DNA from: an uncultured Planctomycetales bacterium | GTDB taxonomy: Bacteria > Planctomycetota > Phycisphaerae > UBA1845 > Fen-1342 | Reading direction: 5' to 3' | Assembly (NCBI GenBank): GCA_964465125.1 | Contig: CAYXIO010000010.1 | Location: 9,244-73,243, forward strand | Length of the DNA stretch: 64,000 nt | In this document: in pieces, positions 1-64,000 of the stretch | Layout: each line of letters starts with the position of its first letter | How positions within the stretch are numbered: the stretch's first letter is position 1 | Notes under the pieces: generated by a model | The model's database searches: none | Told to the model about the DNA's origin: nothing | Seen by the model: the letters and a program-made list of their open reading frames with translations, nothing else | Program-made: the position numbers and the translations under genes

Positions 1-2826
1 GTGATTCAGCTTAAGAGCGCCCAGGCCGCCCAGCTCACCGACAAGCTCAAGAAGCTGTGGGAGGACCGGACCAAGGCCCTGCACGGCGACAAGAACACCG
101 CGCGCGACAGTGCGCTGTTTCACGCCGACGAACGCAGCAACAAGCTGATTGTCCTGGCGAGCGATGATGTCTACGACATGGTCGAAGACCTCGTGCTCCA
201 GCTTGACGCCTCTGACAAGTACAGCGTCGTGGATATGCGCTATCGGGCGCTGGCCCACGCCGACGCGGTGAAGCTCAAGAACCTGCTTGAAGAGACGTTC
301 AAGAGCAAGAAGGACGCCGAGAAGGCCAGCAACAAGGACGCCGCGGACACGCTCTCTGTCCTCGCGGACACGCGCAGCAACTCGCTGCTTTTGACCGGCA
401 CGCGCGATTACCTCGACGAAGCCGAGCGGCTGGTTGCGCAACTCGATCAGAAGTTCGACCCGACCGTCGAGTTCAAGGCCCGCAAGGTCAAGCTCAACAC
501 GGCCCCCAACGTGGCGTCGCTCTTGAAGGAGATGGTCGAAAAGGCCCTGGCGACGAAGGACTCCAAGCTCAGCGGCACGCCGATCCATGTGTCCGCGGAC
601 CCGGTTTCGGACAGCCTGCTGATCGCGGCGGCCCATGAGGACATGGAACTCGTGGAACGCTGGGTGGACATTCTCGACCGGCCCAGCGAGGTCGGCCGCA
701 TGACTCGCATCATCCCGCTCGCGCGGGCCACGGCCGACAGCGTCGCGAAGGCCGTGCAGGACATCTTCAAGAGCAAGGGCGGCGGGGGCGGCGGCAAGGG
801 CGGCGAGATCGACGTGGCCATCTCCGCCGACAAGGCCACGAACGCGGTGGTCGCGTTTGGCCCGCCGGCGCTCGTCAAAGACGTGGAAGAGTTCGTGCGG
901 CAGCTTGACGCCACGACGGCGACCAAGAGCACGATCGTCCGCATCTTCAAGCTCGAGCAGGCGTCCGCCCAGGACGCCGGCGAGCTGCTGAACCGCATCC
1001 TCGAACTCCGCGGCGGCTCCGTCGGCGGAACCGGCGGGGGCGGCGGCGGCGGAACGTCCGGCGGCCTGAAGGACGAAGAGAAACAGATTCTGCTGGTGTT
1101 CCAGCGGCAGCTTCCCGACCTGGGGCTGGAAACCCTGAAGGCCATCCGCAAAGACGTGACGGTGATCTCCGATGTGCGCACGAACGCGCTGGTCGTCACG
1201 GCCCCGGCGGACAGCATGGAACTGATGGAAGAACTGGTGAAGACGGTCGATGTCCCGCCGCAGGACGCGAAAATCCGCGTCTTCCGCCTGCGCAACTCCG
1301 ACGCTGAGCAGATGGTCAAGACGCTCGAAACGCTCTTCGAGCGCAAGACCACGGGCCGCCAGGGTGGCTCCGCCGCCGGCGGTGACCAGCCCGAGCGCGT
1401 GCTGACGATCGGCGAAGGGCTCGGCGGCGAAGGCGGCCGCCAGGAGATCGCCTTCACCACCGACGTGCGGACCAATTCCGTGATCGCCGCGGGCACGGCG
1501 GGTTACCTGAACCTCGCCGAGCAGACCATCATGGAGCTCGACACGGTCCCGCTCACCGACCGCGTGACGTTTGTCTATGCCCCGCGGAACATCAAGGCCA
1601 AGTCGCTGGTGCCGTCGCTCAAGGACTTCAGCGACGCCGAGCAAAACCGCCTCAAGGACATCGGCAAGGACGTGTCGATCGGCGCGAAACAGGAGCGGCA
1701 GATCGTCGCGATCGCGAACGAGGACGCCAACCGCGTGATCCTCAGCGTCGATCCGCGCTTCCAGGACTCGGTGATGGATGTGGTTAAGCAGCTTGACCAG
1801 CCCCCGCCACAGGTGCTGATCCAGGTGCTGATCGTCGAAGTCACCATGTCGAACTCGCTCGACCTCGGCGTCGAATTCGCGTTCCAGGATCTCCAGTACG
1901 CCAAGGCCGGCGTCGGCGACACGACCACCTTCGATTTCGTCGGCGGCACCGACATCGGTTCCGCCGGCAGCGGTCTGGGCGGCTTCAGCTTCACGATCAC
2001 CGGTGCCGACTTCAACTTCCTGTTCCGCACGCTCCAGAGCGAGAACAACCTCCAGGTCCTCAGTCGGCCGCAGATCGTCGCCCAGGACAACCAGAAGGCC
2101 TCGCTCGAGATCGGCGACGACGTGCCCTACATCAGCGGGACGGCGACCACCACCGGCGGCGTGACCAGCGTCAACGTCGCCCGCGAAAAAGTCGGCATCA
2201 AGCTCGAAGTGACGCCGCAGATCAACCCCGACGGCTACGTGCGCATGGAGATCAAGCAGGAGGTGTCGGACATCACCGGCTCGACGGTCGCCGTTGGCCA
2301 GGGTGTGACGGCCCCGGTCTTCTTCCGCCGCAACGCGAACACGACCTTGACCGTCAAGGACAATGAGACGGTCTTGCTCGGCGGACTGATCACGTCGCGC
2401 ACGGAGAACAAAGAGACCAAGGTGCCGATCGTCGGCGACATCCCCGGTCTGGGCCTGCTCTTCCGCAACCAGAACGACAACACCAAGCGGACGGAGTTGC
2501 TGGTCGTGCTCACGCCGCACGTCGTCCGCACGATCGAGGAATTCCAAGAACTGTCGCTGGCCCAGCGGGACGCGACGGAGCTGGTACCGGTCGAAATCCT
2601 CACCGACCCGCTGTTGCAGGGCCTGCGCGTCGAGCCGGAAGCCACGCCGGGCCTCGAGGGCGAGCTGGTGGAACCCGCCATGCAGGACGCGGTCCGTCGC
2701 GAAGAGCTGGGCGTGGATGAGGATGAATACGGTCCGGTCCGGCCGACGCTGCGTGTCGAGCCGAAGCGCGAATCCGACCCGGATTCCTACGACGTGCCGG
2801 TGACGCTGCGCAGCGCGCGCCGGTAG
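1..2826 (+). CDS. gspD: Secretin (GspD/PilQ family), N-terminus cut by the window edge
   Basis: The ORF is open from base 1 and has no signal peptide. It has about seven tandem secretin-N-type modules (e.g. NKLIVLASDDVYDMVEDLVLQLD, NALVVTAPADSMELMEELVKTVD). The C-terminal secretin core is present: VLSRPQIVAQDNQKASLEIGDDVPY ... VPIVGDIPGLGLLFR ... TELLVVLTPHVV. Confidence 0.85.
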   Translation: MIQLKSAQAAQLTDKLKKLWEDRTKALHGDKNTARDSALFHADERSNKLIVLASDDVYDMVEDLVLQLDASDKYSVVDMRYRALAHADAVKLKNLLEETFKSKKDAEKASNKDAADTLSVLADTRSNSLLLTGTRDYLDEAERLVAQLDQKFDPTVEFKARKVKLNTAPNVASLLKEMVEKALATKDSKLSGTPIHVSADPVSDSLLIAAAHEDMELVERWVDILDRPSEVGRMTRIIPLARATADSVAKAVQDIFKSKGGGGGGKGGEIDVAISADKATNAVVAFGPPALVKDVEEFVRQLDATTATKSTIVRIFKLEQASAQDAGELLNRILELRGGSVGGTGGGGGGGTSGGLKDEEKQILLVFQRQLPDLGLETLKAIRKDVTVISDVRTNALVVTAPADSMELMEELVKTVDVPPQDAKIRVFRLRNSDAEQMVKTLETLFERKTTGRQGGSAAGGDQPERVLTIGEGLGGEGGRQEIAFTTDVRTNSVIAAGTAGYLNLAEQTIMELDTVPLTDRVTFVYAPRNIKAKSLVPSLKDFSDAEQNRLKDIGKDVSIGAKQERQIVAIANEDANRVILSVDPRFQDSVMDVVKQLDQPPPQVLIQVLIVEVTMSNSLDLGVEFAFQDLQYAKAGVGDTTTFDFVGGTDIGSAGSGLGGFSFTITGADFNFLFRTLQSENNLQVLSRPQIVAQDNQKASLEIGDDVPYISGTATTTGGVTSVNVAREKVGIKLEVTPQINPDGYVRMEIKQEVSDITGSTVAVGQGVTAPVFFRRNANTTLTVKDNETVLLGGLITSRTENKETKVPIVGDIPGLGLLFRNQNDNTKRTELLVVLTPHVVRTIEEFQELSLAQRDATELVPVEILTDPLLQGLRVEPEATPGLEGELVEPAMQDAVRREELGVDEDEYGPVRPTLRVEPKRESDPDSYDVPVTLRSARR

Positions 2827-2842
2827 TGCGATAGGCGGAGCC

Positions 2843-3448
2843 GTGCAAACGAGATGGCACATAGCGGGTGGCATGGGCATTCTGCCCGTGCTCCTGAGTG
2901 GTTTGGCGCTGCTCGCGGCGGGCTGCAACGCCCCCGGCGGTCTGCGCGATGACATCGTCACCGCCTACCACTACTACCGCGTGCCGCCCTGGATCTTCAA
3001 CGAAGAGGGCCGCGTCACCGGCTTGGCCGCCCGCGTCTACTTCGTTCCCGCCGGCAGCAACAAGGGCTTCTTCGTGCCTGGGACGATCAAGGCCGCGCTG
3101 CACCAGCGCACGCGTCGTCCGGATGGCACGTACGAGCGGACGCTCGCGCACGAGTGGCGGTTCGACCAACGCCAGGCGGAGGGCTTCCAGGTCGTCAAAC
3201 GCTCGACGCTCGGCGATTCGTACGGCTTCGTGCTCCGCTGGCCGCAGGAGTTGGATTTGAGCGGACGTGAGATCGAAATCCGCTTCAGCTATGTCCGCCT
3301 GGACGGCCGCTTGATCCAGGGTCGCCCGACGCCGCTGCCCGAGCCGGTGCCGAGCGGCGCTCCGCTCCCGGCGTCTCAGGCCGCGCCGCCGCCCCAGCGT
3401 GTTGAAACTGCTGCGCGGTCGGCGCCGCCCCCGCGCGAGAAACAGTGA
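2843..3448 (+). CDS. Putative lipoprotein, unknown function
   Basis: Signal peptide with lipobox LLAAGC. It starts 16 nt after the secretin stop and has a Pro/Ala-rich tail. An alternative start is the Met at 2873. Confidence 0.5.
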   Translation: MQTRWHIAGGMGILPVLLSGLALLAAGCNAPGGLRDDIVTAYHYYRVPPWIFNEEGRVTGLAARVYFVPAGSNKGFFVPGTIKAALHQRTRRPDGTYERTLAHEWRFDQRQAEGFQVVKRSTLGDSYGFVLRWPQELDLSGREIEIRFSYVRLDGRLIQGRPTPLPEPVPSGAPLPASQAAPPPQRVETAARSAPPPREKQ

Positions 3449-3942
3449 TGTTCTGGTGGCGGTTTGCGCTCGCGGTGCTGGCCGTCTTTGTGGTGCAGAC
3501 GACGGTGCTGCCGCAATTCGCGTCGCCGGCGGTGGACCTGCTGCTGACGCTCGCGCTCTACTATGCGTGGACTGCGCCGCTGCTGGACGCCCGGCTCGCG
3601 GCCTGGCTGACGGGGCTGGTGCAGGACGTGGGTACGCAAGGTCCGCTCGGCCTGCACGCCCTGGCCTGCGGCCTGGCGGCCTGGCTGCTCACAAGCTGGC
3701 GCGAGCACGTGAATCGCGACGTGTGGTGGGTGCGCTGGATCGTCGGCAGCGCGGCGGTTTTCCCGATGCGGCTGCTCGTGGCGGCGCAGCAGCGCTACTG
3801 GCAGGGGCTGACCGGCTCGTGGCCGCGGCTGCTGCTCGACGCATTCCTGACGTCCGTGGTCGCAGGTCTGCTCGCGGCCCTGGCGGTCGGCGTGCCCACA
3901 CTCCTGCGTCGTCGCCGGCGGGGGCTGATGATGCGTTGGTAG
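3445..3942 (+). CDS. Small polytopic membrane protein, MreD-like pattern (tentative)
   Basis: GTGATG overlap with the upstream stop. About 5 hydrophobic segments. AAWLTGLVQDVGTQGPLGLHALACGLAAWLL resembles the conserved MreD core, but no mreB/mreC is adjacent. Confidence 0.4.
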   Translation: MMFWWRFALAVLAVFVVQTTVLPQFASPAVDLLLTLALYYAWTAPLLDARLAAWLTGLVQDVGTQGPLGLHALACGLAAWLLTSWREHVNRDVWWVRWIVGSAAVFPMRLLVAAQQRYWQGLTGSWPRLLLDAFLTSVVAGLLAALAVGVPTLLRRRRRGLMMRW

Positions 3943-4102
3943 TCGTGTGCTACCGTCCCGGCGCGCCGGGGCGGTGGCACATGGCGTGCCGCTCCCGAGC
4001 CGCGGGATTCATCCCGCGCGCCGCAGGTCGAGTGGACGGGGGCGCGCAGCATGAATGCTGCGGCTCCGGCGTTGCCTTGTTGCCTTGTTGCCTTCCTGGC
4101 GT

Positions 4103-5926
4103 CTACTCTCCCAGATGTTGCCGCACCGCCAGCCAGTACGCTCGCCGCGCCGGCTGAGACTGGCGGGCCGCAACTTGCCCGATCATGCTGCGCAGCAGCG
4201 CATGGCGCGTGGCGGAAACGTGGCCGAGAAATGCGCTTGCCAAGTCCCCGGCTGCCAGACGCTGCTCCTCTCCGGCGCCGCAGCCCTCGCACGGCTGCCC
4301 CAGTCGGGCGGTGAACGCCGGGATGTCGTCGAAGTCCAACACTCCATCGCAATTGCAGTCGGCGTGATATGTCATACTCTCGGCCAGGCCCGGGAAGGCG
4401 TCCGCGTACGATGCCGGGCCCGATAATGCCATAACAAACGGACCGAGGTCGTCGAAATCAACATCAGCCTGATTGTCCATGTCGCCCACACAGAATGTCG
4501 TTTCGAAAAGCGAGGCTTCGGGAGCGTTCCCAGAATAGACCTGTTCGACTAGGACGATCTCCGCGTATGGCCCGAACCGGTCCTCGGCGTCGTAGCCGTC
4601 GAAGTCTACGGTGCAGAACTCGCCACCTACGCTGCCTTCGCCGCCGAGGCCCTTCTCGAACACGATCCGGGCCGGGTTCTCCGCGGTTCCGGCGAACCAC
4701 CCATCGATCGCGATTCCGCCGCCATGCTCGACCGGGTTGTTGGCCTTATTAAGGAGCTTCCCGGTCGAAATCAGGGTTCCCGACCAGTTCTCACCGACTT
4801 CAATCCGGCCCGTGACGTCGCCGTACACGTTTCCATCCGGCAGATAGGAACCCATCAGCGCCAGCGTCCCGGTCAGGCCGACGGGCGTCTCGGGGCTGCC
4901 CACGACAAAGCGATCGACCAATAGGTCAGCCGACAAGATCCCGGAGCAGCCGCTCTGAAGGTCCAGTTCCCCGAGATCGCCGTCTATGTCTACAGTGCCA
5001 CGAACATTGGCCGCACAGGATAACAGGTCGCAATGCCCGAGGACATGCAGGATCCCGTCCAATTCAGCCGGTGGGTCTTCGTGGGGTGACACGTAGCCTT
5101 GATACAAATCACCGTGGAGCACGACCGACGCCCCTGCCGCCAGCCCGCCGTTCAGCTCCAGCCGGGGCGTGAAGAAACCGTAGAGCTCGACGCGGGCCGG
5201 CGCTGCCACAACGTTCCCGAAGATGGCGAAGTATACCACGCCATACGCCTCGACTGTCCCTGTTGTCGTCCCAGCAATCACGATTTGGCGAATAAGAGAT
5301 GGCCCTTCAAGGCGTAGCAGCCCTCCAAAGTCACCGGCGATGGTGATCCAGGGCATCGTCGGGTTCGTCCAGCAGGCGCTGCCGGCGTGGAGATTGGCCA
5401 GCGAACGGCAAGTCAGCCTTGCGGTGAAGCAGTCCACAGAGATGTCATGCACGATCATCCCGGCGTCTGGGGCGTCGAGGTCGCCGACTTCGCATACCCC
5501 GCTCATCGATGCGGCCGCGACTACGTCCACCGTGGCCAAGTTGCCGCTCAGCTTCATGCTGCCTATCGCGCCCTCGACGCCGGGGGCATCCAGGTCAATC
5601 GTGCCCACGTCACGGGCACCATACTCATGGCCATTGTGGCCGACGATCGTGATTTCCACGGGACCGGCGTCCGGGTCGGCCTCGATGCGGTTGATGTCGC
5701 CGGGGCCCTGGTAAACGCCATTGTCCTCAAGTGTCGCTTCGAGCTGAAAGGTCTGCCCTGCGACACCTGCGAGAATCGTCACGCGGTTGTCTGGTGGGTC
5801 GAAGATTCGGTAGTGGACACCTGCCTCGAGATTGGGGTTGTGCTGATAGATCACGTTGACGGGGTCGGCGAGCGCGCACATTCCAAGGCACGCTCCCAGT
5901 GCCCAGACCAAGACTGTTGCTCTCAT
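4103..5926 (-). CDS. Secreted protein with C-terminal Cys-flanked dockerin-like (GC-type dockerin-like) pair
   Basis: Signal peptide MRATVLVWALGACLGMCALA and an AGGAG 8 nt upstream of the ATG. The C-terminal region has DNQADVDFDDLGPFVMAL and CNCDGVLDFDDIPAFTARLGQPC. Confidence 0.7.
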   Translation of the reverse strand: MRATVLVWALGACLGMCALADPVNVIYQHNPNLEAGVHYRIFDPPDNRVTILAGVAGQTFQLEATLEDNGVYQGPGDINRIEADPDAGPVEITIVGHNGHEYGARDVGTIDLDAPGVEGAIGSMKLSGNLATVDVVAAASMSGVCEVGDLDAPDAGMIVHDISVDCFTARLTCRSLANLHAGSACWTNPTMPWITIAGDFGGLLRLEGPSLIRQIVIAGTTTGTVEAYGVVYFAIFGNVVAAPARVELYGFFTPRLELNGGLAAGASVVLHGDLYQGYVSPHEDPPAELDGILHVLGHCDLLSCAANVRGTVDIDGDLGELDLQSGCSGILSADLLVDRFVVGSPETPVGLTGTLALMGSYLPDGNVYGDVTGRIEVGENWSGTLISTGKLLNKANNPVEHGGGIAIDGWFAGTAENPARIVFEKGLGGEGSVGGEFCTVDFDGYDAEDRFGPYAEIVLVEQVYSGNAPEASLFETTFCVGDMDNQADVDFDDLGPFVMALSGPASYADAFPGLAESMTYHADCNCDGVLDFDDIPAFTARLGQPCEGCGAGEEQRLAAGDLASAFLGHVSATRHALLRSMIGQVAARQSQPARRAYWLAVRQHLGE

Positions 5927-5987
5927 GAGCCATGCTCCTATTACGAGTTACAAGCGCCAAACTGTCTACCGGTGCTCCACGGTGGTC

Positions 5988-6647
5988 TCACCCGCGCGGT
6001 TTCAGAATCACGAGACTGCCGCTCAGCACCAACCAAAACGCAAGCGGTTCCGGTACCACGCCGAACCGCACGTAATCCCAATGTGTCAAGCTAATTTCGC
6101 CCTGCGTCGATTCGCCCCAATGCACAAGCGATGCACTTACAGACGTCCAGAAGGCACCGGTGTAGACCAAAACACCGTCCACGTACAGGGCATAGTACGT
6201 CAGCAGGTCGGGTGATCGGAACTCGAAATCGTGAAAGACCCCGGGTTCGAATGTCGCGACCGTGCCGACGCCACCGACATGCACGCCGTCCCACTCGATG
6301 TCGAATGCCGCCGCCCTCCGTTGATCAGAGTAGATGCCAACGGAAGCGCCTATCGTCCCCTGAAGCTGACTGAGGCAGAGCCGCCAAGCGGCCACAAAGT
6401 ACTGTCCGGGGTCCGGATCCAAGGCACCGGGGCGCCACCAGCCGTACGCCTCGCTGATGCCGGGGTTGGCGAGCGTGTCAATCACGAGCGCACCATCCTC
6501 GAACCAGCGCTGCGCCCCGCCGCCGGAGGTGTAGCGCGTCCAGCCCTCGTCTTCGGGAAACCCCGCGTTCGCCTCGTATGAAACCCAGTACGGTTCGCCC
6601 AGCCCGACGGCTGCCGCCGCGCCGAGGCAAAGCAAGGCTACTACCAT
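5988..6647 (-). CDS. PEP-CTERM-anchored secreted protein
   Basis: Internal ATG at 6647 gives the signal peptide MVVALLCLGAAAAVGLG. The C-terminus VPEPLAFWLVLSGSLVILKPRG is a PEP-CTERM sorting motif. The longer ORF to 7010 has an Arg-rich, implausible N-terminus. Confidence 0.7.
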   Translation of the reverse strand: MVVALLCLGAAAAVGLGEPYWVSYEANAGFPEDEGWTRYTSGGGAQRWFEDGALVIDTLANPGISEAYGWWRPGALDPDPGQYFVAAWRLCLSQLQGTIGASVGIYSDQRRAAAFDIEWDGVHVGGVGTVATFEPGVFHDFEFRSPDLLTYYALYVDGVLVYTGAFWTSVSASLVHWGESTQGEISLTHWDYVRFGVVPEPLAFWLVLSGSLVILKPRG

Positions 6648-7424
6648 TTGAGGGTATGTACGCACGGTCACTCTCTCTGGCGTGCCGGCGGCCCCGCACT
6701 GGCGCATCTGCCCCTTGTGGGCCGAGCCGTCTGCACGCCCAGCACCAACAGTTACTCTCACGCTGGTGTCGGGAGTCCGCCCCGGTCTGCACAAGCCCCG
6801 GGGGTGCAACCCTGCACACCCTATAAGTACATGACAAGTATAGTCTGAAAAGCCGCCGCGGCCAAGCCGGTTTCTCGCAATGCGGCGTTTGTGTTTTCTT
6901 AACACGTGGTGGTTCAAGTGCTTACAATCGGCGCGCGACGCAATTCGCAGCCGTCGCCCGCCCGGAACACCGCCCGCCGGATCGGCAGCGGCTGCGGTGG
7001 CCGGGGGCATTGACGCTCAGGTCGCGCCGCTCAAGTAGTCCATGGCGGGCGTCCGCCGCGGCGACGAGCTCCGACAGTAGCCACCCGAAACGCGGCCCGG
7101 AGCGCCTATGAGAACTCCGCCCGTGCCGGCGCGCCTGCAAATTGGATGGCCGCAACGAGCACGGCCAGGCCGTCCGGCTCGCCCGCGCCGCGGACCTGCT
7201 GCCGCGGCCATCCGCCCCCGTGACGGCGAAGCAGCCGAGTCGGCCCGCGGCGCAGCCGACCCCGGACGCCGTCCGCGGCGATCGCGGACAGCTCGCGGAG
7301 GTCCGCGGGCCAGCCACTGCGCCATAGGAGCGTGCCGCCGGCCGCGGCGCACACACGCGGGGGCGACATTGCGGGCGGAAGCGACGGGTTCTATACTCCC
7401 GCGGCGAAAAGCGGAGCGCGTCGC

Positions 7425-7658
7425 GTGCCGATCTACGAATTTCACTGTCCAAGGTGCCAGGCCCGATTCGAGGAACTGGTCCGCTCTGACGCCGCGGCCG
7501 ACGGGGTCGTCTGCCCGCAGTGCGGACACCGGCGCGTCGAGCGGCAATTCAGCGTGTTTTCCGCCCACGCCGCCCAGGCCCGCGCGACGGCGCCGCCGCC
7601 GGGCGGTTGCGGCGGCTGCGGTGCGAGCGGGATGTGTCCGCTGGCTGGAGGAAGTTGA
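7425..7658 (+). CDS. FmdB-family zinc-ribbon protein
   Basis: A GTG start gives VPIYEFHCPRCQARFEELV...VCPQCGH..VERQFS plus a C-terminal GGCGGCG tail. This is the typical FmdB/CxxC-CxxC signature. Confidence 0.75.
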   Translation: MPIYEFHCPRCQARFEELVRSDAAADGVVCPQCGHRRVERQFSVFSAHAAQARATAPPPGGCGGCGASGMCPLAGGS

Positions 7659-7700
7659 GCGCCGCCAACAGAACCCACCACGCGAGTGGTGGGTCGTCAG

Positions 7701-7762
7701 CCCCGCACGGGCGTGCGGGGTTCTGAAAGTCGCCGGCCCCGCACTGGCGTGCGGGGTTCTGA
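7701..7762. repeat. Two tandem copies of a 26-nt hairpin unit (family F)
   Basis: ccccgcacgggcgtgcggggttctga at 7701-7726 and ccccgcactggcgtgcggggttctga at 7737-7762. Each contains ccccgcac/gtgcgggg inverted arms. A partial copy ccccgcactggcg is at 6692-6704. Confidence 0.8.
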
Positions 7763-7793
7763 TGGGCGCGGAACTGCTCCGAAGGAGCCGCGA

Positions 7794-8324
7794 TTGCCCG
7801 CATCCAAGACCGATGTCGTCATTAAGGCCATCCAGGCGGGGCTGCTGAGCTGGCTGGTGCCGGGCGTCGGCCACTGGCGGCTTGGACACCGTGGGCTGGC
7901 CGTCGTGTTCTTCGTCGCCGTCAGTCTGCCGTATTGGACCGGCGTTGCGTTCGGCGGGATTCTCGATTCGATCAACCCGCGGACGAACAAGTGGGTGTTT
8001 CTGGCGGCCTGCGGCGTCAGTGGGTACACCGTTCCGGGGTTCTTCGTCAGCCAGACGATTGAGCGGAGCGTCCTGCGCGAGTCGGGCTTGCGGGCGGTCC
8101 CCGACTCGCTGCGTGCTCCGGAAGACCAGGTGCGGTTCGTCGAAGTGCGGAAACGGTACATGTCGTTTTTCCCGGAGTCGGATGTCGCGCAGATCTACAT
8201 CGCCAGCGCCGGGCTGCTGAACCTGCTCGTCATCCTGGACGCGATTGCCCGGGCCCAGACCGGCGGGTTGCCGACGTTCCACCGCGAGTTGGAGCCGACG
8301 GCGGCGGAAGGGGTCAGCACGTGA
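7794..8324 (+). CDS. Membrane protein, unknown function
   Basis: In-frame TTG at 7794, 6 nt after GAAGGAG. There is no in-frame ATG before the first TM segment. AGLLSWLVPGVGHWRLGHRGLAVVFFV-type N-terminal TM motif. Confidence 0.55.
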   Translation: MPASKTDVVIKAIQAGLLSWLVPGVGHWRLGHRGLAVVFFVAVSLPYWTGVAFGGILDSINPRTNKWVFLAACGVSGYTVPGFFVSQTIERSVLRESGLRAVPDSLRAPEDQVRFVEVRKRYMSFFPESDVAQIYIASAGLLNLLVILDAIARAQTGGLPTFHRELEPTAAEGVST

Positions 8325-8575
8325 GTTGTACGGTTGCATCGCTGTGTCTCGGCTGGCTGTTCGTACACCCGCTGACCCTGCCGGCGGGGGCGCGCTTCTG
8401 GATGATGCTGCCGCTCGTCGCGTGCGTCGCTACGGTCTATCGCGCGACGCGGGCGCGGACGCCCGGCGAACTGCCCAGGGCGACGATCGTCAGCTTCGTG
8501 ACGATCATCGGGGGCATGGCAGCGATCGCGGCGGGGTTCTATGCGGTCCACATCCTGGCTAAGCTGTACCTGTAG
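8321..8575 (+). CDS. Small membrane protein
   Basis: GTGA start/stop overlap with the upstream gene. Three hydrophobic segments in 84 aa. Confidence 0.45.
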   Translation: MSCTVASLCLGWLFVHPLTLPAGARFWMMLPLVACVATVYRATRARTPGELPRATIVSFVTIIGGMAAIAAGFYAVHILAKLYL

Positions 8576-8620
8576 ACGCTCGACCCGGATCGGATCGCAC
8601 GGTGATGTCGGAGGTGCGCG

Positions 8621-9079
8621 ATGGCGGCGAACATCGACGAAGAACTCGGCCAGCGGTTGCAGGACGAGCACAAGGCGCTGCTCCAGCTCAGCCAGATGCT
8701 GAAGGCGCACATCGCCGCCGCGACCGGCAGCGATCCGACGCGCTGGCTGGAAGGGCTGCGGGTCGCGTTTGACCGGCTGCACGCGCATATCGAGCGGTGC
8801 ATCGCGATGAAGGAGCGGGACGGCTATCTCGAGACGATCCTGCGCGAATACCCGGCGCTCGCCCGGCAGGTGGAGGCGATTCGGGCCGAGCACGGTCAGC
8901 TCCTGCGCCTGGGGGACGGCGTGCGCAAGGACCTCGCCACCGCCCGCCCGGCGGACCGGCTGGTACTCGACGACCTGTGTGCCCGCGTCGAGCGTCTGCT
9001 GGCGGTCATCACGCAGCACGAGCAACGGGAGAACATGATCGTGCTGTTCGCGCTGAATCAGGATTTGGGGAGCTTCTGA
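8621..9079 (+). CDS. Hemerythrin/HHE-like helical protein (tentative)
   Basis: GGAGG precedes the ATG. Spaced His/Glu motifs are present: DEHKALL, LHAHIERC, AEHGQLL, QHEQRE. Confidence 0.45.
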   Translation: MAANIDEELGQRLQDEHKALLQLSQMLKAHIAAATGSDPTRWLEGLRVAFDRLHAHIERCIAMKERDGYLETILREYPALARQVEAIRAEHGQLLRLGDGVRKDLATARPADRLVLDDLCARVERLLAVITQHEQRENMIVLFALNQDLGSF

Positions 9080-9229
9080 ACGGCCTGACACCCTGTGCGG
9101 AGGTGCTCGGTCGGGCCGGCGAATGCTGATGCGCTGCGCGGATCGCTCCCTGCCGGTCGCGGCTCGGATTGCGCTCCCCGGGGGGCGCGGCTCGGAGTTG
9201 GAGTGCGTGGCCACTGTCACGCGGCGCGG

Positions 9230-10762
9230 CTACCAGGTCAAACCGCCACGCAGGGGCTTCTTGCGGTCCTTCGGCTTCTTCGCCGTGGGCGGCGGGGCGA
9301 GCCCGGCGGCCACTTCGGACGAGGGTGCTTCCGTGGCCGTCGGTTCGGGAGTCTTGGCGGCTTTGACCGAGAGCGAGATCCGCCGCTGGGGCGCGTCTAC
9401 GCCGAGCACACGCACCTGGACGACCTGGCCGACTTGGAGCACGTCCTTGACGGTGCGGACGCGCTGGTCGGAAAGTTGCGAGATGTGGACCAGCCCCTCG
9501 ACGCCCTCCTCAAGCTGGATGAACGCGCCGAAGTCGGTGATGCGCGTGACTGCCCCGCTGACGATGCTGTCCACGGCGTAACGCTCGGTGATGCCGTTCC
9601 AGGGGTCGCTGGCGAGGGCCTTGAGGCTCAGGCCGATCTTGCGCTTGTCGGGTACGACCGATGTGATCGCGACGCGGACGCGATCGCCGGCCTGAAGCAC
9701 GTCTTTCGGATGGCGGACGTGCTGCGTCCAACTCATCTCGCTGACCGGGATCAACCCCTCGATGCCCGGCTCCAGTTCGACGAAGGCCCCAAAATCGAGC
9801 AGCCGCGCGACCTGGCCCTCGGTGGTGTCGCCGGCGCGGTACTTGTCGCCGACCAGCGTCCAGGGGTCCGTCGCAAGCTGCTTGAGCCCGAGCGAGACGC
9901 GGTCCTTGACGAGGTCCATCTTCAGGATTTTGACCTCGACCTCCTGCCCTTCCTTGAGCAGCTCCTTGGGGTGGTTCAGCCGGCTGTAGCTCATGTCGCT
10001 GACGTGCAGCAGGCCGTCGATGCCGCCGAGGTCCACGAACGCGCCGTAATCCGCCAGCCGGCGGACGATGCCCTTGCGGGTCTGGCCCTCGGCGAGTTGG
10101 AAGCGGAGCTGTTGCCGCTCTTCCTCGCGCTGCCGCTCGAGGATTTTGCGGCGGCTGAGGACGACGCGCTTGCCGCGGCGATCGACCTCGAGCACTTCGC
10201 ACTCCAGCCAGTGGCCGATGTAGGAGCCGAAGTCTTCGTGGCGGACAAGATCGACTTGGCTGAGCGGCATGAAGCCGCGCAGGCCGTGGACGCGCAGCTC
10301 GAGCCCGCCGATGTTACTGCCGGTGACGCGGCCCTTGACGATGTCGCCGGCGACGAGCGATTCGAGGCTGGCCTGCACCTTGGCCTCGCGCAGCGACAAG
10401 CGCATGAGGCCGGATTCGCGGTCGAAGCCGTGCGGGACCAGCTCGAAGAGCTGTCCGACCTGCGGCGGTTCGTCCGGCTCGAATTCGTCGAGCGGGAGCA
10501 CGCCTTCGGCCTTGGTGCCGATGTCCACGAACACGTCGGCCCCGCTGATGCTGACGATGCGGCCCTTGATCCGGCCGCGGCTGTCGGCGGACGGCGTGTG
10601 CGGTTGGGGCGCGGCCGCCATCTGCCGTTCAAGGTCGGCGGTGGAGAGGTCGCCCACCTGCTCGGCCAGCTCCTGGTTCAACTGCGCATCATCGAGGTTA
10701 CGAGGGTCAATCGACACGGCAACACCATCCACACTGCCCCCTGTACCTTCCGAAACTCCCAT
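9230..10762 (-). CDS. rpsA: 30S ribosomal protein S1
   Basis: Multiple S1 OB-fold repeats (GRIVSISGADVFVDIGTKAEGVLP, GDIVKGRVTGSNIGGLELRV, GIVRRLADYGAFVDLGG-IDGLLHVSDM, GQVARLLDFGAFVELEPGIEGLIPVSEM, GAVTRITDFGAFIQLEEGVEGLVHISQL). The start is set at ATG 10762; ATG 10834 is also possible. Longer ORF versions run into tRNA-Leu. Confidence 0.9.
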   Translation of the reverse strand: MGVSEGTGGSVDGVAVSIDPRNLDDAQLNQELAEQVGDLSTADLERQMAAAPQPHTPSADSRGRIKGRIVSISGADVFVDIGTKAEGVLPLDEFEPDEPPQVGQLFELVPHGFDRESGLMRLSLREAKVQASLESLVAGDIVKGRVTGSNIGGLELRVHGLRGFMPLSQVDLVRHEDFGSYIGHWLECEVLEVDRRGKRVVLSRRKILERQREEERQQLRFQLAEGQTRKGIVRRLADYGAFVDLGGIDGLLHVSDMSYSRLNHPKELLKEGQEVEVKILKMDLVKDRVSLGLKQLATDPWTLVGDKYRAGDTTEGQVARLLDFGAFVELEPGIEGLIPVSEMSWTQHVRHPKDVLQAGDRVRVAITSVVPDKRKIGLSLKALASDPWNGITERYAVDSIVSGAVTRITDFGAFIQLEEGVEGLVHISQLSDQRVRTVKDVLQVGQVVQVRVLGVDAPQRRISLSVKAAKTPEPTATEAPSSEVAAGLAPPPTAKKPKDRKKPLRGGLTW

Positions 10763-10934
10763 AGTACCGCACCGTGCGTGCCAGCCCAACCCCCCGCCGC
10801 GGCTGGTTTGGCACGCGAGCCCGATCGTTTCCATGATGTTTGGACGCCGGTCAGGATCGAGCCGGGGTTGACGAGGGTACGTGGCGGGCATAGAGTGCAA
10901 AGTTCCCCGGTGGGGTCGGCTGATCCGCCGGGAC

Positions 10935-11018
10935 GCCCGGATGGCGGAATTGGCAGACGCGCCAGGTTGAGGGCCTGGTGAGGGCAACCTCGTGCTGGTT
11001 CGAATCCAGTTCCGGGCA
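10935..11018 (+). tRNA. tRNA-Leu (anticodon GAG), long variable arm
   Basis: Hand-folded. Acceptor gcccgga/tccgggc, anticodon stem ccagg/cctgg with loop ttGAGgg, variable arm, T-arm gctgg-ttcgaat-ccagt, discriminator A. Confidence 0.9.
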
Positions 11019-11023
11019 GAAAC

Positions 11024-11097
11024 GCGCTGCTAGCTCAACTGGATAGAGCGTCGGCCTACGGAGCCGAAGGTTAGGGGTTCGAATCCCTTGCGGCGCG
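11024..11097 (+). tRNA. tRNA-Arg (anticodon ACG)
   Basis: Hand-folded. Acceptor gcgctgc/gcggcgc, D-arm gctc-aactggata-gagc, anticodon stem tcggc/gccga with loop ctACGga, T-arm agggg-ttcgaat-ccctt. Confidence 0.9.
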
Positions 11098-11153
11098 ATT
11101 GGGCGGGCGGGGGAAACGGGTCGAGTGGTCCCGCGTCGGCGCGGCCCGGGAGT

Positions 11154-11247
11154 CAGTTGAAAAAGGGTACAGGCACCGCTGAAAGCCCCACTGGCGCCGC
11201 CGCGAAAGCGTCTTGCCGCGGAGCCAGTCCCCTTTTTCAACGGACTG
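11154..11247 (+). repeat. MITE-like palindromic element, family D, copy 1
   Basis: cagttgaaaaaggg...cccctttttcaacggactg with terminal inverted repeats gttgaaaaaggg. A near-identical reverse-complement copy is at 62334-62427. Confidence 0.85.
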
Positions 11248-11259
11248 TCGGGCCGGTTC

Positions 11260-11493
11260 TCAAGTCCCCGTGCGCCGCTTGGTCTTTCGAACACCGGAAC
11301 TCGCCGCGCCCTCGGCTACGTCGCTTCCTTCCCTCCGGCGGGCGGCCGTGAGCACGGTCTCGAATTCCGCCCCGCCGGCGCGAAAGAAGTCGACTTCCTG
11401 CTGCGGCGTCAGGCCGCGAACGCGGGCCCGGATGCGGCGTTGCGCGGCCCGCTTCATGGCCACGCAGTCAAATTTCTTGCTCTTCTTCGCCAT
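11260..11493 (-). CDS. Small basic protein downstream of the PIN gene (possible cognate partner)
   Basis: ATG at 11493 gives MAKKSKKFDCVAMKRAAQRRIRARVRGLTPQQEVDFF. It overlaps the PIN gene's 3' end by 26 nt. Confidence 0.45.
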   Translation of the reverse strand: MAKKSKKFDCVAMKRAAQRRIRARVRGLTPQQEVDFFRAGGAEFETVLTAARRREGSDVAEGAASSGVRKTKRRTGT

Positions 11494-11932
11494 AGTCGAT
11501 GACCTCGAGCGGCGAGCGAATCTCCACCGGGCGGTGGCCATGCAATGCGTTCACTGCATTATACAATCGGATCTTGTCGAAATGCACAATGTGCCGGAAG
11601 TTCCAACTCACGATCAATTCCGCTCCGCCGACCGTAGCCGCCGCCACATGCCCGGCATCCTCAGCCCACTGCGGCCCGAGGATGCCGGCCGAAAGATACG
11701 CATTGCGAAGCGACAAGGTCATCTCGTCGAACGGCGCCAGACGCATGAAAGGCGCCAACGCAGCGAATAGGCGTCGCACGCGCTGCGGCGCCTCCTCGAT
11801 TTCGCGTCGGACGATATCAGAGACCAACAGCTCGAAACGCCGGGCGCGTACGAGCGCGAAGAACGCCCGGCTCGCCGTGGTGAACTCGTCATCAAAGACG
11901 CCGCCGTACACGGACGTATCGGCGTATACCAT
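11468..11932 (-). CDS. PIN-domain protein (VapC-like ribonuclease)
   Basis: MVYADTSVYGGVFDDEF start (PIN Asp), then internal ...AEDAGHVAAATVGGAELIVSWNFRHI. ATG at 11932. Confidence 0.7.
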   Translation of the reverse strand: MVYADTSVYGGVFDDEFTTASRAFFALVRARRFELLVSDIVRREIEEAPQRVRRLFAALAPFMRLAPFDEMTLSLRNAYLSAGILGPQWAEDAGHVAAATVGGAELIVSWNFRHIVHFDKIRLYNAVNALHGHRPVEIRSPLEVIDYGEEEQEI

Positions 11933-11991
11933 GCGTGCGGGCACGGCGGTTCTCCTTCAGCTCAGGCGCACTGGCGGCGGGCTGCGGGCGG

Positions 11992-12897
11992 CTACTCAAA
12001 CCGCGAAATCGCGCGCAGCGTCGCCAGGCGTTGCGCCACCGCCTGCGGCGTCACCGCGGCCAGGGCTTCGATCGAGAACGATTCCAGCACAAACGACCCG
12101 ATCACCGAGCCGCGGGCCATCGCCGCCCGCAGCGTGGGCCAATCCCACCGCCCCGCCGACGCGAGATAGCCCAGCGTCCCGCCCGCGAAGCTGTCGCCGC
12201 AGCCGGTCGGATCAATCACGTCTTCCGTCGGGTACGGCGGCATGATGAACAGCTCGTCGTCCGCGACGAGCAGGCTGCCGTGTTCGCCCTTCTTGATGAT
12301 GACGAAGCGCGGCCCGAGCTTGAGAATCTCCCGGCCGGCCGTCACCAGGTTCGTCTGGCCCGCCAGCAGCCGGGCTTCGGCTTCGTTCAGAACGAGACCG
12401 TGTACCACCGCCAGGGTCTTGCGCAGCTCCGCCGGCTCGTTCTCAATCCATAGGTTCATCGTGTCGCAGACGATCAGTTCCGCGCGGCGGAGTTGCTGCG
12501 CGAACTCGCGCTGCAACGCCGGGTGAGTGTTGGCGAGGAACACGAAGCGGCTGTCAGCGAACTCCGCGGGGATGGGGGCGCCGCGCTCGGCGAGCACGTT
12601 CAGCCGCACGTCCACTGTCTCAGCCTCGTTCATCGCGCCGACGTAGCGGCCGTGCCAGCGGAAGGTGCGGCTGCCGCGGCGAACCTCGACGCCGCGCGTG
12701 TCCACCCCGCGCGTGCGCAGGGGTTCGAGGCACGTGAGATCAAAGTCCTCGCCGACGACGCCGACCATGCGCACGGGGGTAAACAGGGCGGCAGCGAGCG
12801 AGAAATAGACGGCCGAGCCGCCGAGCGCGTCCTCGATTCGCCCGAGCGGGGTCTCGACCGTGTCGATGCCGATTGAGCCGGTGACCAGAAGGGACAT
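11992..12897 (-). CDS. PfkB-family carbohydrate/nucleoside kinase
   Basis: MSLLVTGSIGIDTVETPLG... at the N-terminus and DPTGCGDSFAGG (PfkB signature 2) near the C-terminus. Confidence 0.8.
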   Translation of the reverse strand: MSLLVTGSIGIDTVETPLGRIEDALGGSAVYFSLAAALFTPVRMVGVVGEDFDLTCLEPLRTRGVDTRGVEVRRGSRTFRWHGRYVGAMNEAETVDVRLNVLAERGAPIPAEFADSRFVFLANTHPALQREFAQQLRRAELIVCDTMNLWIENEPAELRKTLAVVHGLVLNEAEARLLAGQTNLVTAGREILKLGPRFVIIKKGEHGSLLVADDELFIMPPYPTEDVIDPTGCGDSFAGGTLGYLASAGRWDWPTLRAAMARGSVIGSFVLESFSIEALAAVTPQAVAQRLATLRAISRFE

Positions 12898-12922
12898 CGT
12901 TGCTCCAGTCCAGAACGACCCG

Positions 12923-14239
12923 TTAACCCGCGGCCAGCCAGCAGCCCGCGAGCAAGCCCACACCATAGCCGGAAGCACTCGCCGCGCCGACCCACGCCAA
13001 GGCCGGCGGCGCCCGGCCGAACGCCACGCTGAGCCGCGCGCCGACCAACCCCGTCGCAAGCGTCGCCAGCATCTGCACCGCGGCCAGCGGCGCTACGCCG
13101 GGGGATGCCCACAGTAGCCCCGCTTGTGCGAACAGTACCACCGGCAACAATCGCCCCAGACTCTCGCCGCGCAGGCTCGGCCAGCGGCGCGCGCACAGGC
13201 CCGTGCTGAGCACGCCCGCGAGGGCGGCGGCCGCGAGGATGGTCAAACCGGTGGCCGTTTGCGCGTGGTCCAGGGTCGCGCCGGGCAGGCTGCGCATGAG
13301 CGCGGCGCCGGCCAGCGCCGCGGCCACGCCCGTGCCGGCGAGTTCCACCCAAAACTGGTGCAGACGCGGGCCGGGTTGCTGCGCCGTTTCGCGTGGCAGG
13401 TCGCCGGTCGCACGGCGTACGACCGCGGCGAGGGCCGCGCCGTATGACGCCAGCAGCGCGGCTAGCGCCAGCGTGGCCGGCCGCGGCGTGCCGCTCGCTG
13501 CGTAGCCTGTCAGCGCGGCGGCCGTCAGCGCGACGACCCACACGCTGACCGCCCGCCCGCGGCGCGGTCGAATGAGCCGCTGCCAGCCATGCAGTGCGAC
13601 GAGCACGAGCGCCCCCGCGGCGGCGACGAGCAGCAGGCCGAGGGCCGCAGGTGCCAGGTGAAGCAACTCGCTCAGCCACGGTGGATGCAGGAAGCGCTGC
13701 GCAAGCCACTGCTCCCAGGCGCCCAGGCGCGCCGTGAACCACAGCAGCAGCGACCAGCCGCCGGCGAGGGCCAAGGCCAACACGCCGGTGAGCGTGGCGG
13801 CGAATTCCAGCGTTACGCCGTCGTCGCCGGTTGCAGCGTTGCGGGGCGGTGCGCCGCGCATCCGACGTTGAATCACCGCGCGCGGCACGAGCAGCCCGGC
13901 CACGGCCCCAGCGGCGAGGAGCACGCCCGTGAAGGTCACGACCGCAGGGGCAGGGACGAAGCGCGGACGCAGGGCGTCGATGACAAACAACAGCCCCGTC
14001 ACGCCGGCGACCGCGACTAGGGCCGTGCAGGCGTGAATTTGACCGACCAGCGCACGCGGCGGGGGCGCGGGCGGCGCGGTGTCCGGTGCGCGGCACTCTT
14101 CGGTCCGTATCGAGCGAGCGTCCACGGCCGCACCGGCCGGAGGCCCATGCTCCCGGCGCGTGCTGGCGGCACGGGGACCACGGGCACTACCAGGCGCGGG
14201 TTGTGCTCGCCGGCGCAAAGGTCCTCCTTCCACCTTCAT
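12923..14239 (-). CDS. Polytopic membrane protein, unknown function
   Basis: Roughly ten Ala/Leu/Gly-rich hydrophobic segments. The start is uncertain: ATG 14239 overlaps the birA 3' end by 53 nt. Confidence 0.45.
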   Translation of the reverse strand: MKVEGGPLRRRAQPAPGSARGPRAASTRREHGPPAGAAVDARSIRTEECRAPDTAPPAPPPRALVGQIHACTALVAVAGVTGLLFVIDALRPRFVPAPAVVTFTGVLLAAGAVAGLLVPRAVIQRRMRGAPPRNAATGDDGVTLEFAATLTGVLALALAGGWSLLLWFTARLGAWEQWLAQRFLHPPWLSELLHLAPAALGLLLVAAAGALVLVALHGWQRLIRPRRGRAVSVWVVALTAAALTGYAASGTPRPATLALAALLASYGAALAAVVRRATGDLPRETAQQPGPRLHQFWVELAGTGVAAALAGAALMRSLPGATLDHAQTATGLTILAAAALAGVLSTGLCARRWPSLRGESLGRLLPVVLFAQAGLLWASPGVAPLAAVQMLATLATGLVGARLSVAFGRAPPALAWVGAASASGYGVGLLAGCWLAAG

Positions 14240-15020
14240 CGAGTTGGACGAGCAGGTCGCCGTCGGCGGTGACTTCCAGGGCCGTGCCGTGGAAGGTGCG
14301 GGCGTCGTGCTGCAAAGCGACGCGCGTGCCCATGTCCATGCAGCGCGCCCGCCAAGCCGCGTGCAGCTCCGGCCAGCCCGTTGCGGGTGTTGCGATCTGC
14401 GAAAGCCGGGCGTCCAGACACGCCACCAGGCTCGCCGCAACGGCTTGCCGCAGGACGGGCTGACGCGACTCCAGCTCCAGCGACGTGGCGTGGCTCGCGA
14501 TTTCGGGAGAGAAATGCCCGCGCTGCTGGTAGCAATTCAATCCGATGCCGATGACGACGGCCCGGTCGCCGACGGAGGGACGCGAAGCGGAGCTTCGCGG
14601 CCCCCAGTTGCATGATTCCACGAGCACGCCGCCGAGCTTCCGGCCATGCACCAGGACGTCGTTCGGCCAACGAATGCCGGCGGTACAGTGGGTCGCTTGC
14701 TCGACCGCCTCGCACGCGGCGACGGCCGCGAGCAGTCCGCCGCGGATCAGCAGCGGCGAATCCGATGGCTCGTCCAGCAGCACGCTGAGGAGCACGGACG
14801 AGCCGCGCGGGGCCTCCCAACGCCGGCCGAGCCGCCCGCGGCCGGCGGTCTGCGACTCGGCCCAGGCGAGGGCCCCATCCCCGGCGGTGGCGGCTGCGCG
14901 CAGCAAGAACGCGTTGGTGCTGTCGAGCGCGTCGTGTACAAAAACCTGTCGCCCAAGACGCCGCAGCGGTCCAGCGGGCAGCAGGTCCGCGCTCGTCAGG
15001 GGGCGCTGTTCGGCCGACAT
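14187..15020 (-). CDS. birA: Biotin--[acetyl-CoA-carboxylase] ligase (no N-terminal HTH)
   Basis: ATG 15020 gives MSAEQRPL... Hallmark QTAGRGRLGRRWEAPRGSSVLLSVLL and IRWPNDVLVHGRKLGGVLVE. Confidence 0.85.
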   Translation of the reverse strand: MSAEQRPLTSADLLPAGPLRRLGRQVFVHDALDSTNAFLLRAAATAGDGALAWAESQTAGRGRLGRRWEAPRGSSVLLSVLLDEPSDSPLLIRGGLLAAVAACEAVEQATHCTAGIRWPNDVLVHGRKLGGVLVESCNWGPRSSASRPSVGDRAVVIGIGLNCYQQRGHFSPEIASHATSLELESRQPVLRQAVAASLVACLDARLSQIATPATGWPELHAAWRARCMDMGTRVALQHDARTFHGTALEVTADGDLLVQLDEGGRRTFAPASTTRAW

Positions 15021-15036
15021 ATCCCGATTGTACCGC

Positions 15037-16557
15037 TCAGTCCCGATAGAGCGGCTCAAGCGCGGCGTACGTTGCGGCCAGCCGCGGTGCGCGGGCGGCG
15101 TACTGGCGGGTGCGCGCGGGATGGGGGCGGTAGGACTTGGCGCTGGTGATGGTCGCCGCGCAGGCCGCGGGCACGCTGGGGAACGCGCCGACGCCGACGC
15201 CGGCGAGCAGCGCGGCCCCGAGCGCGCTGCCCTCCTCCGAGCGCAGCGCCACGCACCGGACGCCGTAAGTGTCGGCCTGGAGCTGTCTCCACCAGGGGTT
15301 GCGGGCGCCACCGCCGGCGAGGCGGACCTCGCGGATCGGCACACCCGAGTTGCGGATCAGGTCGAGTTGGCGGGCGAGGTTTAGCGTGATGCCTTCGATG
15401 AGCGCGCGAAGCAAGGTGCCGCGCGTTTGTGCGCGGGTCAAACCGACAAATGCGCCGCGGGCGTGCGGGTGGGCGTGGGGACAGCGCTCGCCGGTCAGAT
15501 ACGGGTGAAACACGGGCAGGTCGTCCGCACTTGCGCGTGCGGCTTCGGCGATCATCGCCGTGTATAGCGCGTCGCGGGCGGCGGAGGTCCGCGCCGCCGC
15601 CAGCCGGTCGGCGTAGAAGACCTCGCGTGCCCACTGGAGGCTGCCGCCGGCGGACAACATGCACCCGAACACGCACCACGCGCCCGGCACGGCGTGACAG
15701 AACGACTGGAGCAGACCGGCGTCATTGGGCACCGGCCGCGGGCTGTGAGCAAACATGACGCCGCTCGTGCCCAGCGTTGCGGACACGATCCCCGCCCGCA
15801 CGACCCCCGTGCCGACCGCCGCGGCGGCCTGGTCGCCCGCGCCGGCCACGACGGGCGTGCCGGCGCGCAGACCGGTGGCGCGTGCCGCGGCAGGCGTCAG
15901 TTCGCCGATGACGGTGCAGGATTCCGCAACCGGCGGAAACAGGGCCGCATCGAGTTTCAGACGCGCCATGAGTTCGCCGGACCAGCAGCGCCGCGCCACG
16001 TCGAACAGGAGCGTGCCCGAGGCGTCCGAGACATCGCTGGATCGCACGCCCGTGAGGCGAAAGTTGATGTAGTCCTTCGGCAAGAGGACGGTCCGTACGC
16101 GCGCGAAGCGGCGCGGCTGGTGTTTTCGCAGCCACAGGATTTTCGGCGCCTGATACCCCGTCAGGGCGACGTTGCGGACCAGTTTGATGAGTTCCGCCCG
16201 GCCCCCGGCCCGGCGTTCGATTTCCGCACACTCGGTCGTGGTGCGCTGGTCGTTCCAAAGCAGGGCGTTGCACAGGACCGTACCGCGGGCGTCGAGGCAC
16301 ACGCTGCCGTGCATTTGGCCCGCGAGGCCCACGCCGGCCACGTCGCGGCCCGTTGCGTGCGCCTGGCGCAGCCCGGCTTTGATCGCCCGGCAAGCCGAAG
16401 TCCACCAGTCGTCCGGCCGTTGTTCGGACCAGCCGGGACGCGGTAACAAGCTCGGATGCGCCGCGGAGGCGGTCGCCCGCACCTTGCCGCCCGCGTCAAG
16501 CAGCAGCGCTTTCGTGCCGCTCGTGCCGACGTCCACGCCTAGTAGCAGCTTGGCCAT
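15037..16557 (-). CDS. xylB: FGGY-family carbohydrate kinase, xylulokinase-like
   Basis: MAKLLLGVDVGTSGTKALLLD...PGWSEQRPDDWW, plus C-terminal GGGARNPWWRQLQADTYG. Confidence 0.75.
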   Translation of the reverse strand: MAKLLLGVDVGTSGTKALLLDAGGKVRATASAAHPSLLPRPGWSEQRPDDWWTSACRAIKAGLRQAHATGRDVAGVGLAGQMHGSVCLDARGTVLCNALLWNDQRTTTECAEIERRAGGRAELIKLVRNVALTGYQAPKILWLRKHQPRRFARVRTVLLPKDYINFRLTGVRSSDVSDASGTLLFDVARRCWSGELMARLKLDAALFPPVAESCTVIGELTPAAARATGLRAGTPVVAGAGDQAAAAVGTGVVRAGIVSATLGTSGVMFAHSPRPVPNDAGLLQSFCHAVPGAWCVFGCMLSAGGSLQWAREVFYADRLAAARTSAARDALYTAMIAEAARASADDLPVFHPYLTGERCPHAHPHARGAFVGLTRAQTRGTLLRALIEGITLNLARQLDLIRNSGVPIREVRLAGGGARNPWWRQLQADTYGVRCVALRSEEGSALGAALLAGVGVGAFPSVPAACAATITSAKSYRPHPARTRQYAARAPRLAATYAALEPLYRD

Positions 16558-16559
16558 GC

Positions 16560-17621
16560 TCAGCCCTGCTTTGAGAGACGCGCCGTCTTTGAAGGACGCA
16601 GCAGCCCCGCCCGCGGCTCCAGCCACAAATCCGCCGTCTCACGCCGCAGAAACCGGCGATAGCCGAGCGCGGCGATCATGGCGGCGTTGTCGGTGCAGTA
16701 CTTCATGGGCGTCAGGAGCAGCGTCAGACCGGCGCGCGTGCAGGCGTCCTGAAGCTGCGCACGCAGGGCGCTGTTGGCCGCGACGCCGCCGCCCACGACC
16801 ACGTTTACCACGCCGGCCCGCTGTGCCGCCGCGAGCGTTTTCTTGACCAGCGTCTGGACCAGGGCGGCTTGAAAGCTCGCGGCCACGTCGGCGACTTCCT
16901 GCGGCGTGAGGTGTGCCACCGAGCCGTATTTCTGCCCGCCGCCGTAGACGTGGTAGAGCACAGCGGTCTTGAGGCCGCTGAAGGAGAAGTTGGCGTGTGG
17001 CTCGTGAATCCAGGGGCGCGGGAAACGCACGGCTTTCGGGTTGCCGTCGCGGGCTACACGGTCAATCACTGGGCCGCCGGGGTAACCCAGTTCCAGAATG
17101 GCCGCGACCTTGTCGAATGCCTCGCCGGCGGCGTCATCTACCGTCTGGCCCAGTAGCTCGATGTCCAGGAAATCGCGGACGAGGTAGAGCGACGTGTGTC
17201 CGCCGCTGACGACGAGGGCGACGGCGGGCCAGGGCGGCGGATCGGCCGTCAAACTGGCGCTGGTGGCGTGTGCTTCGATGTGGTCCACGGGAACCAGGGG
17301 CAGTCCGCGGGTAAGCGCCAGCGTCTTCGCCGCGGTTACGCCGACGAGAAGCGACCCGACGAGGCCGGGGCCGACCGTGACGGCGAGCGCGTCCAGATCC
17401 TCGTAGCTTACGCCCGCCGTGGCCAGCGTTTCCTCGATGATGGGACGGATGCGCTCGATGTGCGCCCGCGAGGCGATCTCCGGCACGATGCCGCCGTATT
17501 TCGCGTGCAAGTCCACCTGAGAACTGACCAGGCTGGCGCGCACGTCGCGTCCGTTGACGACGACCGCGGCGGAGGTTTCGTCGCACGAGGTTTCGATCCC
17601 CAGAATCGTGCAGTCTTTCAC
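16560..17621 (-). CDS. tsaD: tRNA N6-adenosine threonylcarbamoyltransferase
   Basis: ILGIETSCDETSAAVV, HIEAH, GPGLVGSLLVG and GGVAANSALR motifs. Confidence 0.92.
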   Translation of the reverse strand: MKDCTILGIETSCDETSAAVVVNGRDVRASLVSSQVDLHAKYGGIVPEIASRAHIERIRPIIEETLATAGVSYEDLDALAVTVGPGLVGSLLVGVTAAKTLALTRGLPLVPVDHIEAHATSASLTADPPPWPAVALVVSGGHTSLYLVRDFLDIELLGQTVDDAAGEAFDKVAAILELGYPGGPVIDRVARDGNPKAVRFPRPWIHEPHANFSFSGLKTAVLYHVYGGGQKYGSVAHLTPQEVADVAASFQAALVQTLVKKTLAAAQRAGVVNVVVGGGVAANSALRAQLQDACTRAGLTLLLTPMKYCTDNAAMIAALGYRRFLRRETADLWLEPRAGLLRPSKTARLSKQG

Positions 17622-18625
17622 AGCGTCACGACGAGTTTGCCGAAGTGCTCGCCCGCCGCCATGCAGCGGAATGCATCGGGCAGTTTTTCAAAGGGGTACG
17701 TGCGGTCGATGACCGGCTGAATGCGGTGCGCGGCCAGAAACTGGTTCATGGCTTCGAATGCGGCCCGCGAATCAACCATGATGCCGGCGATGTGCAGCCG
17801 CTTCATCAGGATCAGGCCGGTGGTCACGCTGCCCTGGCGACCAGTGAGCGCGCCTAGCAGCGCGATCGTGCCGCCGGCCCGCGTGGCTTTCAGCGAGCGG
17901 TCGAGCGTGCCGGGGCCGGCGTTTTCGACGGTAACATCGACGCCGGCGCCGCCGGTCAGCTCGAGCACTTGCTGTTCCCAGTCGGGGTGGGTGGCGTAGT
18001 TGACGGTGTGGTCCGCGCCGAGCTGGCGGGCCCGCGTGAGCTTGGCGTCGTTGCGGCTCGTGATGATGACAGTGGCGCCCATCGCTTTGGCGAGCTGAAG
18101 GGCGAAGATCGACACGCCGCCGGTGCCGAGGGTGAGGACGGTCTGGCCCGCTGCGACGAGTGTGACGGTGCGCAGCGCGCTCCAGGCGGTCAGGGCGGCG
18201 ATCGGGAGCGTCGCGGCCTGGGCGAAGTCGTAGCCCGCGGGGATCGGCACGACCGCCTCCGCGCTGAGCACGACCTGTTCGGCGGCGAGACCGGCGGCGG
18301 GGGTGCCCAGCGTCGTCGCCAGGTACTGCTGCTGGAACGGACCTCCCAGCCAGCCGGAGACGAAGTGAGACATCACGCGGTCGCCGGCGCGCACGCGGCT
18401 GACGCCCGGACCGACCGCGGACACGACGCCCGCCCCGTCGCTGATCGGCACGGCGGGGAGCTTGAGTTTGGGGTTGTATTGTCCGGTGACGACCAGCAGG
18501 TCTCGATAATTCAAGCTCAGGGCCTGCACGGCGAGGACGATCTCGCCCGGTCCCGGCTGCCGGGCCGGGGCGTCGGTGAGCCGAAGGTTCTCGATGCCTA
18601 ACTGGTTGAGGTGAAAGGCGCGCAT
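17618..18625 (-). CDS. Zinc-type/MDR NAD(P)H quinone oxidoreductase-like dehydrogenase
   Basis: GAGGAG precedes ATG 18625. MRAFHLNQ...GEIVLAVQALSLNYRDLLVVTGQY, and GQTVLTLGTGGVSIFALQLAKAMGA (Rossmann motif). Confidence 0.8.
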   Translation of the reverse strand: MRAFHLNQLGIENLRLTDAPARQPGPGEIVLAVQALSLNYRDLLVVTGQYNPKLKLPAVPISDGAGVVSAVGPGVSRVRAGDRVMSHFVSGWLGGPFQQQYLATTLGTPAAGLAAEQVVLSAEAVVPIPAGYDFAQAATLPIAALTAWSALRTVTLVAAGQTVLTLGTGGVSIFALQLAKAMGATVIITSRNDAKLTRARQLGADHTVNYATHPDWEQQVLELTGGAGVDVTVENAGPGTLDRSLKATRAGGTIALLGALTGRQGSVTTGLILMKRLHIAGIMVDSRAAFEAMNQFLAAHRIQPVIDRTYPFEKLPDAFRCMAAGEHFGKLVVTL

Positions 18626-18803
18626 CGGTCGCTCCTCGATACGACGATCTGGTCCAGGGGCCCTATCGTAGCCCAAGCGGCGGGTGCTCCCCAGCGGACG
18701 CGGGCAAACCACATCGCCTGCCGGGATTGCCGGCGGCGTTGCCGCCCACGACAATAGTGCGATGGCCGCCTGCCGGGGCCGCGGCCCGTGCAGCGAGGAC
18801 CAG

Positions 18804-20210
18804 ATGGACATCTTCGACCTGACCTCTCGACGCGGTTTCATCAAGAGCGCACTCACCGCCGGCGTGGCCTTGGCCGGCTCGACGCACTTCGGCTGCGCCG
18901 CGCCTGGCGGTCGGCGGAAGGAACAGCCCGCCGCCCCGGCCCGGCCGCAGCTCGAACGGCCGAGCGAACCCACGCCGTACAGCGACCTGCGCATCGCGTA
19001 CATCGGCACCGGCGGCATCGGCGGGCACCACTTGGAGGAGACCTACAAGCACGGCGTGCAGTGCCCGTGCTTCTGCGACGTGGATCGCAACCGCATGGCC
19101 CGCTTCGCCGAGGCCTTTCCGGACGCGCGGCCGTACCAGGACTACCGCGAGTTGTTTGACCGGGAACACAAGAACTTTGACGCGGTGATGATCGGCGTCC
19201 CGGACCATCATCATTATCCGGCGACGATCAGCGCCATGCAGCTTGGCAAGCATGTCTATACCCAGAAGCCGCTCACGCACACGGTCTGGGAGGCCCGCCA
19301 ACTGGCCTTGGCCGCGCAGAAGTACAAGGTCACCACACAAATGGGTAACCAGGGCCACGCCAACGAGGGTAAACGGCTGATCTACGAGTTTGTGAACAGC
19401 GGTGCGCTAGGTGACATTCTCGAAGTACACACCTGGACGGACCGGCCGATCTGGCCGCAGGGGATTGACCGCCCCGAGGGTGAGGATGCGGCGCCCGCGC
19501 ATCTGGACTGGGACATCTGGCTTGGTCCCGCACCGCTGCGGCCGTTCAAGGAGAAGACCTATCACCCCTTCAACTGGCGCGGCTGGCTGGATTTCGGCTG
19601 CGGCGCCCTCGGCGACATGGCGTGTCACACGATGGACTGCATGTTCTGGGCGCTCGACCCCGGCCACGCCACGGCGGTCGAACCGCTCGCGCTGTGCCCC
19701 GTCAACGAGGAGACGTATCCCAGGGCCAGCATGATTCGCTGGGAATTCCCGCCGCGCGGCAAACGGGCGGGTTTTTCCGCTTACTGGTACGACGGCGGGT
19801 TGATGCCGCCGCTGCCGGTTTCGCTGGAGTTCGGCCGGCGGCTGGGGCAGACGGGCAACATCTTCCTCGGCACCAAGGCGTCGCTGCTTGTACAAGGCGA
19901 CTACGGTGAGAGCGTCCGCGTCTTTCCCGAAGCGAAGATGCAGGAGATCGGCAAGCCGCCGAAACTGCTGGAGCGCTCGCCGGGGCATTTCATCGAGTGG
20001 CTGGATGCCGCCGTCGGCGCAAAGCCGCTGGACTTCCCGAAGTCCAACTTCGCCTACGCCGCGCCGCTCACCGAAACGATCCTGCTCGGCAATGTGGCCC
20101 TGCGGCTGGGCCGGCGGCTGGAGTGGGACGGCGAGAGTCTACAGTTCACCAACGTGCCCGAGGCCAACGCGCTGGTCACAAAGGAATACCGCGACGGCTG
20201 GAAGATGTGA
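18804..20210 (+). CDS. TAT-exported Gfo/Idh/MocA-family oxidoreductase
   Basis: Twin-arginine signal MDIFDLTSRRGFIKSALTAGVALAG. IAYIGTGGIGGHHL...GVPDHHHYPATISAMQLGKHVYTQKPL. Confidence 0.8.
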   Translation: MDIFDLTSRRGFIKSALTAGVALAGSTHFGCAAPGGRRKEQPAAPARPQLERPSEPTPYSDLRIAYIGTGGIGGHHLEETYKHGVQCPCFCDVDRNRMARFAEAFPDARPYQDYRELFDREHKNFDAVMIGVPDHHHYPATISAMQLGKHVYTQKPLTHTVWEARQLALAAQKYKVTTQMGNQGHANEGKRLIYEFVNSGALGDILEVHTWTDRPIWPQGIDRPEGEDAAPAHLDWDIWLGPAPLRPFKEKTYHPFNWRGWLDFGCGALGDMACHTMDCMFWALDPGHATAVEPLALCPVNEETYPRASMIRWEFPPRGKRAGFSAYWYDGGLMPPLPVSLEFGRRLGQTGNIFLGTKASLLVQGDYGESVRVFPEAKMQEIGKPPKLLERSPGHFIEWLDAAVGAKPLDFPKSNFAYAAPLTETILLGNVALRLGRRLEWDGESLQFTNVPEANALVTKEYRDGWKM

Positions 20211-20249
20211 GCGGCGCTCACATCTTCCGTGGTGCCGCGCAGGGTACGC

Positions 20250-20687
20250 TTAGTTGGCCTTGACCGCGATCTTCCGCGGCAGGTGGGCCTGCACCTTCGG
20301 CAGGTGCAACGTCAGCACGCCGTCCTTGAGCGTGGCTTCCACGCGCTCCGCGTTCACCTCGACGGGCAACGTGACAATGCGCGTGAATTCGCCGGCAGCG
20401 CGCTCCTGGCGGTGATACACGCGTTGTTCATCGTCCGGCCGCACGCGCCGGCCCTTGATCGTCAGCTCGTTCGCGACCGCGTAGACCTCGAGGTCGTCGC
20501 GATTGAAGCCGGGCAACTCCGCTTCGACGCAGACGGCGTCGCCCGCGTCCCAGATGTTGAGCGCGGGAAAGGCGGCCGGCGGGGCGAAGGGCGAGTGGGC
20601 TGCGTCGAGGCCCAAGCCTGTGACAACGCGTTCCATCTCACGTCGCAGTTCATCGAACGGGTTCATGGGGAGTCTGGCAAGTCGCAT
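20250..20687 (-). CDS. Hsp20/alpha-crystallin small heat-shock protein
   Basis: GGAGG precedes ATG 20687. Alpha-crystallin domain NIWDAGDAVCVEAELPGF...GEFTRIVTLPVEVNAERVEATLKDGVLTLHLPK. Confidence 0.88.
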   Translation of the reverse strand: MRLARLPMNPFDELRREMERVVTGLGLDAAHSPFAPPAAFPALNIWDAGDAVCVEAELPGFNRDDLEVYAVANELTIKGRRVRPDDEQRVYHRQERAAGEFTRIVTLPVEVNAERVEATLKDGVLTLHLPKVQAHLPRKIAVKAN

Positions 20688-21009
20688 AACGCACCTCCGA
20701 CCTTCTAGGATTCCTGTTCTGTCCGGCGCCACACCTTGTGGCCGCCACACCAACCCGAAAGAGCAACGCGTGTGCCAGGTTCAAACCGCGGTGGACAGGA
20801 TCGCTAACTTGTTGGGGCAAGGCGGGTTATGCATTCAGGGCGTCAGCGGGGCGGGGCGGGGCGCCCGGCCAGCTTGACAGGCGCGGCAGGCAGCCCGTTC
20901 TTGACGGGGCTCCCCGCGGTTGGCGGTCTGCACGCTAAGGAGCAAGCCGCGCGTCGTAAACCTCTGGACGACATGCGGCGGCGGTTGTGCTGCGCACGCG
21001 TGACGCGGG

Positions 21010-21315
21010 TCAGGATTCGTCCCCGTCCGCGGGGAACGCCACGCACACCCGACAGGTGTTTGGATCCCGCAGCGTGATGCGGACGACGCGCGCGGCTTCC
21101 GCGACCTGCCAGGTCATCCCCGGCGTCAACTCGACGTGCAGCTTTACGCGCCCGTCGATGCGCCGCGCGTCACGCTGCGGAACGCTGAAGGACACGCCGC
21201 CCGGCGACAGGTCCAACATGTCGCACTCGCCGACATGCACCCCGCACTGCCAGCGCATGCGCCCACCGAATAGCACCCGACTGCTCCGCCGTCGATCCCG
21301 CCGCGCATTCGACAT
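21010..21315 (-). CDS. Small PilZ-like protein 1
   Basis: RRDRRRSSRVLF (RxxxR) followed by DLSPGGVSF (DxSxxG). 101 aa. Confidence 0.6.
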   Translation of the reverse strand: MSNARRDRRRSSRVLFGGRMRWQCGVHVGECDMLDLSPGGVSFSVPQRDARRIDGRVKLHVELTPGMTWQVAEAARVVRITLRDPNTCRVCVAFPADGDES

Positions 21316-21324
21316 GACCTCTCC

Positions 21325-21609
21325 CTACCGCTCGGTCCGCGCCGCCACCAGCATCAGGTGCGCATCGTACGGGGCCACGCGCGTCACGCAGCAACTTCGC
21401 CGGGCCCCGCCGGCGTCCTGCACCTCGAGCCGCTCACCGGGGCGCGGCGGCGCGGCGGCGCCCACGACGAACGAGAGGCTCCGCACCGAGACGTCGCTCA
21501 GCCACGCACGGTGTAGCTCGTCGTCGTCTGCGCGCCGCCAGCGGATCCGGCCGCCCACCGGTCGCCGCCGTTCGGTTCTGCGATCTGACACGTTTTTCTC
21601 GTCTGTCAT
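21325..21609 (-). CDS. Small PilZ-like protein 2
   Basis: RRTERRRPVGGRIRW followed by DVSVRSLSF. ATG 21609 has an upstream GAGG. Confidence 0.55.
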   Translation of the reverse strand: MTDEKNVSDRRTERRRPVGGRIRWRRADDDELHRAWLSDVSVRSLSFVVGAAAPPRPGERLEVQDAGGARRSCCVTRVAPYDAHLMLVAARTER

Positions 21610-21916
21610 GATGCACCTCATCGAACTCGGCCGCCACGCGACTGGTGGTGGCCGATAACGGGTCAATGCGAAGCACTCGTGCGGTCCGACGCCAAGGCCC
21701 GCCGCGGCCGATCAGATGCAGGAACTCACCTTTTCGGGGGGTTTGCTCGCGTGGCGTCAGCAGGGCGAGGCCGGTTTCAGAAATGCCGACGAGCAGGGCC
21801 GTGCGGAGCGGCGTGCGCCCGGCGGGCCGCCAGACCACCTGTCGCCAAAGCGGTACGCGCTCGCTGCGCCGCCGGGTCAGCCCGGCCCGGTCCCTGCGTC
21901 TGCGATCCAGGTTCAT
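21434..21916 (-). CDS. Small PilZ-like protein 3, with a 3' tail overlapping protein 2 out of frame
   Basis: GGAGA precedes ATG 21916. RRRSERVPLWRQVVW followed by GISETGLAL. The domain appears to end near AAEFDEV, but the ORF continues about 175 nt into gene 2. Confidence 0.45.
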   Translation of the reverse strand: MNLDRRRRDRAGLTRRRSERVPLWRQVVWRPAGRTPLRTALLVGISETGLALLTPREQTPRKGEFLHLIGRGGPWRRTARVLRIDPLSATTSRVAAEFDEVHHDRREKRVRSQNRTAATGGRPDPLAARRRRRATPCVAERRLGAEPLVRRGRRRAAAPR

Positions 21917-22268
21917 CCGTCGTATCTCCGTCCGAGCGGAGCCGCGGCGAAGGGTCCTTGCGGTCTCGCGCAAGGATTGTCGGTTGTCTATGCCGGTGAA
22001 TTTGCTGGGGGGCGCGTAGACGGGATTTCCCCGACCTGCCCAAGAATGCCGGAAATCGCAGGCCCCGCGTCGGGTGAATATCGGGATCGAGGGCGTGTGT
22101 CCGGAAACCGTTCGCTACCAACTACCGGTAAACGTTGGGGCGACGCCGGCGTACGTCGGAACGCGACGCGACAGCGAGGGCCCAGCGGCAAAAAACCGCA
22201 TCCGCCGGGCGCTAGCTGGCGCGTCGCGTTCTGAACACGGGGCCACTGTCCCGTCTGTGGGTCGTGCC

Positions 22269-24608
22269 CTATGGACAGCCCTGGCCGAGCCGGGCAATCA
22301 GCGGGTTGATGTCGTCGAAATCCACAACGCCGGACGCATCCACGTCGCAATTCGCATACTGGCAAGACGGCGGCTGGCCCAACTGCGCCATGTGCATGTC
22401 GATCCAGGCTTGCTCGCCGCCCAGGGCCGCGACGAAGAAGCCGATGTCGTCGAAGTCCACGTCGTTGTCGCAGTCGCAGTCGCCCCGGCAGATCGGCAGC
22501 GACTCAACCACGGAAAACGTCGCCGCGCTCTCGCCCCACGGGCCGTAGGTGGCGTCCGCGTGGTAGGAGCGCACGCGGACCTTGCAGTTGTTGCTGAGCA
22601 CGGTCGGGGTCCAGGAAGTCGAGGTGGCGCCGTAGGGGGTGAGGGCGATCACGTCGGTCCAGGGCGTCGTATCGGACACCATCTGGACATAATCGACCCA
22701 GACCGAGTCATTACCACTGGTCACACTGGCGTTCTTTGTGTACTCCCATTTGACGGTGTGGTTGCCGGCCGAAAGAGTTGTGGAGTAGGACTGCCAGCCG
22801 CCACCGGTGCCGGAGGCGTGGACGACGCGGTTGCCGTCCACGTAGAAGTTGAAGTAGTCACCGTTCGCTTCGCTGCTGACCAGGTACCAGAAGCTGAAGT
22901 TGCCTTGCGAGGCGGTGCGCGACATCCAGGTGGTCTGGTTATGGGCGATCACGCCGGCGCGGGCCGAGCGTGTGCCGACGAGCGCGAACTGGGAGCTGAT
23001 GGCCCAGTTGGCGTTGCCGCCGGTTTGGTAGTCCGCGCCGAGCGAGGTGCGTTCGAAGCTGTCGGTGAGGTTGCCGATCTGCCCCCAGTTGGTCGTCACC
23101 TGCACGTGGTAGCGATAAGTGGGGTTGACATTGGTCCACGCGATATCAGCGGGGACGCTGATGGGCAACTGCTCGCCGCCGTTGGGGTACGTAACGACCG
23201 GCGGCGGGGACATTGGCAGGTCGAGGTGCAGGGACTGCCCAGTTGTGACGACCACATTGGAGACGGTCAACGGCTCATAGCCGGGCGCGGCTACCGAAAG
23301 CATGTACGTGCCTGCGGGCAAGTAGCCGTGGTAGCGTCCGAAGCGGCCGGAGTGGTTGTACTCGCCGTTGGAGAAGCCCGCGCCGACGTAGTTGATCGTG
23401 GCGTTGACGATCGGCTCGCCGGTGAGGGCGTTTGTGACGTAGCCCCAGAGCGGGACGGTCCGCTGGATGGCCCACAGAATGCCGGGCCAGACCAGGGCGG
23501 CCTCGGCCTGCGCGCTGGCGTACGACGGCTGGAACTCGGTGTGGGTCTCGATCAGGTTCGCGGCGGCGCCCATGTAGGCGAGCTGCCACTCGTAGTGCTC
23601 GCCCTCCGCGCTGGGGGCGCGCGTGGCACCGCCGTAGCCGGAGGCGGTGGCGAGGGCCGCGGCTTCGCTCTGTAGATAAGCGGTGTGTGGATGCGTCAGA
23701 CAGTTGTACGAGTACAGTACCTCGCGTCCGGACGAGTGGTAGTCAATGACGCGGTGGAAATGACGGCCCTGGCTCCAGGCGATCATGGTTTGCGTTTCCG
23801 CTTCGGACGCGGCCGACGGACCTTTGTACGTTTCGGAAGCGGGGTTGGTGTCGCCGGAGCAGGCCGAGTCCCAGCCCATCGGGTAGTTGCGGTTGAGGTC
23901 AACTCCCGTGCCGCCGGCGAACACGTGCCGGTTTTTTCGCCACATGTTGTCGGTATTGTACATGTAGTTGTAGCCGTCCGGATTCCACACAGGGGCGATC
24001 CAGATCTCGTTGTTGTTGACCGCCGCCGTGATGTTCGGGTCGGAGCCATATTGCGACGTGAGCTGGTTGAGGGCGTGGAGTGCAATGACCGGGGTTACGA
24101 CCTCGCGGGCGTGGTGGCAGCTCACGATCAGCACCGCCGGCTCGTCCTCATCGCTGGCGACGTTGTCCGACACCTTGACCGCAAACAGGTGGCGGCCCTC
24201 GACGGTGGTCGGTGCGCCGTACAGGGCCGTCACGTCCACCATCTGGCAAATCGACGGGTAGGCGGTCGCCTTGGCGGTCATCTCGGCGTAGAGGCCGTTC
24301 AGGTCGAGATAACCCGGCGGCAGGTCCGGCGCCTGCTCCGCGAGGATGTCGCGGAAGGGCCGGCCGATCGCCAGCGTTTCCGGCTCGTAACCCAGGTCTT
24401 TCAACAGTTGGAGATACGGTTCCGAGACGATCAACTCGAGCGACTTATCGGTCACCGAGCCCTCGAGCACGTCGAAGCCCGCACGCTCCAATTCGACGGC
24501 CACAGCGCGGGCATCATCAGCCGCCACTTTCACGTGGCGGAGCGGCTCGGCCTGTGCGGTAGCAACAAGACTGGCGACGAGGACGAGGGTCCAAACGAGG
24601 TGCTTCAC
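22269..24608 (-). CDS. Secreted M14 zinc carboxypeptidase with CarboxypepD_reg-like domain and C-terminal dockerin-like pair
   Basis: Signal peptide MKHLVWTLVLVASLVATAQA (GTG start, upstream GGAGA). M14 motifs HAREVVT, NPDGY, DLNRNYP. The C-terminus is CRGDCDCDNDVDFDDIGFFVAAL ... CDVDASGVVDFDDINPLIARLGQGCP. Confidence 0.85.
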   Translation of the reverse strand: MKHLVWTLVLVASLVATAQAEPLRHVKVAADDARAVAVELERAGFDVLEGSVTDKSLELIVSEPYLQLLKDLGYEPETLAIGRPFRDILAEQAPDLPPGYLDLNGLYAEMTAKATAYPSICQMVDVTALYGAPTTVEGRHLFAVKVSDNVASDEDEPAVLIVSCHHAREVVTPVIALHALNQLTSQYGSDPNITAAVNNNEIWIAPVWNPDGYNYMYNTDNMWRKNRHVFAGGTGVDLNRNYPMGWDSACSGDTNPASETYKGPSAASEAETQTMIAWSQGRHFHRVIDYHSSGREVLYSYNCLTHPHTAYLQSEAAALATASGYGGATRAPSAEGEHYEWQLAYMGAAANLIETHTEFQPSYASAQAEAALVWPGILWAIQRTVPLWGYVTNALTGEPIVNATINYVGAGFSNGEYNHSGRFGRYHGYLPAGTYMLSVAAPGYEPLTVSNVVVTTGQSLHLDLPMSPPPVVTYPNGGEQLPISVPADIAWTNVNPTYRYHVQVTTNWGQIGNLTDSFERTSLGADYQTGGNANWAISSQFALVGTRSARAGVIAHNQTTWMSRTASQGNFSFWYLVSSEANGDYFNFYVDGNRVVHASGTGGGWQSYSTTLSAGNHTVKWEYTKNASVTSGNDSVWVDYVQMVSDTTPWTDVIALTPYGATSTSWTPTVLSNNCKVRVRSYHADATYGPWGESAATFSVVESLPICRGDCDCDNDVDFDDIGFFVAALGGEQAWIDMHMAQLGQPPSCQYANCDVDASGVVDFDDINPLIARLGQGCP

Positions 24609-24903
24609 GGTCGATCTCCAGTAGGGGGCGCGGGGCTTTGCTGCGCAGGAGCGTCCGCCGGTCCCAGGACGTGACGGTCATCGGCGGCCGGTTCGGTCAT
24701 GCGCGGGCGAATAACGGCGTTGAGCCATGGGACGAGGGTTGCCTCTGACCCTCTGCCGGGCGGCCACGTGGGGGCCGCCACGAGCCACCCCTATCATATC
24801 GCCGCCGCCACCGGCGACGAAGCCGATTTGTAGGTTCACGTCGGATGGGGGCGTTTCCGACCGCCCGCGAGTCGGCCGGGCGCGGCGAGTACAATCCGCC
24901 GTG

Positions 24904-25875
24904 ATGGGTCTGGTCACCGCCCCGCCGGCGCTGCTCTGCGTGCGCGAACTACGCGTGCATTTTCAGACGCGCCGGGGACTGTTCCGCCGCACTGCCGCGG
25001 TGCTGCGGGCGGTGGATGGCGTTTCGCTGGAATTGCCGCGCGGCCGGACACTCGGCCTGGTGGGCGAGAGCGGGTGCGGAAAGTCCACCTTGGCCAGGGC
25101 GATTCTGCGTCTGATACCCGCCACGTCGGGCCAGGTTGTCTTCGATGGACAGGATGTTCTGGGACTTTCAGCGCGTGAGTTGCGTCGGCTGCGGCGAAGT
25201 GCGCAGCTCGTCTTTCAGGACCCCTACGGAAGTTTGAACCCGCGCCTGCGCGTCGAGACGATCGTGGGCGAAGCGCTGACCGTCCACGGCCTCGTCCGCA
25301 ACCGGGCGGAACGCCGCACGCGCGTCGCGGAGTTGCTCGGGCGGGTCGGGCTGGCCGCCGACGCACTGGACCGCTTTCCACACGAGTTCTCCGGCGGGCA
25401 GCGGCAACGCATCGGAATCGCGCGGGCGCTGGCGGTTCAACCGGCGCTGTTGGTGTGTGACGAGCCGGTGTCGGCGCTCGACGTATCGATCCAGGCGCAA
25501 ATCCTGAATCTGCTGGCCGAGCTTCAGGAGCAGTTCGGTTTGACCTACCTGTTCATTGCGCACAGCCTGGCGGTGGTGCGGCACTTGTGTGATGAGGTCG
25601 CCGTCATGTACCTGGGCCGCATCGTCGAGTACGCGCCCGCCGACGAGTTGTTCGCGAACCCGCGGCACCCGTACACGCAAGCGTTGTGCGCGGCCGCGAC
25701 CGACTTTGCCGACAGACTCGCCGGCGAGCCGCCCAGCCCGCTGGACGCGCCGGCGGGCTGTCCGTTTCAGCCGCGCTGTACGCGGGCGGAGGCGCGCTGC
25801 CAGAGCAAGTGCCCGGGCCTGGACACGCGCCCCGGACTGCCTGCGCCGCACCGCGTCGCGTGCCACTTCGCTTAG
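24904..25875 (+). CDS. ABC transporter ATP-binding protein, OppF/DppF-like (orphan)
   Basis: Walker [10 protein letters not shown], signature [15 protein letters not shown], Walker [13 protein letters not shown], and a C-terminal oligopeptide-type extension (PRHPYTQAL...CPFQPRC). No permease or binding-protein gene is adjacent. Confidence 0.85.
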
Positions 25876-26000
25876 TACTGCGTCGGTTTTTGGGGCGAGT
25901 TGGGCGTGGAGTTGTCCCGGTTTCGCACCGGCGGGACGCCGATGCTCCCGGCGCACGAGGGCGAAACCCGGCGTAGAATGCCCCGCGCGGGGCGAAGCTG

Positions 26001-26879
26001 GTGTGCGGCGTGCGTGGTGCTTACCTACAAGGGCTGGTGCCGGTGTTGGCGTGGGGCGCATCGTTCGTGGTGACGCGCATCGCGCTCGAGAGTTTCAGCG
26101 CCTACGGCCTGGTGGCCACTCGGGGCTGGGCAGGGGCGCTGCTCCTGGCCGGGTTGCTGGGGACCGTCGGCGCGCGCCTGCACGTGGCGCGTGCGGACCG
26201 CCCCCTCGCGATCTTCCTGGGTGTGGTCCTGGCGGTCCACCTGCTGCTCCAGGCCCACGGCCTGCGCTACACCTCCGCCATCAACACTGGCTGGATCATC
26301 GGCTTCATCCCCGTCACCATCGCGATCGGCGCCCACGCTCTGGGGCAACAACGGCTCCGCCTGCTGGGTTGGGCGGGCGTGCTGGTCGGAACGGCGGGCG
26401 TGCTGGCGGTGACCCTGCGGACGCCGCCGAACTTCGCGCAGGCCCGCTGGGGCGACCTGCTCCAGGTCGCCTCGTGTTTCACGTGGACGATCTACACGCT
26501 GGCGGGCGCGCGGCTGATGCAGCGCACCGGCGCCCTGGCGCTATCGACCCTGACGATGGCCATCGCGGCGCTGCTGGTCAGTCCGGTGGCGGCGTACGCG
26601 GGTTGGCAAAGCGGGCCGTGGACGGGGAGCGGGTTGCTCGCGATGGCGTTTCTGGGGCTGATTTGCAGCGGAATCGCGTACTACCTGTGGTTCGCGGCGC
26701 AGCACGCGCTGGGGCCGGCCCGGCTCGGCGCCCTGCTATACCTCGAGCCGTTTTCGACGCTCGCCGCCGGGGTCGTGTTGGTTCACGAGCCCGTGACGCT
26801 CAACGCGCTGGTGGGTGGTCTGGGGGTGCTGCTCGGCGTGTGGCTCGTGGCGCATGGAACGACGCGCGGGGCGACGTAG
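26001..26879 (+). CDS. EamA/DMT-family transporter
   Basis: Ten hydrophobic segments in two EamA-like halves (LAWGASFVVTRIAL..., CSGIAYYLWFAAQHALG). The GTG start is uncertain. Confidence 0.7.
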   Translation: MCGVRGAYLQGLVPVLAWGASFVVTRIALESFSAYGLVATRGWAGALLLAGLLGTVGARLHVARADRPLAIFLGVVLAVHLLLQAHGLRYTSAINTGWIIGFIPVTIAIGAHALGQQRLRLLGWAGVLVGTAGVLAVTLRTPPNFAQARWGDLLQVASCFTWTIYTLAGARLMQRTGALALSTLTMAIAALLVSPVAAYAGWQSGPWTGSGLLAMAFLGLICSGIAYYLWFAAQHALGPARLGALLYLEPFSTLAAGVVLVHEPVTLNALVGGLGVLLGVWLVAHGTTRGAT

Positions 26880-26901
26880 CGGAACGCAGCGCTGGCGTGC
26901 G

Positions 26902-28653
26902 TCAATACGCCCTGCGGGCGACGTCACCCAGGTCGCGGGCGGATTCGGTCAGGACGCGCACCGGTTCGGCGGGGAGAAACAGCTCGGCCCGCAGACCCGC
27001 GCTCTCCACGTAAAGGCCCAGGCCGATGAGCGGCGACTCACGCGGGCTGATCGTCAGCGCCGGCAGGGGCAAACCCGCCTCTTCAATGAGCGTGAGCAGG
27101 CCGCTGAACAGCCGCGGCAGATCGGCCAACAGGCAGAAGTGCGGTTGGGTCGAGAGCCGGGCGAGGGCCGCATTCACGCGGGCATCCGCGATGAGCCGCG
27201 GAGTCTCCGCGTTGAGCAGCCCCGTCAGCGTCGCACGGGCCGCGTCGCGCGGACCGCAGACAAACGCCAGGCCGTCCGCATGGGAGGCCGCGTAAAACGA
27301 CCCGTCCTCGCCGTAAAGTGATTTCAGCAGCGCGTGAGAGGTGTCCCCGGTGGCTTCGACGTCAAGCTGGTAACGGTCCGCGTCCACCCCGGCGACCTGC
27401 TCGCTTGGCTGCGGCGTCACGGCCATCGGGAACGTGCCCCACGACTTCAACAGCGCGGGCGTCAGCGTGCAGACCGCACGCAAATCGCGCTTCACACCCT
27501 CCGCGTCGGTCGTGAAATGCAGCCCCCAGTAGAGCATGCCCGGCGCGCCCGGCGAAAAGTCGCACGCCGCGCTGCCGCCGGTCAGCTTGCGATGCATGTC
27601 CAGACTGCGCTGGAGGACCGCGTCGATCCGCTCGGCCCCGACCTTCTCCTTGAGTGCGTCCCCGGCAAACAGCGCGCGGCAGAGCGATGTGTTCCAGCTT
27701 TCGCCGCCGGCTGGCTCGGGCCACTCGTAGGAAAGCACGACATCTGCGGGTCGGCTGGGCAAGCCGCGCAGCAGCGGGCGCGTCGGCCGTGGAATCGCCG
27801 CGAGGTATTTCGCGATGCGGCCGTCGGCGGCGAACCGGGCGCGCGGCACGAGGAACACGCCGTCGGCGTCCAGGCGCAATGTCAAGCTGAACATCTGGGC
27901 CTCGGCCAACGCGTGGCGGGTTTGCCCAAGCAGCCAATCCCAGAACTTGAGTGCGATTTCCGCGTCGGAGGCGTTCGCCGCCATGCCCAGGTAGAGGCAG
28001 CGGGCGGCCAGCGACAGATGGGATTCCAGAGTCTCGCGCCAGGCCGGGACGTCGACCAGCACGAAGGCCTGCCAGCCGCGTGGGGCGGCGGCGACTTCCA
28101 GGCGGAGTTGGGCTACGAATTTGCCGGAGGCGTCGAGCGCCCGGCGCAGCTCGTCCTTTTCGCGCACCACAAGCACGACCCCTTCGGTCGTGGTGGCGAC
28201 ACACTGTTCGCCGCCGAACTCGTAGACCAGCACGCCGTCGCGCAGGCGGGTGGGTTGCGTGGCGGGCAGCCAGGCATCGCTGCGGCTGCGCGTGGCGATG
28301 AGCAGCGGCTCCGGGCTGGTGGCCGAAAGAGCGACGGCCACGGCCCCGCCGGTATCCAGCGCCCCCGCCGCCTGGCCGAGGAAGTTCTCCAGCACGCTGC
28401 GCGGGGCGAATTCGGCGAGTTCCGGGACACCCGCGGCGGTGCCGAAGGCGGCGGCGCCGCGCGTAAGGTCATCCAAACGCGGCACGAGCAGCAGGACGTG
28501 CGTGTCGTCGGGGACGTAGCGCAGGACGGCTGCGACACTCGGGCTCAGCGCGGCGGGTGCGGTGGTCGGCGCGGGCGCGCTGGCGGGCGTTTGCGCGAGT
28601 GCGCTGGCGCCGAGCGTGATCGTGAGACACAAGCTCGCGGCCCATCGCCGCAT
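26902..28653 (-). CDS. Secreted protein of unknown function
   Basis: ATG 28653 gives the signal peptide MRRWAASLCLTITLGASALAQTP. 583 aa with no motif I can name. Confidence 0.55.
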   Translation of the reverse strand: MRRWAASLCLTITLGASALAQTPASAPAPTTAPAALSPSVAAVLRYVPDDTHVLLLVPRLDDLTRGAAAFGTAAGVPELAEFAPRSVLENFLGQAAGALDTGGAVAVALSATSPEPLLIATRSRSDAWLPATQPTRLRDGVLVYEFGGEQCVATTTEGVVLVVREKDELRRALDASGKFVAQLRLEVAAAPRGWQAFVLVDVPAWRETLESHLSLAARCLYLGMAANASDAEIALKFWDWLLGQTRHALAEAQMFSLTLRLDADGVFLVPRARFAADGRIAKYLAAIPRPTRPLLRGLPSRPADVVLSYEWPEPAGGESWNTSLCRALFAGDALKEKVGAERIDAVLQRSLDMHRKLTGGSAACDFSPGAPGMLYWGLHFTTDAEGVKRDLRAVCTLTPALLKSWGTFPMAVTPQPSEQVAGVDADRYQLDVEATGDTSHALLKSLYGEDGSFYAASHADGLAFVCGPRDAARATLTGLLNAETPRLIADARVNAALARLSTQPHFCLLADLPRLFSGLLTLIEEAGLPLPALTISPRESPLIGLGLYVESAGLRAELFLPAEPVRVLTESARDLGDVARRAY

Positions 28654-28871
28654 CTTCCGGCTCCCTGACCCAGGCGTGCCGCACGCGCGAGCGGTCCAAC
28701 CGCAAGCGCGACGGCGCCGCACACTGATTACAGCCCCGCGACGGGTGGAAGTCGAGTTTCGCGGGACAACTTCCGACAACGGCCACGGGAGCGGGGATTA
28801 TAGGTTATCGGCGCGTGATCGTTCAACGGCGTGGAATTGCGGGGACCGGCGGTTGCGGCCGATACACTGGC

Positions 28872-28942
28872 GTGGAGCACGGACTATCAGTCCGTGCGTG
28901 GAGCACAGAGTGTGTGGAGCACAGACTATTAGTCTGTGCGAC
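28872..28942. repeat. Family B palindromic repeat cluster (2 full copies plus 1 partial)
   Basis: gtggagcacggactatcagtccgtgcg, tggagcacagagtgtg (partial) and tggagcacagactattagtctgtgcgac. The core is the 20-nt palindrome gcacagacta-tcagtctgtgc. Confidence 0.85.
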
Positions 28943-29023
28943 ATCCGTACAAGACCGTGACGCTCTGAATCTCGGCGCGGTGTCCGCGGGCGGGGCACGG
29001 CGCCGACGAAGATGTGAGCAATC

Positions 29024-29518
29024 GTGTCATCCTCATCGTCCAACACGCTCGTCAGCGGTGCGGAAATCGACGCCGCGCTGGGCGAGGCCGCGGCCAACCC
29101 GGCTGCCATTCCAAGCCTGGATGCCGGCGCGACGACGCCGGTGGTCCCGGTGCCGGTCGAAGCCGCGCCGCGGCCGCATGCACTCGCGGCGGAAGCACCG
29201 GCCCGCGGCGGCGGCGCCACTTCGTCGCCGCCCACTTCGGACGCGCCCGACGTCGCCGGCGTCGACTACGGCGAGCACGGGTTCATCTACCGGTCGATCG
29301 ATCTCGTTCTGTGGTTGGTCAACCGCCCGTTTCAATTCGCGACGCCGAACGTGCGCCGGCTGGTCGGCTTCGCGGCCCTGGTCACGATCGGGATGTCGTC
29401 GCTGGCGTTGTATCTGCTGCCGAAGCTGCTGCCGCCGCGCGACACGATTTCGGTGTTCAGGCAGCAGATCGCGGACGCGCGCGCCGGCGGGCCAGCCGCC
29501 ACGCCGCACGCCCCGTGA
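29024..29518 (+). CDS. Hypothetical protein with one or two TM segments
   Basis: GTG start. Disordered Ala/Pro-rich N-terminal half, then IDLVLWLVNRPF...LVGFAALVTIGMSSLALYLLP. The 3' end overlaps the convergent VTT gene by 62 nt. Confidence 0.35.
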   Translation: MSSSSSNTLVSGAEIDAALGEAAANPAAIPSLDAGATTPVVPVPVEAAPRPHALAAEAPARGGGATSSPPTSDAPDVAGVDYGEHGFIYRSIDLVLWLVNRPFQFATPNVRRLVGFAALVTIGMSSLALYLLPKLLPPRDTISVFRQQIADARAGGPAATPHAP

Positions 29519-30203
29519 ACCCAGCCAGCACCAGGCCGCCTTGGATCGCCAGAATCTGCCATTCGGTGAAGCTGAAGAACACCGCGCACGTGGCGAAGAT
29601 CACGTAGCGCGGCGTGCGGCCCAGGAGATAGGCCAGCCCGAAACGCAGGCGGGGGTAGCCGTGCAGAATCGCGAGCCAGCGCACGGCATCCACCGGAAGC
29701 GGGAAGAACGCGACGAGCGTCAGCACGCCGAACGGGGCGCGTTCGAACCAGCGCAACGCCCATTCGTAGGCCGGGGTTCGGCGCAGCCGCGCGCCCAGGC
29801 CGCCGCCGAAGCCGTAGGCAAGCAGGTGATACTCGCTCAGGTTGGCAACCGCGGTCGCCAGCGCGCCGAGCATGGCCACTGCGGCGACGTTCAACCCGGC
29901 GTGCGGCAGAAGTGCGTATTGCGGCGACGCGGCGAGCAGCACGATCCAGGCCGTGGGCAGCGGGACCAGCGTGTTGCACAAGCTCAGGTAGAAGCACATC
30001 AGCGCGACGATCACGCCGCGCATCGCGAGCGCGTCGTCGAACCGGTCCCAGCGTGCGGTGAGCCAGACCGTCAGCAGCGCGAGGCCGCCCAGCCAGACCA
30101 GGAACACGGCGAACCAGGCGCGCGTGTGCGGCAGGGCCCGGCCGCGCGCGGCGTCAGAGCCGTGACACACGGCCGCATCGATGCTCGGCTGAAGCTCAGT
30201 CAA
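29457..30203 (-). CDS. VTT-domain (DedA/TVP38-like) membrane protein
   Basis: FFPLPVDAVRWLAILHGYPRLRFGLAYLLGRTPRY resembles the VTT core. It overlaps the upstream ABC ATPase stop by 8 nt. Confidence 0.55.
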   Translation of the reverse strand: MTELQPSIDAAVCHGSDAARGRALPHTRAWFAVFLVWLGGLALLTVWLTARWDRFDDALAMRGVIVALMCFYLSLCNTLVPLPTAWIVLLAASPQYALLPHAGLNVAAVAMLGALATAVANLSEYHLLAYGFGGGLGARLRRTPAYEWALRWFERAPFGVLTLVAFFPLPVDAVRWLAILHGYPRLRFGLAYLLGRTPRYVIFATCAVFFSFTEWQILAIQGGLVLAGFTGRAAWRLARRRARPRSAA

Positions 30204-30870
30204 CGAAACGCCCGTCCCGCATGTGCCGCACGCGGTCGGCCTGTACCGCGAGCTGCTCGTTGTGCGTAATCATCACGATCGTCTGGCCGTCCCGGCGGTG
30301 AAACTCGGTCAGCAACTCCAGCACGCCGGCCGCATTGGCGGAATCGAGATTCCCGGTCGGCTCGTCGGCCAGCAGCAGCGCGGGACGGCCGATCACGGCG
30401 CGCGCCAGGGCGACCCGCTGCTGTTGCCCCACCGAAAGCTGGCCGGGTTTCTTGTGTTCGACGCCGGTGAGTCCGACGCGCGCGAGCATCTCCGTCACTT
30501 GTCCGTCCGCCGCCACGCCGCGCAGTTGCAGCGGCAGCGCGACATTGCGGCGGACGTTCAGCGTGCGCAGCAGATTGAAGCGCTGGAAGACGAAGCCGAG
30601 GGCCGCGCGGCGCAGGCGCGTGCGGCCAGCTTCGTCGAGCGCGGGGGCGTCGTGCCCGGCGATGCGCAGGGTTTGCGCCCGCGTCGGCGTGAGCATCAGC
30701 CCGAGGATGTTGAGCAGGGTCGTCTTGCCGCAGCCGGACGGTCCCATGATGACGACGAACTCGCCTCGGCGGACATGGAAATCCAGGCCGTGCAGCACCG
30801 GCTCCACGACGCCGCCGTGCGTGTAGGCGTGGTGCAGGTCGCGCACGTCGATCATCAGGTCAGCGGTCAT
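30196..30870 (-). CDS. ABC transporter ATP-binding protein, LolD/MacB type
   Basis: [38 protein letters not shown]. Confidence 0.88.
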
Positions 30871-32036
30871 TCGGTGCTCAGGGCGACGGCGGGGTCAAGT
30901 CGGGCGGCGCGGTAGCCGGGATAGAGCGCGCTGAGGACGCCCCCGACGACGCCGATGACGATCGCGAGCGCGAGCGCGCGAAGCTCAAGTTCGACGGTCA
31001 GGAGCGGCTTGTAGAGCAGGAGACCGCCGCGGGCCGCGCAGGCGAGCGTAAGACCAAGCGCGACGCCGCCCAGCGAGATGAGCAGCGCTTCGTGTATCGC
31101 CAGTCGGATCAGCCCCGCGCGCCCGACGCCGAGGGCTTTGAGAACGCCGATTTCGCGCGTGCGTTCGATGATGGCCGTGTACATCGTCAGGAGGATGAAA
31201 AGGAAGCAGGCGACGAGGGCCACGCCGCTGGAGGCGTTCAGGTAGAGATTGACCTGCGCGAAGCTGTCGCGCAGCAGCCGCCCGTAGTCGCTTTTCAACT
31301 CGACGCGCACGTCGGTGCCCAGCTCGCGCTGGAAACGCTCGGCCGCGGCCAACGGGTCCAACCCCGGGCGGAGTTTGAGGAAGTACATGCTGGCGCTGGG
31401 CTCGCCGGAGACGACGATCTCGCGGAGCGTTTCGAGCGGGGCGAAGACGCGCCCGGCGACGCCGGCTTCGACGACGCCGACGATGCGGAAGGCCTGTCCC
31501 ATGATCTGGATTTCGTCGCCCGGGTGATAGTCCCCGACGCGCTGGAGGCGCTCGTCGATCACGAGTTCCCTGGGGAGCATGGGCCTCTGGCCCGTGCGAT
31601 CCGTCGGGTCTGCCGCAACGGAGGCGCCAAGCTCAAAGAGCCGGCCTTGCAAAACCCGCCGCGGGCCTAGAAACGCCGGCATCTGCCGCGGATCGACCCC
31701 GAACAGTCGCTGTTGCTGCCCACCCATCCGCACTTGTCCGAAGAACACGGGCACGACGTCCGCGGCCAATGGTCCGTGTTCATCGGCGGACCGGCGCAGG
31801 TGTTCTGCGTGTCCCCGGCGAAACGGGGCCCCGTTGGTGAAGATGACGTTCTCCTGGGCGGGCAGGACGACCAACTCGGCGTCAACGCTTTGCATGCGCT
31901 GATCGACCTCGGCGAGCGACCCGCTCGCCAAGCCGCGCGAGACGAGCATGAGCATGATGCCGATGCCCACGGCCAGCGCGCTGAGCAGGCTGCGGAGCTT
32001 GTGGTGCGTCAGGTTGGCCCAGGCGAGGGCAAACAC
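30867..32036 (-). CDS. FtsX-like (MacB/LolCE-type) ABC permease
   Basis: N-terminal TM segment, large periplasmic domain, then C-terminal FtsX 3-TM block (TREIGVLKALGVGRAGLIRL...). ATGA overlap with the downstream ATPase. It contains family A repeat copy A1. Confidence 0.8.
   Translation of the reverse strand: MFALAWANLTHHKLRSLLSALAVGIGIMLMLVSRGLASGSLAEVDQRMQSVDAELVVLPAQENVIFTNGAPFRRGHAEHLRRSADEHGPLAADVVPVFFGQVRMGGQQQRLFGVDPRQMPAFLGPRRVLQGRLFELGASVAADPTDRTGQRPMLPRELVIDERLQRVGDYHPGDEIQIMGQAFRIVGVVEAGVAGRVFAPLETLREIVVSGEPSASMYFLKLRPGLDPLAAAERFQRELGTDVRVELKSDYGRLLRDSFAQVNLYLNASSGVALVACFLFILLTMYTAIIERTREIGVLKALGVGRAGLIRLAIHEALLISLGGVALGLTLACAARGGLLLYKPLLTVELELRALALAIVIGVVGGVLSALYPGYRAARLDPAVALSTE
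31572..31599 (+). repeat. Family A repeat copy inside the permease CDS
   Basis: ggggagcatgggcctctggcccgtgcga. On the coding (minus) strand it is translated as RTGQRPMLP. Confidence 0.8.
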
Positions 32037-32414
32037 GGGCCGCAGTGTAAAGTTCAGCGTGTGAAGTTGAAAGCCGCTCGGCGGACGGCGCGCGGTGGAC
32101 GGGCGTCACCGGCCTACGTGGCGCATCGCGCGCGCGGCCCGTCTACGTTTGGGCCGTGCCGCCGCGCGCTTTAACGCCGCCGGTGCGCCGCGCGCCGCGC
32201 GAGCGGGCGACGGCTCCCGGCGTTTCCGCGTACGAAGTGCGTAAACCACGGATCGGCGGTGGGTTATGGACTGGCGCCGCCGCGGTGCGCACTTCGCAGG
32301 TTGGCCGCGGATCGTGGTAGACTGCCGCAACCGGTCACTAGCGCGGCCGGTATAAGGCGTGGGCGCGGAGATGCCGCGCGCCGTGCTCCACCCCGCGCGA
32401 ACCTGGAGAACGTC

Positions 32415-34094
32415 ATGGCGATTGGCGAAGCGCTTGTCGCGAAGGGTCTGATCACCGCCGAGCAACTCAAGCTGGCGCTGGCGGCCCGCACGTCGCCGAA
32501 CGAGCGGGTCGATCAAATCCTGTTGCGGCAACAACTTATCGCCGAGAAGGACCTGATCGCGGTCTTCAGCGAGCAGCTCATGATTCCGGTCGTCGAGCTG
32601 ACCGAGTCGGAGATCGATCGGGACTTGCTGGGCCTCATCCCGAGCCGGCTGGTCCATAAGTACTGCCTGATGCCGGTCGCCAAGAACGGGAAGGGCGTCC
32701 GCGTCGCGACCGCCGACCCGTACAACATGTACGCCCTCGACGAGGTCCGCACCTGCATCAACATGGCGGTCGAGCCGGTCCTCGCCACCAAGGCCGAGAT
32801 TCAGCGGATGATCCGCGTGTTCTACGGCGTGGGCGGGGACGTGATCCAGGAGATGGTGCAGGAGGCGGGGGAACTTGAGATTCTCGACGAGCACAAAGTC
32901 GAGTCGGAAGACCTCGACATTCAGATGGCCCAGGAAGCCTCGGTCATCAAGCTCGTCAACGAGATTCTCATCGAGGCGATCGACCAGCGGGCCAGCGACA
33001 TCCACTTCGAGCCGTTCGAGGGCGATTTCCAGGTGCGCTACCGCATCGACGGCGTGCTGCACATCGCCAACGTGCCCGCCGAAATCCGCAGGTTTCAGAA
33101 CGCCATCGTCAGCCGCATCAAAATCCTGTCCAACCTGAACATCGCCGAGCGGCGGCTGCCGCAGGACGGCGGCTTCAAGATCAAGGCCCACGGCCGCGAG
33201 ATCGACCTGCGCGTCAGCGTGATCGCGATGGCGTTCGGCGAGGGGATCGTCCTGCGTATCCTCGACCGCACGTCGGTCCGCCTGGAACTGAAGTCGCTGG
33301 GCATGGAGGGTCCGGCGCACGACACGTTCATGGACCTGATCAACCGTCCGCACGGCATTCTGCTGGTCACCGGACCAACCGGCTCGGGCAAGACCACGAC
33401 GCTGTACGGCGCGCTGCGGGCCATTGTCAGCCCCGAGCTGAAAATCCTGACGATTGAAGACCCGATCGAATACTACCTGGACGGCATCAACCAGACGCAG
33501 ATTCTGCCGAAGATCGGGCTCACGTTTGCGCGGGCCCTGCGGAGCTTTCTGCGGCACGACCCGGACGTGATCCTGGTCGGCGAAATTCGCGACAAAGAGA
33601 CCGCCGAAGTCGCGATCAACGCGTCGCTCACGGGCCACCTGGTCTTCAGTACGCTGCACACCAACGATGCCGTCACCGCCACGACGCGTCTGCTCGACAT
33701 GGGCGTCGAACCGTTCCTGGTCTCCAGCTCGCTCGAAGCGGTGCTCGCGCAGCGGCTCGTCCGCGTCATCTGCAAGCACTGCAAAGAGGAGTACGTCCAT
33801 GAGAACCCCGCGCAGCTTCCGCCGGATTTCGGCTACCAGCGCGGCGACCGGCTGTGGCGCGGCCGCGGGTGCAAGGAATGTCGCAACACGGGCTTCTCCG
33901 GCCGGCGGGCGCTCTTTGAGCTGCTGGTGATGACCGACGAGTTGCGGGAGATGGTCTTGCAGCAGGCGTCGGCGGCACAGCTTCAGAACACGGCCGTGCA
34001 GCACGGCCTGGTGCTGATGCGTGAAGCCGGCTGGGACCTCTGCCGCCGTGGGCTGACCACGCCGCAGGAGGTGCTGCGGGTGACGAAGGCGTAA
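32415..34094 (+). CDS. Type II/IV secretion ATPase (GspE/PilB family)
   Basis: GGAGA precedes ATG 32415. T2SSE_N-type N-terminus, Walker A GPTGSGKTTT, DPDVILVGEIRD, tetracysteine CKHCKEEY...CKECRNTGFSGR. Confidence 0.9.
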   Translation: MAIGEALVAKGLITAEQLKLALAARTSPNERVDQILLRQQLIAEKDLIAVFSEQLMIPVVELTESEIDRDLLGLIPSRLVHKYCLMPVAKNGKGVRVATADPYNMYALDEVRTCINMAVEPVLATKAEIQRMIRVFYGVGGDVIQEMVQEAGELEILDEHKVESEDLDIQMAQEASVIKLVNEILIEAIDQRASDIHFEPFEGDFQVRYRIDGVLHIANVPAEIRRFQNAIVSRIKILSNLNIAERRLPQDGGFKIKAHGREIDLRVSVIAMAFGEGIVLRILDRTSVRLELKSLGMEGPAHDTFMDLINRPHGILLVTGPTGSGKTTTLYGALRAIVSPELKILTIEDPIEYYLDGINQTQILPKIGLTFARALRSFLRHDPDVILVGEIRDKETAEVAINASLTGHLVFSTLHTNDAVTATTRLLDMGVEPFLVSSSLEAVLAQRLVRVICKHCKEEYVHENPAQLPPDFGYQRGDRLWRGRGCKECRNTGFSGRRALFELLVMTDELREMVLQQASAAQLQNTAVQHGLVLMREAGWDLCRRGLTTPQEVLRVTKA

Positions 34095-34130
34095 ACGAAA
34101 CGGGGAGCCGGCAACGCAGCGCCGGTGTCG

Positions 34131-34158
34131 TGGAGCACAGACGATTCGTCCGTGCGAG
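34131..34158. repeat. Family B repeat copy (hairpin) just after the pilB/gspE stop
   Basis: tggagcacagacgattcgtccgtgcgag, with imperfect arms gcacagacg/cgtccgtgc. Confidence 0.7.
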
Positions 34159-34244
34159 CGGAGCGTTCGGCCGCAACCTCTGGCCCCCGCTTCGTGGTTG
34201 GTACGCCCTTGACGGTCGCATATCATTCGTGCATACTAGAGCAT

Positions 34245-34442
34245 ATGAGAACGACCCTGAACATCGACGATGAATTGCTCGCGCGGGCGCGCAAACTGAG
34301 CGGAATCGATGAGAAGACCGCGCTCATACATGCCGGCCTGGAAGCCCTGGTTGCCCGTGAAGCGGCCCGGCGTTTGGCTGCGCTGGGGGGGGTCGCGCCG
34401 GCCCTGCGGATGCCGCGCCGCCGCCGACCGCGGAGCGCCTGA
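34245..34442 (+). CDS. vapB: Type II antitoxin, VapB-like
   Basis: MRTTLNIDDELLARARKLSGIDEKTALIHAGLEALV. Its stop overlaps the vapC ATG (TGATG). Confidence 0.8.
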   Translation: MRTTLNIDDELLARARKLSGIDEKTALIHAGLEALVAREAARRLAALGGVAPALRMPRRRRPRSA

Positions 34443-34801
34443 TGCTCGTCGACACGTCCGTCTGGGTCGCTCACCTGCGGCTGGGTCACGCCCGTCTGGC
34501 CGCGCTGCTGCGCGAACGCACGGTGTTGTGCCATCCGTTCGTCATCGGCGAACTGGCCTGCGGGACACTCCCGCGCCGGCGTGAAATCCTGGGTTTGCTC
34601 AGCACGCTGCCACAGGCCCCGGTCGCGGACCACGACGAAGTGCTAACGCTTGTCGAGCATGCGGGCCTCATGGGGTGCGGCGTGGGTTGGGTCGACATGC
34701 ACTTGCTGTGTTCGACCCTCCTGGCCCACACCGTCCTGTGGACTCTGGACCAGCGTCTGGCGCGGGCGGCGAGCGTGCTGGGGATTGAAGGCGCCGCGTA
34801 G
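34442..34801 (+). CDS. vapC: Type II toxin, PIN-domain VapC
   Basis: MLVDTSVWVAHLR..., ...PFVIGELACG..., ...GVGWVDMHLL. Confidence 0.82.
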   Translation: MLVDTSVWVAHLRLGHARLAALLRERTVLCHPFVIGELACGTLPRRREILGLLSTLPQAPVADHDEVLTLVEHAGLMGCGVGWVDMHLLCSTLLAHTVLWTLDQRLARAASVLGIEGAA

Positions 34802-34901
34802 CCGGGGACGGCGAATCCCGGCGCGCCGGGACCGCTTCGCTGTGTTGAATTCGCTCGCTTACGCTTCGCGGCTCTGATTCGGCCGGTGCGGAATCCGGCC
34901 G

Positions 34902-37010
<2,109 letters not shown>

Positions 37011-37145
37011 GCGCCCGATTATATGGGGAGAGCGTGGTGGCGGGCGCGCGACGACGTCCGCAGGTCGGAGGGACCGGCGTGTGTCCCCCGGGGGCGGCCG
37101 GATTCTGGATGCGTGTTGCGGTATAATGACAAGGAGGTCACGACG

Positions 37146-37700
37146 ATGGTTGTGAAAGCCCGCACATTCAGCCGCAGCGAGTACCACCGGCTCGCCGAGA
37201 CGGGCGTGCTGACCGAAGACGACCGGGTCGAGTTGCTTCAGGGGCGCATCAGCGCCATGTCACCGATTGGACCGTATCACAGCGGCGTTGTGAACTTCCT
37301 GATGGACTTCTTTAAGAATGCACTCGGCCGGCGTGCCGTGGTGTGTGTTCAGAACCCGCTCGCGGCGGAGGAGGACTCGGAACCGCAGCCGGACCTGATG
37401 CTGCTTGCGCCGCGGGAAGATTTCTACCGCCACGCGCACCCGACGCCGGCGGACGTGCTGCTGCTGATCGAGGTGGCGGAGGCGTCGCTCGAAGTGGACT
37501 GCGATTTCAAGGCCCGGTTGTACGCGCGCGTCGGCGTGACGGAGTACTGGGTGATCGACCTCGTTCGGCAGACGGTCATTGTCCACCGCCAGCCGGCTAG
37601 CGAGCGCTACGCCGACGTCACGACTCACAGGCGCGGAACACACGTCAGCCCGGTGGCGCTGCCCGACGTGCAGCTCACCACGGCGGATTGCTTCATCTGA
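37146..37700 (+). CDS. Uma2-family (DUF820) endonuclease
   Basis: AAGGAGG precedes the [12 protein letters not shown]...[35 protein letters not shown]. Confidence 0.75.
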
Positions 37701-37823
37701 CTCGAGTCCAGGCTGGCTGGCCGCTCGCGCTTTTGGAGCGCGGCGGCGTCGCGCCGGCACCGGACCGGGTGGCCACCGGCGCCCCTGGGTCGGGGTACCA
37801 GTTCGTTGCCGATCTGCCCGTGG

Positions 37824-39161
37824 CTACGCCCGTTCTTCCGGCATGTCGCTCAGCCGCGTAGCGGCGCGCTCGTAACGCTGCTTGAAATCCGCGGGCGACA
37901 GATGGGCCGCCGCCGCGAGCTTCGCGAGCATCATCGGGTTCTCCAGATCGCTGCGTTCGAGGCGAATCTGGTACGCCCGGCAGACCGCGTATTCGTCGGA
38001 CTTTGTATCGACCTGCCGCACGCGCGCACGGTTTGTCGCCGGGTCCATGATGTCGTTGAAATCCACCGTCGCGAGGTTGCCGTTGACCAGCGCGACGATC
38101 ACGCCGCTGGCCCGGGCCGTGGGTTCCATGAACAGCCGGATGCTGTGGAAACCCAGCGCGCGGCAGTACGCCATGTCGTGCGGCGTCGGATCCGCCGAGC
38201 GGAGTTCGTAGCCGATGTTGTGCGTCACGAGCGGCAGGCTCTCGCCGCGCGACTTGAAGCGGGCCTGCAATTCCTTCCGAATCAGCTCCAGGAGCGGAAC
38301 CTCGGCCAGCCGTACGTGCCCCGCCACGTCGACAGGGACTTCGCGACCGAGCAGGCGTTCGAGCTCCGCGCGGTCGCCCAGCCGATAGGCGAGCCCTTCG
38401 GCAATCACGGCCACGCCGTCGCAGCGGCCGGCCAAGGCCCGCTTGATGATGGCCCCTTCGAGCACATCGACGATCGCCTGCACCGTGCTGTGTTCGCTGA
38501 ATTCCTCGGGGATCAGCGTCACGGTCGCCCCGGCCGCCGCGCCGATCGACATCGCCAGCCAGCCTGCGCTGCGGCCCATGGCGTTGACGAGGTACCAGCG
38601 GCCGGTGGTCTGTGAGTCGGTCATCAGGTTCTTGAGGAGTTGGGCCCCGACCATGCGGGCGGTCGAGAAGCCGAAGGTCGGCTGGTTCTGCGGCAGAGGC
38701 AGGTCGTTGTCGATGGTCTTGGGCACGTGGACGATGCGGAGCTTGCCGCCGGCCGCCTCCGCCAGGAAGCGTGCGCTGAGCACGGTGTCGTCGCCGCCGA
38801 TCGTCAGCAGGCAGTTCACGCCCAGCTCGCGCATGCGGCCCAGGGCGAGGCCGACCTTCGCGGCGAGCGGTTCGGCGCGCTGCGTGGTTTTCAGCGCCTC
38901 CGGATCCAGCAGGTTGGTCCGGGCCGTGCGCAGAATCGAGCCGCCGTCGAAGTGGATGCGGGCCACGCGCGCGATCTCGAGGCGCGTGGTGTGCGTCGGC
39001 GGGTCAAACTCGTCGGCGACCAGGTGCCGGAAGCCGTCGTAGAAGCCGATGACCTCGAAGCCGCAGTTGATGGCCTGGATGGTGGCGGCGCCAATGACGG
39101 CGTTGATGCCGGGCGCCGGTCCGCCGCCGACGATGATGCCAAGTCTGCGATGCGTTGCCAT
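37824..39161 (-). CDS. 6-phosphofructokinase, PfkA family with GGDD motif (probably PPi-dependent)
   Basis: RLGIIVGGGPAPGINAVI, TIGGDDTVLSA (GGDD rather than GGDG), VPKTIDNDL. Confidence 0.8.
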   Translation of the reverse strand: MATHRRLGIIVGGGPAPGINAVIGAATIQAINCGFEVIGFYDGFRHLVADEFDPPTHTTRLEIARVARIHFDGGSILRTARTNLLDPEALKTTQRAEPLAAKVGLALGRMRELGVNCLLTIGGDDTVLSARFLAEAAGGKLRIVHVPKTIDNDLPLPQNQPTFGFSTARMVGAQLLKNLMTDSQTTGRWYLVNAMGRSAGWLAMSIGAAAGATVTLIPEEFSEHSTVQAIVDVLEGAIIKRALAGRCDGVAVIAEGLAYRLGDRAELERLLGREVPVDVAGHVRLAEVPLLELIRKELQARFKSRGESLPLVTHNIGYELRSADPTPHDMAYCRALGFHSIRLFMEPTARASGVIVALVNGNLATVDFNDIMDPATNRARVRQVDTKSDEYAVCRAYQIRLERSDLENPMMLAKLAAAAHLSPADFKQRYERAATRLSDMPEERA

Positions 39162-39431
39162 TTGCTTTGACCGTCTGCCAGCGCACGACCCCGGCCATCT
39201 GCTGATATCGGTCGGGTCCGCGAACTGGACGCAGCGCAGTATAGGAGCGCGGGGCGCGGTCTCCAACCGGCGGAGGGCGCGGTTTCCGCCGATCGCGCGG
39301 CTTGGTGCGGGACCGACCGCGAGCGATCCGCGCGAGTGGTGCAAAGACCGGTAATCCGAACGTGTTCCTTTCACGCGCGGCGCCGCCACGATCGCGCCTG
39401 CTGCGCCCTGTCCGACTCCGCGGCGTGTCGG

Positions 39432-42005
39432 TTAGCCCGCTGGTGTCTTGGTGTTCCGGGCGCTCCGGGTCGCCTGGCGCGTGCCTTTTCGTGCGCGGCA
39501 CAGCGCGATGGTCGAGATCGTCTTCACCCCCGCCAGCAGCAACGCCGTGCTCGCCAGGCCGAACACCGGCACCAGCAACACGCCGCACACCAGCGCCCCC
39601 AGGCACGCCCCCGCGTGGTCGGCCCCGACGATCACGCCCGCCGCGGCCCCCGCCCCCGGCGTCAGCGCCAGTTGGGCGCGACCGGCCAACGCGAACGCCG
39701 CCCCACCCAGCAACCCGGTCAGGACGACCAGCCCCGAGATGGTCACTTCGACGATCGTCAGCGCGGCGGCGGCGGTCTGCAAGCCTGCCAGCCACCGCAG
39801 GATGTACGGCACGGCGAACGCCAGCCCGGCGAGCAGCACGTCAAGCAGCGCAAGCCGCGTGAAGTGGCTGCGTCTTTCACCCCCGGCGCGGGGCACGAGC
39901 GCACAGCCGAGCACCAGCCCGCCCATGAACAACGCCACGATCCACCCGATGCGCTGGTAGACGAAGCCGTAGAGGTTCTGGAACGCGAAGAGCCAGAGGA
40001 TGCTGAGCGCCATCGTCGCAAACCCCGTGCTCGCCACGGAGTACAGCAGTGCGCCGCGGGCCCACCCGGTTGCCGCGCCGTGGCGCAGACGCGGCAGCAC
40101 GAGCGTAAGCAGTGCCACGACGCCGATGCTCAGGGCCACGTCGCGCACGCGCAGCGAACTCAGCCACGCGACCACCTGCGTCCGTCCGGTCGCCGCTTCC
40201 CACAACGCCAGCCGCTGCATCAGCAGCGTCGAACGCCAGTCTGAATGAACGCTCGGTGTGTCCGCGGCGTCGAGTTCCGCGCGACGTGCCGCCACCTTGT
40301 CCGGCGTGAGCCAGTCCGTCGCCCCCGCGAACCAGGCCGGATCGAAAAGCGGGGCCGTGATCGCGCGGCGTCCGTAGCGGGCCGCCAACTCATCCGGGGC
40401 GGTGGTCAGCAACCCCGGCCGCGTTGCGGCGAAGATGTACGCTGGATCGCCCCAACTCACCAGAACTTCGGGAAACGCCGTCCGCAGCGTGGCCCGCAGC
40501 GTGCCCAGGTACCCGCGGGCCGCAGGCGTTAGATTGGTCGGTGTGGCCGCGGCGGTCAGGCAGACGACCGCGTCCGCCGTCAGCACACGGCGCAGCTCCG
40601 CGAAGAATTCCGTCGTGTACAGCCGCGCGCGCAGGGCGGTGGTCGGCTCCGGCAGGCGGGCGAGAACGAGATCGAACTGCGCGTGTTGGGTTTTCACGAA
40701 GTAGCGCGCGTCGGCGTGGTGGACCGTGACGCGCGGGTCGGCAAGCGCGGCACGATCCACTTCCGCCAGGAATGGGGCGATCATCTCAAGCTGCCGCGCG
40801 TCGGTCTCGACGTAATCCACGTGTTCCAGCGGGTGCCGCAGGATTTCCGCCAGCAGCCCTTCCGCCCCGCCGCCGATGAGCAGGACCCGCCGCGGCTGCG
40901 GGTGTTCGCACAGCCAGAAGTGCGCCAGCGGGACGTAGGTGTACGGATCGGGGAAGTCCGCGGCGACGTGTCCGTCGCAGTACAGCGTGTACTGCCCGGC
41001 CCGCCGGCCGACGGCGAGGTTTTGGTACTTCGACTCGGCGGTCGCGACCAGCTCGTAGCCGGGCGCGGTGTGGCGCCAGCGCAGCTCGAGCAGGCGTTGC
41101 TCGATGGTCCGCCCGGCGGCGGCAGCGCAGGCGAAACCCAGCAGCGCGACCGCGACCAAAGTGCGTGCGACGCCGCTTCTTGCCGCTAGCGGCACGCAGG
41201 CCGCCGCCGTCAGCACGCCGCACAGCGCGACGAGCTGGGTGGGCGGAAATCGCTCGACGGCCCAGAAGCTGAACGCCGCCCCGCCGACCAGGCTGCCGAG
41301 CGCTTCGAGGGCGTACACCTGCCCCAGCGCGAGCGCCGCACTCGCGCCCTCGTGGCGGCCCGCACCCCGCGCGGCCGCGGCGGACGCGATCGGCCGCTGT
41401 CCATTGGGCCTTTCGTCGCGTGCGTTGCACAGACTGATAGTCTGTGCTCCACCAGATGCGTCGCGCAGACTGATAGTCTGTGCTCCACCGGATGCGTCGC
41501 ACAGACTGATAGTCTGTGCTCCACTCCGAGGGAACTTGCCCCTTTGAATGGCGCACGCCAACGGAAACGCCACCCCCACGAGCATCCCCACCGGTGTCAC
41601 CAGCACGGCGCCGGCTAACGCGACGCGCGGCAGAGGGAGCAGTTCTCCCGGTCCGACGCCCAGCCAGGCCCGCGCCCCGCGAAACGCACACAACTCGACG
41701 CCGGCGACGACGGGTAGCGCCAGCAAGACCGCGCTCAGCAGGGCCACGGCCTTTCCTTGCACGCGCTCCGCCACCCGGCCGCCGGCGGCGCCGCCCAGCG
41801 CCACCCCCGCCAGCCAGGCACACAGCACCAACCCCCACGCAAACTCGCTACCGTACAGCAGCACGGTTGCCTCGCGCAGCAGCAGCGCTTGCAGCACCAG
41901 CGCTTGAATCCCCCAGACAATGACAACCGCCGCCAGCCACAGACACGCCGCCCGACCGCCGGACTTCGCGTCCGACGGGCTGTAGTCCTCAACCGCGGGC
42001 GGCAT
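39432..42005 (-). CDS. Fused polytopic membrane / spermidine-synthase-like (SpeE-fold) protein
   Basis: N- and C-terminal multi-TM blocks flank VLLIGGGAEGLLAEILRHPLEHVDYVETDARQLE...DPRVTVHHADARYFV...FDLVLARLPEP. It contains an in-frame 3 x 36-bp family B array. Confidence 0.7.
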   Translation of the reverse strand: MPPAVEDYSPSDAKSGGRAACLWLAAVVIVWGIQALVLQALLLREATVLLYGSEFAWGLVLCAWLAGVALGGAAGGRVAERVQGKAVALLSAVLLALPVVAGVELCAFRGARAWLGVGPGELLPLPRVALAGAVLVTPVGMLVGVAFPLACAIQRGKFPRSGAQTISLCDASGGAQTISLRDASGGAQTISLCNARDERPNGQRPIASAAAARGAGRHEGASAALALGQVYALEALGSLVGGAAFSFWAVERFPPTQLVALCGVLTAAACVPLAARSGVARTLVAVALLGFACAAAAGRTIEQRLLELRWRHTAPGYELVATAESKYQNLAVGRRAGQYTLYCDGHVAADFPDPYTYVPLAHFWLCEHPQPRRVLLIGGGAEGLLAEILRHPLEHVDYVETDARQLEMIAPFLAEVDRAALADPRVTVHHADARYFVKTQHAQFDLVLARLPEPTTALRARLYTTEFFAELRRVLTADAVVCLTAAATPTNLTPAARGYLGTLRATLRTAFPEVLVSWGDPAYIFAATRPGLLTTAPDELAARYGRRAITAPLFDPAWFAGATDWLTPDKVAARRAELDAADTPSVHSDWRSTLLMQRLALWEAATGRTQVVAWLSSLRVRDVALSIGVVALLTLVLPRLRHGAATGWARGALLYSVASTGFATMALSILWLFAFQNLYGFVYQRIGWIVALFMGGLVLGCALVPRAGGERRSHFTRLALLDVLLAGLAFAVPYILRWLAGLQTAAAALTIVEVTISGLVVLTGLLGGAAFALAGRAQLALTPGAGAAAGVIVGADHAGACLGALVCGVLLVPVFGLASTALLLAGVKTISTIALCRARKGTRQATRSARNTKTPAG
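41424..41527. repeat. Three tandem 36-bp units of the family B palindrome inside the CDS
   Basis: Units start at 41427, 41463 and 41499 (gc[ag]cagactgatagtctgtgctccac...). They are translated as GAQTISLCDASG / GAQTISLRDASG / GAQTISLCNARD. Confidence 0.9.
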
Positions 42006-42067
42006 GGCACGGTCTCCGGTTCGGCGACTGGGCGGTATGATAGCGGGGTCTACGAGGCAGGCGACGT

Positions 42068-42790
42068 ATGCCCACCTTCTTCGCACGCCGGTACTTTCGG
42101 CCGGTCGCGGCGGTCAGCCGCACCGAGCAAGCTGTCGGTGCCTTCATTCTGCTGCTGCTGGCGGTCATTTTCGGCGGCATGGCGTGGCACGTGCGCTCGG
42201 ACCGTGACGACCCGTTTGCCCCCGTGCTCGTCGGCGAACCCGCCCGCGCCTGGCAGTTTCCGGAGCTGCCGGGCTGGCAGCCGCCCGAAGCCGCGGAACA
42301 CTACGCCTCGGATGAGCTGTACCTGAAGATCAACGGTCGGGCGGAGTTTTACCTTCAACATCAGGTCACGGGCCTGGTCTTTGGGACATATACCCATGTG
42401 CTGAACCCGGACCGGACGATCGATGTCTACTGCTACACGATGCGCACAGCGGAGGCCGCCCGTGCCGCGTACGAGGCGGAGAAACCCGCGGACGGCATCG
42501 CTCTTGACAGCGACGCCACGGGTTATACATCGGCGGGTGCCGTGTTTGCCTGCGTCGCCGCACACTACCTTCAGGTGTTGCCCGCCCGCGAAGCCGCGGA
42601 GGACGCCGCCGCCGCACGCGACTTGATGGTCCGCCTGTCTGCCGCGGTGCTGAATGGATGTGCGCGAATGGGGGGCGCCTGTCCGAGCCGCGAGCGCAAG
42701 CTCGCGGACATACTGGCGACCGCTCGCGCGGTCGGCTCGGATCTGCGCGGCCGAATCGCGCACGGTGCTTTAGGTCTTGGCCAGCCGTGA
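42068..42790 (+). CDS. Membrane-anchored protein of unknown function, first gene of the DUF362/polyferredoxin operon
   Basis: N-terminal TM segment AVGAFILLLLAVIFGGMAW. Its last ~40 codons are encoded by family C repeat copy 1. Its stop overlaps the next ATG (GTGATG). Confidence 0.55.
   Translation: MPTFFARRYFRPVAAVSRTEQAVGAFILLLLAVIFGGMAWHVRSDRDDPFAPVLVGEPARAWQFPELPGWQPPEAAEHYASDELYLKINGRAEFYLQHQVTGLVFGTYTHVLNPDRTIDVYCYTMRTAEAARAAYEAEKPADGIALDSDATGYTSAGAVFACVAAHYLQVLPAREAAEDAAAARDLMVRLSAAVLNGCARMGGACPSRERKLADILATARAVGSDLRGRIAHGALGLGQP
42649..42767 (+). repeat. MITE-like 119-nt palindromic element, family C, copy 1
   Basis: gctgaatggatgtgcgcgaatgg...ccgaatcgcgcacggtg. It has internal long inverted symmetry (gtgcgcgaat / attcgcgcac-like ends; gtccgagccgcgagcg / cgctcgcgcggtcggctcgga). 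A second copy is at 60107-60225. Confidence 0.85.
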
Positions 42791-43845
42791 TGTCAACAGC
42801 GCCGGTCTCACGCCGTGAGTTCCTTCGCCGCGGCAGCGGGGCCGTGGCCGCTTCGGCGGCCGCCGCACTGCTGGGCTACTGGCGTCATGATCCGCGGGGC
42901 GACGGCGTTGTGCGCCGGGCGGTCGGCGCCCAGCCGCACACACCGCGTGATTTTTTCGAGACTATAGACTTTCCAGAGTCCAGTCCCCGGCTCAGCGTCG
43001 TGACGGGCCAGGCGGAGCGCATCGAACAAATGGTCCGCGCCGCGGTCGGCGGACTGGACGCACAACTCGGCATGCACCGCTTCGTCCGGGCTGGTGATGT
43101 GGTGCTGATCAAGCCGAATATCGGCTTTGACCGCCCGCCCGCGGTCGGGGCGACGACGCACCCGGAAATCGTCCGAGCAGTCATTCGGCTGGCCCGCGAG
43201 GCCGGCGCCGGGCGAATTCTCGTGACTGATTATCCCATCGAGACGCCGGCGAGTTGTTTCGCGCGCTCGGGCATCGCCGCCGTCGTCGCCGCGGAGCACG
43301 CGACGCTCGTGACGCCGCGCCCGGATGATTTCGCCCCGCTGAGCGGCAGCGTGCTGGACGGCTGGCCGGTGTTCTGGCCGCAGCTGGCGGCGGCGACGAA
43401 GCTCATTGGAATCGCTCCGGTTAAAGACCATAACCTGTGTAGTGGCTCGATGGTCCTCAAGAACTGGTACGGCCTGCTGGGCGGGCGGCGCAACCAGTTG
43501 CACCAGAAGATCCATGAGGTTATCAGTGATCTCGCGGTGAACTTCAGCCCGACGCTCGTCCTCGCCGACGCCACGCGGGTCATGCTGCGCAGCGGACCCA
43601 CCGGCGGGCGCCTGTCCGACGTCCGGCCGGGCGGCGAGCTGGGTCGGCCCGCGGTCGTTGCCGCGGTCGACCCCGTGGCGTGCGACGCCTGGTGCTACCG
43701 TCATTGTCTGGGCCGTGATCCGGCCCAGTTGTCCTACCTGGAGCTGGCCGCGCGCCAGATCGCGGCGCAGGGTCGGCGCCGCTTCGGTGTCGCCACCTGG
43801 GAAACGTACGCCCGGCGCGGGCAAATCGTGCAAACGACCATCTGA
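42790..43845 (+). CDS. TAT-signal DUF362-domain protein
   Basis: MSTAPVSRREFLRRGSGAVAASAAAALLG (twin-arginine signal). VLIKPNIGFDRPPAVGATTHPEIVRAVIRLAREAGAGRILVTD is typical of DUF362. Confidence 0.7.
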   Translation: MSTAPVSRREFLRRGSGAVAASAAAALLGYWRHDPRGDGVVRRAVGAQPHTPRDFFETIDFPESSPRLSVVTGQAERIEQMVRAAVGGLDAQLGMHRFVRAGDVVLIKPNIGFDRPPAVGATTHPEIVRAVIRLAREAGAGRILVTDYPIETPASCFARSGIAAVVAAEHATLVTPRPDDFAPLSGSVLDGWPVFWPQLAAATKLIGIAPVKDHNLCSGSMVLKNWYGLLGGRRNQLHQKIHEVISDLAVNFSPTLVLADATRVMLRSGPTGGRLSDVRPGGELGRPAVVAAVDPVACDAWCYRHCLGRDPAQLSYLELAARQIAAQGRRRFGVATWETYARRGQIVQTTI

Positions 43846-43850
43846 GTGGT

Positions 43851-45488
43851 ATGACTACGGAGTTGCCCCAGTCTCAGGCCCCGCGCAGCGAGCGCTTCCA
43901 CCAGTCGTGGCGCCACGGACTGCGGATTTCATCCATCCGTGTCGTGGCCCAGGTAAGCACCTTGGTCCTGTTCGTCGGCTTCGTACTGCTGACCTCGCTG
44001 GCGCAACTGGAGCGCCGGCCCGCGTTGCGGCACTGGGTGAGCAAGTTCCTGGACAGCGACCCGCTCGTGGCCTTGGCGACGGCGTTCAGCACGCACACGG
44101 TCTACAAGGGTCTCCTGTGGTCTCTGGTGATCGTCATCCCGACTTTCTTCCTTGGCCGCTTCTTCTGCAACTGGATGTGCCCGTTTGGAAGTCTGCACCA
44201 TTTCGTGGGCTGGCTGCTGGGAACCCGGCGCCGCGGCACGGCGTTACCGCACGAGGCGAATTACTACAGTGCGCGGCAGCGCATCAAGTATGGAATAGTA
44301 ATCGCGCTGCTGGCGGCGGCGGCGCCTGGAAGTCTACAGATCGGCCTCCTGGACCCCATTTGTCTGATCTATCGCTCGCTCAGCACGGCAGTCTGGTCGC
44401 TTGGTGGCGTCGGTCTGCCGGCCGTCTTTGACGAACCGCGTCTACACCAGGGGGCGTGGCTGATCGGGACGCTCCTCGTCGTCTTCTTGCTATTGAACAT
44501 CACCTACCCGCGCTTCTTCTGTCGGGTGTTGTGTCCATTGGGGGCCTTGCTGGGAATCCTGAGCCGCTGGGCCTGGTGGCGCATCGAACGCAACCCCGCT
44601 ACGTGTACCGGCTGCAACCGCTGCCTGCTGCACTGCGAAGGCGCCTGCGATCCGCACCAGAAGCTGCGCGAAGCGGAGTGTTTCGTCTGCTTTAACTGCA
44701 TCGAGGAATGCCCCGAAGGCGCATTGCGTTTCGCGTTTCTGCCACGGCGCGAAGAAGAGGTCGCCGGGCCGGACCTCACCCGGCGCAAGCTGGTGTTCGC
44801 GGGTACCGCCGGGGCCCTGTTCTATCCGCTCGTCCGCGCGACCGGCCGCGCCACACGGGACTTCTCCAGCGCCGCCATTCGCCCGCCGGGCGCGGTTGAG
44901 GAACTGGAATTCCTGGAGCGTTGCGTCAAGTGTGCCCAGTGCATCCGCGTCTGCCCGACCAACGTGCTCCAACCCGCGTGGTTTGAAGCGGGGCTCGAAG
45001 GACTGTGGTCCCCCGTGCTCAATTTCCGCATCGGCTATTGCCAGCACCAGTGCGTCGCGTGCGGGCACGTGTGCCCCACCGGCGCCATCGAGCGGCTTTC
45101 GCCCGCCCGCAAGCTGGGACTGGCCGAGTCCGCCGCGGACGGCCCGATCCGCCTGGGGACCGCCCACCTCGACGTCAACCGCTGCCTGCCGTACAGCGCC
45201 GGCGTGCCCTGCCGCGTGTGTGAGGAGGTCTGCCCGACCAGCCCGAAAGCGATCCGGGCGGTGCGCTGGGCGCCCCCCGCCCTGGCGGACTCGAAGAAGT
45301 CGGACGCTGATATCACGGTTCCAGTGGTGGACATCGATCTGTGCATCGGCTGCGGCATCTGCGAGTACGCCTGCCCGGTCGTCGGCGATCGGCGGGCGAT
45401 TTACGTCACCGCGGAAGGCGAGTCTCGTTCGCGAAACCACCCCGACCCCGACCGCAACCGCGCGGTGCGGCTCGGGTTGCCGCCCTGA
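43851..45488 (+). CDS. Membrane-bound polyferredoxin (NapH/MauN-like N-terminus plus multiple 4Fe-4S domains)
   Basis: TM segments with CNWMCPFG and CRVLCPLG motifs. Then CTGCNRCLLHC, CFVCFNCIEECP, CVKCAQCIRVCP, CVACGHVCP, CRVCEEVCP, CIGCGICEYACP. Confidence 0.85.
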   Translation: MTTELPQSQAPRSERFHQSWRHGLRISSIRVVAQVSTLVLFVGFVLLTSLAQLERRPALRHWVSKFLDSDPLVALATAFSTHTVYKGLLWSLVIVIPTFFLGRFFCNWMCPFGSLHHFVGWLLGTRRRGTALPHEANYYSARQRIKYGIVIALLAAAAPGSLQIGLLDPICLIYRSLSTAVWSLGGVGLPAVFDEPRLHQGAWLIGTLLVVFLLLNITYPRFFCRVLCPLGALLGILSRWAWWRIERNPATCTGCNRCLLHCEGACDPHQKLREAECFVCFNCIEECPEGALRFAFLPRREEEVAGPDLTRRKLVFAGTAGALFYPLVRATGRATRDFSSAAIRPPGAVEELEFLERCVKCAQCIRVCPTNVLQPAWFEAGLEGLWSPVLNFRIGYCQHQCVACGHVCPTGAIERLSPARKLGLAESAADGPIRLGTAHLDVNRCLPYSAGVPCRVCEEVCPTSPKAIRAVRWAPPALADSKKSDADITVPVVDIDLCIGCGICEYACPVVGDRRAIYVTAEGESRSRNHPDPDRNRAVRLGLPP

Positions 45489-45613
45489 CGCCGGTGCCAA
45501 CGCCCGCACGCCCGGCGTGTCTGTGCTGACGATGGCCAATAATGCCAAGCGACCGGCGAATACCGCCCCAGAGACGCCCTGCGCCCCGCGCGGGCCAACG
45601 AGAGGAGAACCAC

Positions 45614-46549
45614 ATGCGACGGCTGACCATTCTGCTTGCAACGACCGCCCTGCTCATCCCCGCCGGCTGCGGCCAGCTCGTGCGGGCGACCCGCGATTTC
45701 GAGTTCAACCAGCCCTGGACCGACTACAAACGCGTCGAGGTTGAGCTGCGCAACGGGAACGTCGAGCTGCGTTCGGCGGACGTGCCTGACATCCGCATTT
45801 CCGGCCGTAAGTACGTTAGTGGCATGACGTTAGCGGAAGCTGAGGACAACCTGTCCAAGATCGAGGTCCGCGCCGCCGCCCGCGATGATCAGGCCGGCAC
45901 CTTCCGCGTCGAACTCTCGTATCCAGAGGAACTTCGCTACAAGAACGTCGGGGCGGAGGTCGTGATCCAGGTGCCGCAGCCCTGCGCGGCGAACGTGCAG
46001 ACCACCAACGGCCGGATTCGAGTGGAGCGGCTGGCGGGCGACGTGCAACTGGAGACTACCAACGGCCGGATCGTCGCCGCCGACGTGCAGGGGCCGGTCA
46101 AGGCCGAGACCTCGAACGGTCGCATCGAGGCCCGCGACATCGCCGGCGATCTGACCGCCGCGACGAGCAACGGCAGTATCGTGGCACGGACGGTGCAGGG
46201 GCGCTGCGACCTGGGCACGTCGAACGGCAGTGTGCAGGCGGAGGACGTGCAGGGCGAAGTCGCGGCCAAGACCTCCAACGGCAGCATCCGGGCGAGTGCC
46301 ACGCCGCCGCCCAACGGCAAGGTGGACCTGCGCACCAGCAACGGCTCGATCCACGCGACGCTGCCCGCCGCGCTCGCCGCCGAGTACGACCTCTCGACGA
46401 CCAACGGCCGCGTCAACGTGTCCCTCGGCGAGGCGATGATGAAGCTGATTGAGACCAGCCGGCGACGCTTCCACGCGACCGTCAACGGCGGCGGCGGTAC
46501 CGTGTTTGCGCAGACGTCGAACGGGTCGATTGCGGTGGATGGGAAATAG
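45614..46549 (+). CDS. DUF4097-type beta-repeat lipoprotein
   Basis: GAGGAG precedes the ATG. Lipobox LIPAGC. Repeated T[ST]NG[RS]I units about every 20 aa. Confidence 0.75.
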   Translation: MRRLTILLATTALLIPAGCGQLVRATRDFEFNQPWTDYKRVEVELRNGNVELRSADVPDIRISGRKYVSGMTLAEAEDNLSKIEVRAAARDDQAGTFRVELSYPEELRYKNVGAEVVIQVPQPCAANVQTTNGRIRVERLAGDVQLETTNGRIVAADVQGPVKAETSNGRIEARDIAGDLTAATSNGSIVARTVQGRCDLGTSNGSVQAEDVQGEVAAKTSNGSIRASATPPPNGKVDLRTSNGSIHATLPAALAAEYDLSTTNGRVNVSLGEAMMKLIETSRRRFHATVNGGGGTVFAQTSNGSIAVDGK

Positions 46550-46631
46550 CGGCCGCGCGAGGCGCGGGCCGCTGCGCGGCGCCGCCGGGGCGGCTTGGTC
46601 GCCCGGCTGGTGATACAATTCCGGCTCTGCT

Positions 46632-47639
46632 ATGCCAACCGGGAAGGCCATCGCCATCGTCGGTGCCACGGGCGCCGTGGGACAGGAGTTCTGCACGGTA
46701 CTCCGCGAGCGGCGGTTCCCCGTCGCCACGGTGCGCCTGTTCGCCTCAGCCCGTTCGGCCGGGCAGACGGTTGGCGGGCCGCTTGGACTTGCGCTCGTCG
46801 AGGAGCTGACGGCGGACTCGTTCAGCGACATCAACCTCGCGCTGTTTTCCGCCGGCGCGGCCGTCAGCCGCGAGTACGCACCGCGGGCCGTGCGGGCCGG
46901 GGCGGTTGTGATCGACAACTCGTCGGCCTTCCGTTCGGACCCGGCGGTGCCGCTCGTCGTCCCGGAGATCAACCCGCAGGACGCCCGGCGGCATCACGGC
47001 ATCATCGCCAACCCGAACTGCTCGGCGATCATCATGCTGGTCGCGCTCTGGCCGCTGCACCGGCGCTGGCGCGTCCGCCGCGTTGTGGTGAGCACGTATC
47101 AGGCGGCGAGCGGCGCGGGGGCGCGGGCGCTGGCGGAATTGGAGAGCCAGTCGCGGGCGGTGCTCGCGGGTCAGGCGGTCCGGCCGGAGGTCTTCCCCGT
47201 ACCGTGCGCGTTCAACGTGTTCAGCCACAACAGCCCGGTCGGCCCCGACGGCTACAACGGCGAAGAGTCCAAGATCATCGCGGAAACCCGCAAGATCCTC
47301 GGCGATGACGCCATCCAGGTCGCGCCGACGTGCATGCGTGTGCCCGTGCTGCGGGCGCACACCGAGGCGCTGAGCGTCGAATTCGCGGAGCCTATCGAGG
47401 TGGACGCGGCCCGCGCCGCGCTCGCCGCGGCGCCGGGCGTGCGGGTCGTTGACGATCCGGCCCGCAATCACTTCCCGACGCCGCTCGAAGCCGCGGGTGG
47501 CGACGACGTGCTCGTGGGCCGTCTGCGGCACGACCCCAGCGTGCCGGACGGCCGCGGCATGCAGCTCATCTGCGCGGGCGACCAGCTCCGCAAAGGCGCG
47601 GCGTTGAACGCGGTGCAGATCGCAGAGCTGCTGCCGTGA
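46632..47639 (+). CDS. asd: Aspartate-semialdehyde dehydrogenase
   Basis: IAIVGATGAVGQEF, active-site NPNCSAIIM, SGAGARAL, MRVPVLRAHTEAL. Confidence 0.92.
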   Translation: MPTGKAIAIVGATGAVGQEFCTVLRERRFPVATVRLFASARSAGQTVGGPLGLALVEELTADSFSDINLALFSAGAAVSREYAPRAVRAGAVVIDNSSAFRSDPAVPLVVPEINPQDARRHHGIIANPNCSAIIMLVALWPLHRRWRVRRVVVSTYQAASGAGARALAELESQSRAVLAGQAVRPEVFPVPCAFNVFSHNSPVGPDGYNGEESKIIAETRKILGDDAIQVAPTCMRVPVLRAHTEALSVEFAEPIEVDAARAALAAAPGVRVVDDPARNHFPTPLEAAGGDDVLVGRLRHDPSVPDGRGMQLICAGDQLRKGAALNAVQIAELLP

Positions 47640-47649
47640 CGGCGCTCGC

Positions 47650-47715
47650 GGGGAGCATGGGCCTCCGGCCCGTGCGTGGAGCGCGATTCGCACGGGCCAG
47701 AGGCCCATGCTCCCC
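47650..47715. terminator. Long perfect-type hairpin formed by an inverted pair of family A repeats; candidate bidirectional terminator
   Basis: Arms ggggagcatgggcctccggcccgtgcg (47650-47676) and cgcacgggccagaggcccatgctcccc (47689-47715). It lies between the convergent asd and the 47726 gene. There is no U-tract, so function is inferred only from position. Confidence 0.5.
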
Positions 47716-47725
47716 GTGCGTCTGC

Positions 47726-48847
47726 CTACCGCAAGAAACTCGTCAGCCGCTTGATCGTCAGCCGGTCGCAATCGTCGATGGTCTTGGGTGAGATTTCCTT
47801 GAAGTCCTCCCACTGGTTGTTCTGGAAATCGACGATGACCCAGTCGCCGGACTTTTCGCACAGGACGAAGTGCGTGCCGCCCGCGGGGCCGCCGGCAGGG
47901 TCCACGTAGTAGTCGGCGAGAAGTACGTACGGAGTCTCCGGCGGATTGGCCTTGACCCGCTCGCGAAACGCGCGGGCCAGATCCCAGAGCCGCTTCTGCT
48001 GGTTGCTCGATGGCGCCACGTCGATCCGCATGGGCTGGTCGAGCGCGACGGTCTGGCAGCCGAGCTTCTGCGTGAGGGACTCCGCCAGCCGGGTGGCGCT
48101 CTCCGCGTTCGACGTATCACCAACGCGCGTCGCGTAGACGCCGATCCGCGCCGCCTTCAGATCGGCTTTCAATTTCTCCACCCGCTGCTTCATCGCGTCG
48201 CGCTCGGCGTCGCTGGGTGTGCCGGACTTCTCGGCCCAGAGGCGCGCGAACTTGCCCTCGCCTTTGGCCGCGCGGCCGTTCTTCTTCCAGTGCAGTTGCG
48301 AGAAAACCCGTTCGGCGACGAGGGCTGAGCAGCCCATCGGGTCCGGATCGGCCCCGGCGGTGCGCTTGAAGTCGGCGTCCTTGGGCGTTTGGCGATCGCG
48401 GATTACAAGCTGGCCGGACGCGTCGGCGATCAGCCAGCGCACCTCGGTTGGGCCGGTCTTCGGCTCGCCCAGATACTCCGCGTACAGCGCGTAAGCCGTC
48501 TTCGGCGGGTTCTGCTTGAGAAACTCGCCGAAGCGGGCCGGCATTTCTTCCCACGTGGTGTCCGCGGCGGGATTGAACTCGCCGGCGGCGCTCTCGAGGT
48601 TCGACATGCCGTGCTTCTCGAGCATCAGTCCAACGGCGTCGCCGACGTTGCGGTTGGGTTTGCCGACGACGCGCACCGGGTAGATCGTCAGCGTCGCGGC
48701 GGGGCCGGCGGCCTGGAGGGCCGCGAGCCGCTGAGCGGCGTCAGCGCCAGGCTGGGACTGTGCTTGCGCCGCGGGCGCCACGCCCAGCGCAACGAGTCGC
48801 ACGGCGACCCGCACGACCCCGAGTAAAGAGCACGATCGGTGTGACAT
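47726..48847 (-). CDS. Secreted protein of unknown function with internal duplication
   Basis: AAGGAGA lies 6 nt before ATG 48847. Signal peptide ...LVALGVAPAAQAQ. The two halves share NPP[KE]T.Y.L.A.Y...P ... G..VI.D. Confidence 0.55.
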   Translation of the reverse strand: MSHRSCSLLGVVRVAVRLVALGVAPAAQAQSQPGADAAQRLAALQAAGPAATLTIYPVRVVGKPNRNVGDAVGLMLEKHGMSNLESAAGEFNPAADTTWEEMPARFGEFLKQNPPKTAYALYAEYLGEPKTGPTEVRWLIADASGQLVIRDRQTPKDADFKRTAGADPDPMGCSALVAERVFSQLHWKKNGRAAKGEGKFARLWAEKSGTPSDAERDAMKQRVEKLKADLKAARIGVYATRVGDTSNAESATRLAESLTQKLGCQTVALDQPMRIDVAPSSNQQKRLWDLARAFRERVKANPPETPYVLLADYYVDPAGGPAGGTHFVLCEKSGDWVIVDFQNNQWEDFKEISPKTIDDCDRLTIKRLTSFLR

Positions 48848-48927
48848 GGCCATCTCCTTGTGAAAGTCACTGGCTGTGTAATTGGATACTTACATTACAA
48901 GCACACGGACAAATGGTCTCGATTCGC

Positions 48928-49521
48928 TCAGGCACCCTCTCCTTCAAGTAGCAGGCGCCCGACCTCGCCAACCAGGCGCGCACGATCGGCGTCGGTCAGG
49001 ATGCCCAGTTCACGGCCCATGTTCACGGCGGTCCCCAGGCCGATGACCGCCCAGGCCGCCAGCTCGGCGGCCAAGCCGTCGCGGTGCGGCGCGCGTCCGC
49101 GGTGCGCGGCGATCTGGGCCAGCAGGAAGCGGTGAAAGCGCGTGAACATCCGCCCAAGCGCCTCGCGGATGTCGGGATCGTCGGTCTCGCTCAGTCCCGT
49201 GAAGATGAGGCGATAGTGGCCGAATTCGCCCAGGTGCTGGGACTCGTAGTCCAGCAGTTGACGGGCCGTGCTGCCGGTCGGGCGGTCTTGGGAGAGCACG
49301 CGGAGCCACGTTTGCTCGGAGAACTCGTACACGTACTCGATCGCGGCCAGGAACATCGCCTTCTTGTCCGGCCACAGGCGGTAGAGGATGTTCTCTTGCA
49401 CGCCGCAGCGTTCGGCCAGCTCCGCGGTCGTGGCCCGGCGATAGCCGAGCTCGGTGAACGCGCGTGCAACGATCGGCAGCAGCTCTTGGCGTTGCTCGCG
49501 TTGACGGCTGGGGCGGGGCAT
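48928..49521 (-). CDS. TetR-family transcriptional regulator
   Basis: ELLPIVARAFTELGYRRATTAELAERCGVQENILYRLWPDKKAMFLA (TetR HTH). Confidence 0.85.
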   Translation of the reverse strand: MPRPSRQREQRQELLPIVARAFTELGYRRATTAELAERCGVQENILYRLWPDKKAMFLAAIEYVYEFSEQTWLRVLSQDRPTGSTARQLLDYESQHLGEFGHYRLIFTGLSETDDPDIREALGRMFTRFHRFLLAQIAAHRGRAPHRDGLAAELAAWAVIGLGTAVNMGRELGILTDADRARLVGEVGRLLLEGEGA

Positions 49522-49716
49522 CGTCGGTGGCCTTGAAGAGTAAGTATACGCATACAATATGCCACCGAAAAGGCCGGAAGTCAAACCGCGGAATCGTCTG
49601 ATTCTGTGTGGCTTCCGATAATATTGGGCCGGCCTGGCGGCTTGCGATTCTCATTGATTCAGGGCGGGCGCCCCGCGAGAATGGAGTTGAGAGCGAAGCA
49701 GCTCAGGAGATTCTGT

Positions 49717-51036
49717 ATGCGCTGGACCGGCTGGTTCTCGGGGTCGCTGTGCGTTCTGGCACTCTGCGTCGTCGGCGGGGCGGTTCCTGCGCCCGCGGAC
49801 GAGATTACCGTGAAGAACGACTCGATCGTCGATGGCGGGCAGGCCGTCATCGTCGGCGATTTCGCGGTCGGTGAGCAGGCCGGGGCGCGGCTCACGATGC
49901 CGCAGAACGGCACGCTCGTCGCCGTGCAGGTCTTGTGGCTCGAAGGCACGCCTGGCCACCCGCCGAGCCTCCAGAACGCGATCTACATCTACGACGGCAC
50001 GACGTTCCCCACGCCGGGCGCGGCCTTGGCGACGCTGGAAGGTCCGGTGCTGACGCCGGGGTACTGGAACGAGTGGCGTTACCTCGACGAAGCCCAGACC
50101 ATTCCGATCGACATTCCCGTCGTCGCCGGGCAGAAGGTCACCATCGCGCTCGAATTCGGCGAGCCGACCGACGTCGGCAACGGCGGCCCCAGCGTGGTCC
50201 GCGACGTGAACGGGTGCCAGTCGGGCAAGAACGCCCTGTACGCCATCCCGCCCGGCGCGTGGTACAACTTCTGTATCTACCTGGTCGGCGATCTCGCCAT
50301 CCGCGCCGTGCTCGAAATCCCGGACCCCACCGGGGCGTGCTGCTTCATCAACGGCGGCTGCGGCGTGTACAGCCAAGCCGAGTGTACGCAGCTCGGCGGC
50401 ACGTACCAGGGTAACAACACGGACTGTGACCCGAACCCCTGTCCGCTGCCGAGCGGAGCGTGCTGCATCCCCTCCACACAGGGTTGCATCGATCTCAATC
50501 AGACGAATTGCGCGATCGTCGGCGGAATCTGGGCCGGGGCCGGCACGTCCTGCTCGACGTACATCTGCTTCCCGCGCGGGGCGTGCTGTCTGCCCGACGG
50601 CACCTGCCAGGACGACCGCAGCCCTGAGCAGTGCAGCGCCGCGGGCGGTACGTTCCAGGGCCACCAGTCGCAGTGCGCGAACATCAGTTGTCCGCAGCCG
50701 CAGGGCGCGTGCTGCCTGCCGAACGGGAACTGCATCGTTTTTTCGCAGTCCGATTGCGCGATCGTCGGCGGCACGTGGAAGGGCCTCGACACCGACTGCG
50801 CTGATAACAACAGCAACGGCACCGCCGATGCGTGTGAGCAGGAGACCATCTGCCGCGGCGACTGCAACTGCGACGGCGTGATCGACTTTGACGACATCAA
50901 CCCGTTCGTGGACGCCCTCAGCGGCGGCACGCCATGCAGCGTGGAAAACTGCGACGTGAACGACGACGGCGTCATCGACTTCAACGACATCAACCCGCTG
51001 GTGGATGCGTTGAGCAGCGGGGCGGTGTGTCCGTAA
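49717..51036 (+). CDS. Secreted protein with four GACC Cys-rich repeats and a C-terminal dockerin-like pair
   Basis: AGGAGA precedes the ATG, and a signal peptide is present. There are 4 x GACC[FILP]..G.C......C...GG.[YWF].G....C....C. The C-terminus is CRGDCNCDGVIDFDDINPFVDAL...CDVNDDGVIDFNDINPLVDALSSGAVCP. Confidence 0.8.
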   Translation: MRWTGWFSGSLCVLALCVVGGAVPAPADEITVKNDSIVDGGQAVIVGDFAVGEQAGARLTMPQNGTLVAVQVLWLEGTPGHPPSLQNAIYIYDGTTFPTPGAALATLEGPVLTPGYWNEWRYLDEAQTIPIDIPVVAGQKVTIALEFGEPTDVGNGGPSVVRDVNGCQSGKNALYAIPPGAWYNFCIYLVGDLAIRAVLEIPDPTGACCFINGGCGVYSQAECTQLGGTYQGNNTDCDPNPCPLPSGACCIPSTQGCIDLNQTNCAIVGGIWAGAGTSCSTYICFPRGACCLPDGTCQDDRSPEQCSAAGGTFQGHQSQCANISCPQPQGACCLPNGNCIVFSQSDCAIVGGTWKGLDTDCADNNSNGTADACEQETICRGDCNCDGVIDFDDINPFVDALSGGTPCSVENCDVNDDGVIDFNDINPLVDALSSGAVCP

Positions 51037-51149
51037 CTTGTGCTGGCGTGTCGTTCAGTGGACCCGGCCGTCGCTCGCGAGTAGATTCGCAGCGTGAAAC
51101 CCCGCGTGTACATCACTACACCGCCGATGCTCATGTCGGAGGAGCCGCC

Positions 51150-51323
51150 ATGAAGAAGAAGACTGCACCTCCAGAAGATCCCGTCGTGGCCGAAGTGCGT
51201 GCGATCCGGCGGAAGATCTGGAAGGAGGCCGGTGGGACGTTCGAGGGCCTCCAGCGCTACCTGGACCGCGTGGTTCCAGTCGCCAAGCCGCGCCGCCCCA
51301 AGCGGGTGCGGCCTCGGCCTTGA
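51150..51323 (+). CDS. Small basic protein of unknown function
   Basis: GGAGG lies 6 nt before the ATG. MKKKTAPPEDPVVAEVRAIRRKIWKEAGG... Its stop overlaps the candidate uvrA start. Confidence 0.45.
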   Translation: MKKKTAPPEDPVVAEVRAIRRKIWKEAGGTFEGLQRYLDRVVPVAKPRRPKRVRPRP

Positions 51324-54300
51324 TCCGTGAGCGCCGCGTGCAGGGGAGGCACGGGAGACCGCACGCTCAGGCCGCCCAGGGAGCGCGGCGTACCAACGGC
51401 GCGGTCCCCTGGCTCACCGTGCGCGGGGCCACCCATAACAACCTCAAGCACATCGACGTGCGCTTCCCGCTCGGGCGGTTTGTGGGCGTCACGGGCGTCT
51501 CCGGCTCGGGCAAGAGCTCGCTGGTCAACGACATCCTCTACGCCGCGCTCGCCCGTGAGTTGAACAAGGCCACGACACTTGAACCCGGCCCACACGCCGG
51601 CCTCGACGGCCTCCCGCACCTCGACAAGGTCATCGCGATCGACCAGTCGCCGATCGGCCGCACGCCGCGCAGCAACCCGGCGACGTACATCAAGGTCTTC
51701 GACGAAATCCGCGACCTGTTCGCCGAGCTGCCGGACGCGAAGCTGCGCGGTTACAAGCCGGGGCGGTTCAGCTTCAACGTGGCGACGGCGCGTGGCGGGG
51801 GGCGCTGCGAGGCGTGCGAGGGCAACGGGGCCAACCGCATCGAGATGGACTTCCTGGCGGACGTGTGGGTGACCTGCCCGGTGTGCGAAGGCCGGCGGTT
51901 CAGCCGCGAAACGCTCCAGATGCACTTCAAGGGCCAGTCGATCCAGGACGTGCTCGAAATGGAGGTCGGCGCGGCGCTCGAATTGTTCGAAAACCAGGGC
52001 CGCATTCGCAACATGCTCCAGACGCTGCACGACGTGGGGCTCGACTACATCAAGCTCGGGCAGTCGAGCACGACGCTCTCCGGCGGCGAGGCGCAGCGCA
52101 TCAAGCTGGCCCGCGAGCTGGTCAAGAAGCCGACCGGCCGGACGCTGTACGTCCTGGACGAACCCACCACCGGCCTGCACTTCGCGGACATCCGCAAGCT
52201 GCTGACGGTGCTGCACAGCTTCGTCGACGCCGGCAACACCGTCGTTGTGATCGAACACAACCTCGACGTGCTCAAGACCGCCGATTGGATCATCGATCTC
52301 GGCCCCGAGGGCGGCGAGGCCGGCGGCGAGGTCGTCGCCGCGGGCACGCCTGAGGACGTGGCGGCGTGTGCGGCGTCGTATACCGGGCAGGCGTTGCGGA
52401 GCGTGCTCGGCGCGAAGTCCGATGTCAGAAGTGTGATAGAAGTCAGAAGTCAGAAGTCAGAGGCCCCGGAGCGCGCTGGGCAAGGCGCGACTGGTACTTC
52501 TGACTTCTCACTTCATACTTCTCACTTCGTTTCTGTCGTCGGCGCGCGCCAGCACAATCTGAAAGACCTCACCGTCTCCTTTCCGCGCGACCGGATGACC
52601 GTCTGCACCGGCGTGTCGGGTTCGGGCAAGACCAGCTTCGCGATCGACACCGTTTTCACGGAGGGCTATCGGCGCTACGTCGAGTCGCTGTCCGCGTACG
52701 CCCGCCAGTTCCTCGGGCAGATGGCCAAGCCGGCGGTGGACCACGTCCACGGCCTGTCGCCGGCCATCTGCATCGAGCAGCGGGCCGCGGGCAAGAGCCC
52801 GCGCTCGACAGTCGGCACCGTCACCGAAATCTACGACTACATGCGCGTCTTGTGGGCCCGCATCGGCACGCGCTACTGCCCGCACTGCGACGTGCCCATC
52901 GGCACGCAGACCGCCGATGAAATCGTCGCGCGCGTCATGGCCCTCGACGAGGGCACGCCGATCATCCTGCTCGCCCCTATCACGCTGGGCGACGGCGAAT
53001 CGTACGCGGGGCTGTTCAACCGGCTGAAAGCATCGGGCTACACACGTGTGCGGATCGACGGCGAGATTCGCCTGACGGCCCACGCTGCAACGCTCGATGT
53101 CCGCCGCAAGCACCGCGTCGAAGTGGTCGTCGATCGGACGGTCGTACGCGGCAAGTCGCGCGGCCGGATCGCCGAGAGCATCGAGCACGCGCTCTCGCTC
53201 GGCAATGGCGTGATGACGTTGCTCGTCGAGGCCGTGGAGACGGTTGCGGAAGAGGGGCACGAAGGCACGAAGGCACGAAGGCACGAAGGGGAGCATCGGC
53301 CTCCGGCCGGTGCGGTTGGGGAGCATGGGCCTCCGGCCCGTGCAGATGTGAGCGAGGACGGAGAGCCGGGCCCATCCGTTCCCACCTTCCCACCTTCCCA
53401 CGTGCTCACGACTCCCGCCCGCGAATTCATGTACTCGCAGAAGCTCGTCTGCACCCGCTGCGGCACGAGCTTCGAGGAACTCGGCCCCCACCACTTCAGC
53501 TTCAACAGCCCGCTGGGCTGGTGCGAAACGTGCGAGGGCCTCGGCGTGCAACGCGGGGCGCCCGCCGCCGCCATCATCGCCCGGCCCAATCGCACGCTGT
53601 TCGACGGGGCCATCGCCGGCTGGGCACGCATCGAGCGGCGTTCACCGCTGGGCCGTCTGCTGACGAAACTGTGCGAGCACCTGGGGGTGGGCCCCGAAAC
53701 GCCGCTGCGCGACTGGACCGCGGAGCAACGCCGGACGCTGATGTTCGGCGCGGACGGCGGCACGTGGCTCGACGGCGGCGCGCTGTCCGCGGGCGTCCGC
53801 TTCGGCTGGCGGGGTTTTTTCCCCACGATCGACCACGCCACGCGCACTTCGTGGTCGTTCCGGCACCAACTCCGCCACGTGGTCACCGAGATTCCCTGCG
53901 TGACCTGTCGCGGCGGACGCCTGCGGCCGGACGCGGCGGCGGTGCGGCTCGGCGAGGCGTCGATCGTGAAGGTCTGCGAGCTGCCGCTGGCGCAGGCGGC
54001 GGCGTTCTTCCGCGACCTGAAGCTCGACGCCCGCGCGCGGCGGATCGCCGGCGAGTTGCTCAAGGAGACCCGCGATCGCCTCCAGTTTCTGCTGGACGTG
54101 GGGTTGGACTACCTGACGTTGCACCGCGCCGCGCCGACGCTGTCCGGCGGCGAAGCGCAGCGGATTCGGCTCGCCAGTCAGATCGGCAGCGGGCTGTCCG
54201 GCGTTTTGTACGTGTTGGATGAGCCGACGATCGGCTTGCACCCGCGCGACACGCAACGGCTCGTCGATGCGCTGCTCAAGCTGCGTGACTTGGGGAACAC

Positions 54301-56314
54301 GCTGCTGCTGGTCGAACACGACCGCGACGTGATCCGCCGAGCGGATCGGCTGCTGGACTTCGGTCCCGGCGCGGGGGTCACCGGCGGCCGGATCGTCGCG
54401 CAAGGCGTGCCCGCCGAGTTCGTCGGGGAGCATCGGCCTCCGGCCGGTGTGGCTGTCGGCGAAGCTGAAGAGGCGCCCGAGTCTCTGACGCGCGGCTACC
54501 TGTCCGGTCAGATCGCGATTCCGATCCCGCGGAATCGCCGGCCGGTGGACCACGAAACGACCTGGCTCGTCGTCCGCGGCGCGCGGCAGAACAACCTCAA
54601 GCACATCGATGTGCCCATCCCGCTTGGCCGGTTCGTCTGCATTACCGGCGTTTCCGGCTCCGGCAAGAGTTCACTGGTCAGCGACATCCTCTGGCCGGCC
54701 CTGGCCAACACGTTAAACAACGCGAGCCTGACGGTCGGCGACCACGACGACATCGAAGTCGGCACGCGGTCGAGTGCAGATGGCCCCTTCGTCGCTGCAT
54801 CGCTGCGGCGCTTCTTCGCGCGGCGCGGCGACGCGGCCATCGACAAGGTCATCAACGTCGACCAGTCGCCGATCGGCACCACGCCCACCAGCAACCCGGC
54901 CACCTACACCGGCGTCTTCGACGGCATCCGCGAGCTGTTCGCCCGGCTGCCCGACTCGAAGATGCGCGGCTACAACGCCAACCGCTTCAGCTTCAACCGC
55001 CCCGGCGGGCGCTGCGAACCGTGCGAGGGCTACGGCCAGCGGCGGATCGAGATGCACTTCATGCCCGACGTGTGGGTCGAGTGCGACACCTGTCGCGGGC
55101 GGCGTTACAACCCCGAGACGCTCGCGGTGCGCTTCAAGGGCAAGAACATCGCCGACGTGCTCGACCTACGGGTCAACGAGGCCCTGGAATTGTTCGCGAA
55201 CGTGCCGCGGCTGCGGCGGATGCTCCAGACGCTTGCCGACGTCGGCTTGGATTACGTGCAGCTCGGGCAGCCGGCGCCGACGCTCTCCGGGGGCGAGGCG
55301 CAGCGCGTGAAGCTGGCCGCGGAGTTGGGTCAGCCCGACACCGGCCGCACGTTCTACATTCTCGATGAGCCGACCACGGGGCTGCACTTCGACGACATCC
55401 GCAAGCTGCTGAGCGTGATCCACCGGCTCGTCGATCTGGGCAACTCCGTCCTCGTCGTTGAGCACAACCTCGACGTGCTGAAGTGCGCGGATTGGCTCAT
55501 CGACCTCGGCCCCGAGGCTGGCGACGATGGCGGGTATATCGTCGCCGCGGGCACGCCCGAGCAGATTGCAAATGCAGAATGCAGAAGGAAGAATGCAGAA
55601 GAATCGTCCGCCGCGGATGGGGTTTCTGCATTTTGCATTCTGCCTTCGGCATTTGCTTCACATACGGCCGCAGCGCTGCGGCCGGTACTCGCCGCCGGCC
55701 CGTACGAAGACCGCAAGCCCCACGATCCCGCCGCACACGCCGCCCGCACGCTCGCCGCGGAGAAGGCCGGCTTCGGCGACGTGGGCCGCGAGGTGCGGAT
55801 GCCGTGGCAGGTGGACGGCCGCAAGTGGCACCTTGAGCAGCGCGGCACGCGCGACGACCAGCCGCGGCGGTGGGAGCCGGCGGCGCTCGAACATGTCGTT
55901 GACCTCGTGCAGAAGACCGGGCGCGCGGCACGACCGAACGGTGCGGACAATCTGTTTGCGGCCACGAATTGGAACGAGCGCGCCAGCGTCGAAATCACCG
56001 CGCCGGAGGCGGCGTACTGGTTCCTGCACGCCCTGACTGGCGGCGAGTGGCTGCTGGAGCTGTACTTCCGCACCCCGCCGGGCACGTTCAAGTGGCGGGC
56101 CTTGGACGCCGAACTCGGCCTGAAGACGCTTGACGAGCGGAAGGATCTGGAGACCTACGGCGATTGGGCGCGGGTGGACGTGCGGCCCCGCGTGGACGGC
56201 TGGGAGGCGGTCGTTGTGTACGTCCACGACCGCACCGAGATCGACACACCCGCGTTCCGCAAGTTCATCAAGCAGGCGGTGGCCGCGTATCAAAAAGGGC
56301 TCGGGCTCGTGTGA
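51320..56314 (+). CDS. uvrA: Oversized excinuclease ABC subunit A: extra N-terminal NBD-II-type module + complete UvrA + ~220-aa C-terminal domain
   Basis: Three Walker A sites are present: [27 protein letters not shown] and [13 protein letters not shown]. There are three LSGGEAQR signatures. UvrA-specific motifs include [37 protein letters not shown], zinc modules CEACEG..CPVCEG and CEPCEG..CDTCRG, and a UvrB-binding-type [17 protein letters not shown]. The start is TTG 51320 or GTG 51338. Confidence 0.88.
   Translation: [1664 protein letters not shown]
52415..52529 (+). repeat. Lower-GC hairpin-forming insert (type G) translated in frame in uvrA
   Basis: The left arm is rich in tcagaag units (gtcagaagtgtgatagaagtcagaagtcagaagtcagagg). 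The right arm is gtacttctgacttctcacttcatacttctcacttcg. A GC-rich spacer separates them. Confidence 0.8.
53257..53405 (+). repeat. Composite insert in uvrA: (gcacgaag)x4 + two family A copies + (ccaccttc)x2
   Basis: 8-mers at 53257-53288. Family A copies at 53288-53314 and 53318-53344. ccaccttc units at 53382-53397. Translated as [48 protein letters not shown]. Confidence 0.85.
54425..54450 (+). repeat. Family A repeat copy in the uvrA NBD-I/NBD-II linker
   Basis: ggggagcatcggcctccggccggtgt, translated as GEHRPPAGV. Confidence 0.8.
55568..55656 (+). repeat. Lower-GC hairpin-forming insert (type H) translated in frame in uvrA
   Basis: Left arm gcaaatgcagaatgcagaaggaagaatgcagaag. Right arm tttctgcattttgcattctgccttcggcatttgc. 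Translated as [30 protein letters not shown]. Confidence 0.8.
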
Positions 56315-56326
56315 GGAACTTGCCCC

Positions 56327-56983
56327 ATGCTGGATGCGCTGCCCAAACGCGCGTTTTTCACCTTCGAGCTGCCGATCCAGCACATCGCGCGACCGCCGCG
56401 CATCGACGGCGACGTGAGCAAGTGGGGCCGCAAGTACCTGGTCCCGCCGCTTGTCGCGCTTGAAGACCGCGACCCGTTTGCGGATGTGTATTGGGCGTGG
56501 CACGAGGACGGCTTTTTCGCCGCGTTCGACGTGCCCAACCGCGCCGGCCGGCCGCGCTGCGACGTGTCGCACTGGTGGAAAGGCGACGGCGTCCGCCTGT
56601 GCCTGGACACTCGCGATGCCCGCGACGTGAAACGGGCGACCCGCTTCTGCCATTTCTTCTACGCCCTCCCGCTCGGCGGCGGACCGGACGGCAAGCGACC
56701 GGTGGTCGGCACGCATCGCATGAGCCACGCCAAGGAGCCGCCGCCGCCGGTCGACCTGACGCAGCTCAAGGTCGCGGCGCGCGTCGAACGCGCGGGCTAC
56801 ACGCTTGAACTCGGCCTGCCCGCAGCGTGCCTGAACGGCTGGGATCCGGTCGAGCACGGGCGGATCGGTGTCTTCTACAAGGTCAACGACCTCGTCCGCG
56901 GCGAACAGCACCTGACCGTCAACGACGATCTGGGCTGGAACGCCGACCCCAGCACCTGGGCCACCGGCGTGCTGGTGCGCTAG
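56327..56983 (+). CDS. CBM9/DOMON-like carbohydrate-binding-fold protein (tentative)
   Basis: PRIDGDVSKW...DVYWAWHEDGFFAAFDV...WWKGDGVRLCLDTRD...GYTLELGLP...GRIGVFYKVND pattern. It starts 13 nt after the uvrA stop. No signal peptide. Confidence 0.45.
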   Translation: MLDALPKRAFFTFELPIQHIARPPRIDGDVSKWGRKYLVPPLVALEDRDPFADVYWAWHEDGFFAAFDVPNRAGRPRCDVSHWWKGDGVRLCLDTRDARDVKRATRFCHFFYALPLGGGPDGKRPVVGTHRMSHAKEPPPPVDLTQLKVAARVERAGYTLELGLPAACLNGWDPVEHGRIGVFYKVNDLVRGEQHLTVNDDLGWNADPSTWATGVLVR

Positions 56984-57073
56984 GCGCGGGGGCGGACCTG
57001 GCCCTTGCGTTTTCGGCCCGGCGGGCGCAGAATAGGCGCCTAGAAAAAACCGTAATCCTTGAAAGGAGCGCCC

Positions 57074-57397
57074 ATGCTCAAACGCCGGCCGCAGATCAAC
57101 TTCCAGGTCGATGAACCGCTGAAGCTCCTGTACGACGAGGCGAAGATCGTCGGGCATTGGGTTACACGCTTCTGTGCCGCGGGCCTGCTGGTCATGGTGG
57201 AGGACCCGCGGGTGCGGGTGCGGGCCCTGCAACGTCTGCGGGACTGGGAAATCGAATACGCCGACGCCTCGCCCGACGACATTCGCGCGTTCGTGCAGGG
57301 GGCCGAAGCCGCGATGCAGCGCGCTGCTCGAGGAAGTCGGCCAGCCCCGAAAGCTCGCCCGAAGCGAAAAACGGCAACACGCGCGCGATCCGAATGA
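57074..57397 (+). CDS. Hypothetical protein
   Basis: AAGGAG lies 5 nt before ATG 57074. The first ~85 aa look protein-like. The 3' third overlaps a convergent ORF. Confidence 0.45.
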   Translation: MLKRRPQINFQVDEPLKLLYDEAKIVGHWVTRFCAAGLLVMVEDPRVRVRALQRLRDWEIEYADASPDDIRAFVQGAEAAMQRAARGSRPAPKARPKRKTATRARSE

Positions 57398-57449
57398 ACT
57401 GGGCCTCGCGCACCTGCTCCCCACAACCCTGCGTCGGCATTTGCGACAT
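57192..57449 (-). CDS. Hypothetical small ORF, convergent and overlapping 57074..57397
   Basis: AAGGAGG lies 9 nt before ATG 57449. The first ~45 aa look protein-like (MSQMPTQGCGEQVREAQFIRIARVLPFFASGELSGLADFLEQ). The remainder is Arg/Pro-rich. Confidence 0.3.
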   Translation of the reverse strand: MSQMPTQGCGEQVREAQFIRIARVLPFFASGELSGLADFLEQRAASRLRPPARTRECRRARRRRIRFPSPADVAGPAPAPAGPPP

Positions 57450-57861
57450 GGTCACACACCTCCTTCGTTGACCATTTCCACGCCGCCGCGCCGGGACGCA
57501 CCCGTAACGCGCAGCGGCTTCTCACGCGGGCGGCACGCCTTCCGTGGCGTCCGATTCCCTGGCCTGGCCGACCCGCCGGATTCGGGGAGGCATTCGCGAC
57601 AGCGAATCCGACGGTGTCAGTGTACGGTATTTGTTAGGTCATGTAAAGCCCAACCTCACCGCCTTTCGGCGGCGTTCTTCCGCTGGCTCCGCCGCCCTGT
57701 CGCACGAATCGCGATGTTGCATCCGTGAAACATTGCTAGGCGCGCAATCGCCCCATCGGCGGACAAAGCCTGGGGTAAACACCTGTAACATTAGGATTTA
57801 CCCCAATACGCGGAGTCGCTTTGGTGCAGTGACGCAGAATCACCGCATCGTATCTGGGTGC

Positions 57862-57890
57862 GGAGCTGGGGCCTCCGGCCCGTGCGAATC
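57862..57890 (+). repeat. Degenerate family A repeat copy in the radical-SAM leader
   Basis: ggagctggggcctccggcccgtgcgaatc. Confidence 0.65.
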
Positions 57891-58093
57891 CCGGCGCGCG
57901 GCTCGTCGCGCGAACTCGGCACAGATCCGCGCACGTCCGGGTCGACGCAGGCCGGGGCGCGACGTAGAATCTCCCACTGTTGGGCCGGACAGACTGATCA
58001 GGTATGTAGCGCCCGCGCTAGCCAGGAGCCGTGCGCGATCTTCTGGCGCCTGTGCCGGCTGGCGAGCACCTGCGGCGCGCATGAAAGGCAAGC

Positions 58094-60031
58094 ATGGAAC
58101 TTCCCCGCCGTGACCGCGGCGATGAGTTGTGCCGACCGGGCGAGTTGGGTGCGTTGCGCGACCGGCTGCGGGCGCTTTCGCGCCGCCATGAGCTGGTCAC
58201 CGTGATCGCGTGCGCGTTCGATCACCGCACGCGTATGCTGCCGTTCATCTATGCCGACACGCGCATGGCGCCGGCGGGCGCACGGGCGATCGGCGCGGCC
58301 CTGGCCGACGCCGGCTTCGCGAAGACGCGCATCGTCCTCCAACAATGGAACCCGAACTTCCGTCCGGCCGAGATGCGCCTCGACGGCCGCGTGCCCGATC
58401 TGTTCCTGGTCTCGAGCATGCAGATCCATACCGCGGCGTGCCATGCGCTCATCCGCGACGCGTGCCGCATCGACCCCGCGCACCGTCCGTTGATCGTCGC
58501 CGGCGGTCCGAAGGTCGTGTACGAACCCTGGGACGTGTTCGGTGCGGAGGCGCGCGCTGCCTGGGGCCCCGATGTGGCCGTGACCGGCGAGGAATTCGTC
58601 CTGCTCAGCCTGCTGGAGCGGCTACTGGAGTTGCGGGGCGGCGCTGAGGGGATGCGCAGCACGTTTCAGCGTGCGCGGGATACCGGGCTGCTCGCGGACA
58701 TTCCAGGGTTGGTATACGCCCGCTTCGCTCCAAACGGCGCGACGGACGCGCTGATCGATACCGGCGTGCAACGCCTGGTCGGCGACCTCGATGAGCTGCC
58801 GCATCCCGCGCTGGGCTTCCGCCTGCTCGAAGCGCCGAGCCGGCGTACGACGTTGCAGTCGCGGGCGCTCGCGGCCGACCAGGTGCGCCGCCATACCCCG
58901 ATCGCCGCGCTGGTCCTGACGTTTGGCTGCAAGTTCAACTGCCCCTATTGCCCGATCCCCGCGTACAATCAGCGGCAGCACCGGGTGAAGAGCGGGGCAC
59001 GCGTCGCCGCTGAGTTTGTGCGCCTGCACCGCGAGTATGGGCTGCGGTACTACTTCGGTGCGGACGACAATTTCTTCAACCACAAGCAACGCACGCTCGA
59101 GATCGTCGAGACGCTCGCCCGGACGGAAATCGACGGCCGGCCCATCCGGAAGCAGGTGCGCTGGGGCACGGAAGTCACGGTCCACGACACGCTCCAATTG
59201 CGCGACCACCTGGCGACGGTCCGAACCGCCGGCGTGCGGGCCCTGTGGCTGGGCGTCGAGGACCTGACCGCCACGCTGGTCAACAAGGGCCAGAGCGTGG
59301 ACAAGACGGCCGAGGCGTTCGGTCTGCTGCGGCAACGCGGCATCTGCCCGATGCCGATGATGATGCACCACGACACGCAGCCGCTGTTGACGCGCGGCGG
59401 CGCCTATGGGCTGCTGAATCAGGTGCGGTTGCTCCGCAAGGCCGGAGCGATCAGCCTGCAAGTTCTGATGATGACGCCGGCCACTGGTTCGCGCTTCTAC
59501 GAAGGTGCGTATCGCGAAGGGCGCGTCTACGCCCGCGCGGGCGACCGGCGCGTCGAGCCCTACATGTTGGATGCCAACTACGTCGTCGCCTCGGAGCACC
59601 GGCAGCCGTGGCGCAAGCAGCTCAACATCATGGCCGCGTACCTGTATTTCTATAACCCGCTGCGGTTCCTGTGGGCCATCGTGCGCCCGAAGAGCAAGTT
59701 GTATCTCGCGGACGCATTCATGCAACTCCTCGGCATGGCGGGCCTGCTGCGCACGATTCGGCGCACCTTCGGCTGGGCCATGTGCCTGTGGCGCGGCGAC
59801 ATTCGTCGGCACACCTGCGTTCCGGTCGGTGCGCTGCCGCTCCAGGCGGTCGACGGGGGCCGCGCTGCTCATGCGTTGCCCGGCTTGTCCGCCGCGGGCC
59901 AGCCGGAGGCTCTGCCCCGGATCACACGGCGCAGGACAGCGGCCGCCCTGGGCGTAACCGATGCCCGCGCTATGGATGCGGCCGCGCCGTCCGTAATGGC
60001 GTTGCCCTTGAGAATGGACGCGGCGACATAA
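58094..60031 (+). CDS. B12-binding-domain radical SAM protein (class B type)
   Basis: N-terminal flavodoxin-like/B12-type fold (LVTVIACAF...DLFLVSSMQIHT...LIVAGGPKV). Radical SAM cluster motif FGCKFNCPYCPIP. C-terminal amphipathic/hydrophobic extension (LNIMAAYLYFYNPLRFLWAIV...). Confidence 0.8.
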   Translation: MELPRRDRGDELCRPGELGALRDRLRALSRRHELVTVIACAFDHRTRMLPFIYADTRMAPAGARAIGAALADAGFAKTRIVLQQWNPNFRPAEMRLDGRVPDLFLVSSMQIHTAACHALIRDACRIDPAHRPLIVAGGPKVVYEPWDVFGAEARAAWGPDVAVTGEEFVLLSLLERLLELRGGAEGMRSTFQRARDTGLLADIPGLVYARFAPNGATDALIDTGVQRLVGDLDELPHPALGFRLLEAPSRRTTLQSRALAADQVRRHTPIAALVLTFGCKFNCPYCPIPAYNQRQHRVKSGARVAAEFVRLHREYGLRYYFGADDNFFNHKQRTLEIVETLARTEIDGRPIRKQVRWGTEVTVHDTLQLRDHLATVRTAGVRALWLGVEDLTATLVNKGQSVDKTAEAFGLLRQRGICPMPMMMHHDTQPLLTRGGAYGLLNQVRLLRKAGAISLQVLMMTPATGSRFYEGAYREGRVYARAGDRRVEPYMLDANYVVASEHRQPWRKQLNIMAAYLYFYNPLRFLWAIVRPKSKLYLADAFMQLLGMAGLLRTIRRTFGWAMCLWRGDIRRHTCVPVGALPLQAVDGGRAAHALPGLSAAGQPEALPRITRRRTAAALGVTDARAMDAAAPSVMALPLRMDAAT

Positions 60032-60106
60032 GGCCCGGTGCGGCTGGCGCGGCGCGCCCGCGGGAGCGGAAGGGCTCATGGCGCATATCCCAGGATCGCC
60101 GCAGCT

Positions 60107-60225
60107 TGCTGAATCAACGTGCGCGCATGGGCGGCGCCTGTCCGAGCCGCGCGCGCCAGCTCGCGGACAAAGTTGCGACCGCTCGCGCGGTCGGCTCGGA
60201 CCTGCGCCGCCGAATCGCGCACGGT
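60107..60225 (+). repeat. MITE-like 119-nt palindromic element, family C, copy 2
   Basis: gctgaatcaacgtgcgcgcatgg...ccgaatcgcgcacggtg. It has the same length and orientation as 42649-42767, with scattered substitutions. Confidence 0.85.
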
Positions 60226-60294
60226 GATTCAGTTTCTGGCAGCGTTCTTGGCAACCGACCCGAGAGATGCCTTATTTGCGACGACTTACGTTAG

Positions 60295-60330
60295 TGGAGC
60301 CGATGAGATTCGAACTCACGACCTCTTGCA
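60295..60330 (-). other. tRNA-like T-arm plus 3' acceptor strand without a recognisable 5' half
   Basis: The minus strand reads aagaggtcGTGAGttcgaatCTCATcggctccA. This is a canonical T-stem/loop, a 7-nt acceptor strand and discriminator A. No complementary ggagccg/ggggccg lies within about 430 nt upstream. Confidence 0.5.
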
Positions 60331-61125
60331 TGCCATGCGGTTCCCGAAACCGTCGCACTACGTAAATATCGCTGCTTTGAGCCATTACGCCAGGGCCTGA
60401 TCGCAGCGAATACCGTACAATACCCGTAAATGCAGCCGTGTGAGTGTAGCATACTATGGAGTCCGCAAGTTGGACTACATCGCCTTGCCACGCGGCCGTG
60501 AGAACCGCTGTTGCCGGACAGGCGGTGTCGTGTAAGTTCCGGACTCCTTAGTAAGTGTAGATGAAGACCTCCTTGCTGGCGCGGAAAGGCGATCTTCGGT
60601 TCGCCATGTTGCGCTTCACGGTGGCTGCTCCAGACAATCCGATGGTCGTTTGTCAGCGCCTGCGGGGCCAGTTCTGCACCGATGCTCATCGCTCCTCCGC
60701 CAGGCTGGCTTCAGCGTCGCCATGATACACGCGGGACGGCGCGGGCGCAAGGCTGCATTTTGGCGCCGCTGTGGCGCCGCGCGCAGATCGGCCGCGTCCA
60801 CTGCCAGCGGTTTCTGGGTGGACTGCTGCGGCACTACTACCATGAGGCGGCGTGAGCGTTCCGCGCAGTAAACCTCCACCCGGCGGCGGCGGGGCCGCCG
60901 GAAGAACTGCCTCTCAACCACGCGCCGCAGCTCGGTGGCGTTCGTTGCCGGCGATTCCTCGGCGGACTGCTGCGGCATTACTACCGCGACGCAGCTTGAG
61001 CCCTCGTGCCCTGGTGGCCTCGATACACGGGGTTGTCCCGCCGTCATCCGGGGCGTATCGTGATGAGCGGAGCCGCGGGGCACACGGCCAGATCGAGCTG
61101 ACCCCGCCCCACGGAAGGTCTACTT

Positions 61126-62265
61126 ATGCAGAACCCCGTCGCGGAATCGATCGAACCGCTGCTGCACAAAATGGCCGACCTCGGGGCCAGCGACCTGCAC
61201 CTCAAGACCGGCGTCCCGCCCATGTACCGCATCGGCGGCGAACTGCGGCGCACGAATCTGCCCGTCATCGAGGTCAACTCGCGCCAGATCGAGCGGCTGA
61301 TGGACCCGCTGATCCCGCCGACGCGCCGCCATATCTGGGAGGAAAAAGGCGGCCTCGATTTCGCACACAACCTGCCCAGCGGCGACCGCTTTCGCATCAA
61401 CATCTACCGCGCGTGCGACCAGATGCACGCCGCCATTCGCCGCGTGAAAGGCCAAATCCCCAACTTCGAAGAGCTGCACATGCCGCCGATCTACAAGAAA
61501 CTGGCGGAGCAGTCGATCGAGGGGATCGTCATCGTCTGCGGCGTGACGGGGTGCGGCAAGAGCACGACGCAGGCTGCCATGATCGACCACATCAACGCGA
61601 CCCAGGCGGTCAACATCATCAGCATCGAGGATCCGATCGAGTATTCGTTTGCGCCGAAGAAGGCGATCGTCAGCCAGCGCGAGCTGGGGCTGGACGTGCA
61701 GTCGTTTTCCGACGCCCTGCGCGGGGCCGTTCGCCAGGACCCGGACGTGATCTTCATCGGCGAGATGCGCGACCGCGAGACGCTGCTGGCCGCGCTCCAG
61801 GCCGCCGAGACGGGGCACCTGGTGTTCTGCACGTTGCACACGGCGGACACGATGCAGTCGCTCGGCCGCATCCTGGAGTTTTTCCCGCCGGACCAGCACG
61901 CGTTCATCCGCAGCTCGCTGGCGAACTGTTTGCGGGCGATCTGTGCCCAGCGACTGATCCCCGCGATCGACCCGCAGATCTCGCGCGTGCCAGCGTGCGA
62001 AGTGCTCCTGGGCGAGGGGATCGTCAAGGAGAAGATTCGCGAGGGGTCCGACACGGACCTGCCCGAGATCATCGCCGGGGCGAAGGAGCAGGGCATGCGC
62101 AGCTTCCTCCAGTCGCTGGCGGAGCTGATTGACCAGGGCTTGATCTACACCGACGTGGCGATGGAGAACGCCCCGAACCGCGAAGCGCTGAAGAGCCTGA
62201 TCCAGGGTATCAAGACCTCCGCCCAAACGCTCGTCCACCGCGTGAAGCGCGCGGGGGGCACGTAG
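61126..62265 (+). CDS. pilT: Type IV pilus retraction ATPase (PilT/PilU family)
   Basis: DLHLKTGVPPMYRIGGEL, Walker A GVTGCGKSTT, ISIEDPIEY, RQDPDVIFIGEMRD, TGHLVFCTLHT. Confidence 0.9.
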   Translation: MQNPVAESIEPLLHKMADLGASDLHLKTGVPPMYRIGGELRRTNLPVIEVNSRQIERLMDPLIPPTRRHIWEEKGGLDFAHNLPSGDRFRINIYRACDQMHAAIRRVKGQIPNFEELHMPPIYKKLAEQSIEGIVIVCGVTGCGKSTTQAAMIDHINATQAVNIISIEDPIEYSFAPKKAIVSQRELGLDVQSFSDALRGAVRQDPDVIFIGEMRDRETLLAALQAAETGHLVFCTLHTADTMQSLGRILEFFPPDQHAFIRSSLANCLRAICAQRLIPAIDPQISRVPACEVLLGEGIVKEKIREGSDTDLPEIIAGAKEQGMRSFLQSLAELIDQGLIYTDVAMENAPNREALKSLIQGIKTSAQTLVHRVKRAGGT

Positions 62266-62333
62266 CCGCGCTGGCTGCGCAGGCGCGCCGCCCTGCGAGC
62301 AGCGCGCGCGAATCGGTGGCTATTCCTCCTGGG

Positions 62334-62427
62334 CAGTCCGTTGAAAAAGGGGACTGGCTCCGCGGCAAACCGCTTTCGCGGCAGCGCCAGTGGGGCTTTC
62401 AGCGGGGCCCGTGCCCTTTTTCAACGG
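62334..62427 (-). repeat. MITE-like palindromic element, family D, copy 2 (inverted relative to copy 1)
   Basis: cagtccgttgaaaaaggggactggctccgcgg...gtgccctttttcaacgg. It is the reverse complement of 11154-11247 with few differences. Confidence 0.85.
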
Positions 62428-63058
62428 ACGCTTGTGCCTTCGCCAGCAGGCGCATGGCGAATCGCGCGACGGGGGTCCGCGGGTTGGTCTGTTGCCGGCG
62501 CACAAATGCCAACACCTTGCGCCGGCGACAGACGCTCGGCCCCAGCTTCTCGAGCGCGGCGAGCGTCTGTCCGATGGCCACGTTGCGGCACTCGGGCGTT
62601 TCGTAGGTGGCGCTTTCGACAGCCAGCAACACCGGCAGGATGCGGCGGAGGAGGTCGGGCCGACTGTACGCGATGCAGCCGGCGCCCTGAATCGCGTTCG
62701 CGGCGCTGATCAGATTGCCGCCGCGGATGAAAGCCAGATACGTGTCCAGCAGCGCGTCGATCTTGCGCTGACTGTCCGCCGACGCGAGCGCTGCGATGAT
62801 CCGAAGCGCGTTCCAGCGGACGATCTGGCTATCACTCGCCAGCCCGGCCGCGATGGCGTCGAAGTGCGGGTACACCCGACCGGGGTTCTTGGCGGCGGTC
62901 ACGGACAGGGCTTTGCCGGCCGCAAAACGGGCCGACCCCGACGGTGCCGCCAGCTCCTGCACCGCCGCGGGCACCCGCGCCGGCGCAAGCACCCGCGGCG
63001 CGGGGGGTCGCGGGCGCTTTTGCGGTGACATCTTGCGACGTGAAACCGACCGGACCAT
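62399..63058 (-). CDS. Hypothetical helical-repeat (HEAT/ARM-like) protein
   Basis: Repeated amphipathic helices (IVRWNALRIIAALAS, LLRRILPVLLAVES, AIGQTLAALEKLG). The last ~9 codons lie in family D copy 2. An alternative start is 63031. Confidence 0.4.
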   Translation of the reverse strand: MVRSVSRRKMSPQKRPRPPAPRVLAPARVPAAVQELAAPSGSARFAAGKALSVTAAKNPGRVYPHFDAIAAGLASDSQIVRWNALRIIAALASADSQRKIDALLDTYLAFIRGGNLISAANAIQGAGCIAYSRPDLLRRILPVLLAVESATYETPECRNVAIGQTLAALEKLGPSVCRRRKVLAFVRRQQTNPRTPVARFAMRLLAKAQASVEKGHGPR

Positions 63059-63149
63059 CGCACGCCCCTTCTGGCAGAGGTCTCGTGAATCAACCTACAT
63101 GGTCGCAAACCGGCGTTGCCGCGTCAACCGCGAAGAAAGGGGGCAGTCG

Positions 63150-63283
63150 AAAAAAGGAAAAAAAGGGGACACTACTAATTCCCGCCGGAAAAAAAGGGGG
63201 GGAAAAAAAGGGGACACTACTAATTCCCGCCGGCTTGCTGAGCACGAAACAAGTTGCGAAGAATCAGTAGTGTCCCCTTTTTG
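63150..63283. repeat. A-rich repeat cluster (family E): two direct 31-nt copies plus one inverted partial copy
   Basis: aaaaaaaggggacactactaattcccgccgg at 63158-63188 and 63203-63233. Inverted agtagtgtccccttttt at 63266-63282. It shares the aaaaaggggac end motif with family D. Confidence 0.85.
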
Positions 63284-63822
63284 CGCGCCACGCGGGTCAG
63301 GTCGTGGATGCGCCAGGACGAGACCAGCACGTCCAGCAGGTGCCCGCTGCCGCCGTCGAACAGGGCCAGCAAGTGCGCGACGGGAAAGCCGCAGCCGCGC
63401 TTCTGGCCGGTGGGCTGGCCGAAGTGTTTCCGCAACGCCGGCGTGTCCGGCATCGAGCAGGACGAGCCGTCCACCAGCCAGGTGCGGTGGCCGTGCCAGC
63501 GGGAATCGCAGCGCGCGGCGGTCCGCAGGGCGACGCCGGTCTCGTGCAACAGGCGGCGCAGGGCGGCCAGCGGCAAGCGCTGGCGGGCTTGGCAGTAAGC
63601 CGCCGGCGTGAAACGTTTGCCGCTCAGGCGTGGCAAGTTGGTCATGGCGGTGTTGCCGTGCAGGATTTGGAGGAGGAAAACGTAGATGGTCATCACCGGG
63701 TTGAGGGTGCGGTCGCGCCAGGTGGCGCCGCTCTCGCGGCAGATGCGGGTCAGGTGCTCTTCGGAGAGAAAGGTGGTCCAATCGTCCTTGATCTGCGCCA
63801 GTACGCGGCGGATACTGACCAT
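63220..63822 (-). pseudogene. IS4-type DDE transposase, N-terminal fragment truncated by the family E repeat
   Basis: AGGAGG precedes ATG 63822. TWRDRTLNPVMTIYVFLLQILHGNTAMTNL and HRTWLVDGSSCSMPDTP (first catalytic Asp region) are IS4-like. The reading frame then runs into repeat-derived KKGTLLI and stops. No second or third DDE residues are present. Confidence 0.65.
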
Positions 63823-63955
63823 CCCTGGCCTCCTGTGCGGGTAGTGTTGTTGACACCACCATCTTCACGGGAGGCCGCCTGTTGCGCCAGCGCCGTAAGT
63901 GCTTGCATATCAAGCACTTATAGACTATCTAAATGCCATTCGTGACTGCCCCTGG
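63823..63955 (-). mobile_element. Probable 5' terminal region of the IS remnant
   Basis: The GC drop and the sequence cagtcacgaatggcatttagatagtctataagtgcttgatatgcaagcac (minus strand) upstream of the transposase ATG are typical of an IS end. The other end is not present in the window. Confidence 0.4.
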
Positions 63956-64000
63956 TTTGCCCCGGCTATCCGCTCCTGACCCGGCCCCGCGCCGTCCTAC

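Follow-up and report, generated by a model that had tools for sequence, protein, structure and literature searches.

The array of three palindromic repeats within the membrane-bound spermidine-synthase-like gene of this Planctomycete is most probably a passenger, that is, an old in-frame insertion of a REP that was followed by local tandem duplication under selection. It lies in the window, by which we mean the whole 64-kb stretch of DNA (64,000 nt) that was analysed, and is an intragenic REP event of a documented and fairly ordinary kind.

Architecture of the array and its host gene

The array occupies 41418-41525 on the minus strand as three head-to-tail 36-nt units (Table 1), for which Tandem Repeats Finder returns 41421-41524 with a period of 36, 2.9 copies, 94% matches and 0 indels. 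Each unit consists of a 26-nt REP (GTGGAGCACAGACTATCAGTCTGTGC) and a 10-nt spacer, and the palindrome of the array, GCACAGACT-GAT-AGTCTGTGC, has an expected number of chance matches of zero (100 shuffles). With its 9-bp arms and 3-nt loop the palindrome spans 21 nt instead of the 20 nt given in the original prediction, which had correctly placed three tandem 36-nt units in a spermidine-synthase-like gene, read through inside a real coding sequence and situated in a loop between transmembrane (TM) segments. On the coding strand U1, U2 and U3 read in frame as SGAQTISLCDAS, GGAQTISLRDAS and GGAQTISLCNAR, 12 aa each, and the array is open in five of its six frames. The units are 86-92% alike in pairwise comparison, with differences at 3-5 positions, and their flanks are distinct. 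A CRISPR array, in which the repeats would be set apart by unique spacers of about 26-72 nt, all similar in length, was considered and rejected because unique spacers are missing: those of the array are 10 nt long and themselves repeated, and arrays of the family leave 0-1 nt between units.

Table 1. Coordinates of the host gene, the array and the repeat copies in the window
Feature	Position	Strand	Remarks
Host gene, membrane-bound spermidine-synthase-like (predicted)	39432-42005	-	857 aa, identical to P0001; from Pfam and homologues; longest ORF reaches 42086
Unit U1	41490-41525	-	36-nt repeat in codon register
Unit U2	41454-41489	-	36-nt repeat in codon register
Unit U3	41418-41453	-	36-nt repeat in codon register
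Hairpin of U1	41499-41519	-	Palindrome without mismatch
Hairpin of U2	41463-41483	-	One mismatch: T>C, giving A.C in the stem and Cys to Arg
Hairpin of U3	41427-41447	-	No mismatch; counterpart, in the alignment, of the sister lineage's single copy
Family cluster, intergenic	28872-28939	+	Full copy 28872-28897 with compensated stem GCACGGACT/AGTCCGTGC; truncated 5′ half ~28898-28913; full copy 28914-28939
Degenerate single family copy	34130-34155	+	Starts 36 nt past the stop of gene 32259-34094(+)
Sister family A (GGGGAGCATSGGCCTCCGGCCSGTGC), two copies	53287-53343	+	In frame in UvrA-like ORF 51320-56314
Family A copy	54424-54450		In the same UvrA-like ORF 51320-56314
Family A copy	31571-31597		Inside the MacB_PCD domain of 30867-32036(-)
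Family A, intergenic	47649-47675, 57859-57885, 14129-14168, 25924-25963, 47689-47728

By its domain and its homologues, the host gene is a real and intact gene, and its product is predicted to be a membrane-bound spermidine-synthase-like enzyme in which seven N-terminal TM helices are followed by a Spermine_synth domain and then by C-terminal TM helices. The domain is matched in Pfam (PF01564) at E=5e-23, and among the NCBIfam models MFS_SpdSyn scores 44.8 bits (cutoff 40) and PRK03612 falls below its cutoff. Homologues number 400 at E≤1e-10, hundreds of them collinear, and an alignment with 22 homologues (A1) is collinear on both sides of the array. The array encodes residues 161-196, inside the low-confidence loop 157-221, and sits between predicted helices 125-151 and 227-252. 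In the AlphaFold2 model (mean pLDDT 81, pTM 0.83) residues 157-221 score below 50 and the loop is modelled as disordered; over 81 homologues its length ranges from 11 to 115 aa (median 30), more than in any other part of the protein family, and the homologue alignment has no conserved residues in it. With a stop-free reading, collinear homologues on both sides and a variable loop, the array shows the traits of an in-frame palindromic insertion of the RPE-like kind. A split into two genes at the array was rejected, as homologues are collinear with loops down to 11 aa and both sides of the loop are modelled with confidence. A hairpin is missing from this loop in most homologues; in other lineages the same loop holds canonical GTAG REPs or REPINs in frame (L115, L123) and, in L122, a heptamer microsatellite. 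A positive-inside count by eye favours placing the loop on the cytoplasmic side, and the seven TM helices that precede a presumably cytoplasmic catalytic domain would favour the periplasmic side.

A dispersed family of REP-like hairpins

The repeated element belongs to a GTGG-tagged, REP-like family with the consensus GTGGAGCACAGAC[T/G]AT[C/T][A/C]GTCTGTGC (short form of the hairpin motif, GTGGAGCAC). In the related Planctomycete MAG CAYMXT01, 227 copies were counted at 89 sites in 77 blocks (512 kb), a density that is overestimated because the blocks were chosen for containing a family match. Of these sites, 33 hold a single copy and 56 hold arrays, the largest with 11 copies; 50 of the 56 are purely head-to-tail, and steps of 27 nt (60) and 26 nt (38) prevail. 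By a rough GC3/codon-based gene call, 58/89 sites are intergenic. The element thus conforms to the form of a REP, a stem-loop of 20-40 nt with a 6-9 bp stem, by virtue of its 26-nt unit, 9-bp stem and 3-nt loop, its many dispersed and mostly intergenic copies in CAYMXT01, and a tetranucleotide end tag, GTGG, directly 5′ of AGCAC; GGAG could be an alternative tag. The GT preceding GGAG is conserved (G in 208/221, T in 214/221), and pairing in the stem is maintained, as indicated by 1764/1864 Watson-Crick stem cells among those counted (233 copies), by a ninth pair that covaries between T-A (114) and G-C (98), and by a double compensatory change in the copy at 28877.

This census bears out the earlier view of the palindrome as dispersed and REP-like, and the window itself holds 6 full copies and 1 truncated copy at 3 sites. 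The cluster previously given as 2.5 copies at 28872-28942 is real, but it ends at 28939 and is composed of two full copies and one truncated copy, whereas the copy placed at 34131-34158 was recovered, as one degenerate copy, with a small shift in its boundaries. A degenerate trace had also been listed at 57985-58000; it reduces to a roughly 10-nt half-site with no match at up to 3 mismatches, and was excluded from the count. Nor does the element itself have a length divisible by three, as had been supposed: the REP measures 26 nt, only 35/79 intergenic steps in CAYMXT01 are divisible by three, and the 36-nt unit also includes 10 nt of flank that were duplicated with the REP, as a selection filter inside a coding sequence would leave.

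The family is previously undescribed and occurs in Planctomycetes, in Phycisphaerae-like MAGs. An Rfam scan of the 64-kb window at gathering thresholds gave only two tRNAs and no family match for the array. Matches to the 11-nt core GGAGCACAGAC in the literature searched came only from unrelated papers, and GTGGAGCACAGAC..GTCTGTGC is absent from the text and the searched supplements of Di Nocera, De Gregorio and Rocco (2013, PMC3733652). Since a tblastn search for RAYT or Y1 transposases came back empty for both the 64-kb window and the 512 kb of CAYMXT01, a small part of its genome, we can only infer that the family may be mobilised by a RAYT-type enzyme; the one link of such REPs to a RAYT-type transposase is found in the Verrucomicrobial (Chthoniobacter) MAG L010, where a Y1_Tnp gene (Pfam E=4e-11) is flanked by similar GGAGCAC-type REP doublets.

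In-frame insertions of the array family and of its sister family A are common in this lineage. True single copies of the array family lie within the coding sequences of a radical SAM protein, the Gate domain of FeoB, PGI, a GT39 protein and an S9 peptidase protein in the related MAG, and the glycogen debranching enzyme gene L066 carries six 27-nt copies in frame between GDE_N and GDE_C. Two in-CDS arrays are Pfam-verified, the one in the window with a 36-nt step and the one in L066 with a 27-nt step, and family A is found in frame in a UvrA-like ORF and in a MacB gene of the window (Table 1). The notion that such an element is unusual in a coding sequence therefore holds only in part, since in-frame REPs recur in the lineage and intragenic REP clusters have been published (PMC3733652).

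At least three repeat families are common to the window genome and CAYMXT01. The only near-identical stretch between the two is window 63287-63948 (99.5% over 662 nt), which looks like a shared IS fragment because its flanks differ and an overlapping ORF (63220-63822) has a weak DDE-transposase match. It does not establish CAYMXT01 as the genome of the window.

Copy number in the sister lineage and probable origin of the array

At the orthologous position the nearest homologue, known from about 11 contigs and 77% identical in aa sequence, carries a single copy, and one copy is present in every sister-lineage sequence covering the loop (JGI, Logan and ENA loci from about 11 contigs, plus four cluster members). 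Copy number does differ across lineages, as had been envisaged, with 3 in the window and 1 in the sister lineage, the three-copy allele being seen on one contig only. Sister loci L001-L006 have the same upstream synteny as the window (DUF6599, DUF362, Fer4), and their single copy, GGTGGAGCACAGACGATCAGTCTGTGCGAC, aligns with U3 and is followed by a homologous 3′ flank. On the 5′ side a 7-8 aa indel separates the window lineage from the sister lineage, so the orthology of the site rests mainly on the 3′ side. The spacer of U1 and U2, GACGCATC[C/T]G, resembles both the flank after U3 (AACGCACGCG) and the L001 flank (GACGAGCGCG), and was co-amplified with the REP.

As a likely course of events, a REP-type hairpin would have landed in frame in DNA for the disordered, length-tolerant loop of the host protein before the window lineage parted from the sister lineage. 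In the former, a segment of 36 nt composed of the 26-nt REP and 10 nt of its 3′ flank would then have been reiterated twice on the 5′ side, by local tandem duplication through slipped-strand mispairing or unequal recombination that hairpin formation probably favoured. Because the gene is kept by selection, only stop-free duplications of 3n length could have persisted, and stop-free persistence would have been easy because the element is open in 5/6 frames. The 36 extra residues may then be regarded as tolerated filler in the loop of a protein that stays intact.

Between the lineages the element is identical at 25/26 nt vs 51/86 nt (59%) in the adjacent flank (P=2e-5). This gap suggests that the hairpin is constrained, that it has been homogenised against other copies, or that the insertions are recent and independent, and it counts against a purely neutral passenger because neutrality does not predict it. 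The same conservation is in line with hairpins that act in the mRNA or DNA of the host gene, for instance by pausing translation between TM4 and TM5, by blocking an RNase or by binding a protein, and that are kept for that role, as are the compensatory stem changes throughout the family and the folding of the 121-nt array stretch, which is far better than that of shuffled sequences (-63.9 kcal/mol, z=-6.3 as RNA; z=-4.2 as DNA). We nevertheless consider such a role unlikely, for conservation of the stem belongs to the whole dispersed family and so need not signify a function here, the stem of U2 is broken by its T>C change, most homologues do without the hairpin, and Rfam offers no matching family. 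It is also quite unlikely that the array is not neutral in a wider sense, with a 12-codon unit whose copy number differs within populations and thereby tunes the loop between TM4 and TM5, or three stable mRNA hairpins that pace translation and membrane insertion; the near-perfect conservation of the element vs 59% in the neighbouring codons is the sole observation that points that way.

A contingency or variable-length locus, as put forward in the original prediction, would require frequent slippage of the units and a membrane protein whose activity or surface properties are tuned by loop length. Such a locus would fit the copy numbers of the two known lineages, the readiness with which the family forms tandem arrays and the great variation in loop length across the protein family, but the sister lineage is invariant, and the divergence of the units (only 86-92% alike) lowers slippage. 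A whole-unit (12-codon) change keeps the frame, and the 36-nt step therefore cannot give the on/off switching, through frameshift or promoter spacing, that is expected of a phase-variable locus. The disordered loop without conserved residues also speaks against tuning, and the protein is a housekeeping-type enzyme and not a known surface antigen. Two metagenome scans and one protein search gave nothing at the locus: the locus-specific pattern had 0 matches in a metagenome collection, where the JGI contigs L001, L004 and L005, evidently outside the collection, were missed as well, the family pattern had 5 matches, none at the host gene, and the 113-aa loop query returned nothing, not even P0001 itself, and is hence uninformative. 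No sign of contingency behaviour emerged, and such a locus is very unlikely. Least probable of all is an assembly artefact, in which the repeat was expanded or mis-joined and the true genome has one copy or another structure: the array is on a metagenome-assembled contig, the only one with the three-copy allele, and many CAYMXT01 contigs end in family arrays, a sign that the family troubles assemblers, but at 108 nt the array is shorter than the assumed 150-nt reads and could be covered by single reads, its units and flanks differ in a manner unlike a collapsed or expanded perfect repeat, the frame is kept in an otherwise intact gene, and tandem family arrays occur in many independent contigs.

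Relation to known systems and meaning

Rickettsia palindromic elements (RPE) reportedly occur as in-frame palindromic repeats in many unrelated genes at fold-compatible positions, and RPE-1 elements are said to measure about 100-150 bp and not usually to lie in tandem. Like these, the window element lengthens the protein by a peptide segment and leaves the gene intact; unlike them, it is 26 nt long, tandem-amplified at this site, and found in another phylum, in a free-living host with a high-GC genome. In-frame VNTRs such as MIRU-type repeats are tandem units of 3n length in coding regions and vary in copy number. The array resembles them in its 3n units read through in a coding sequence and in the copy number difference between lineages, but its unit is built on a member of a dispersed hairpin family and its variation is known between lineages only.

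The family shares with the GTAG-tagged REPs (PMC3733652) a ~26-nt stem-loop whose stem has 9 bp and whose 5′ side bears a conserved tag, a high copy number at mostly intergenic sites, tandem reiteration with flank, in-frame copies or clusters of tens of residues in ORFs that include uvrA, and a presence in the PVC superphylum. In that work, REP singletons are reiterated in tandem with flanking DNA, intragenic clusters encode up to 82 aa, uvrA genes are interrupted by REPs, and GTGG is a tag variant of GTAG reported for O. terrae GTAG-20, besides the variants GTRG and GYRG. The window family differs in its head-to-tail arrays, in which 26-27-nt steps are dominant, in place of inverted dimers, and in that a cognate RAYT was not found in the 64-kb window and 512 kb of CAYMXT01. 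The REPIN/RAYT system (Bertels and Rainey 2011, PMC3116915) is likewise matched by dispersed hairpins with a conserved 5′ motif and compensatory stem changes, by the same copy at the same site in two lineages 77% identical in protein, and by the Y1_Tnp gene with GGAGCAC-type doublets in L010, whereas REPINs are inverted doublets, in contrast to the 50/56 purely head-to-tail arrays of the window family, and the family RAYT was not found in the small part of its genome searched. The head-to-tail spread might reflect an amplification mode unlike the inverted-doublet REPIN model, e.g. insertion next to an existing copy.

The array alone opens no new biological question. For annotation, such arrays are to be read neither as gene breaks nor as CRISPR-like arrays nor as functional peptide repeats. 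With the present case an undescribed Planctomycete REP family joins the known cases of REP-decorated proteins, and a single loop of one protein family is seen to have repeatedly accepted different repeat elements across lineages. The single orthologous copy vs the tandem triple provides a two-step example of selfish hairpin DNA lengthening protein loops.

Array, hairpins and element family

Tandem Repeats Finder returns a single array at 41421-41524 (period 36, 2.9 copies, 94% matches, no indels), and each of its three units (U1 to U3, Table) carries a 21-nt palindrome, GCACAGACT-GAT-AGTCTGTGC, with 9-bp arms and a 3-nt loop, starting at 41427 and 41499 and, with one mismatch, at 41463. In 100 dinucleotide-preserving shuffles the expectation for such palindromes is none, and the 121-nt array stretch folds far more strongly than its shuffles (z=-6.3 as RNA, z=-4.2 as DNA). 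The original observation of a tandem 36-nt palindrome array within coding sequence is upheld, with a correction to the palindrome length, which had been put at 20 nt. The further copies proposed near 28872 and 34131 were likewise recovered (Table), one full copy of the former cluster having a stem with a double compensatory change (GCACGGACT/AGTCCGTGC), whereas the supposed trace at 57985-58000 is a half-site only and was excluded from the count.

When the pattern GGAGCACRGACNNNNNGTCYGTGC was scanned against one genome per species, 108 stretches were obtained, 77 of them from CAYMXT01, a related MAG (uncultured Planctomycetales bacterium). The 512 kb of CAYMXT01 retrieved with this pattern hold 227 element copies at 89 sites (33 singletons, 56 arrays). 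Fifty of the 56 arrays are head-to-tail throughout, with a maximum of 11 copies and steps of chiefly 26 nt (n=38) and 27 nt (n=60), more rarely of 24, 25, 28, 35, 36, 39, 40 nt and longer. Many of the arrays lie at contig ends, and an approximate gene call from codon usage assigns 58 of the 89 sites to intergenic DNA. The consensus reads GTGGAGCACAGAC[T/G]AT[C/T][A/C]GTCTGTGC; in the GT preceding GGAG, G is kept in 208 and T in 214 of 221 copies, and GTGG is a known variant of the REP tag (PMC3733652). Watson-Crick pairs make up 95% of stem cells, and the ninth stem pair covaries (T-A in 114 copies versus G-C in 98). The short hairpin, the conserved 5' tetranucleotide, the dispersed and mostly intergenic copies and the compensated stems are together consistent with a REP family belonging to the GTAG-tagged superfamily, in line with the REP-like nature originally claimed. 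A second family in the window (family A, GGGGAGCATSGGCCTCCGGCCSGTGC) has the GGAGCA...GTGC frame in common with the array element. Rfam gave no match at the element, its family sequence has none in PMC3733652 or the supplements searched, and, among the papers searched, an 11-nt core of it is matched only in unrelated ones.

No RAYT, the Y1 transposase type proposed to mobilise this family, was found in the window or the CAYMXT01 blocks (512 kb). In the Chthoniobacter MAG JANPHJ010000184.1 (stretch L010), closely similar hairpins of the GGAGCAC type, arranged in doublets, lie on either side of a Y1_Tnp gene (Pfam E=4e-11), which makes a RAYT association of the element family plausible. There, the RAYT-like gene and REP doublets form an in-frame insert within the ATP-grasp (CPSase_L_D2) domain of a 759-aa carbamoyl-phosphate synthase large-subunit ORF (26-2305), which is unbroken across them.

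Further repeats were observed in the window. A dispersed repeat of ~130 nt, possibly MITE-like, occurs at 42648-42781 and 60107-60240 (87% identity; inverted arms at 60090-60160 and 60181-60251) and in five CAYMXT01 blocks (86-93%); one window copy straddles the DUF6599/DUF362 junction directly upstream of the host gene. A palindromic repeat of ~105 nt forms an inverted pair at 11142-11255 and 62334-62438 (90% complementary), adjoins tRNA genes at 10935-11097 and recurs in CAYMXT01 block L093. Positions 63287-63948 are 99.5% identical over 662 nt to 269-930 of L012, a CAYMXT01 contig, with both flanks different and the short tandem repeats at the borders differing between the two; this stretch overlaps a 200-aa ORF (63220-63822, minus strand) with a sub-threshold DDE_Tnp_1 match (16.7 bits), and is probably an IS fragment common to both.

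Host protein and history of the array

The host ORF (39432-42005, minus strand; the longest ORF reaches 42086) encodes an 857-aa protein in which Pfam recognises a Spermine_synth domain (E=5e-23) and which is similar to NCBIfam fused membrane/spermidine-synthase families. A search of a large protein collection returned 400 homologues at E<=1e-10, most of them from MAGs of Phycisphaerae and Planctomycetota, and one NCBI protein (P0001, encoded on an 86.6-kb contig) with an identical sequence. When 22 of the homologues are aligned, the conserved motifs FPLAC and YALESxGS bracket the array, which lies in a segment of highly variable length and zero conserved columns; among the 81 homologues in which both anchors were found, it spans 11-115 aa (median 30), compared with 79 aa in the host protein. 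The AlphaFold2 model built from the 22 aligned homologues has high overall confidence (mean pLDDT 81, pTM 0.83), and residues 157-221 have pLDDT <50 between helices 125-151 and 227-252. The array is thus predicted to code for a portion of a disordered TM4-TM5 loop in an otherwise intact protein, and these bracketing helices agree with the proposed position between TM segments.

The nearest homologue (P0002; 832 aa, 77% identity), which defines a sister lineage, is present on about 11 contigs (JGI, Logan, ENA samples) and has the upstream genes DUF6599, DUF362 and a Fer4 protein in common with the window. Its locus has exactly one copy, GGTGGAGCACAGACGATCAGTCTGTGCGAC, in the same reading frame as the array (GAQTISLC). 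Aligned at the DNA level, this copy corresponds to U3, the unit nearest the 3' end, and the downstream sequence is homologous between lineages. A single copy is likewise seen in each of the four cluster members whose sequence spans the loop, which leaves the idea of a contingency locus unsupported. In U1 and U2 the 10-nt spacer (GACGCATC[C/T]G) is similar to the flank after U3 (AACGCACGCG) and to that of the sister lineage (GACGAGCGCG); accordingly, the REP was copied along with its own flank, without re-insertion. As U1 and U2 differ from each other at 3 positions and from U3 at 4-5, the sequences suggest that two successive duplications built the array. On one 4.4-kb sister-lineage contig (P0121, P0123, P0125), gene calling splits the gene into two parts, of 181 aa and 570 aa; the break lies within the TM4-TM5 loop, downstream of the REP, and may reflect a frameshift or a misassembly there.

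Repeat units and in-frame copies in the window and related MAG CAYMXT01
Feature	Location	Description
U1	41490-41525	coding (minus) strand, codon register: AGT GGA GCA CAG ACT ATC AGT CTG TGC GAC GCA TCC
U2	41454-41489	coding (minus) strand, codon register: GGT ... CTG CGC GAC GCA TCT
U3	41418-41453	coding (minus) strand, codon register: GGT ... CTG TGC AAC GCA CGC
Element cluster	28872-28939	two full copies, one truncated
Degenerate element copy	34130-34155	starts 36 nt past a stop codon
In-frame single copy	CAYMXT01	radical SAM/CofH-like protein, within Radical_SAM domain
In-frame single copy	CAYMXT01	FeoB, Gate domain
In-frame single copy	CAYMXT01	phosphoglucose isomerase
In-frame single copy	CAYMXT01	GT39/PMT_2 glycosyltransferase
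In-frame single copy	CAYMXT01	S9-peptidase protein

In-frame insertion and the 36-nt period

In-frame insertion is not very unusual for this lineage, with copies in several CAYMXT01 genes (Table; Pfam matches extend across the insert or lie beside it) and, for family A, in a UvrA-like ORF and a MacB periplasmic core domain of the window. The latter copy (31571-31597, antisense, in frame as RTGQRPMLPR) lies in an FtsX-type permease (30867-32036, minus strand), within its MacB-like periplasmic core domain. The 1664-aa UvrA-like ORF (51320-56314, plus strand) contains four or more inserts of palindromic or repeat type, all in frame, notable at 52430-52530, 53256-53401, 54424-54450 and 55561-55653: two are inverted heptamer arrays, (AGAAGTC)n ... 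(ACTTCTC)n and (GCAGAAT)n ... (TTCTGCA)n, another comprises the octamer (GGCACGAA)x4, two family A REPs and (TTCCCACC)x3, and the remaining one is a lone family A REP. In other lineages, the loop homologous to that of the array holds, in frame, a canonical GTAG REPIN (GTAGGGTCCGCCGTGCGGACC ... GGTCCGCACGGCGGACCCTAC, read as GPHGGPY) at locus L115 (P0018), three GTAG REPs at L123, and a (TCATCAC)n heptamer microsatellite (about 945-1095) at L122 (P0059). A second loop at L115 (residues 683-740) also has a long in-frame palindrome. Intragenic REPs are known in several species and reach their highest level in Rickettsia, whose elements are termed RPEs, and in the Verrucomicrobium O. terrae; REP clusters coding for 43-82 aa and REP-interrupted uvrA genes in other phyla have also been described (PMC3733652).

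The multiple-of-three unit had been read as a trait of the element, a reading at odds with the 26-nt REP itself and with the intergenic head-to-tail steps of CAYMXT01, only 35 of 79 of which are multiples of three. Both arrays verified within real coding sequence have such steps, namely the window array (36 nt) and a six-copy array (27-nt steps) that lies between GDE_N and GDE_C in a glycogen debranching enzyme (CAYMXT01 stretch L066), and five of six frames of the 36-nt unit are open, the sole closed frame reading TGA TAG on the plus strand. The divisibility of the unit length by three is therefore a selection artefact and no intrinsic property of the element; random local duplications filtered by selection account for the period.

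Conservation between lineages and standing of the family

Between the two lineages, identity is 25/26 in the element, 51/86 in the adjacent loop-coding flank and 79% over the whole gene (P=2e-5 and P=0.018). Decay would be expected of a neutral passenger, and the conservation of the element is odd in this respect. It could stem from constraint acting on the hairpin, from homogenisation with other copies in the genome, or from independent recent insertions at a hotspot. Mainly because this conservation exceeds the neutral expectation, we retain a functional reading of the hairpin array at a small probability. The element family is a new sequence family, and the event is a tidy instance of a known phenomenon.

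Follow-up and report, generated by a model that had tools for sequence, protein, structure and literature searches.

Dispersed hairpin units and tandem octamer arrays in frame within an interdomain linker of a planctomycete UvrA

A segment of about 150 nt in a giant uvrA gene is probably a cluster of non-autonomous repeat DNA, lodged in a permissive linker at the surface of UvrA and with the reading frame running through it (probability roughly 0.8). Two kinds of repeat make up this cluster. One is a 26-nt hairpin unit of the REP/REPIN type, dispersed in a Phycisphaerae-like clade of Planctomycetota, and the other consists of short tandem 8-nt arrays of recurrent families that elsewhere serve as the arms of foldback elements. 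Purifying selection on the repair gene would permit the survival of frame-preserving variants only. The product would be a loop of roughly 49 amino acids in which Gly, Pro, Glu, His and Arg abound, most likely without a function of its own. All positions below refer to the window, the contiguous 64-kb stretch of DNA that was analysed.

The segment and its host gene

In the host ORF, a full UvrA is preceded by an additional N-terminal ABC module and followed by a C-terminal extension; Pfam matches are to UvrA_inter, UvrA_DNA-bind and ABC_tran. Its homologues are 1600-1800 aa long and, among the matches listed, up to 76-79% identical. GC1/2/3 values outside the linkers are 0.69/0.48/0.90. Every intragenic uvrA repeat noted here lies in this ORF, in linkers 1-4. 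The ORF and the parts of the segment are as follows.

51320..56314, plus strand: giant uvrA ORF, 1664 aa by mechanical start (ORF list and translation)
53256..53289, plus strand: tandem octamer array (GGCACGAA)x4.2, from TRF and a repeat search, 100% matches; translated as HEGTKARRHEG
53288..53313, plus strand: hairpin unit copy 1 (GGGGAGCATCGGCCTCCGGCCGGTGC), 0 mismatches; read as GEHRPPAGA; local 9-bp stem, 3-nt loop
53318..53343, plus strand: hairpin unit copy 2 (GGGGAGCATGGGCCTCCGGCCCGTGC), 0 mismatches; read as GEHGPPARA
53344..53378, plus strand: degenerate spacer with a decayed inverted copy of the unit (inverted repeat I1)
53379..53401, plus strand: tandem octamer array (TTCCCACC)x2.9, from a tandem-repeat search; translated as PTFPPSH

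All of 53256-53401 is in frame within the uvrA ORF. The initial annotation placed octamers, two direct hairpin units and further octamers on the far side at this location; all are present there, and the ORF is open across them and yields exactly the peptide that had been quoted. The two units are spaced 30 nt start to start. Copy 2 belongs to the other subfamily, in which a C-G stem pair is replaced by G-C in a compensatory manner. The segment had also been described as consisting only of repeats, which is true of the arrays and units but not of 53344-53378. This stretch contains no exact repeat and instead carries the decayed inverted unit copy (I1 arms 53314-53331 and 53369-53386, 72% complementary). 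The repeats are indeed in frame, but the segment is probably a layered structure rather than the single composite insertion originally envisaged.

The segment stays in frame because stop codons are missing from all six frames of the unit and from the coding strand of both arrays. The intact ORF and the coding signature on both sides suggest that the segment is translated.

Folded as RNA, the whole 150 nt has no significant structure (z = -1.0), and one large hairpin or global palindrome over this length was rejected on that value. The only local folds are the 9-bp hairpins of the two units (z = -2.4). By direct reading, the flanking GGCACGAA and TTCCCACC arrays are not mutually complementary, with matches at 5 of 8 positions.

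An arrangement of two genes split by an open intergenic spacer was rejected, since the segment lies inside the canonical UvrA chain. Residues 256-260 of a solved UvrA structure are contiguous, and the coding signature runs on in the same frame on both flanks of the segment. An intein or intron was also rejected, as the segment has no such features and is built entirely of dispersed-repeat sequence. Rfam at gathering thresholds returned two tRNAs only; the uvrA region gave one sub-threshold microRNA match, attributed to chance.

A permissive linker

The site is the linker at the end of the UvrB-binding domain, before the following zinc module. This linker is 58 aa long here, compared with a 3-residue connection at residues 256-260 of M. 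tuberculosis UvrA (3ZQJ). Across 24 aligned orthologues (71-79% identity), the block spanning the site varies from 52 to 110 residues and has unrelated low-complexity content. An AlphaFold2 model assigns pLDDT values of 44-58 and no secondary structure to fragment residues 127-176, while the preceding domain scores 82-98, so that the linker is predicted to be disordered. On the basis of the hypervariability in orthologues, the correspondence with 3ZQJ and this model, the site is permissive.

The nucleotide composition of the linker is also distinct. GC3 is 0.64 in the segment, whereas the rest of uvrA has a mean of 0.906 +/- 0.048 in 50-codon windows and never falls below 0.78. By this measure, the DNA of the segment is not adapted as coding sequence.

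The proposal of an insertion implied that orthologues would lack a conserved homologous peptide at this position. None was seen in the hypervariable block of the 24 aligned sequences, and a unit-derived peptide, in any of six frames, occurs in none of the 120 UvrA homologues among the matches listed. Because of this absence, the three unit copies in uvrA (two in the segment and one in linker 3, described below) are specific to this lineage. The hairpin units thus appear to be lineage-specific additions. In contrast, the left array may be old at this linker, because a 74%-identical orthologue (L120) has an octamer array of that family at the corresponding place. A plausible history begins with an octamer array already at this linker. 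Hairpin units would then have been gained beside it in this lineage, and the arrays would lengthen or shorten via replication slippage.

A scan of metagenome contigs with a degenerate DNA pattern for the conserved left flank found no same-species relative, only two distant orthologues (L125, L126). Strain-level presence/absence polymorphism was likewise not found among the matches listed, in which the closest UvrA is only 76-79% identical. The 49-aa repeat peptide retrieved no candidate with three common 5-residue words from a collection of 5.8 billion proteins, a result that is uninformative on hosts.

Dispersed units, arrays and foldbacks

The hairpin unit GGGGAGCATSGGCCTCCGGCCSGTGC is 26 nt long. 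At up to 3 mismatches it occurs nine times in the window, against a mean of 0.00 over 100 dinucleotide-preserving shuffles, and five of these nine copies lie outside gene models. Copies reported previously at 47650/47690, 57860, 54425 and 31572 were all recovered, and two that had been overlooked are present at 14130 and 25925. The copies outside the segment are listed below.

14130..14155, minus strand: intergenic unit copy, 1 mismatch
25925..25950, minus strand: intergenic unit copy, 3 mismatches, 50 nt downstream of gene 24724..25875(+)
31572..31597, plus strand: unit copy inside a MacB_PCD/FtsX permease gene (30867..32036, minus strand); read as RTGQRPMLP
47650..47715, no single strand: intergenic heads-out inverted doublet (REPIN-like), ~30-bp hairpin, fold z = -9.5
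54425..54450, plus strand: hairpin unit copy 3 in uvrA, linker 3, 1 mismatch; same phase, GEHRPPAGV
57860..57885, plus strand: degenerate intergenic unit copy, 3 mismatches, within a larger repeat common to related MAGs

The doublet sits between the convergent gene models 46614..47639(+) and 47726..48889(-). The permease copy is 26/26 identical in a 92%-identical relative (L127, from JGI sample 3300024333) and missing in 14 more distant orthologues, which bear another segment that is 11 aa longer. The larger repeat around the degenerate copy (57822-57899) has 92% identity to two related loci (L111 and L031).

Related genomes contain the unit in abundance. Its exact pattern matches at least 119 stretches in at least 16 MAG assemblies of Phycisphaerae, and more than 200 copies, mostly intergenic, are found in at least 16 Phycisphaerae MAGs. 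In a census of related loci that allowed up to 4 mismatches (210 copies), inverted doublets account for 109 copies. All of these are heads-out, none has the opposite order, and the spacers have a median length of 12 nt. In 131 of 136 copies the two variable positions of the stem can pair, such that the stem is kept by compensatory C-G/G-C change. Coding-like ORFs hold only ~5 of 130 exact foreign copies. Among the hosts is a gene judged by sequence to be urocanase (HutU)-like (L086), which contains a composite of an array and two units read as ERSHEG-EHGPPARG-EHGPLARA; units also occur inside KsgA-like, ValS-like, Fmt-like and membrane-protein ORFs. The expectation that the unit recurs elsewhere in the genome is borne out by its abundance in the window and in related genomes, where most copies are intergenic. 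The unit is a real dispersed repeat family, and this family is mostly extragenic.

These counts bear on the idea that the segment is an ordinary low-complexity linker generated by local slippage or duplication, with only a coincidental likeness to intergenic sequence, or else an assembly artefact at a repeat. All orthologues do have a low-complexity linker here, and assemblies of related MAGs often break at the unit, with 21 of 210 copies located at contig ends. Nevertheless, uvrA carries three 26-nt copies, two of them perfect and the third with one mismatch, from a family whose chance expectation in the window is 0 and which has hundreds of members in other genomes. On either side of the segment, the frame is unbroken and the gene stays collinear with its orthologues within a contiguous 64-kb window, and the GC3 signature is that of DNA that did not evolve as coding sequence of uvrA. 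A local or artefactual origin is therefore hardly credible. The assembly breaks do have a practical side, in that such repeats fragment MAGs, and low-complexity insertions of this type can confuse the annotation and alignment of planctomycete proteins.

The unit may be mobile. The most likely route of spread would be mobilisation of single-stranded hairpins by a RAYT-like Y1 (HUH) transposase; alternatively, copies could exchange sequence through gene conversion or recombination. A tblastn search with an approximate RAYT query detected no RAYT-like protein in the window or near units in the ~1 Mb of related loci. It matched once, in L046, at a gene that encodes a Y1_Tnp domain (Pfam 29.1 bits) and is flanked by a different hairpin family.

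Repeats are not confined to linkers 2 and 3 of this uvrA. Two strong foldbacks that the initial annotation does not mention occupy linkers 1 and 4.

52438..52528, plus strand: foldback in uvrA linker 1, (AGAAGTC)x3.4, GC-rich core hairpin, (ACTTCTC)x4.7; fold z = -6.5; GC3 0.46
55561..55653, plus strand: foldback in uvrA linker 4, (GCAGAAT)x5.9, core hairpin, (TTCTGCA)x4.3; fold z = -4.7; GC3 0.38

The linker 1 foldback is translated as EVRSQKSE...TSDFSLHTSHF. Together, the window and ~1 Mb of related MAG DNA contain 131 arrays of period 7-8, many in inverted pairs and at least 42 in coding-like ORFs. The two arrays of the segment belong to different though similar families. Arrays of the GGCACGAA family occur at 8 places in the ~1 Mb, including a complete intergenic foldback (L100 6023-6243), and this unit family is also found in uvrA linkers of L120. 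Two or more arrays of the GGTGGGAA family occur in the same DNA. Linker 1 of the L120 orthologue (11123-11214) holds a full foldback in which a TTCCCACC-type array is paired with its reverse complement, (GGTGGGAA/GTGGGAAG)n. Arrays can also flank REP-type hairpins, as in L019 4333-4779, where (AGGGAAC)21 is followed by three hairpin units and (CCCTGTT)17.

In this genome and in five others examined as DNA, all four interdomain linkers of uvrA contain structured repeats. The orthologues share array families, yet have them at different linkers, and other lineages carry other REP-like hairpins at the site of the segment (two with GTAG tags in L121 and a similar one in L125). In the cultured Phycisphaerae bacterium RAS1 (L122), (AGAAGTC)n foldbacks occupy uvrA linkers 2 and 3. 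Repeat filling of uvrA linkers is a general pattern. One giant repair protein has four linkers, each filled independently in different lineages by the same few repeat families, which constitutes a clean and multiply replicated natural experiment in the conversion of non-coding repeat DNA to protein sequence.

The recurrence of repeats at the four domain boundaries of uvrA in many lineages could also mean that they are selected rather than tolerated. The hairpins and foldbacks might be cis-acting DNA or RNA structures at uvrA domain boundaries, with the peptide as a by-product. Possible roles include ribosome pausing for co-translational folding of a multidomain protein of 1664 aa, mRNA processing or stability, and provision of protein-binding sites as for REP/BIME. 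Two structures fold very stably (z = -6.5 and -4.7), compensatory change preserves the unit's stem, and REPs have been proposed to act in mRNA stability and supercoiling (PMC3733652). However, recognition of the hairpin by a transposase would equally predict stem conservation. Linker content varies among orthologues in family, number and orientation, and some have short repeat-free linkers (for example, linker 4 of P0011, P0018, P0021 and P0038). Moreover, 53256-53401 itself has no significant global structure (z = -1.0), and elsewhere the units are overwhelmingly intergenic. Selection for such structures is quite improbable.

A second selective scenario treats the arrays as slippage-prone frameshift switches. 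Units of 7 and 8 nt are not multiples of three, so any single-unit slip shifts the frame, and six such arrays lie in one repair gene. The outcome would be a contingency locus that reversibly inactivates uvrA and gives rise to transient subpopulations with a mutator or hyper-recombining phenotype; Di Nocera et al. offered the speculation that mutator states may be favoured by REPs inserted into repair genes (PMC3733652). Yet there are only ~3-6 copies per array and the arms are often imperfect (79-80% matches at 52496-52528, 55561-55600 and 55624-55653), both of which lower slippage rates. All 120 listed homologues are full-length (at least 1575 aa), although truncated forms score lower and might go unlisted. 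A contingency function is very improbable.

In a further reading, the 7-8-nt arrays and REP-type hairpins may jointly form one distinct class of bacterial foldback, with tandem-repeat arms and one or more hairpin cores. Such a class would be active across a Phycisphaerae clade, nest preferentially within existing arrays and, in a systematic way, colonise interdomain linkers of housekeeping genes (uvrA, valS, hutU, ksgA, fmt and purH). This unification is speculative and rather unlikely. If true, it would give the elements, through their non-triplet arrays, a built-in means to restore or switch frame by slippage.

Comparison with known repeat systems

The Rickettsia palindromic element (RPE), put forward originally as the precedent for this segment, was reportedly described by Ogata et al. 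in 2000 as a palindromic repeat present in frame in genes for functional proteins, including DNA-repair genes. RPEs are tolerated at surface or linker positions and are single elements of about 100-150 bp. The uvrA segment is similar in that it is in frame, leaves the ORF intact and occupies a variable linker tolerated by the fold, and its composite length of ~150 nt is near that of RPE-1. Unlike an RPE, it intersperses 26-nt hairpins with tandem arrays of 8-nt units and has no significant fold as a whole (z = -1.0). The resemblance would be one of outcome only, and homology is implausible because the host belongs to a different phylum and has a 68% G+C genome. As a precedent, the RPE is therefore apt for its outcome, a palindromic repeat in frame in a tolerant loop, but a closer one exists in the intragenic REPs reported in PMC3733652.

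A MITE was considered and rejected, since the GGCACGAA and TTCCCACC arrays at the ends of the segment are not complementary and the whole has no significant fold. No direct duplication is visible at the segment borders, and no related IS was identified.

The SDR repeats of cyanobacteria, which Elhai et al. are said to have described in 2008, are reportedly mobile 21-27 nt repeats that contain hairpins. They are also said to be nested in other repeats, including tandem heptamers, and sometimes to lie in genes. The segment would be similar in these respects, with no sequence relationship.

Dispersed heptamer arrays have close parallels in Xanthomonas, where GGGAATC arrays are scattered through the genome, mostly intergenic and 7-11% intragenic (Rehm et al. 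2015, PMC4692102). Each genome has 70-75 pairs of arrays on opposed strands that are capable of forming stem-loops (PMC4692102). The STRR arrays of cyanobacteria, cited in that article, are a further example. The 7-8-nt families described above similarly occupy many loci, often as opposed pairs. They differ in unit sequence, most are not G-quadruplex motifs, they often flank REP-type hairpins and the fraction in coding sequence appears higher. Furthermore, the arrays of the segment are built of 8-nt units and lack mutual complementarity.

The closest known counterparts of the hairpin unit are REPs (repetitive extragenic palindromes) and REPINs (PMC3733652; Bertels & Rainey 2011, PMC3116915). 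REPs are short imperfect palindromes of 20-40 nt; the unit, at 26 nt, folds into a 9-bp stem closed by a 3-nt loop. Both occur in many dispersed copies, most of them outside genes, where they often follow a gene or separate two convergent ones. As in REPINs, units often form inverted doublets that yield a long hairpin (about half of the copies in related genomes); those in uvrA, unlike a REPIN, are a head-to-tail dimer and a single unit.

Intragenic REPs, in many cases within genes for replication and repair, were surveyed by Di Nocera, De Gregorio & Rocco in 2013 (PMC3733652). In this survey, such REPs are recorded in both uvrA genes of Opitutus terrae (PVC superphylum), in uvrA of Thioalkalivibrio and in others, and tagged REP families are reported in Planctomycetes. 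There, as here, a minority of copies lie in frame in genes as singles, head-to-tail dimers or clusters, and repair genes including uvrA are recurrent hosts. The unit differs from the super-families defined in that survey in having GGGGAG at its outer end and neither GTAG nor CGTC in its consensus. Its position between tandem 8-nt arrays is not an arrangement known for REPs, and the passages of the survey consulted do not name the host clade of Phycisphaerae-like MAGs.

In-frame REPs in uvrA are thus already known (PMC3733652), and the segment is a clear new example of this phenomenon. It extends an earlier unexplained observation, the presence of REP-type repeats in uvrA and other repair genes, to a new phylum-level group and to a REP family without a GTAG or CGTC tag, and it physically ties REP-type hairpins to dispersed tandem arrays of 7-8 nt.

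The repeat segment within uvrA

The window (67.7% G+C) carries a UvrA-like reading frame in which Pfam recognizes UvrB-interaction and UvrA DNA-binding domains in addition to ABC modules. Between the UvrA blocks ...LSLGNGVMTLLVEAVETVAEEG and ...REFMYSQKLVCTRCG lies a segment of about 150 nt made of short tandem arrays and a 26-nt hairpin repeat, the unit. Other variable interdomain stretches, or linkers, hold further repeats.

Features of the uvrA reading frame (z, fold stability against shuffled sequence)
51320..56314, plus strand: UvrA-like ORF, 1664 aa (ORF list, translation)
52438-52528: foldback of (AGAAGTC)n, core hairpin and (ACTTCTC)n, in frame in another linker; z = -6.5
53256-53289: tandem octamer array (GGCACGAA)x4.2, left end of the segment
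53288-53313: unit, copy 1, GGGGAGCATCGGCCTCCGGCCGGTGC
53318-53343: unit, copy 2, GGGGAGCATGGGCCTCCGGCCCGTGC
Between copy 2 and the right array: 35-nt stretch ending in a decayed inverted unit copy
53379-53401: tandem array (TTCCCACC)x2.9, right end of the segment
55561-55653: foldback of (GCAGAAT)n, core hairpin and (TTCTGCA)n, in frame in another linker; z = -4.7

Every particular of the repeat layout in the initial annotation is confirmed at the DNA level, and translation of the ORF reproduces the open frame and low-complexity peptide quoted there. Its palindromic emphasis holds for the two units, which are the only local 9-bp hairpins in the segment. The segment as a whole, however, is not a foldback: it folds no better than shuffles (z = -1.0), and its flanking arrays lack complementarity to each other. 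Inverted arms at 53314-53331 and 53369-53386 are 72% complementary. Both foldbacks in the other linkers have GC-rich core hairpins and arms that are inverted tandem heptamer arrays.

The unit has no stop in any of its six frames, and direct reading finds no stop triplet on the coding strand of either array; insertions that keep frame are readable. A flawless (GACTTCT)n arm would place an in-frame TGA every 21 nt, and the right arm at 52496-52528 departs from the repeat precisely there.

Outside the four linkers, uvrA has G+C of 0.69/0.48/0.90 at the three codon positions, and its 50-codon windows average 0.906 +/- 0.048 at third positions (GC3) and never drop below 0.78. At 0.64, the segment is therefore not ameliorated coding sequence. 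Across about 39 crude gene models, 24-codon GC3 dips occur at six sites, three of which are these uvrA repeats.

In this UvrA, an extra N-terminal ABC module (window 51395-52414) shares 62% identity with the protein's own C-terminal nucleotide-binding domain (54560-55570). About 215 aa at the C-terminus form a conserved extension without a Pfam match, and relatives in Pirellulales and Gemmataceae are as long as 2300-2450 aa.

A variable domain junction

The segment occupies a permissive site, a disordered, variable domain junction, and the ORF is intact. The stretch that separates GVMTL from SHVLTTPAREF is 58 residues long and, against solved structures, matches residues 256-260 of Mycobacterium tuberculosis UvrA (3ZQJ), where the chain returns from the UvrB-binding domain into the core. 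In an AlphaFold2 model of a 270-aa fragment (28 homologues used), pLDDT is 82-98 in the UvrB-binding domain and 44-58 in fragment residues 127-176, which lack secondary structure and are flanked by two strands.

When this UvrA is aligned with 24 homologues sharing its architecture (71-79% identity), the block at query residues 628-712, of which about 30 are conserved flanks, varies in length between 52 and 110 residues, and its low-complexity content is unrelated from orthologue to orthologue. A unit-derived peptide is in none of the 120 UvrA homologues listed as best matches, all six frames checked. In keeping with the annotated insertion, neither the aligned nor the listed proteins conserve a homologous peptide here; the unit copies in uvrA are lineage-specific.

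The linkers were also compared at the DNA level in five orthologues (L120-L124), four linkers each.

Repeats in orthologous uvrA linkers (L120-L124 pooled)
L120-L124: (GTGGGAAG)n/(TTCCCACC)n foldbacks
L120-L124: (GGCACGAA/GGCACGGA)n arrays
L120-L124: (AGCGAGT)n/(ACTCGCT)n foldbacks
L120-L124: (AGAAGTC)n foldbacks
L120-L124: (GGGAACA)n arrays
L121, position of the segment: GTAG-tagged hairpin GTAGCGGCCGACCCCCGTGTCGGCCGT, two copies in direct orientation

One array family can occupy different linkers in different orthologues, and AGAAGTC-type peptides are seen at all four linker sites. The octamer array is probably older than the hairpin units, because L120 (UvrA 74% identical) has a (GGCACGGA)n array at the equivalent position, with a Megablast alignment of both genes running through it, and H-E-G-like residues open the linker in several orthologues. 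The REP-type hairpin family that follows the array position varies by lineage: the window has the unit, the homologous proteins P0001, P0005 and P0012 have GTAG-tagged hairpins or ones like them, and P0004, P0006 and P0007 have GEGEAPAEP-type repeats. These differing families suggest that the array, or the spot itself, may be a favoured landing place.

Dispersed units, arrays and other host genes

The unit belongs to a real, mainly extragenic, REPIN-like family. As the initial annotation had claimed, it recurs elsewhere: nine copies occur in the window at up to three mismatches, where 100 shuffles average 0.00. Three are in uvrA (the segment's two and 54425-54450), one is in a permease gene, and five lie outside crude gene models (14130, 25925, 47650/47690, 57860). 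The pair at 47650-47715, between convergent genes, forms an approximately 30-bp hairpin (z = -9.5).

When one genome per bacterial species was scanned with the exact pattern, at least 119 stretches in at least 16 assemblies matched; all matches listed come from MAGs labelled Phycisphaerae or Planctomycetota. Of 136 exact-pattern copies of the unit, 131 have complementary bases at the two variable positions of the stem. At up to four mismatches, the listed MAG loci hold 210 copies, of which 109 form inverted doublets, every one heads-out (median spacer 12 nt); the remainder are single (67), direct repeats (13) or at contig ends (21).

TRF detects 131 arrays with periods of 7-8 in the window together with about 1 Mb of related DNA; many form inverted pairs, and at least 42 are in coding-like ORFs. 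Recurrent families are AGCGAGT (13), AGAAGTC (10), GGCACGAA (8), GGGAACA (6) and GCAGAAT (5).

Elements in related MAG loci and a unit in a second window gene
L019 4333-4779: full element, (AGGGAAC)21, unit, inverted unit, second inverted unit, (CCCTGTT)17
L100 6023-6243: complete intergenic (GGCACGAA)n foldback
Window 31572-31597: unit copy inside a MacB_PCD/FtsX permease gene (minus strand)

The MacB-like permease (30867-32036, minus strand) shares its unit 26/26 with a 92%-identical relative (L127). Fourteen more distant orthologues lack the unit and have another segment there, 11 aa longer, such that the unit-encoded RTGQRPMLP accompanies a net loss of 11 aa. Orthologues P0125 and P0127 carry unrelated Pro-rich insertions in the same periplasmic-domain loop, which is therefore another permissive site.

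Further units are found within KsgA-like, ValS-like, Fmt-like and membrane-protein ORFs, and the composite of an octamer array plus two units recurs in a urocanase-like ORF (L086), where it reads ERSHEG-EHGPPARG-EHGPLARA; these hosts are named from a reading of their sequences. Three appear to be housekeeping genes of related MAGs, each with several repeat-derived in-frame segments: L066 (KsgA-like) has (SLTLRGSD)x5, L076 (ValS-like) multiple HGPEAHAP/EHGRLARA units, and L086 ARAGGPCSP plus (TGGTPTLP)x4.

The window contains other repeats. A 36-nt palindromic unit, TGCGTCGCACAGACTGATAGTCTGTGCTCCACCAGA (x2.9 tandem, 41421-41524), is read in frame as SGAQTISLCDAS x3 in an 884-aa ORF with a spermidine-synthase domain (39432..42086, minus strand); GC3 dips there, with coding-like composition on both flanks, and 28894-28925 holds a related repeat of 16 nt. 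The DUF6677 ORF at 7686..8324 (plus strand) has at its 5' end a 36-nt hairpin unit, GTCGCCAGCCCCGCACGGGCGTGCGGGGTTCTGAAA, in 1.9 tandem copies (7693-7762), probably upstream of the true start. Dispersed repeats of about 100-170 nt (42645-42781, 60107-60241, 11137-11247, 62333-62429, 6663-6829) are 89-97% identical to several contigs of related MAGs, chiefly CAYMXT binchicken_co16_147. In one family the termini are GTTGAAAAAGGG...CCCTTTTTCAAC, and one copy lies directly behind two tRNA genes at 10935-11097.

Mechanism and comparison with known systems

Presumably, the arrays lengthen and shorten through slippage, and the units would spread by a Y1/HUH transposase or recombination. The segment is probably translated, as a neutral loop. 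A RAYT-like probe has no match in the window, and it matches related DNA once, at a Y1_Tnp domain in L046 that has hairpins of another family on its flanks. This locus (5363-7828, minus strand; Phycisphaerae MAG F1F2.bin.474) encodes an 821-aa PurH with an MGS domain and a split AICARFT_IMPCHas. An IS200-like Y1_Tnp (PF01797, 29.1 bits, aa 356-437) lies in frame between the halves, with REP-like hairpins of GGGCTTCCAGCCC type on either side. The arrangement resembles an entire RAYT-plus-REP unit that has entered a linker between domains and left the frame open.

The anatomy of the unit matches REPs arranged as REPINs (PMC3116915). The RAYT-like probe revealed no cognate transposase for it in the window or the related DNA. 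According to Di Nocera et al. 2013 (PMC3733652), catalogued REP super-families are tagged GTAG or CGTC, whereas the unit's conserved outer end is GGGGAG. The same paper places REPs inside genes in several species, with inserts in both uvrA genes of Opitutus terrae, in Thioalkalivibrio uvrA and in Rickettsia conorii uvrB; it adds that such insertions may be neutral owing to flexible linker or loop positions, and that Planctomycetes have tagged REP families. Dispersed heptamer arrays in Xanthomonas form 70-75 convergent pairs per genome and are 7-11% intragenic (Rehm et al. 2015, PMC4692102). The phenomenon is therefore already known. The literature searched, with incomplete coverage, yielded no account of such intragenic repeats in Planctomycetota.

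The annotated feature is real and rightly observed, and its interpretation was right in outline. Novelty lies in the untagged repeat family, in the clade that carries it, in REP-type hairpins being physically nested within 7-8-nt arrays, and in how broad the uvrA example is. The segment is not a new principle but a good system for studying how proteins absorb repeat DNA.

Follow-up and report, generated by a model that had tools for sequence, protein, structure and literature searches.

Palindromic repeats that lie in frame inside bacterial repair genes have been described before. Di Nocera, De Gregorio and Rocco (2013, BMC Genomics 14:522, PMC3733652) found REPs, which are normally extragenic, in frame inside uvrA and other repair genes. 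There are often two per uvrA; the uvrA of Thioalkalivibrio is an example, and Opitutus terrae, which belongs to the PVC superphylum, has them in its two uvrA genes (PMC3733652). They are translated into 20-30 residues, which the authors argue to be placed in linkers or loops, and REP-tagged repair genes were speculated to foster mutators (PMC3733652). In Rickettsia the RPEs are palindromic selfish DNA, present in frame in functional genes and translated, with a surface position that is thought to be compatible with the fold (PMC10969869, PMC3733652). Heptameric SSRs are over-represented in bacteria, which Rehm et al. (2015, PMC4692102) attributed to polymerase slippage, and they form inverted pairs in Xanthomonas. 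The known heptanucleotide repeats (cyanobacterial STRR, Xanthomonas GGGAATC, Nostoc GGGGA(C/T)T) are mostly intergenic and vary much in length and sequence between close relatives; some are inverted pairs capable of forming a stem-loop (PMC4692102). Finally, MITEs are small, non-coding, non-autonomous elements with terminal inverted repeats that can yield in-frame fusions.

The window analysed here is the whole 64-kb stretch of DNA. Its uvrA gene carries an in-frame insert with the following parts.

51320..56314, + strand: long PVC-type uvrA, an ORF of 1664 codons (ORF list and translation)
55568..55657, + strand: quasi-palindromic in-frame insert, 90 nt or 30 codons (from folds, empty-site orthologues, codon adaptation and pLDDT)
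55561..55600, no strand assigned: 5′ arm, a degenerate tandem of GCAGAAT, 5.9 copies (TRF), with inverted repeats I1 and I2
55602..55622, no strand assigned: GC-rich spacer or loop of 21 nt, with an inner 7-bp stem of 55604-55610 with 55614-55620 (minimum-free-energy fold)
55624..55653, no strand assigned: 3′ arm, a tandem of TTCTGCA, 4.3 copies (TRF), the reverse complement of the 5′ arm unit

Comparison with known systems

The principle of palindromic repeats in uvrA is thus already known; the novelty lies in the arm architecture and in turnover at a single site. As with the intragenic REPs, a REP-like 21-mer that is intergenic elsewhere occurs three times in the uvrA of the window. The insert itself differs from a REP. 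The GTAG tag is absent from 55560-55665, and a lone CGTC (55605-55608) lies in the spacer by the inner stem and not at the foot of the hairpin. REPs measure 20-40 bp with a stem of 5-13 bp and a short loop, whereas the insert is about 90 nt long, with arms of 34-44 nt that consist of tandem heptamers in variable copy number. Moreover, different unit types fill one codon position in related genomes.

Like an RPE, the insert is a palindrome in frame in an intact conserved gene and is tolerated by the protein. The RPEs of Ogata et al. 2000 are said to be families of about 100-150 bp, specific to Rickettsia with its A/T-rich genomes, with a conserved peptide per family, and reportedly are not made of tandem heptamers. 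Judged by description, membership of the insert in an RPE family is implausible in view of host phylum, GC content and heptamer architecture. We know of no recurrent replacement at one site described for RPEs.

With head-to-tail 7-nt arrays of 5.9 and 4.3 copies, where at least three are required, the insert qualifies as a heptanucleotide repeat. Its unit, GCAGAAT/GAATGCA, is A/T-rich and is none of GGGAATC, GGGGA(C/T)T or STRR1-3, which are G-rich and G-quadruplex-prone. It further differs from the STRR and Xanthomonas repeats in host phylum, in lying in frame in a coding region and in the pairing of its arrays into a long hairpin. The inverted repeats (arms of 34-44 nt) and the length of about 90 nt fall within what is expected of a MITE (70-300 bp), but a target-site duplication and defined termini are lacking and no parent IS is identifiable. 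A MITE with a target-site duplication or defined ends was rejected, neither having been found. Template switching at quasi-palindromes (Ripley; Lovett and co-workers) reportedly makes imperfect inverted repeats more perfect, and it would account for covariation of the arms without selection at the RNA level. It is, however, a mutational process and not a family of elements, and leaves the arrival and the swapping of the repeat unexplained.

The uvrA gene and its repeat segments

The host ORF is a UvrA by the curated whole-protein cut-off, its two ABC ATPase modules and both insertion domains. The protein scores 1754 bits with NCBIfam equivalog NF001503 (cut-off 1147) and 1696 bits with the second UvrA equivalog, TIGR00630 (cut-off 730). 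Pfam detects UvrA_inter (1e-30) and UvrA_DNA-bind (1e-7), and solved UvrA chains match at about 1e-86. The TTG start is mechanical as listed, the frame being open upstream to 51098. An extra NBD-II-like module precedes a full UvrA, which is followed by a C-terminal extension domain, and direct repeats within the gene (51408-52354 and 54561-55561) are 72-79% identical. Two features follow the insert.

55658..55690, + strand: UvrA C-terminal tail motif of 11 residues, adjoined by the insert on its 5′ side; S and T columns invariant in two alignments
55799..56311, + strand: C-terminal extension domain, specific to Planctomycetota UvrA, well folded (pLDDT 93-98) and not part of the repeat

The extension domain is conserved among >100 homologues. 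Pfam and NCBIfam scans gave no match to it, and a PDB fold search returned nothing significant except a UvrA ABC fragment. In the translation, a copy of the tail motif is also present after the first NBD-II-like module.

Further repeat segments are found in the gene and elsewhere in the window.

52414..52528, + strand: sister hairpin, (AGAAGTC)n...(GACTTCT)n (TRF; inverted repeats I9, I15 and I21; fold z -4.8)
53256..53401, + strand: composite in-frame repeat; (GGCACGAA)x4.2 is followed by the REP-like 21-mer GGGGAGCATSGGCCTCCGGCC twice in direct orientation and by (TTCCCACC)x2.9
54425..54445, + strand: third in-frame uvrA copy of the 21-mer GGGGAGCATSGGCCTCCGGCC, a single unit
47649..47716, no strand assigned: inverted dimer of the 21-mer GGGGAGCATSGGCCTCCGGCC between convergent ORFs

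The sister hairpin is in frame in the linker behind the N-terminal NBD-II-like module, after the tail motif of that module, and orthologues have other hairpins in this linker. The 21-mer has 9 copies in the 64-kb window versus 0.02 expected, and its inverted dimer between convergent ORFs shows that the family is normally extragenic in this genome. The sequence-only reading had counted four repeat-derived segments in one essential gene. The segments starting at 52414, 53256 and 54425 do exist, but not all are hairpins, 54425-54445 being a single REP-like unit. The label 'essential' for uvrA is not established; the gene is dispensable in model bacteria.

Folding, composition and position of the insert

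The insert folded as RNA at -49 kcal/mol (z -6.23), which was equalled by 0 of 200 dinucleotide shuffles; as DNA it gave z -5.5 for the + strand and z -4.5 for the - strand. Each arm quoted by the sequence-only reading has 29 of its 34 bases paired in the minimum-free-energy fold, and the spacer forms its 7-bp inner stem. An inverted-repeat search gave 76% complementarity for arms of 34 nt and 77% for arms of 44 nt, and the arrays in the arms are degenerate, with 78-79% matches between units (TRF). The GC content is 0.49-0.56, against about 0.68-0.70 in the flanks. The hairpin of near-reverse-complement arms of ~34 nt that had been reported at 55568-55656 is therefore real: the sequence is as quoted, and the arms pair on computational folding far better than shuffles. 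The lower GC and the in-frame translation directly after the conserved end of the ABC fold were likewise borne out; the spacer, given as 22 nt, is one nucleotide shorter.

The arm heptamer, GCAGAAT/ATTCTGC, is of the A/T-rich GAATGCA type with GAAT every 7 nt. All six frames of this unit are free of stop codons and the length of the element is divisible by three, so that the reading frame is preserved. In the frame of the 1664-aa ORF the insert is translated right behind the conserved 13-residue end of the ABC fold. An Rfam scan of 51000-56600 gave as its sole match a miRNA precursor model (E 0.53, 23 bits versus a gathering score of 67), and a known RNA family was rejected since this score is not reached. 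A terminator or an internal promoter for the C-terminal domain was also rejected, as a sigma-70-like site and a terminator-like tail are absent and only two trivial 5-bp stems were reported.

The insert sits after GTPEQI, which aligns to about residue 960 of M. tuberculosis UvrA (deposited chains 974-993 residues). In solved UvrA chains this position is in the final ~15-30 residues, within the canonical C-terminal tail and ahead of the conserved SHTAxxLxPVL motif. The proposed placement between NBD-II and the C-terminal domain is right in that the insert follows NBD-II, but it lies inside the canonical tail, so that it does not quite coincide with the beginning of the extra domain. In 30-codon windows, codon adaptation in the insert is the lowest of the gene (0.23 versus a median of 0.74, rank 1 of 1634). 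The three deepest troughs coincide with three of the four repeat segments, and the composite repeat at 53256-53401 is a trough. The structure prediction gives pLDDT 44-61 in the insert versus 93-98 in the neighbouring domain, and the encoded peptide is predicted to be a disordered loop of ~30 residues. The open frame within the repeats is maintained by selection: in the 52414-52528 hairpin the TGA-containing unit is mutated wherever it is in frame, and in orthologue L003 the array ends before AAT TAA would enter the frame.

Empty, filled and swapped linkers in orthologues

In 33 of about 80 Planctomycetota orthologues the site is empty, with a linker of 7-8 residues (QIAALPQ-like) compared to 32 in the window, and every locus of the outgroup clade has this short linker. 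The window segment is therefore an insertion of about 25 codons, which together with the NF001503 score supports the claim of a repeat-derived insertion in uvrA. Conservation of the segment at the protein level in unrelated lineages, which would have spoken against that claim, was not found: the linker segment is hypervariable in length and sequence and the orthologous inserts encode unrelated peptides. All ~80 linkers examined are in frame.

Related Phycisphaerae MAGs have hairpins at the identical codon position, built from the same heptamer, the related GAATTRA or the unrelated TTGGATT/AATCCAA. GAATGCA hairpins occupy the site in L002 and L046 (z -6.2 and -5.6), GAATTAA/GAATTGA hairpins in L003 and L006 (z -8.7 and -6.5), a GAGTAGC hairpin in L016 (z -4.1) and a TTGGATT/AATCCAA hairpin in L001, the closest relative (z -6.8). 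Solo arrays or one-armed versions occur in L004, which has one arm only at the site, and in L011, and decayed hairpins (z -0.7 to -2.3) in L007, L009, L047 and L054. In a neighbour-joining tree of 265 columns, built without support values, hairpin taxa are sister to taxa with 7-residue linkers, and within very close pairs the unit types are not the same. Arm similarity runs counter to host relatedness. L001 has a third-codon-position identity to the window of 0.67 and an arm identity of 0.31, while the corresponding values are 0.49-0.55 and 0.72-0.81 for L002 and L046, the arm identities being inflated by the low complexity of the arms.

The arms covary. Across 9 orthologous hairpins, 88% of cells are paired compared to 74% in shuffles (0/500), double-sided changes number 13 pairs against 7.5 expected (0/500), and slid controls give 34-44%. 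G.U and A.C cells are about equally frequent (10 versus 9), as expected of a DNA palindrome and not of a selected RNA helix. At their 5′ ends several orthologous inserts are homologous codon by codon (E-x-I-A-N-[AS]-E-[CL]-R), the window and L046 have a common order of variant units (GAATGCA, GAAsGAA, GAATGCA), and the Ala codons of the ancestral linker are re-used in the outermost stem, GCA...GC(T). When pooled, array density is 0.268 per kb in uvrA versus 0.064 (p 1.6e-13), but a per-locus sign test is not significant (14 versus 9, p 0.40). An enrichment of arrays in uvrA is thus suggestive, and a strong claim to that effect was rejected.

Dispersal of the GAATGCA type

(GAATGCA)3 is present in at least 120 metagenome contigs with a GC content of 0.38-0.70, and no copy in these contigs lies in a UvrA-like gene. 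For this reason uvrA was rejected as the general home of the family. All 20 clean metagenome hairpins read 5′-(GAATGCA)n...(TGCATTC)n-3′, the opposite arrangement having 0 cases. Copies are mostly extragenic: no more than 2 of the 20 are well inside long ORFs, which themselves look spurious. As real genes, the long ORFs spanning these hairpins were rejected on account of Arg-rich, out-of-frame translations; one is upstream of a real gene. Among the orthologous loci, L039 has a hairpin of this unit at a different uvrA linker, and L054 has an array of it that is not in uvrA. The 64-kb window holds no second GAATGCA copy. Inner GAATTGAGAA units are common to metagenome copies and L003/L006. The flanks of 128 metagenome arrays fade outward via degenerate nnnGAAT units, without conserved terminal sequence or sharp ends. 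A target-site duplication was not found either; in the window the element is flanked by ...GAGCAGATT and TTCACATACGG without a direct repeat, and comparison with the empty site gave the same result. No transposase for the hairpin element was identified.

Origin and maintenance of the palindrome

The insert is probably, though by no means certainly, a copy of a dispersed, normally extragenic heptamer-armed palindrome that settled in the surface linker between the last NBD-II strand and the C-terminal tail and is tolerated there as selfish or neutral DNA. By analogy with the Rickettsia RPEs and the intragenic REPs, we infer that it has no protein-level function. The palindrome could be kept up at the DNA level by copying from arm to arm, through template switching at quasi-palindromes, combined with 7-nt slippage, or alternatively by replacement from other family copies; selection on mRNA structure would not be what preserves it. 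The linker may be a hot spot that several heptamer hairpin types repeatedly occupy, vanish from and swap in this Phycisphaerae clade. Several observations stand against a dispersed copy: gradual array edges, without a target-site duplication, are the pattern expected from in-situ microsatellite growth, no transposase was identified, the window has no second GAATGCA copy that would show dispersal within this genome, and codon-homologous 5′ insert ends fit a single old insertion.

A local origin is a possible, if doubtful, alternative. A seed in the linker would have grown by 7-nt slippage, acquired its inverted copy via fold-back or template switching and had its arms kept alike by quasi-palindrome correction, with heptamers recurring elsewhere because slippage favours A/T-rich 7-nt units. 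The undefined termini that fade through nnnGAAT units, the lack of a target-site duplication, the re-use of Ala codons in the outermost stem, the solo and one-armed arrays in L004 and L011 and the excess of heptameric SSRs in bacteria, attributed to slippage and with inverted pairs in Xanthomonas (PMC4692102), agree with such growth. It is difficult to reconcile with an identical unit and polarity (20 to 0) in at least 120 unrelated contigs or with the GAATTGAGAA units held in common by metagenome copies and L003/L006, and unrelated units in near-identical hosts require wholesale replacement, not drift. A single ancient insertion at the base of this Phycisphaerae clade, inherited vertically with structure-selected compensatory substitutions and precise losses in several lineages, would explain the codon-level homology of both the 5′ and the 3′ ends in at least 9 orthologues, the strong arm covariation and the order of variant units common to the window and L046. 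We regard it as unlikely, since it calls for 7 or more precise reversions to a linker of exactly 7 residues, arm similarity is inverse to host relatedness, the closest relative L001 has an unrelated unit and G.U is not favoured over A.C. Simple vertical inheritance was rejected because it is contradicted by the tree and by arm identity versus host relatedness.

A functional mRNA element, in which hairpin and rare codons slow the ribosome so that three near-identical nucleotide-binding modules fold singly, or which serves mRNA stability or processing, would suit the position of the insert directly behind the second NBD-II-type module and before the tail motif, with the other hairpin after the tail motif of the first module. 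The codon-adaptation minimum and the recurrence of hairpins at both linkers in several lineages also fit. Yet the insert is absent from 33 orthologues whose three-module architecture is the same, hairpins have decayed in L007, L009, L047 and L054 (z -0.7 to -2.3), a wobble bias, an Rfam family and a terminator-like tail are absent, and the GAATGCA family is mostly extragenic, which makes such an element quite improbable. The arrays might also act as a contingency switch, in that gain or loss of a unit whose length is not divisible by three shifts the frame within the ORF and turns off the tail and C-terminal domain (or, at the 52414-52528 hairpin, most of UvrA), giving reversible mutator subpopulations in line with the speculation on REP-tagged repair genes (Di Nocera et al., PMC3733652). 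This is very unlikely: all ~80 linkers are in frame, although consensus assemblies hide minority variants, the degeneracy of the window arrays (78-79% matches) lowers slippage, and the alternative frames extend over 88-155 codons without an early stop placed there by design. Phase variation was rejected for lack of a frameshifted orthologue and of an early stop in these frames. Library artefacts can produce palindromes, but a chimeric join or fold-back read is hardly conceivable here, as the reading frame is intact and many studies have yielded independent assemblies in which homologous hairpins occupy this codon position.

Beyond the tolerated dispersed copy that we favour, the two linkers after NBD-II-type modules of planctomycete UvrA might be dedicated landing sites at which GAAT-periodic heptamer palindromes are inserted, excised and exchanged by a hitherto undescribed hairpin-targeted mechanism, an idea to which we give little credence. 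In one candidate mechanism, a templated 7-nt repeat would be added to each 3′ end of a break before the two ends are joined, which would account for a polarity that is always 5′-(GAATGCA)n...(TGCATTC)n-3′, for GC-rich spacers that vary and for the lack of target-site duplications. If so, the concentration in uvrA would reflect an interaction of the repeat with nucleotide excision repair, beyond mere tolerance. Earlier reports of in-frame palindromes in uvrA did not explain why repair genes attract them. Across the approximately 80 orthologous sites added here, a single codon position is seen empty, filled, decayed or swapped, with covarying arms, and the hairpin is tied to a widespread, apparently undescribed type of heptamer-armed palindrome. 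The origin and upkeep of such palindromes can now be tested, as can the question whether uvrA is preferred through tolerance, through targeting or by selection. Annotators should read peptides such as ECRMQNAE...SAFCILHSAF, QSKIQNPKSK and TKARRHEG in planctomycete proteins as translated repeats and not as domains.

Host gene and position of the insert

The insert is a 90-nt in-frame quasi-palindrome in an ORF that is a UvrA, with NCBIfam equivalog scores of 1754 and 1696 bits in addition to the Pfam UvrA-specific domains. The protein is a long form in which a complete UvrA is preceded by an extra N-terminal NBD-II-like module (51320-52400, which at the DNA level matches the regular NBD-II, 54561-55561, with 72-79% identity) and followed by a C-terminal extension. 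Some 40 full-length orthologues (1600-1800 aa) have this architecture too. The match to the Chlamydia-type UvrA model PRK00635 (1809 aa) is partial, 916 bits against a cut-off of 3054. For the C-terminal extension (about 215 residues) neither Pfam nor NCBIfam gave a match, and no PDB fold match was significant; a second copy of its domain (...MPWKVLGQKWH...) is apparent in more distant orthologues.

Features of uvrA and its repeats
51320-56314: uvrA, ORF of 1664 codons with the insert in frame (NCBIfam and Pfam)
52414-52528: hairpin 1, palindrome (AGAAGTC)n/(GACTTCT)n, fold z -4.8
53256-53401: composite repeat made up, in this order, of (GGCACGAA)x4.2, a pair of GGGGAGCATSGGCCTCCGGCC copies and (TTCCCACC)x2.9
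54425: third uvrA copy of the 21-mer GGGGAGCATSGGCCTCCGGCC
55561-55600: 5' arm array of the insert, GCAGAAT x5.9 (Tandem Repeats Finder)
55568-55657 (+): the insert
55624-55653: 3' arm array, TTCTGCA x4.3, complement of the 5' unit (Tandem Repeats Finder)
55799-56311: C-terminal extension domain, conserved across Planctomycetota, with the motif MPWQxDGRxWH and a second motif

The sequence-only reading had placed the insert at the boundary between NBD-II and the C-terminal domain. Solved UvrA structures align up to GTPEQIAN, near residue 960 of M. tuberculosis chains whose deposited length is 974-993 residues, and an 11-residue motif 3' of the insert is the conserved UvrA tail, which is present after the first NBD-II-like module too. 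The tail motif and the end of the structure alignment together put the insert inside the canonical C-terminal tail loop, a short way upstream of where the extra domain lies. AlphaFold2, run on residues 1350-1664, predicts disorder for the insert (pLDDT 44-61) and a confident fold for the C-terminal domain (93-98). Its codon adaptation is low, 0.23 against a gene median of 0.74, and the lowest of any 30-codon window (rank 1 of 1634). Three of the four repeat segments of uvrA fall on its three deepest troughs.

All homologues of the C-terminal region are UvrA proteins of Planctomycetota (Phycisphaerae, Gemmataceae, Pirellulales). In the protein alignment the linker between GTPE and SHT is a hypervariable stretch whose length ranges from 7 to about 60 residues. 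Scanning species-representative genomes yielded 80 loci, every one a MAG consensus sequence. The top locus has 80% identity, and the window's own organism is therefore absent from the set. Relative to the short linker the window segment is an insertion: 33 loci, including the whole outgroup clade, have linkers of 7-8 residues (e.g. QIAALPQ, EVARAAG), that of the window has 32, a net gain of 25 codons, and the old linker can still be recognised in the opening codons CAG ATT GCA and the closing GCT.

Structure of the hairpin

The letters quoted earlier for 55568-55656 match the window, and the proposed arms do pair, 29 of the 34 bases of each being paired in the fold. The spacer is 21 nt long, not 22 as had been proposed, and contains an extra 7-bp stem. 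The lower GC of the insert was confirmed (0.49-0.56 versus about 0.68-0.70 in the flanks). As RNA, 55560-55665 (106 nt) forms a single long interrupted hairpin of -49 kcal/mol, compared to a mean of -28.2 for dinucleotide shuffles (z -6.2, 0/200 as good). Folded as single-stranded DNA, each of the two strands is significant as well (z -5.5 and -4.5).

Cargo at the same codon position in relatives

Orthologous uvrA loci from MAGs (L001-L082) carry varied cargo at this codon position. The GC of these inserts is 0.48-0.54, against 0.65-0.71 in the genome flanks, most have GAAT every 7 nt, and they begin with homologous codons (E-x-I-A-N-[AS]-E-[CL]-R). Cleaner GAATGCA hairpins are found in L002, a Phycisphaerae MAG of 62-66% protein identity, and in L046 (z -6.2 and -5.6), hairpins of GAATTAA/GAATTGA in L003 and L006 (z -8.7 and -6.5), a GAGTAGC-type hairpin in L016 (z -4.1) and a degenerate one in L005 (z -4.0). 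Hairpins in L007, L009, L025, L047 and L054 are decaying (z -0.7 to -2.8), and in L004 and L011 a single arm is left. In L001, the closest relative (84-91% protein identity), this codon position is taken by a hairpin of unrelated sequence, (TTGGATT)n...(AATCCAA)n, with z -6.8. The uvrA of L009 is broken upstream (frameshift, pseudogene or assembly error), and the open frame around its linker, 8582-10723, has just 714 codons.

A dispersed repeat family

The unit is dispersed. At least 120 metagenome contigs, of GC 0.38-0.70, contain the 21-mer (GAATGCA)3, and no UvrA-like gene surrounds it among the metagenome matches listed (L083-L202). These include 20 clean hairpins, all of which (20/20) read 5'-(GAATGCA)n...(TGCATTC)n-3'; the opposite arm arrangement, a different molecule, was not seen among the matches listed. 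Only two of the 20 lie deep in long ORFs, with translations that look spurious, and one listed hairpin lies just upstream of a real gene. Many listed copies have inner GAATTGAGAA units, as in L003 and L006, and the array edges of metagenome copies fade through nnnGAAT units without sharp termini. Often the arrays run directly into other heptamers, such as GAATGAT x10 (L100), CCAAATT (L095) and CAACCCT (L119). Within the MAGs, a GAATGCA hairpin occupies another uvrA linker in L039, and L054 has a GAATGCA array outside uvrA. Read from its sequence, GAATGCA is free of stop codons in all six frames and is thus compatible with a coding region.

Origin and maintenance

The insert is fairly probably a selfish or neutral palindromic repeat of this dispersed heptamer-armed type that is tolerated in uvrA. 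Tolerance would follow from its stop-free unit, a length that is a multiple of three and its location in a disordered tail loop, and neutrality appears likely. Template switching, slippage or replacement could keep the palindrome at the DNA level. Covariation was assessed in an alignment of nine orthologous hairpins with a 24-pair consensus helix. The arms covary: 88% of the helix cells are paired, against 73.7% in column shuffles (0/500 as high) and 34-44% in slid registers, and both sides have changed at 13 pairs versus 7.5 expected (0/500). One ancient element under structural selection could also be considered, and is unlikely; a translational-pause or mRNA element is a still weaker candidate, and no Rfam match, promoter-like site or proper terminator was found. 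A selected RNA helix tolerates G.U far better than A.C, and random transitions in a DNA palindrome yield equal numbers of the two. Since G.U (n=10) is no commoner than A.C (n=9) in this small sample of nine hairpins, palindromy is read as a property of the DNA, at which level it is probably maintained.

A rough neighbour-joining tree, built from 265 columns of the flanking protein and without support values, places hairpin taxa beside 7-residue-linker taxa (L046/L049, L002/L039, L011/L018), and very close pairs differ in cargo (L004/L006 and L001/window). Identity to the window at third codon positions of the flanks and in the arms is 0.67 and 0.31 for L001, 0.61-0.64 and 0.53-0.67 for L003 and L006, and 0.49-0.55 and 0.72-0.81 for L002 and L046. 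Arm identity, with values inflated by low complexity, thus falls as host relatedness rises, a trend that despite the inflation runs opposite to simple vertical descent. Either members of a common pool have hit the site more than once, or an old element was repeatedly lost precisely and converted; recurrent gain or replacement at the linker seems probable. Genesis of the palindrome in situ is regarded as a minority option, at about one chance in four. A phase-variable switch is very improbable for this in-frame segment, and an artefact, with hairpins at the same codon in other MAGs, is scarcely credible.

Comparison with known systems

The principle of palindromic repeats inside genes such as uvrA is already known. 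Di Nocera et al. found intragenic REPs concentrated in replication and repair genes: for example, Thioalkalivibrio uvrA contains two REP dimers, and in Opitutus terrae, of the PVC superphylum, both copies of uvrA have dual inserts; mutator effects of such REPs are speculation by these authors (PMC3733652). RPEs are the classical in-frame palindromes (PMC3733652, PMC10969869), and heptameric SSRs, inverted pairs included, are known from Xanthomonas and cyanobacteria (PMC4692102). The insert works like an RPE or intragenic REP, yet falls outside those families. It lacks the defining tag and size of GTAG/CGTC REPs, the target-site duplication and termini of MITEs, and the unit sequences of the described Xanthomonas and cyanobacterial heptamer families. 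As far as the literature searched goes, three features are new: arms built of heptamers, a fixed polarity, and turnover at a single site.

Other repeats in uvrA and in the window

The further repeat segments that the sequence-only reading had seen in uvrA, at 52414-52528, 53256-53401 and 54425, are indeed present. In hairpin 1, which follows the extra N-terminal module, the TGA-containing unit is mutated at every place where it would be in frame, and the corresponding linker holds other hairpins in orthologues (z -6.4 in L007, -7.7 in L026, -7.6 in L020, -5.1 in L072 and -3.9 in L070). The 21-mer GGGGAGCATSGGCCTCCGGCC has nine copies in the window (14135, 25930, 31572, 47650, 47695, 53288, 53318, 54425 and 57860), versus 0.02 expected; the three in uvrA are in frame and encode GEHRPPAG / GEHGPPAR. 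Its inverted dimer at 47649-47716, between convergent ORFs, is REP-like behaviour.

When the window and 57 loci were pooled (unit GC below 0.8), period-7/8 arrays numbered 0.268 per kb inside uvrA versus 0.064 outside (p 1.6e-13 if independent). Tested locus by locus with a sign test, for which 32 loci had full flanks, the excess was not significant (14 vs 9, p 0.40); the enrichment is clumped and only suggestive. Very long in-frame arrays inside uvrA of other MAGs include (CCCCAAT)x13 in L023 (6639-6730), whose unit is that of cyanobacterial STRR1, (AGCGACGA)x20 in L052 (5866-6020) and (GCCGAAG)x13 in L046 (8020-8109). The 8-nt units GAAGGCAC/GGCACGAA (peptide TKARRHEG), GGGAACGT/CGTTCCCA (GTWERG), AGGGACAA and GAAACGTC recur at differing uvrA positions across MAGs (L003-L082), which suggests a limited repeat-unit vocabulary in this phylum.

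A second inverted-repeat family in the window, with 45-55 nt arms containing GTCCGTTGAAAAAGGGGAC, is represented at 11142-11255 and 62336-62429 by two oppositely oriented copies with about 51 kb between them; the hairpin AAAAAGGGGAC...GTCCCCTTTTT at 63205-63282 is related to it. The largest inverted repeat of the window, 60090-60251, has 71-nt arms that are 75% complementary and 20 nt apart. Tandem 36-nt repeats at 41421-41524 and 7693-7762 (2.9 and 1.9 copies) have a perfect short palindrome in each unit, GCACAGACTGATAGTCTGTGC in one and CCCCGCACGGGCGTGCGGGG in the other, and look like operator or terminator arrays.
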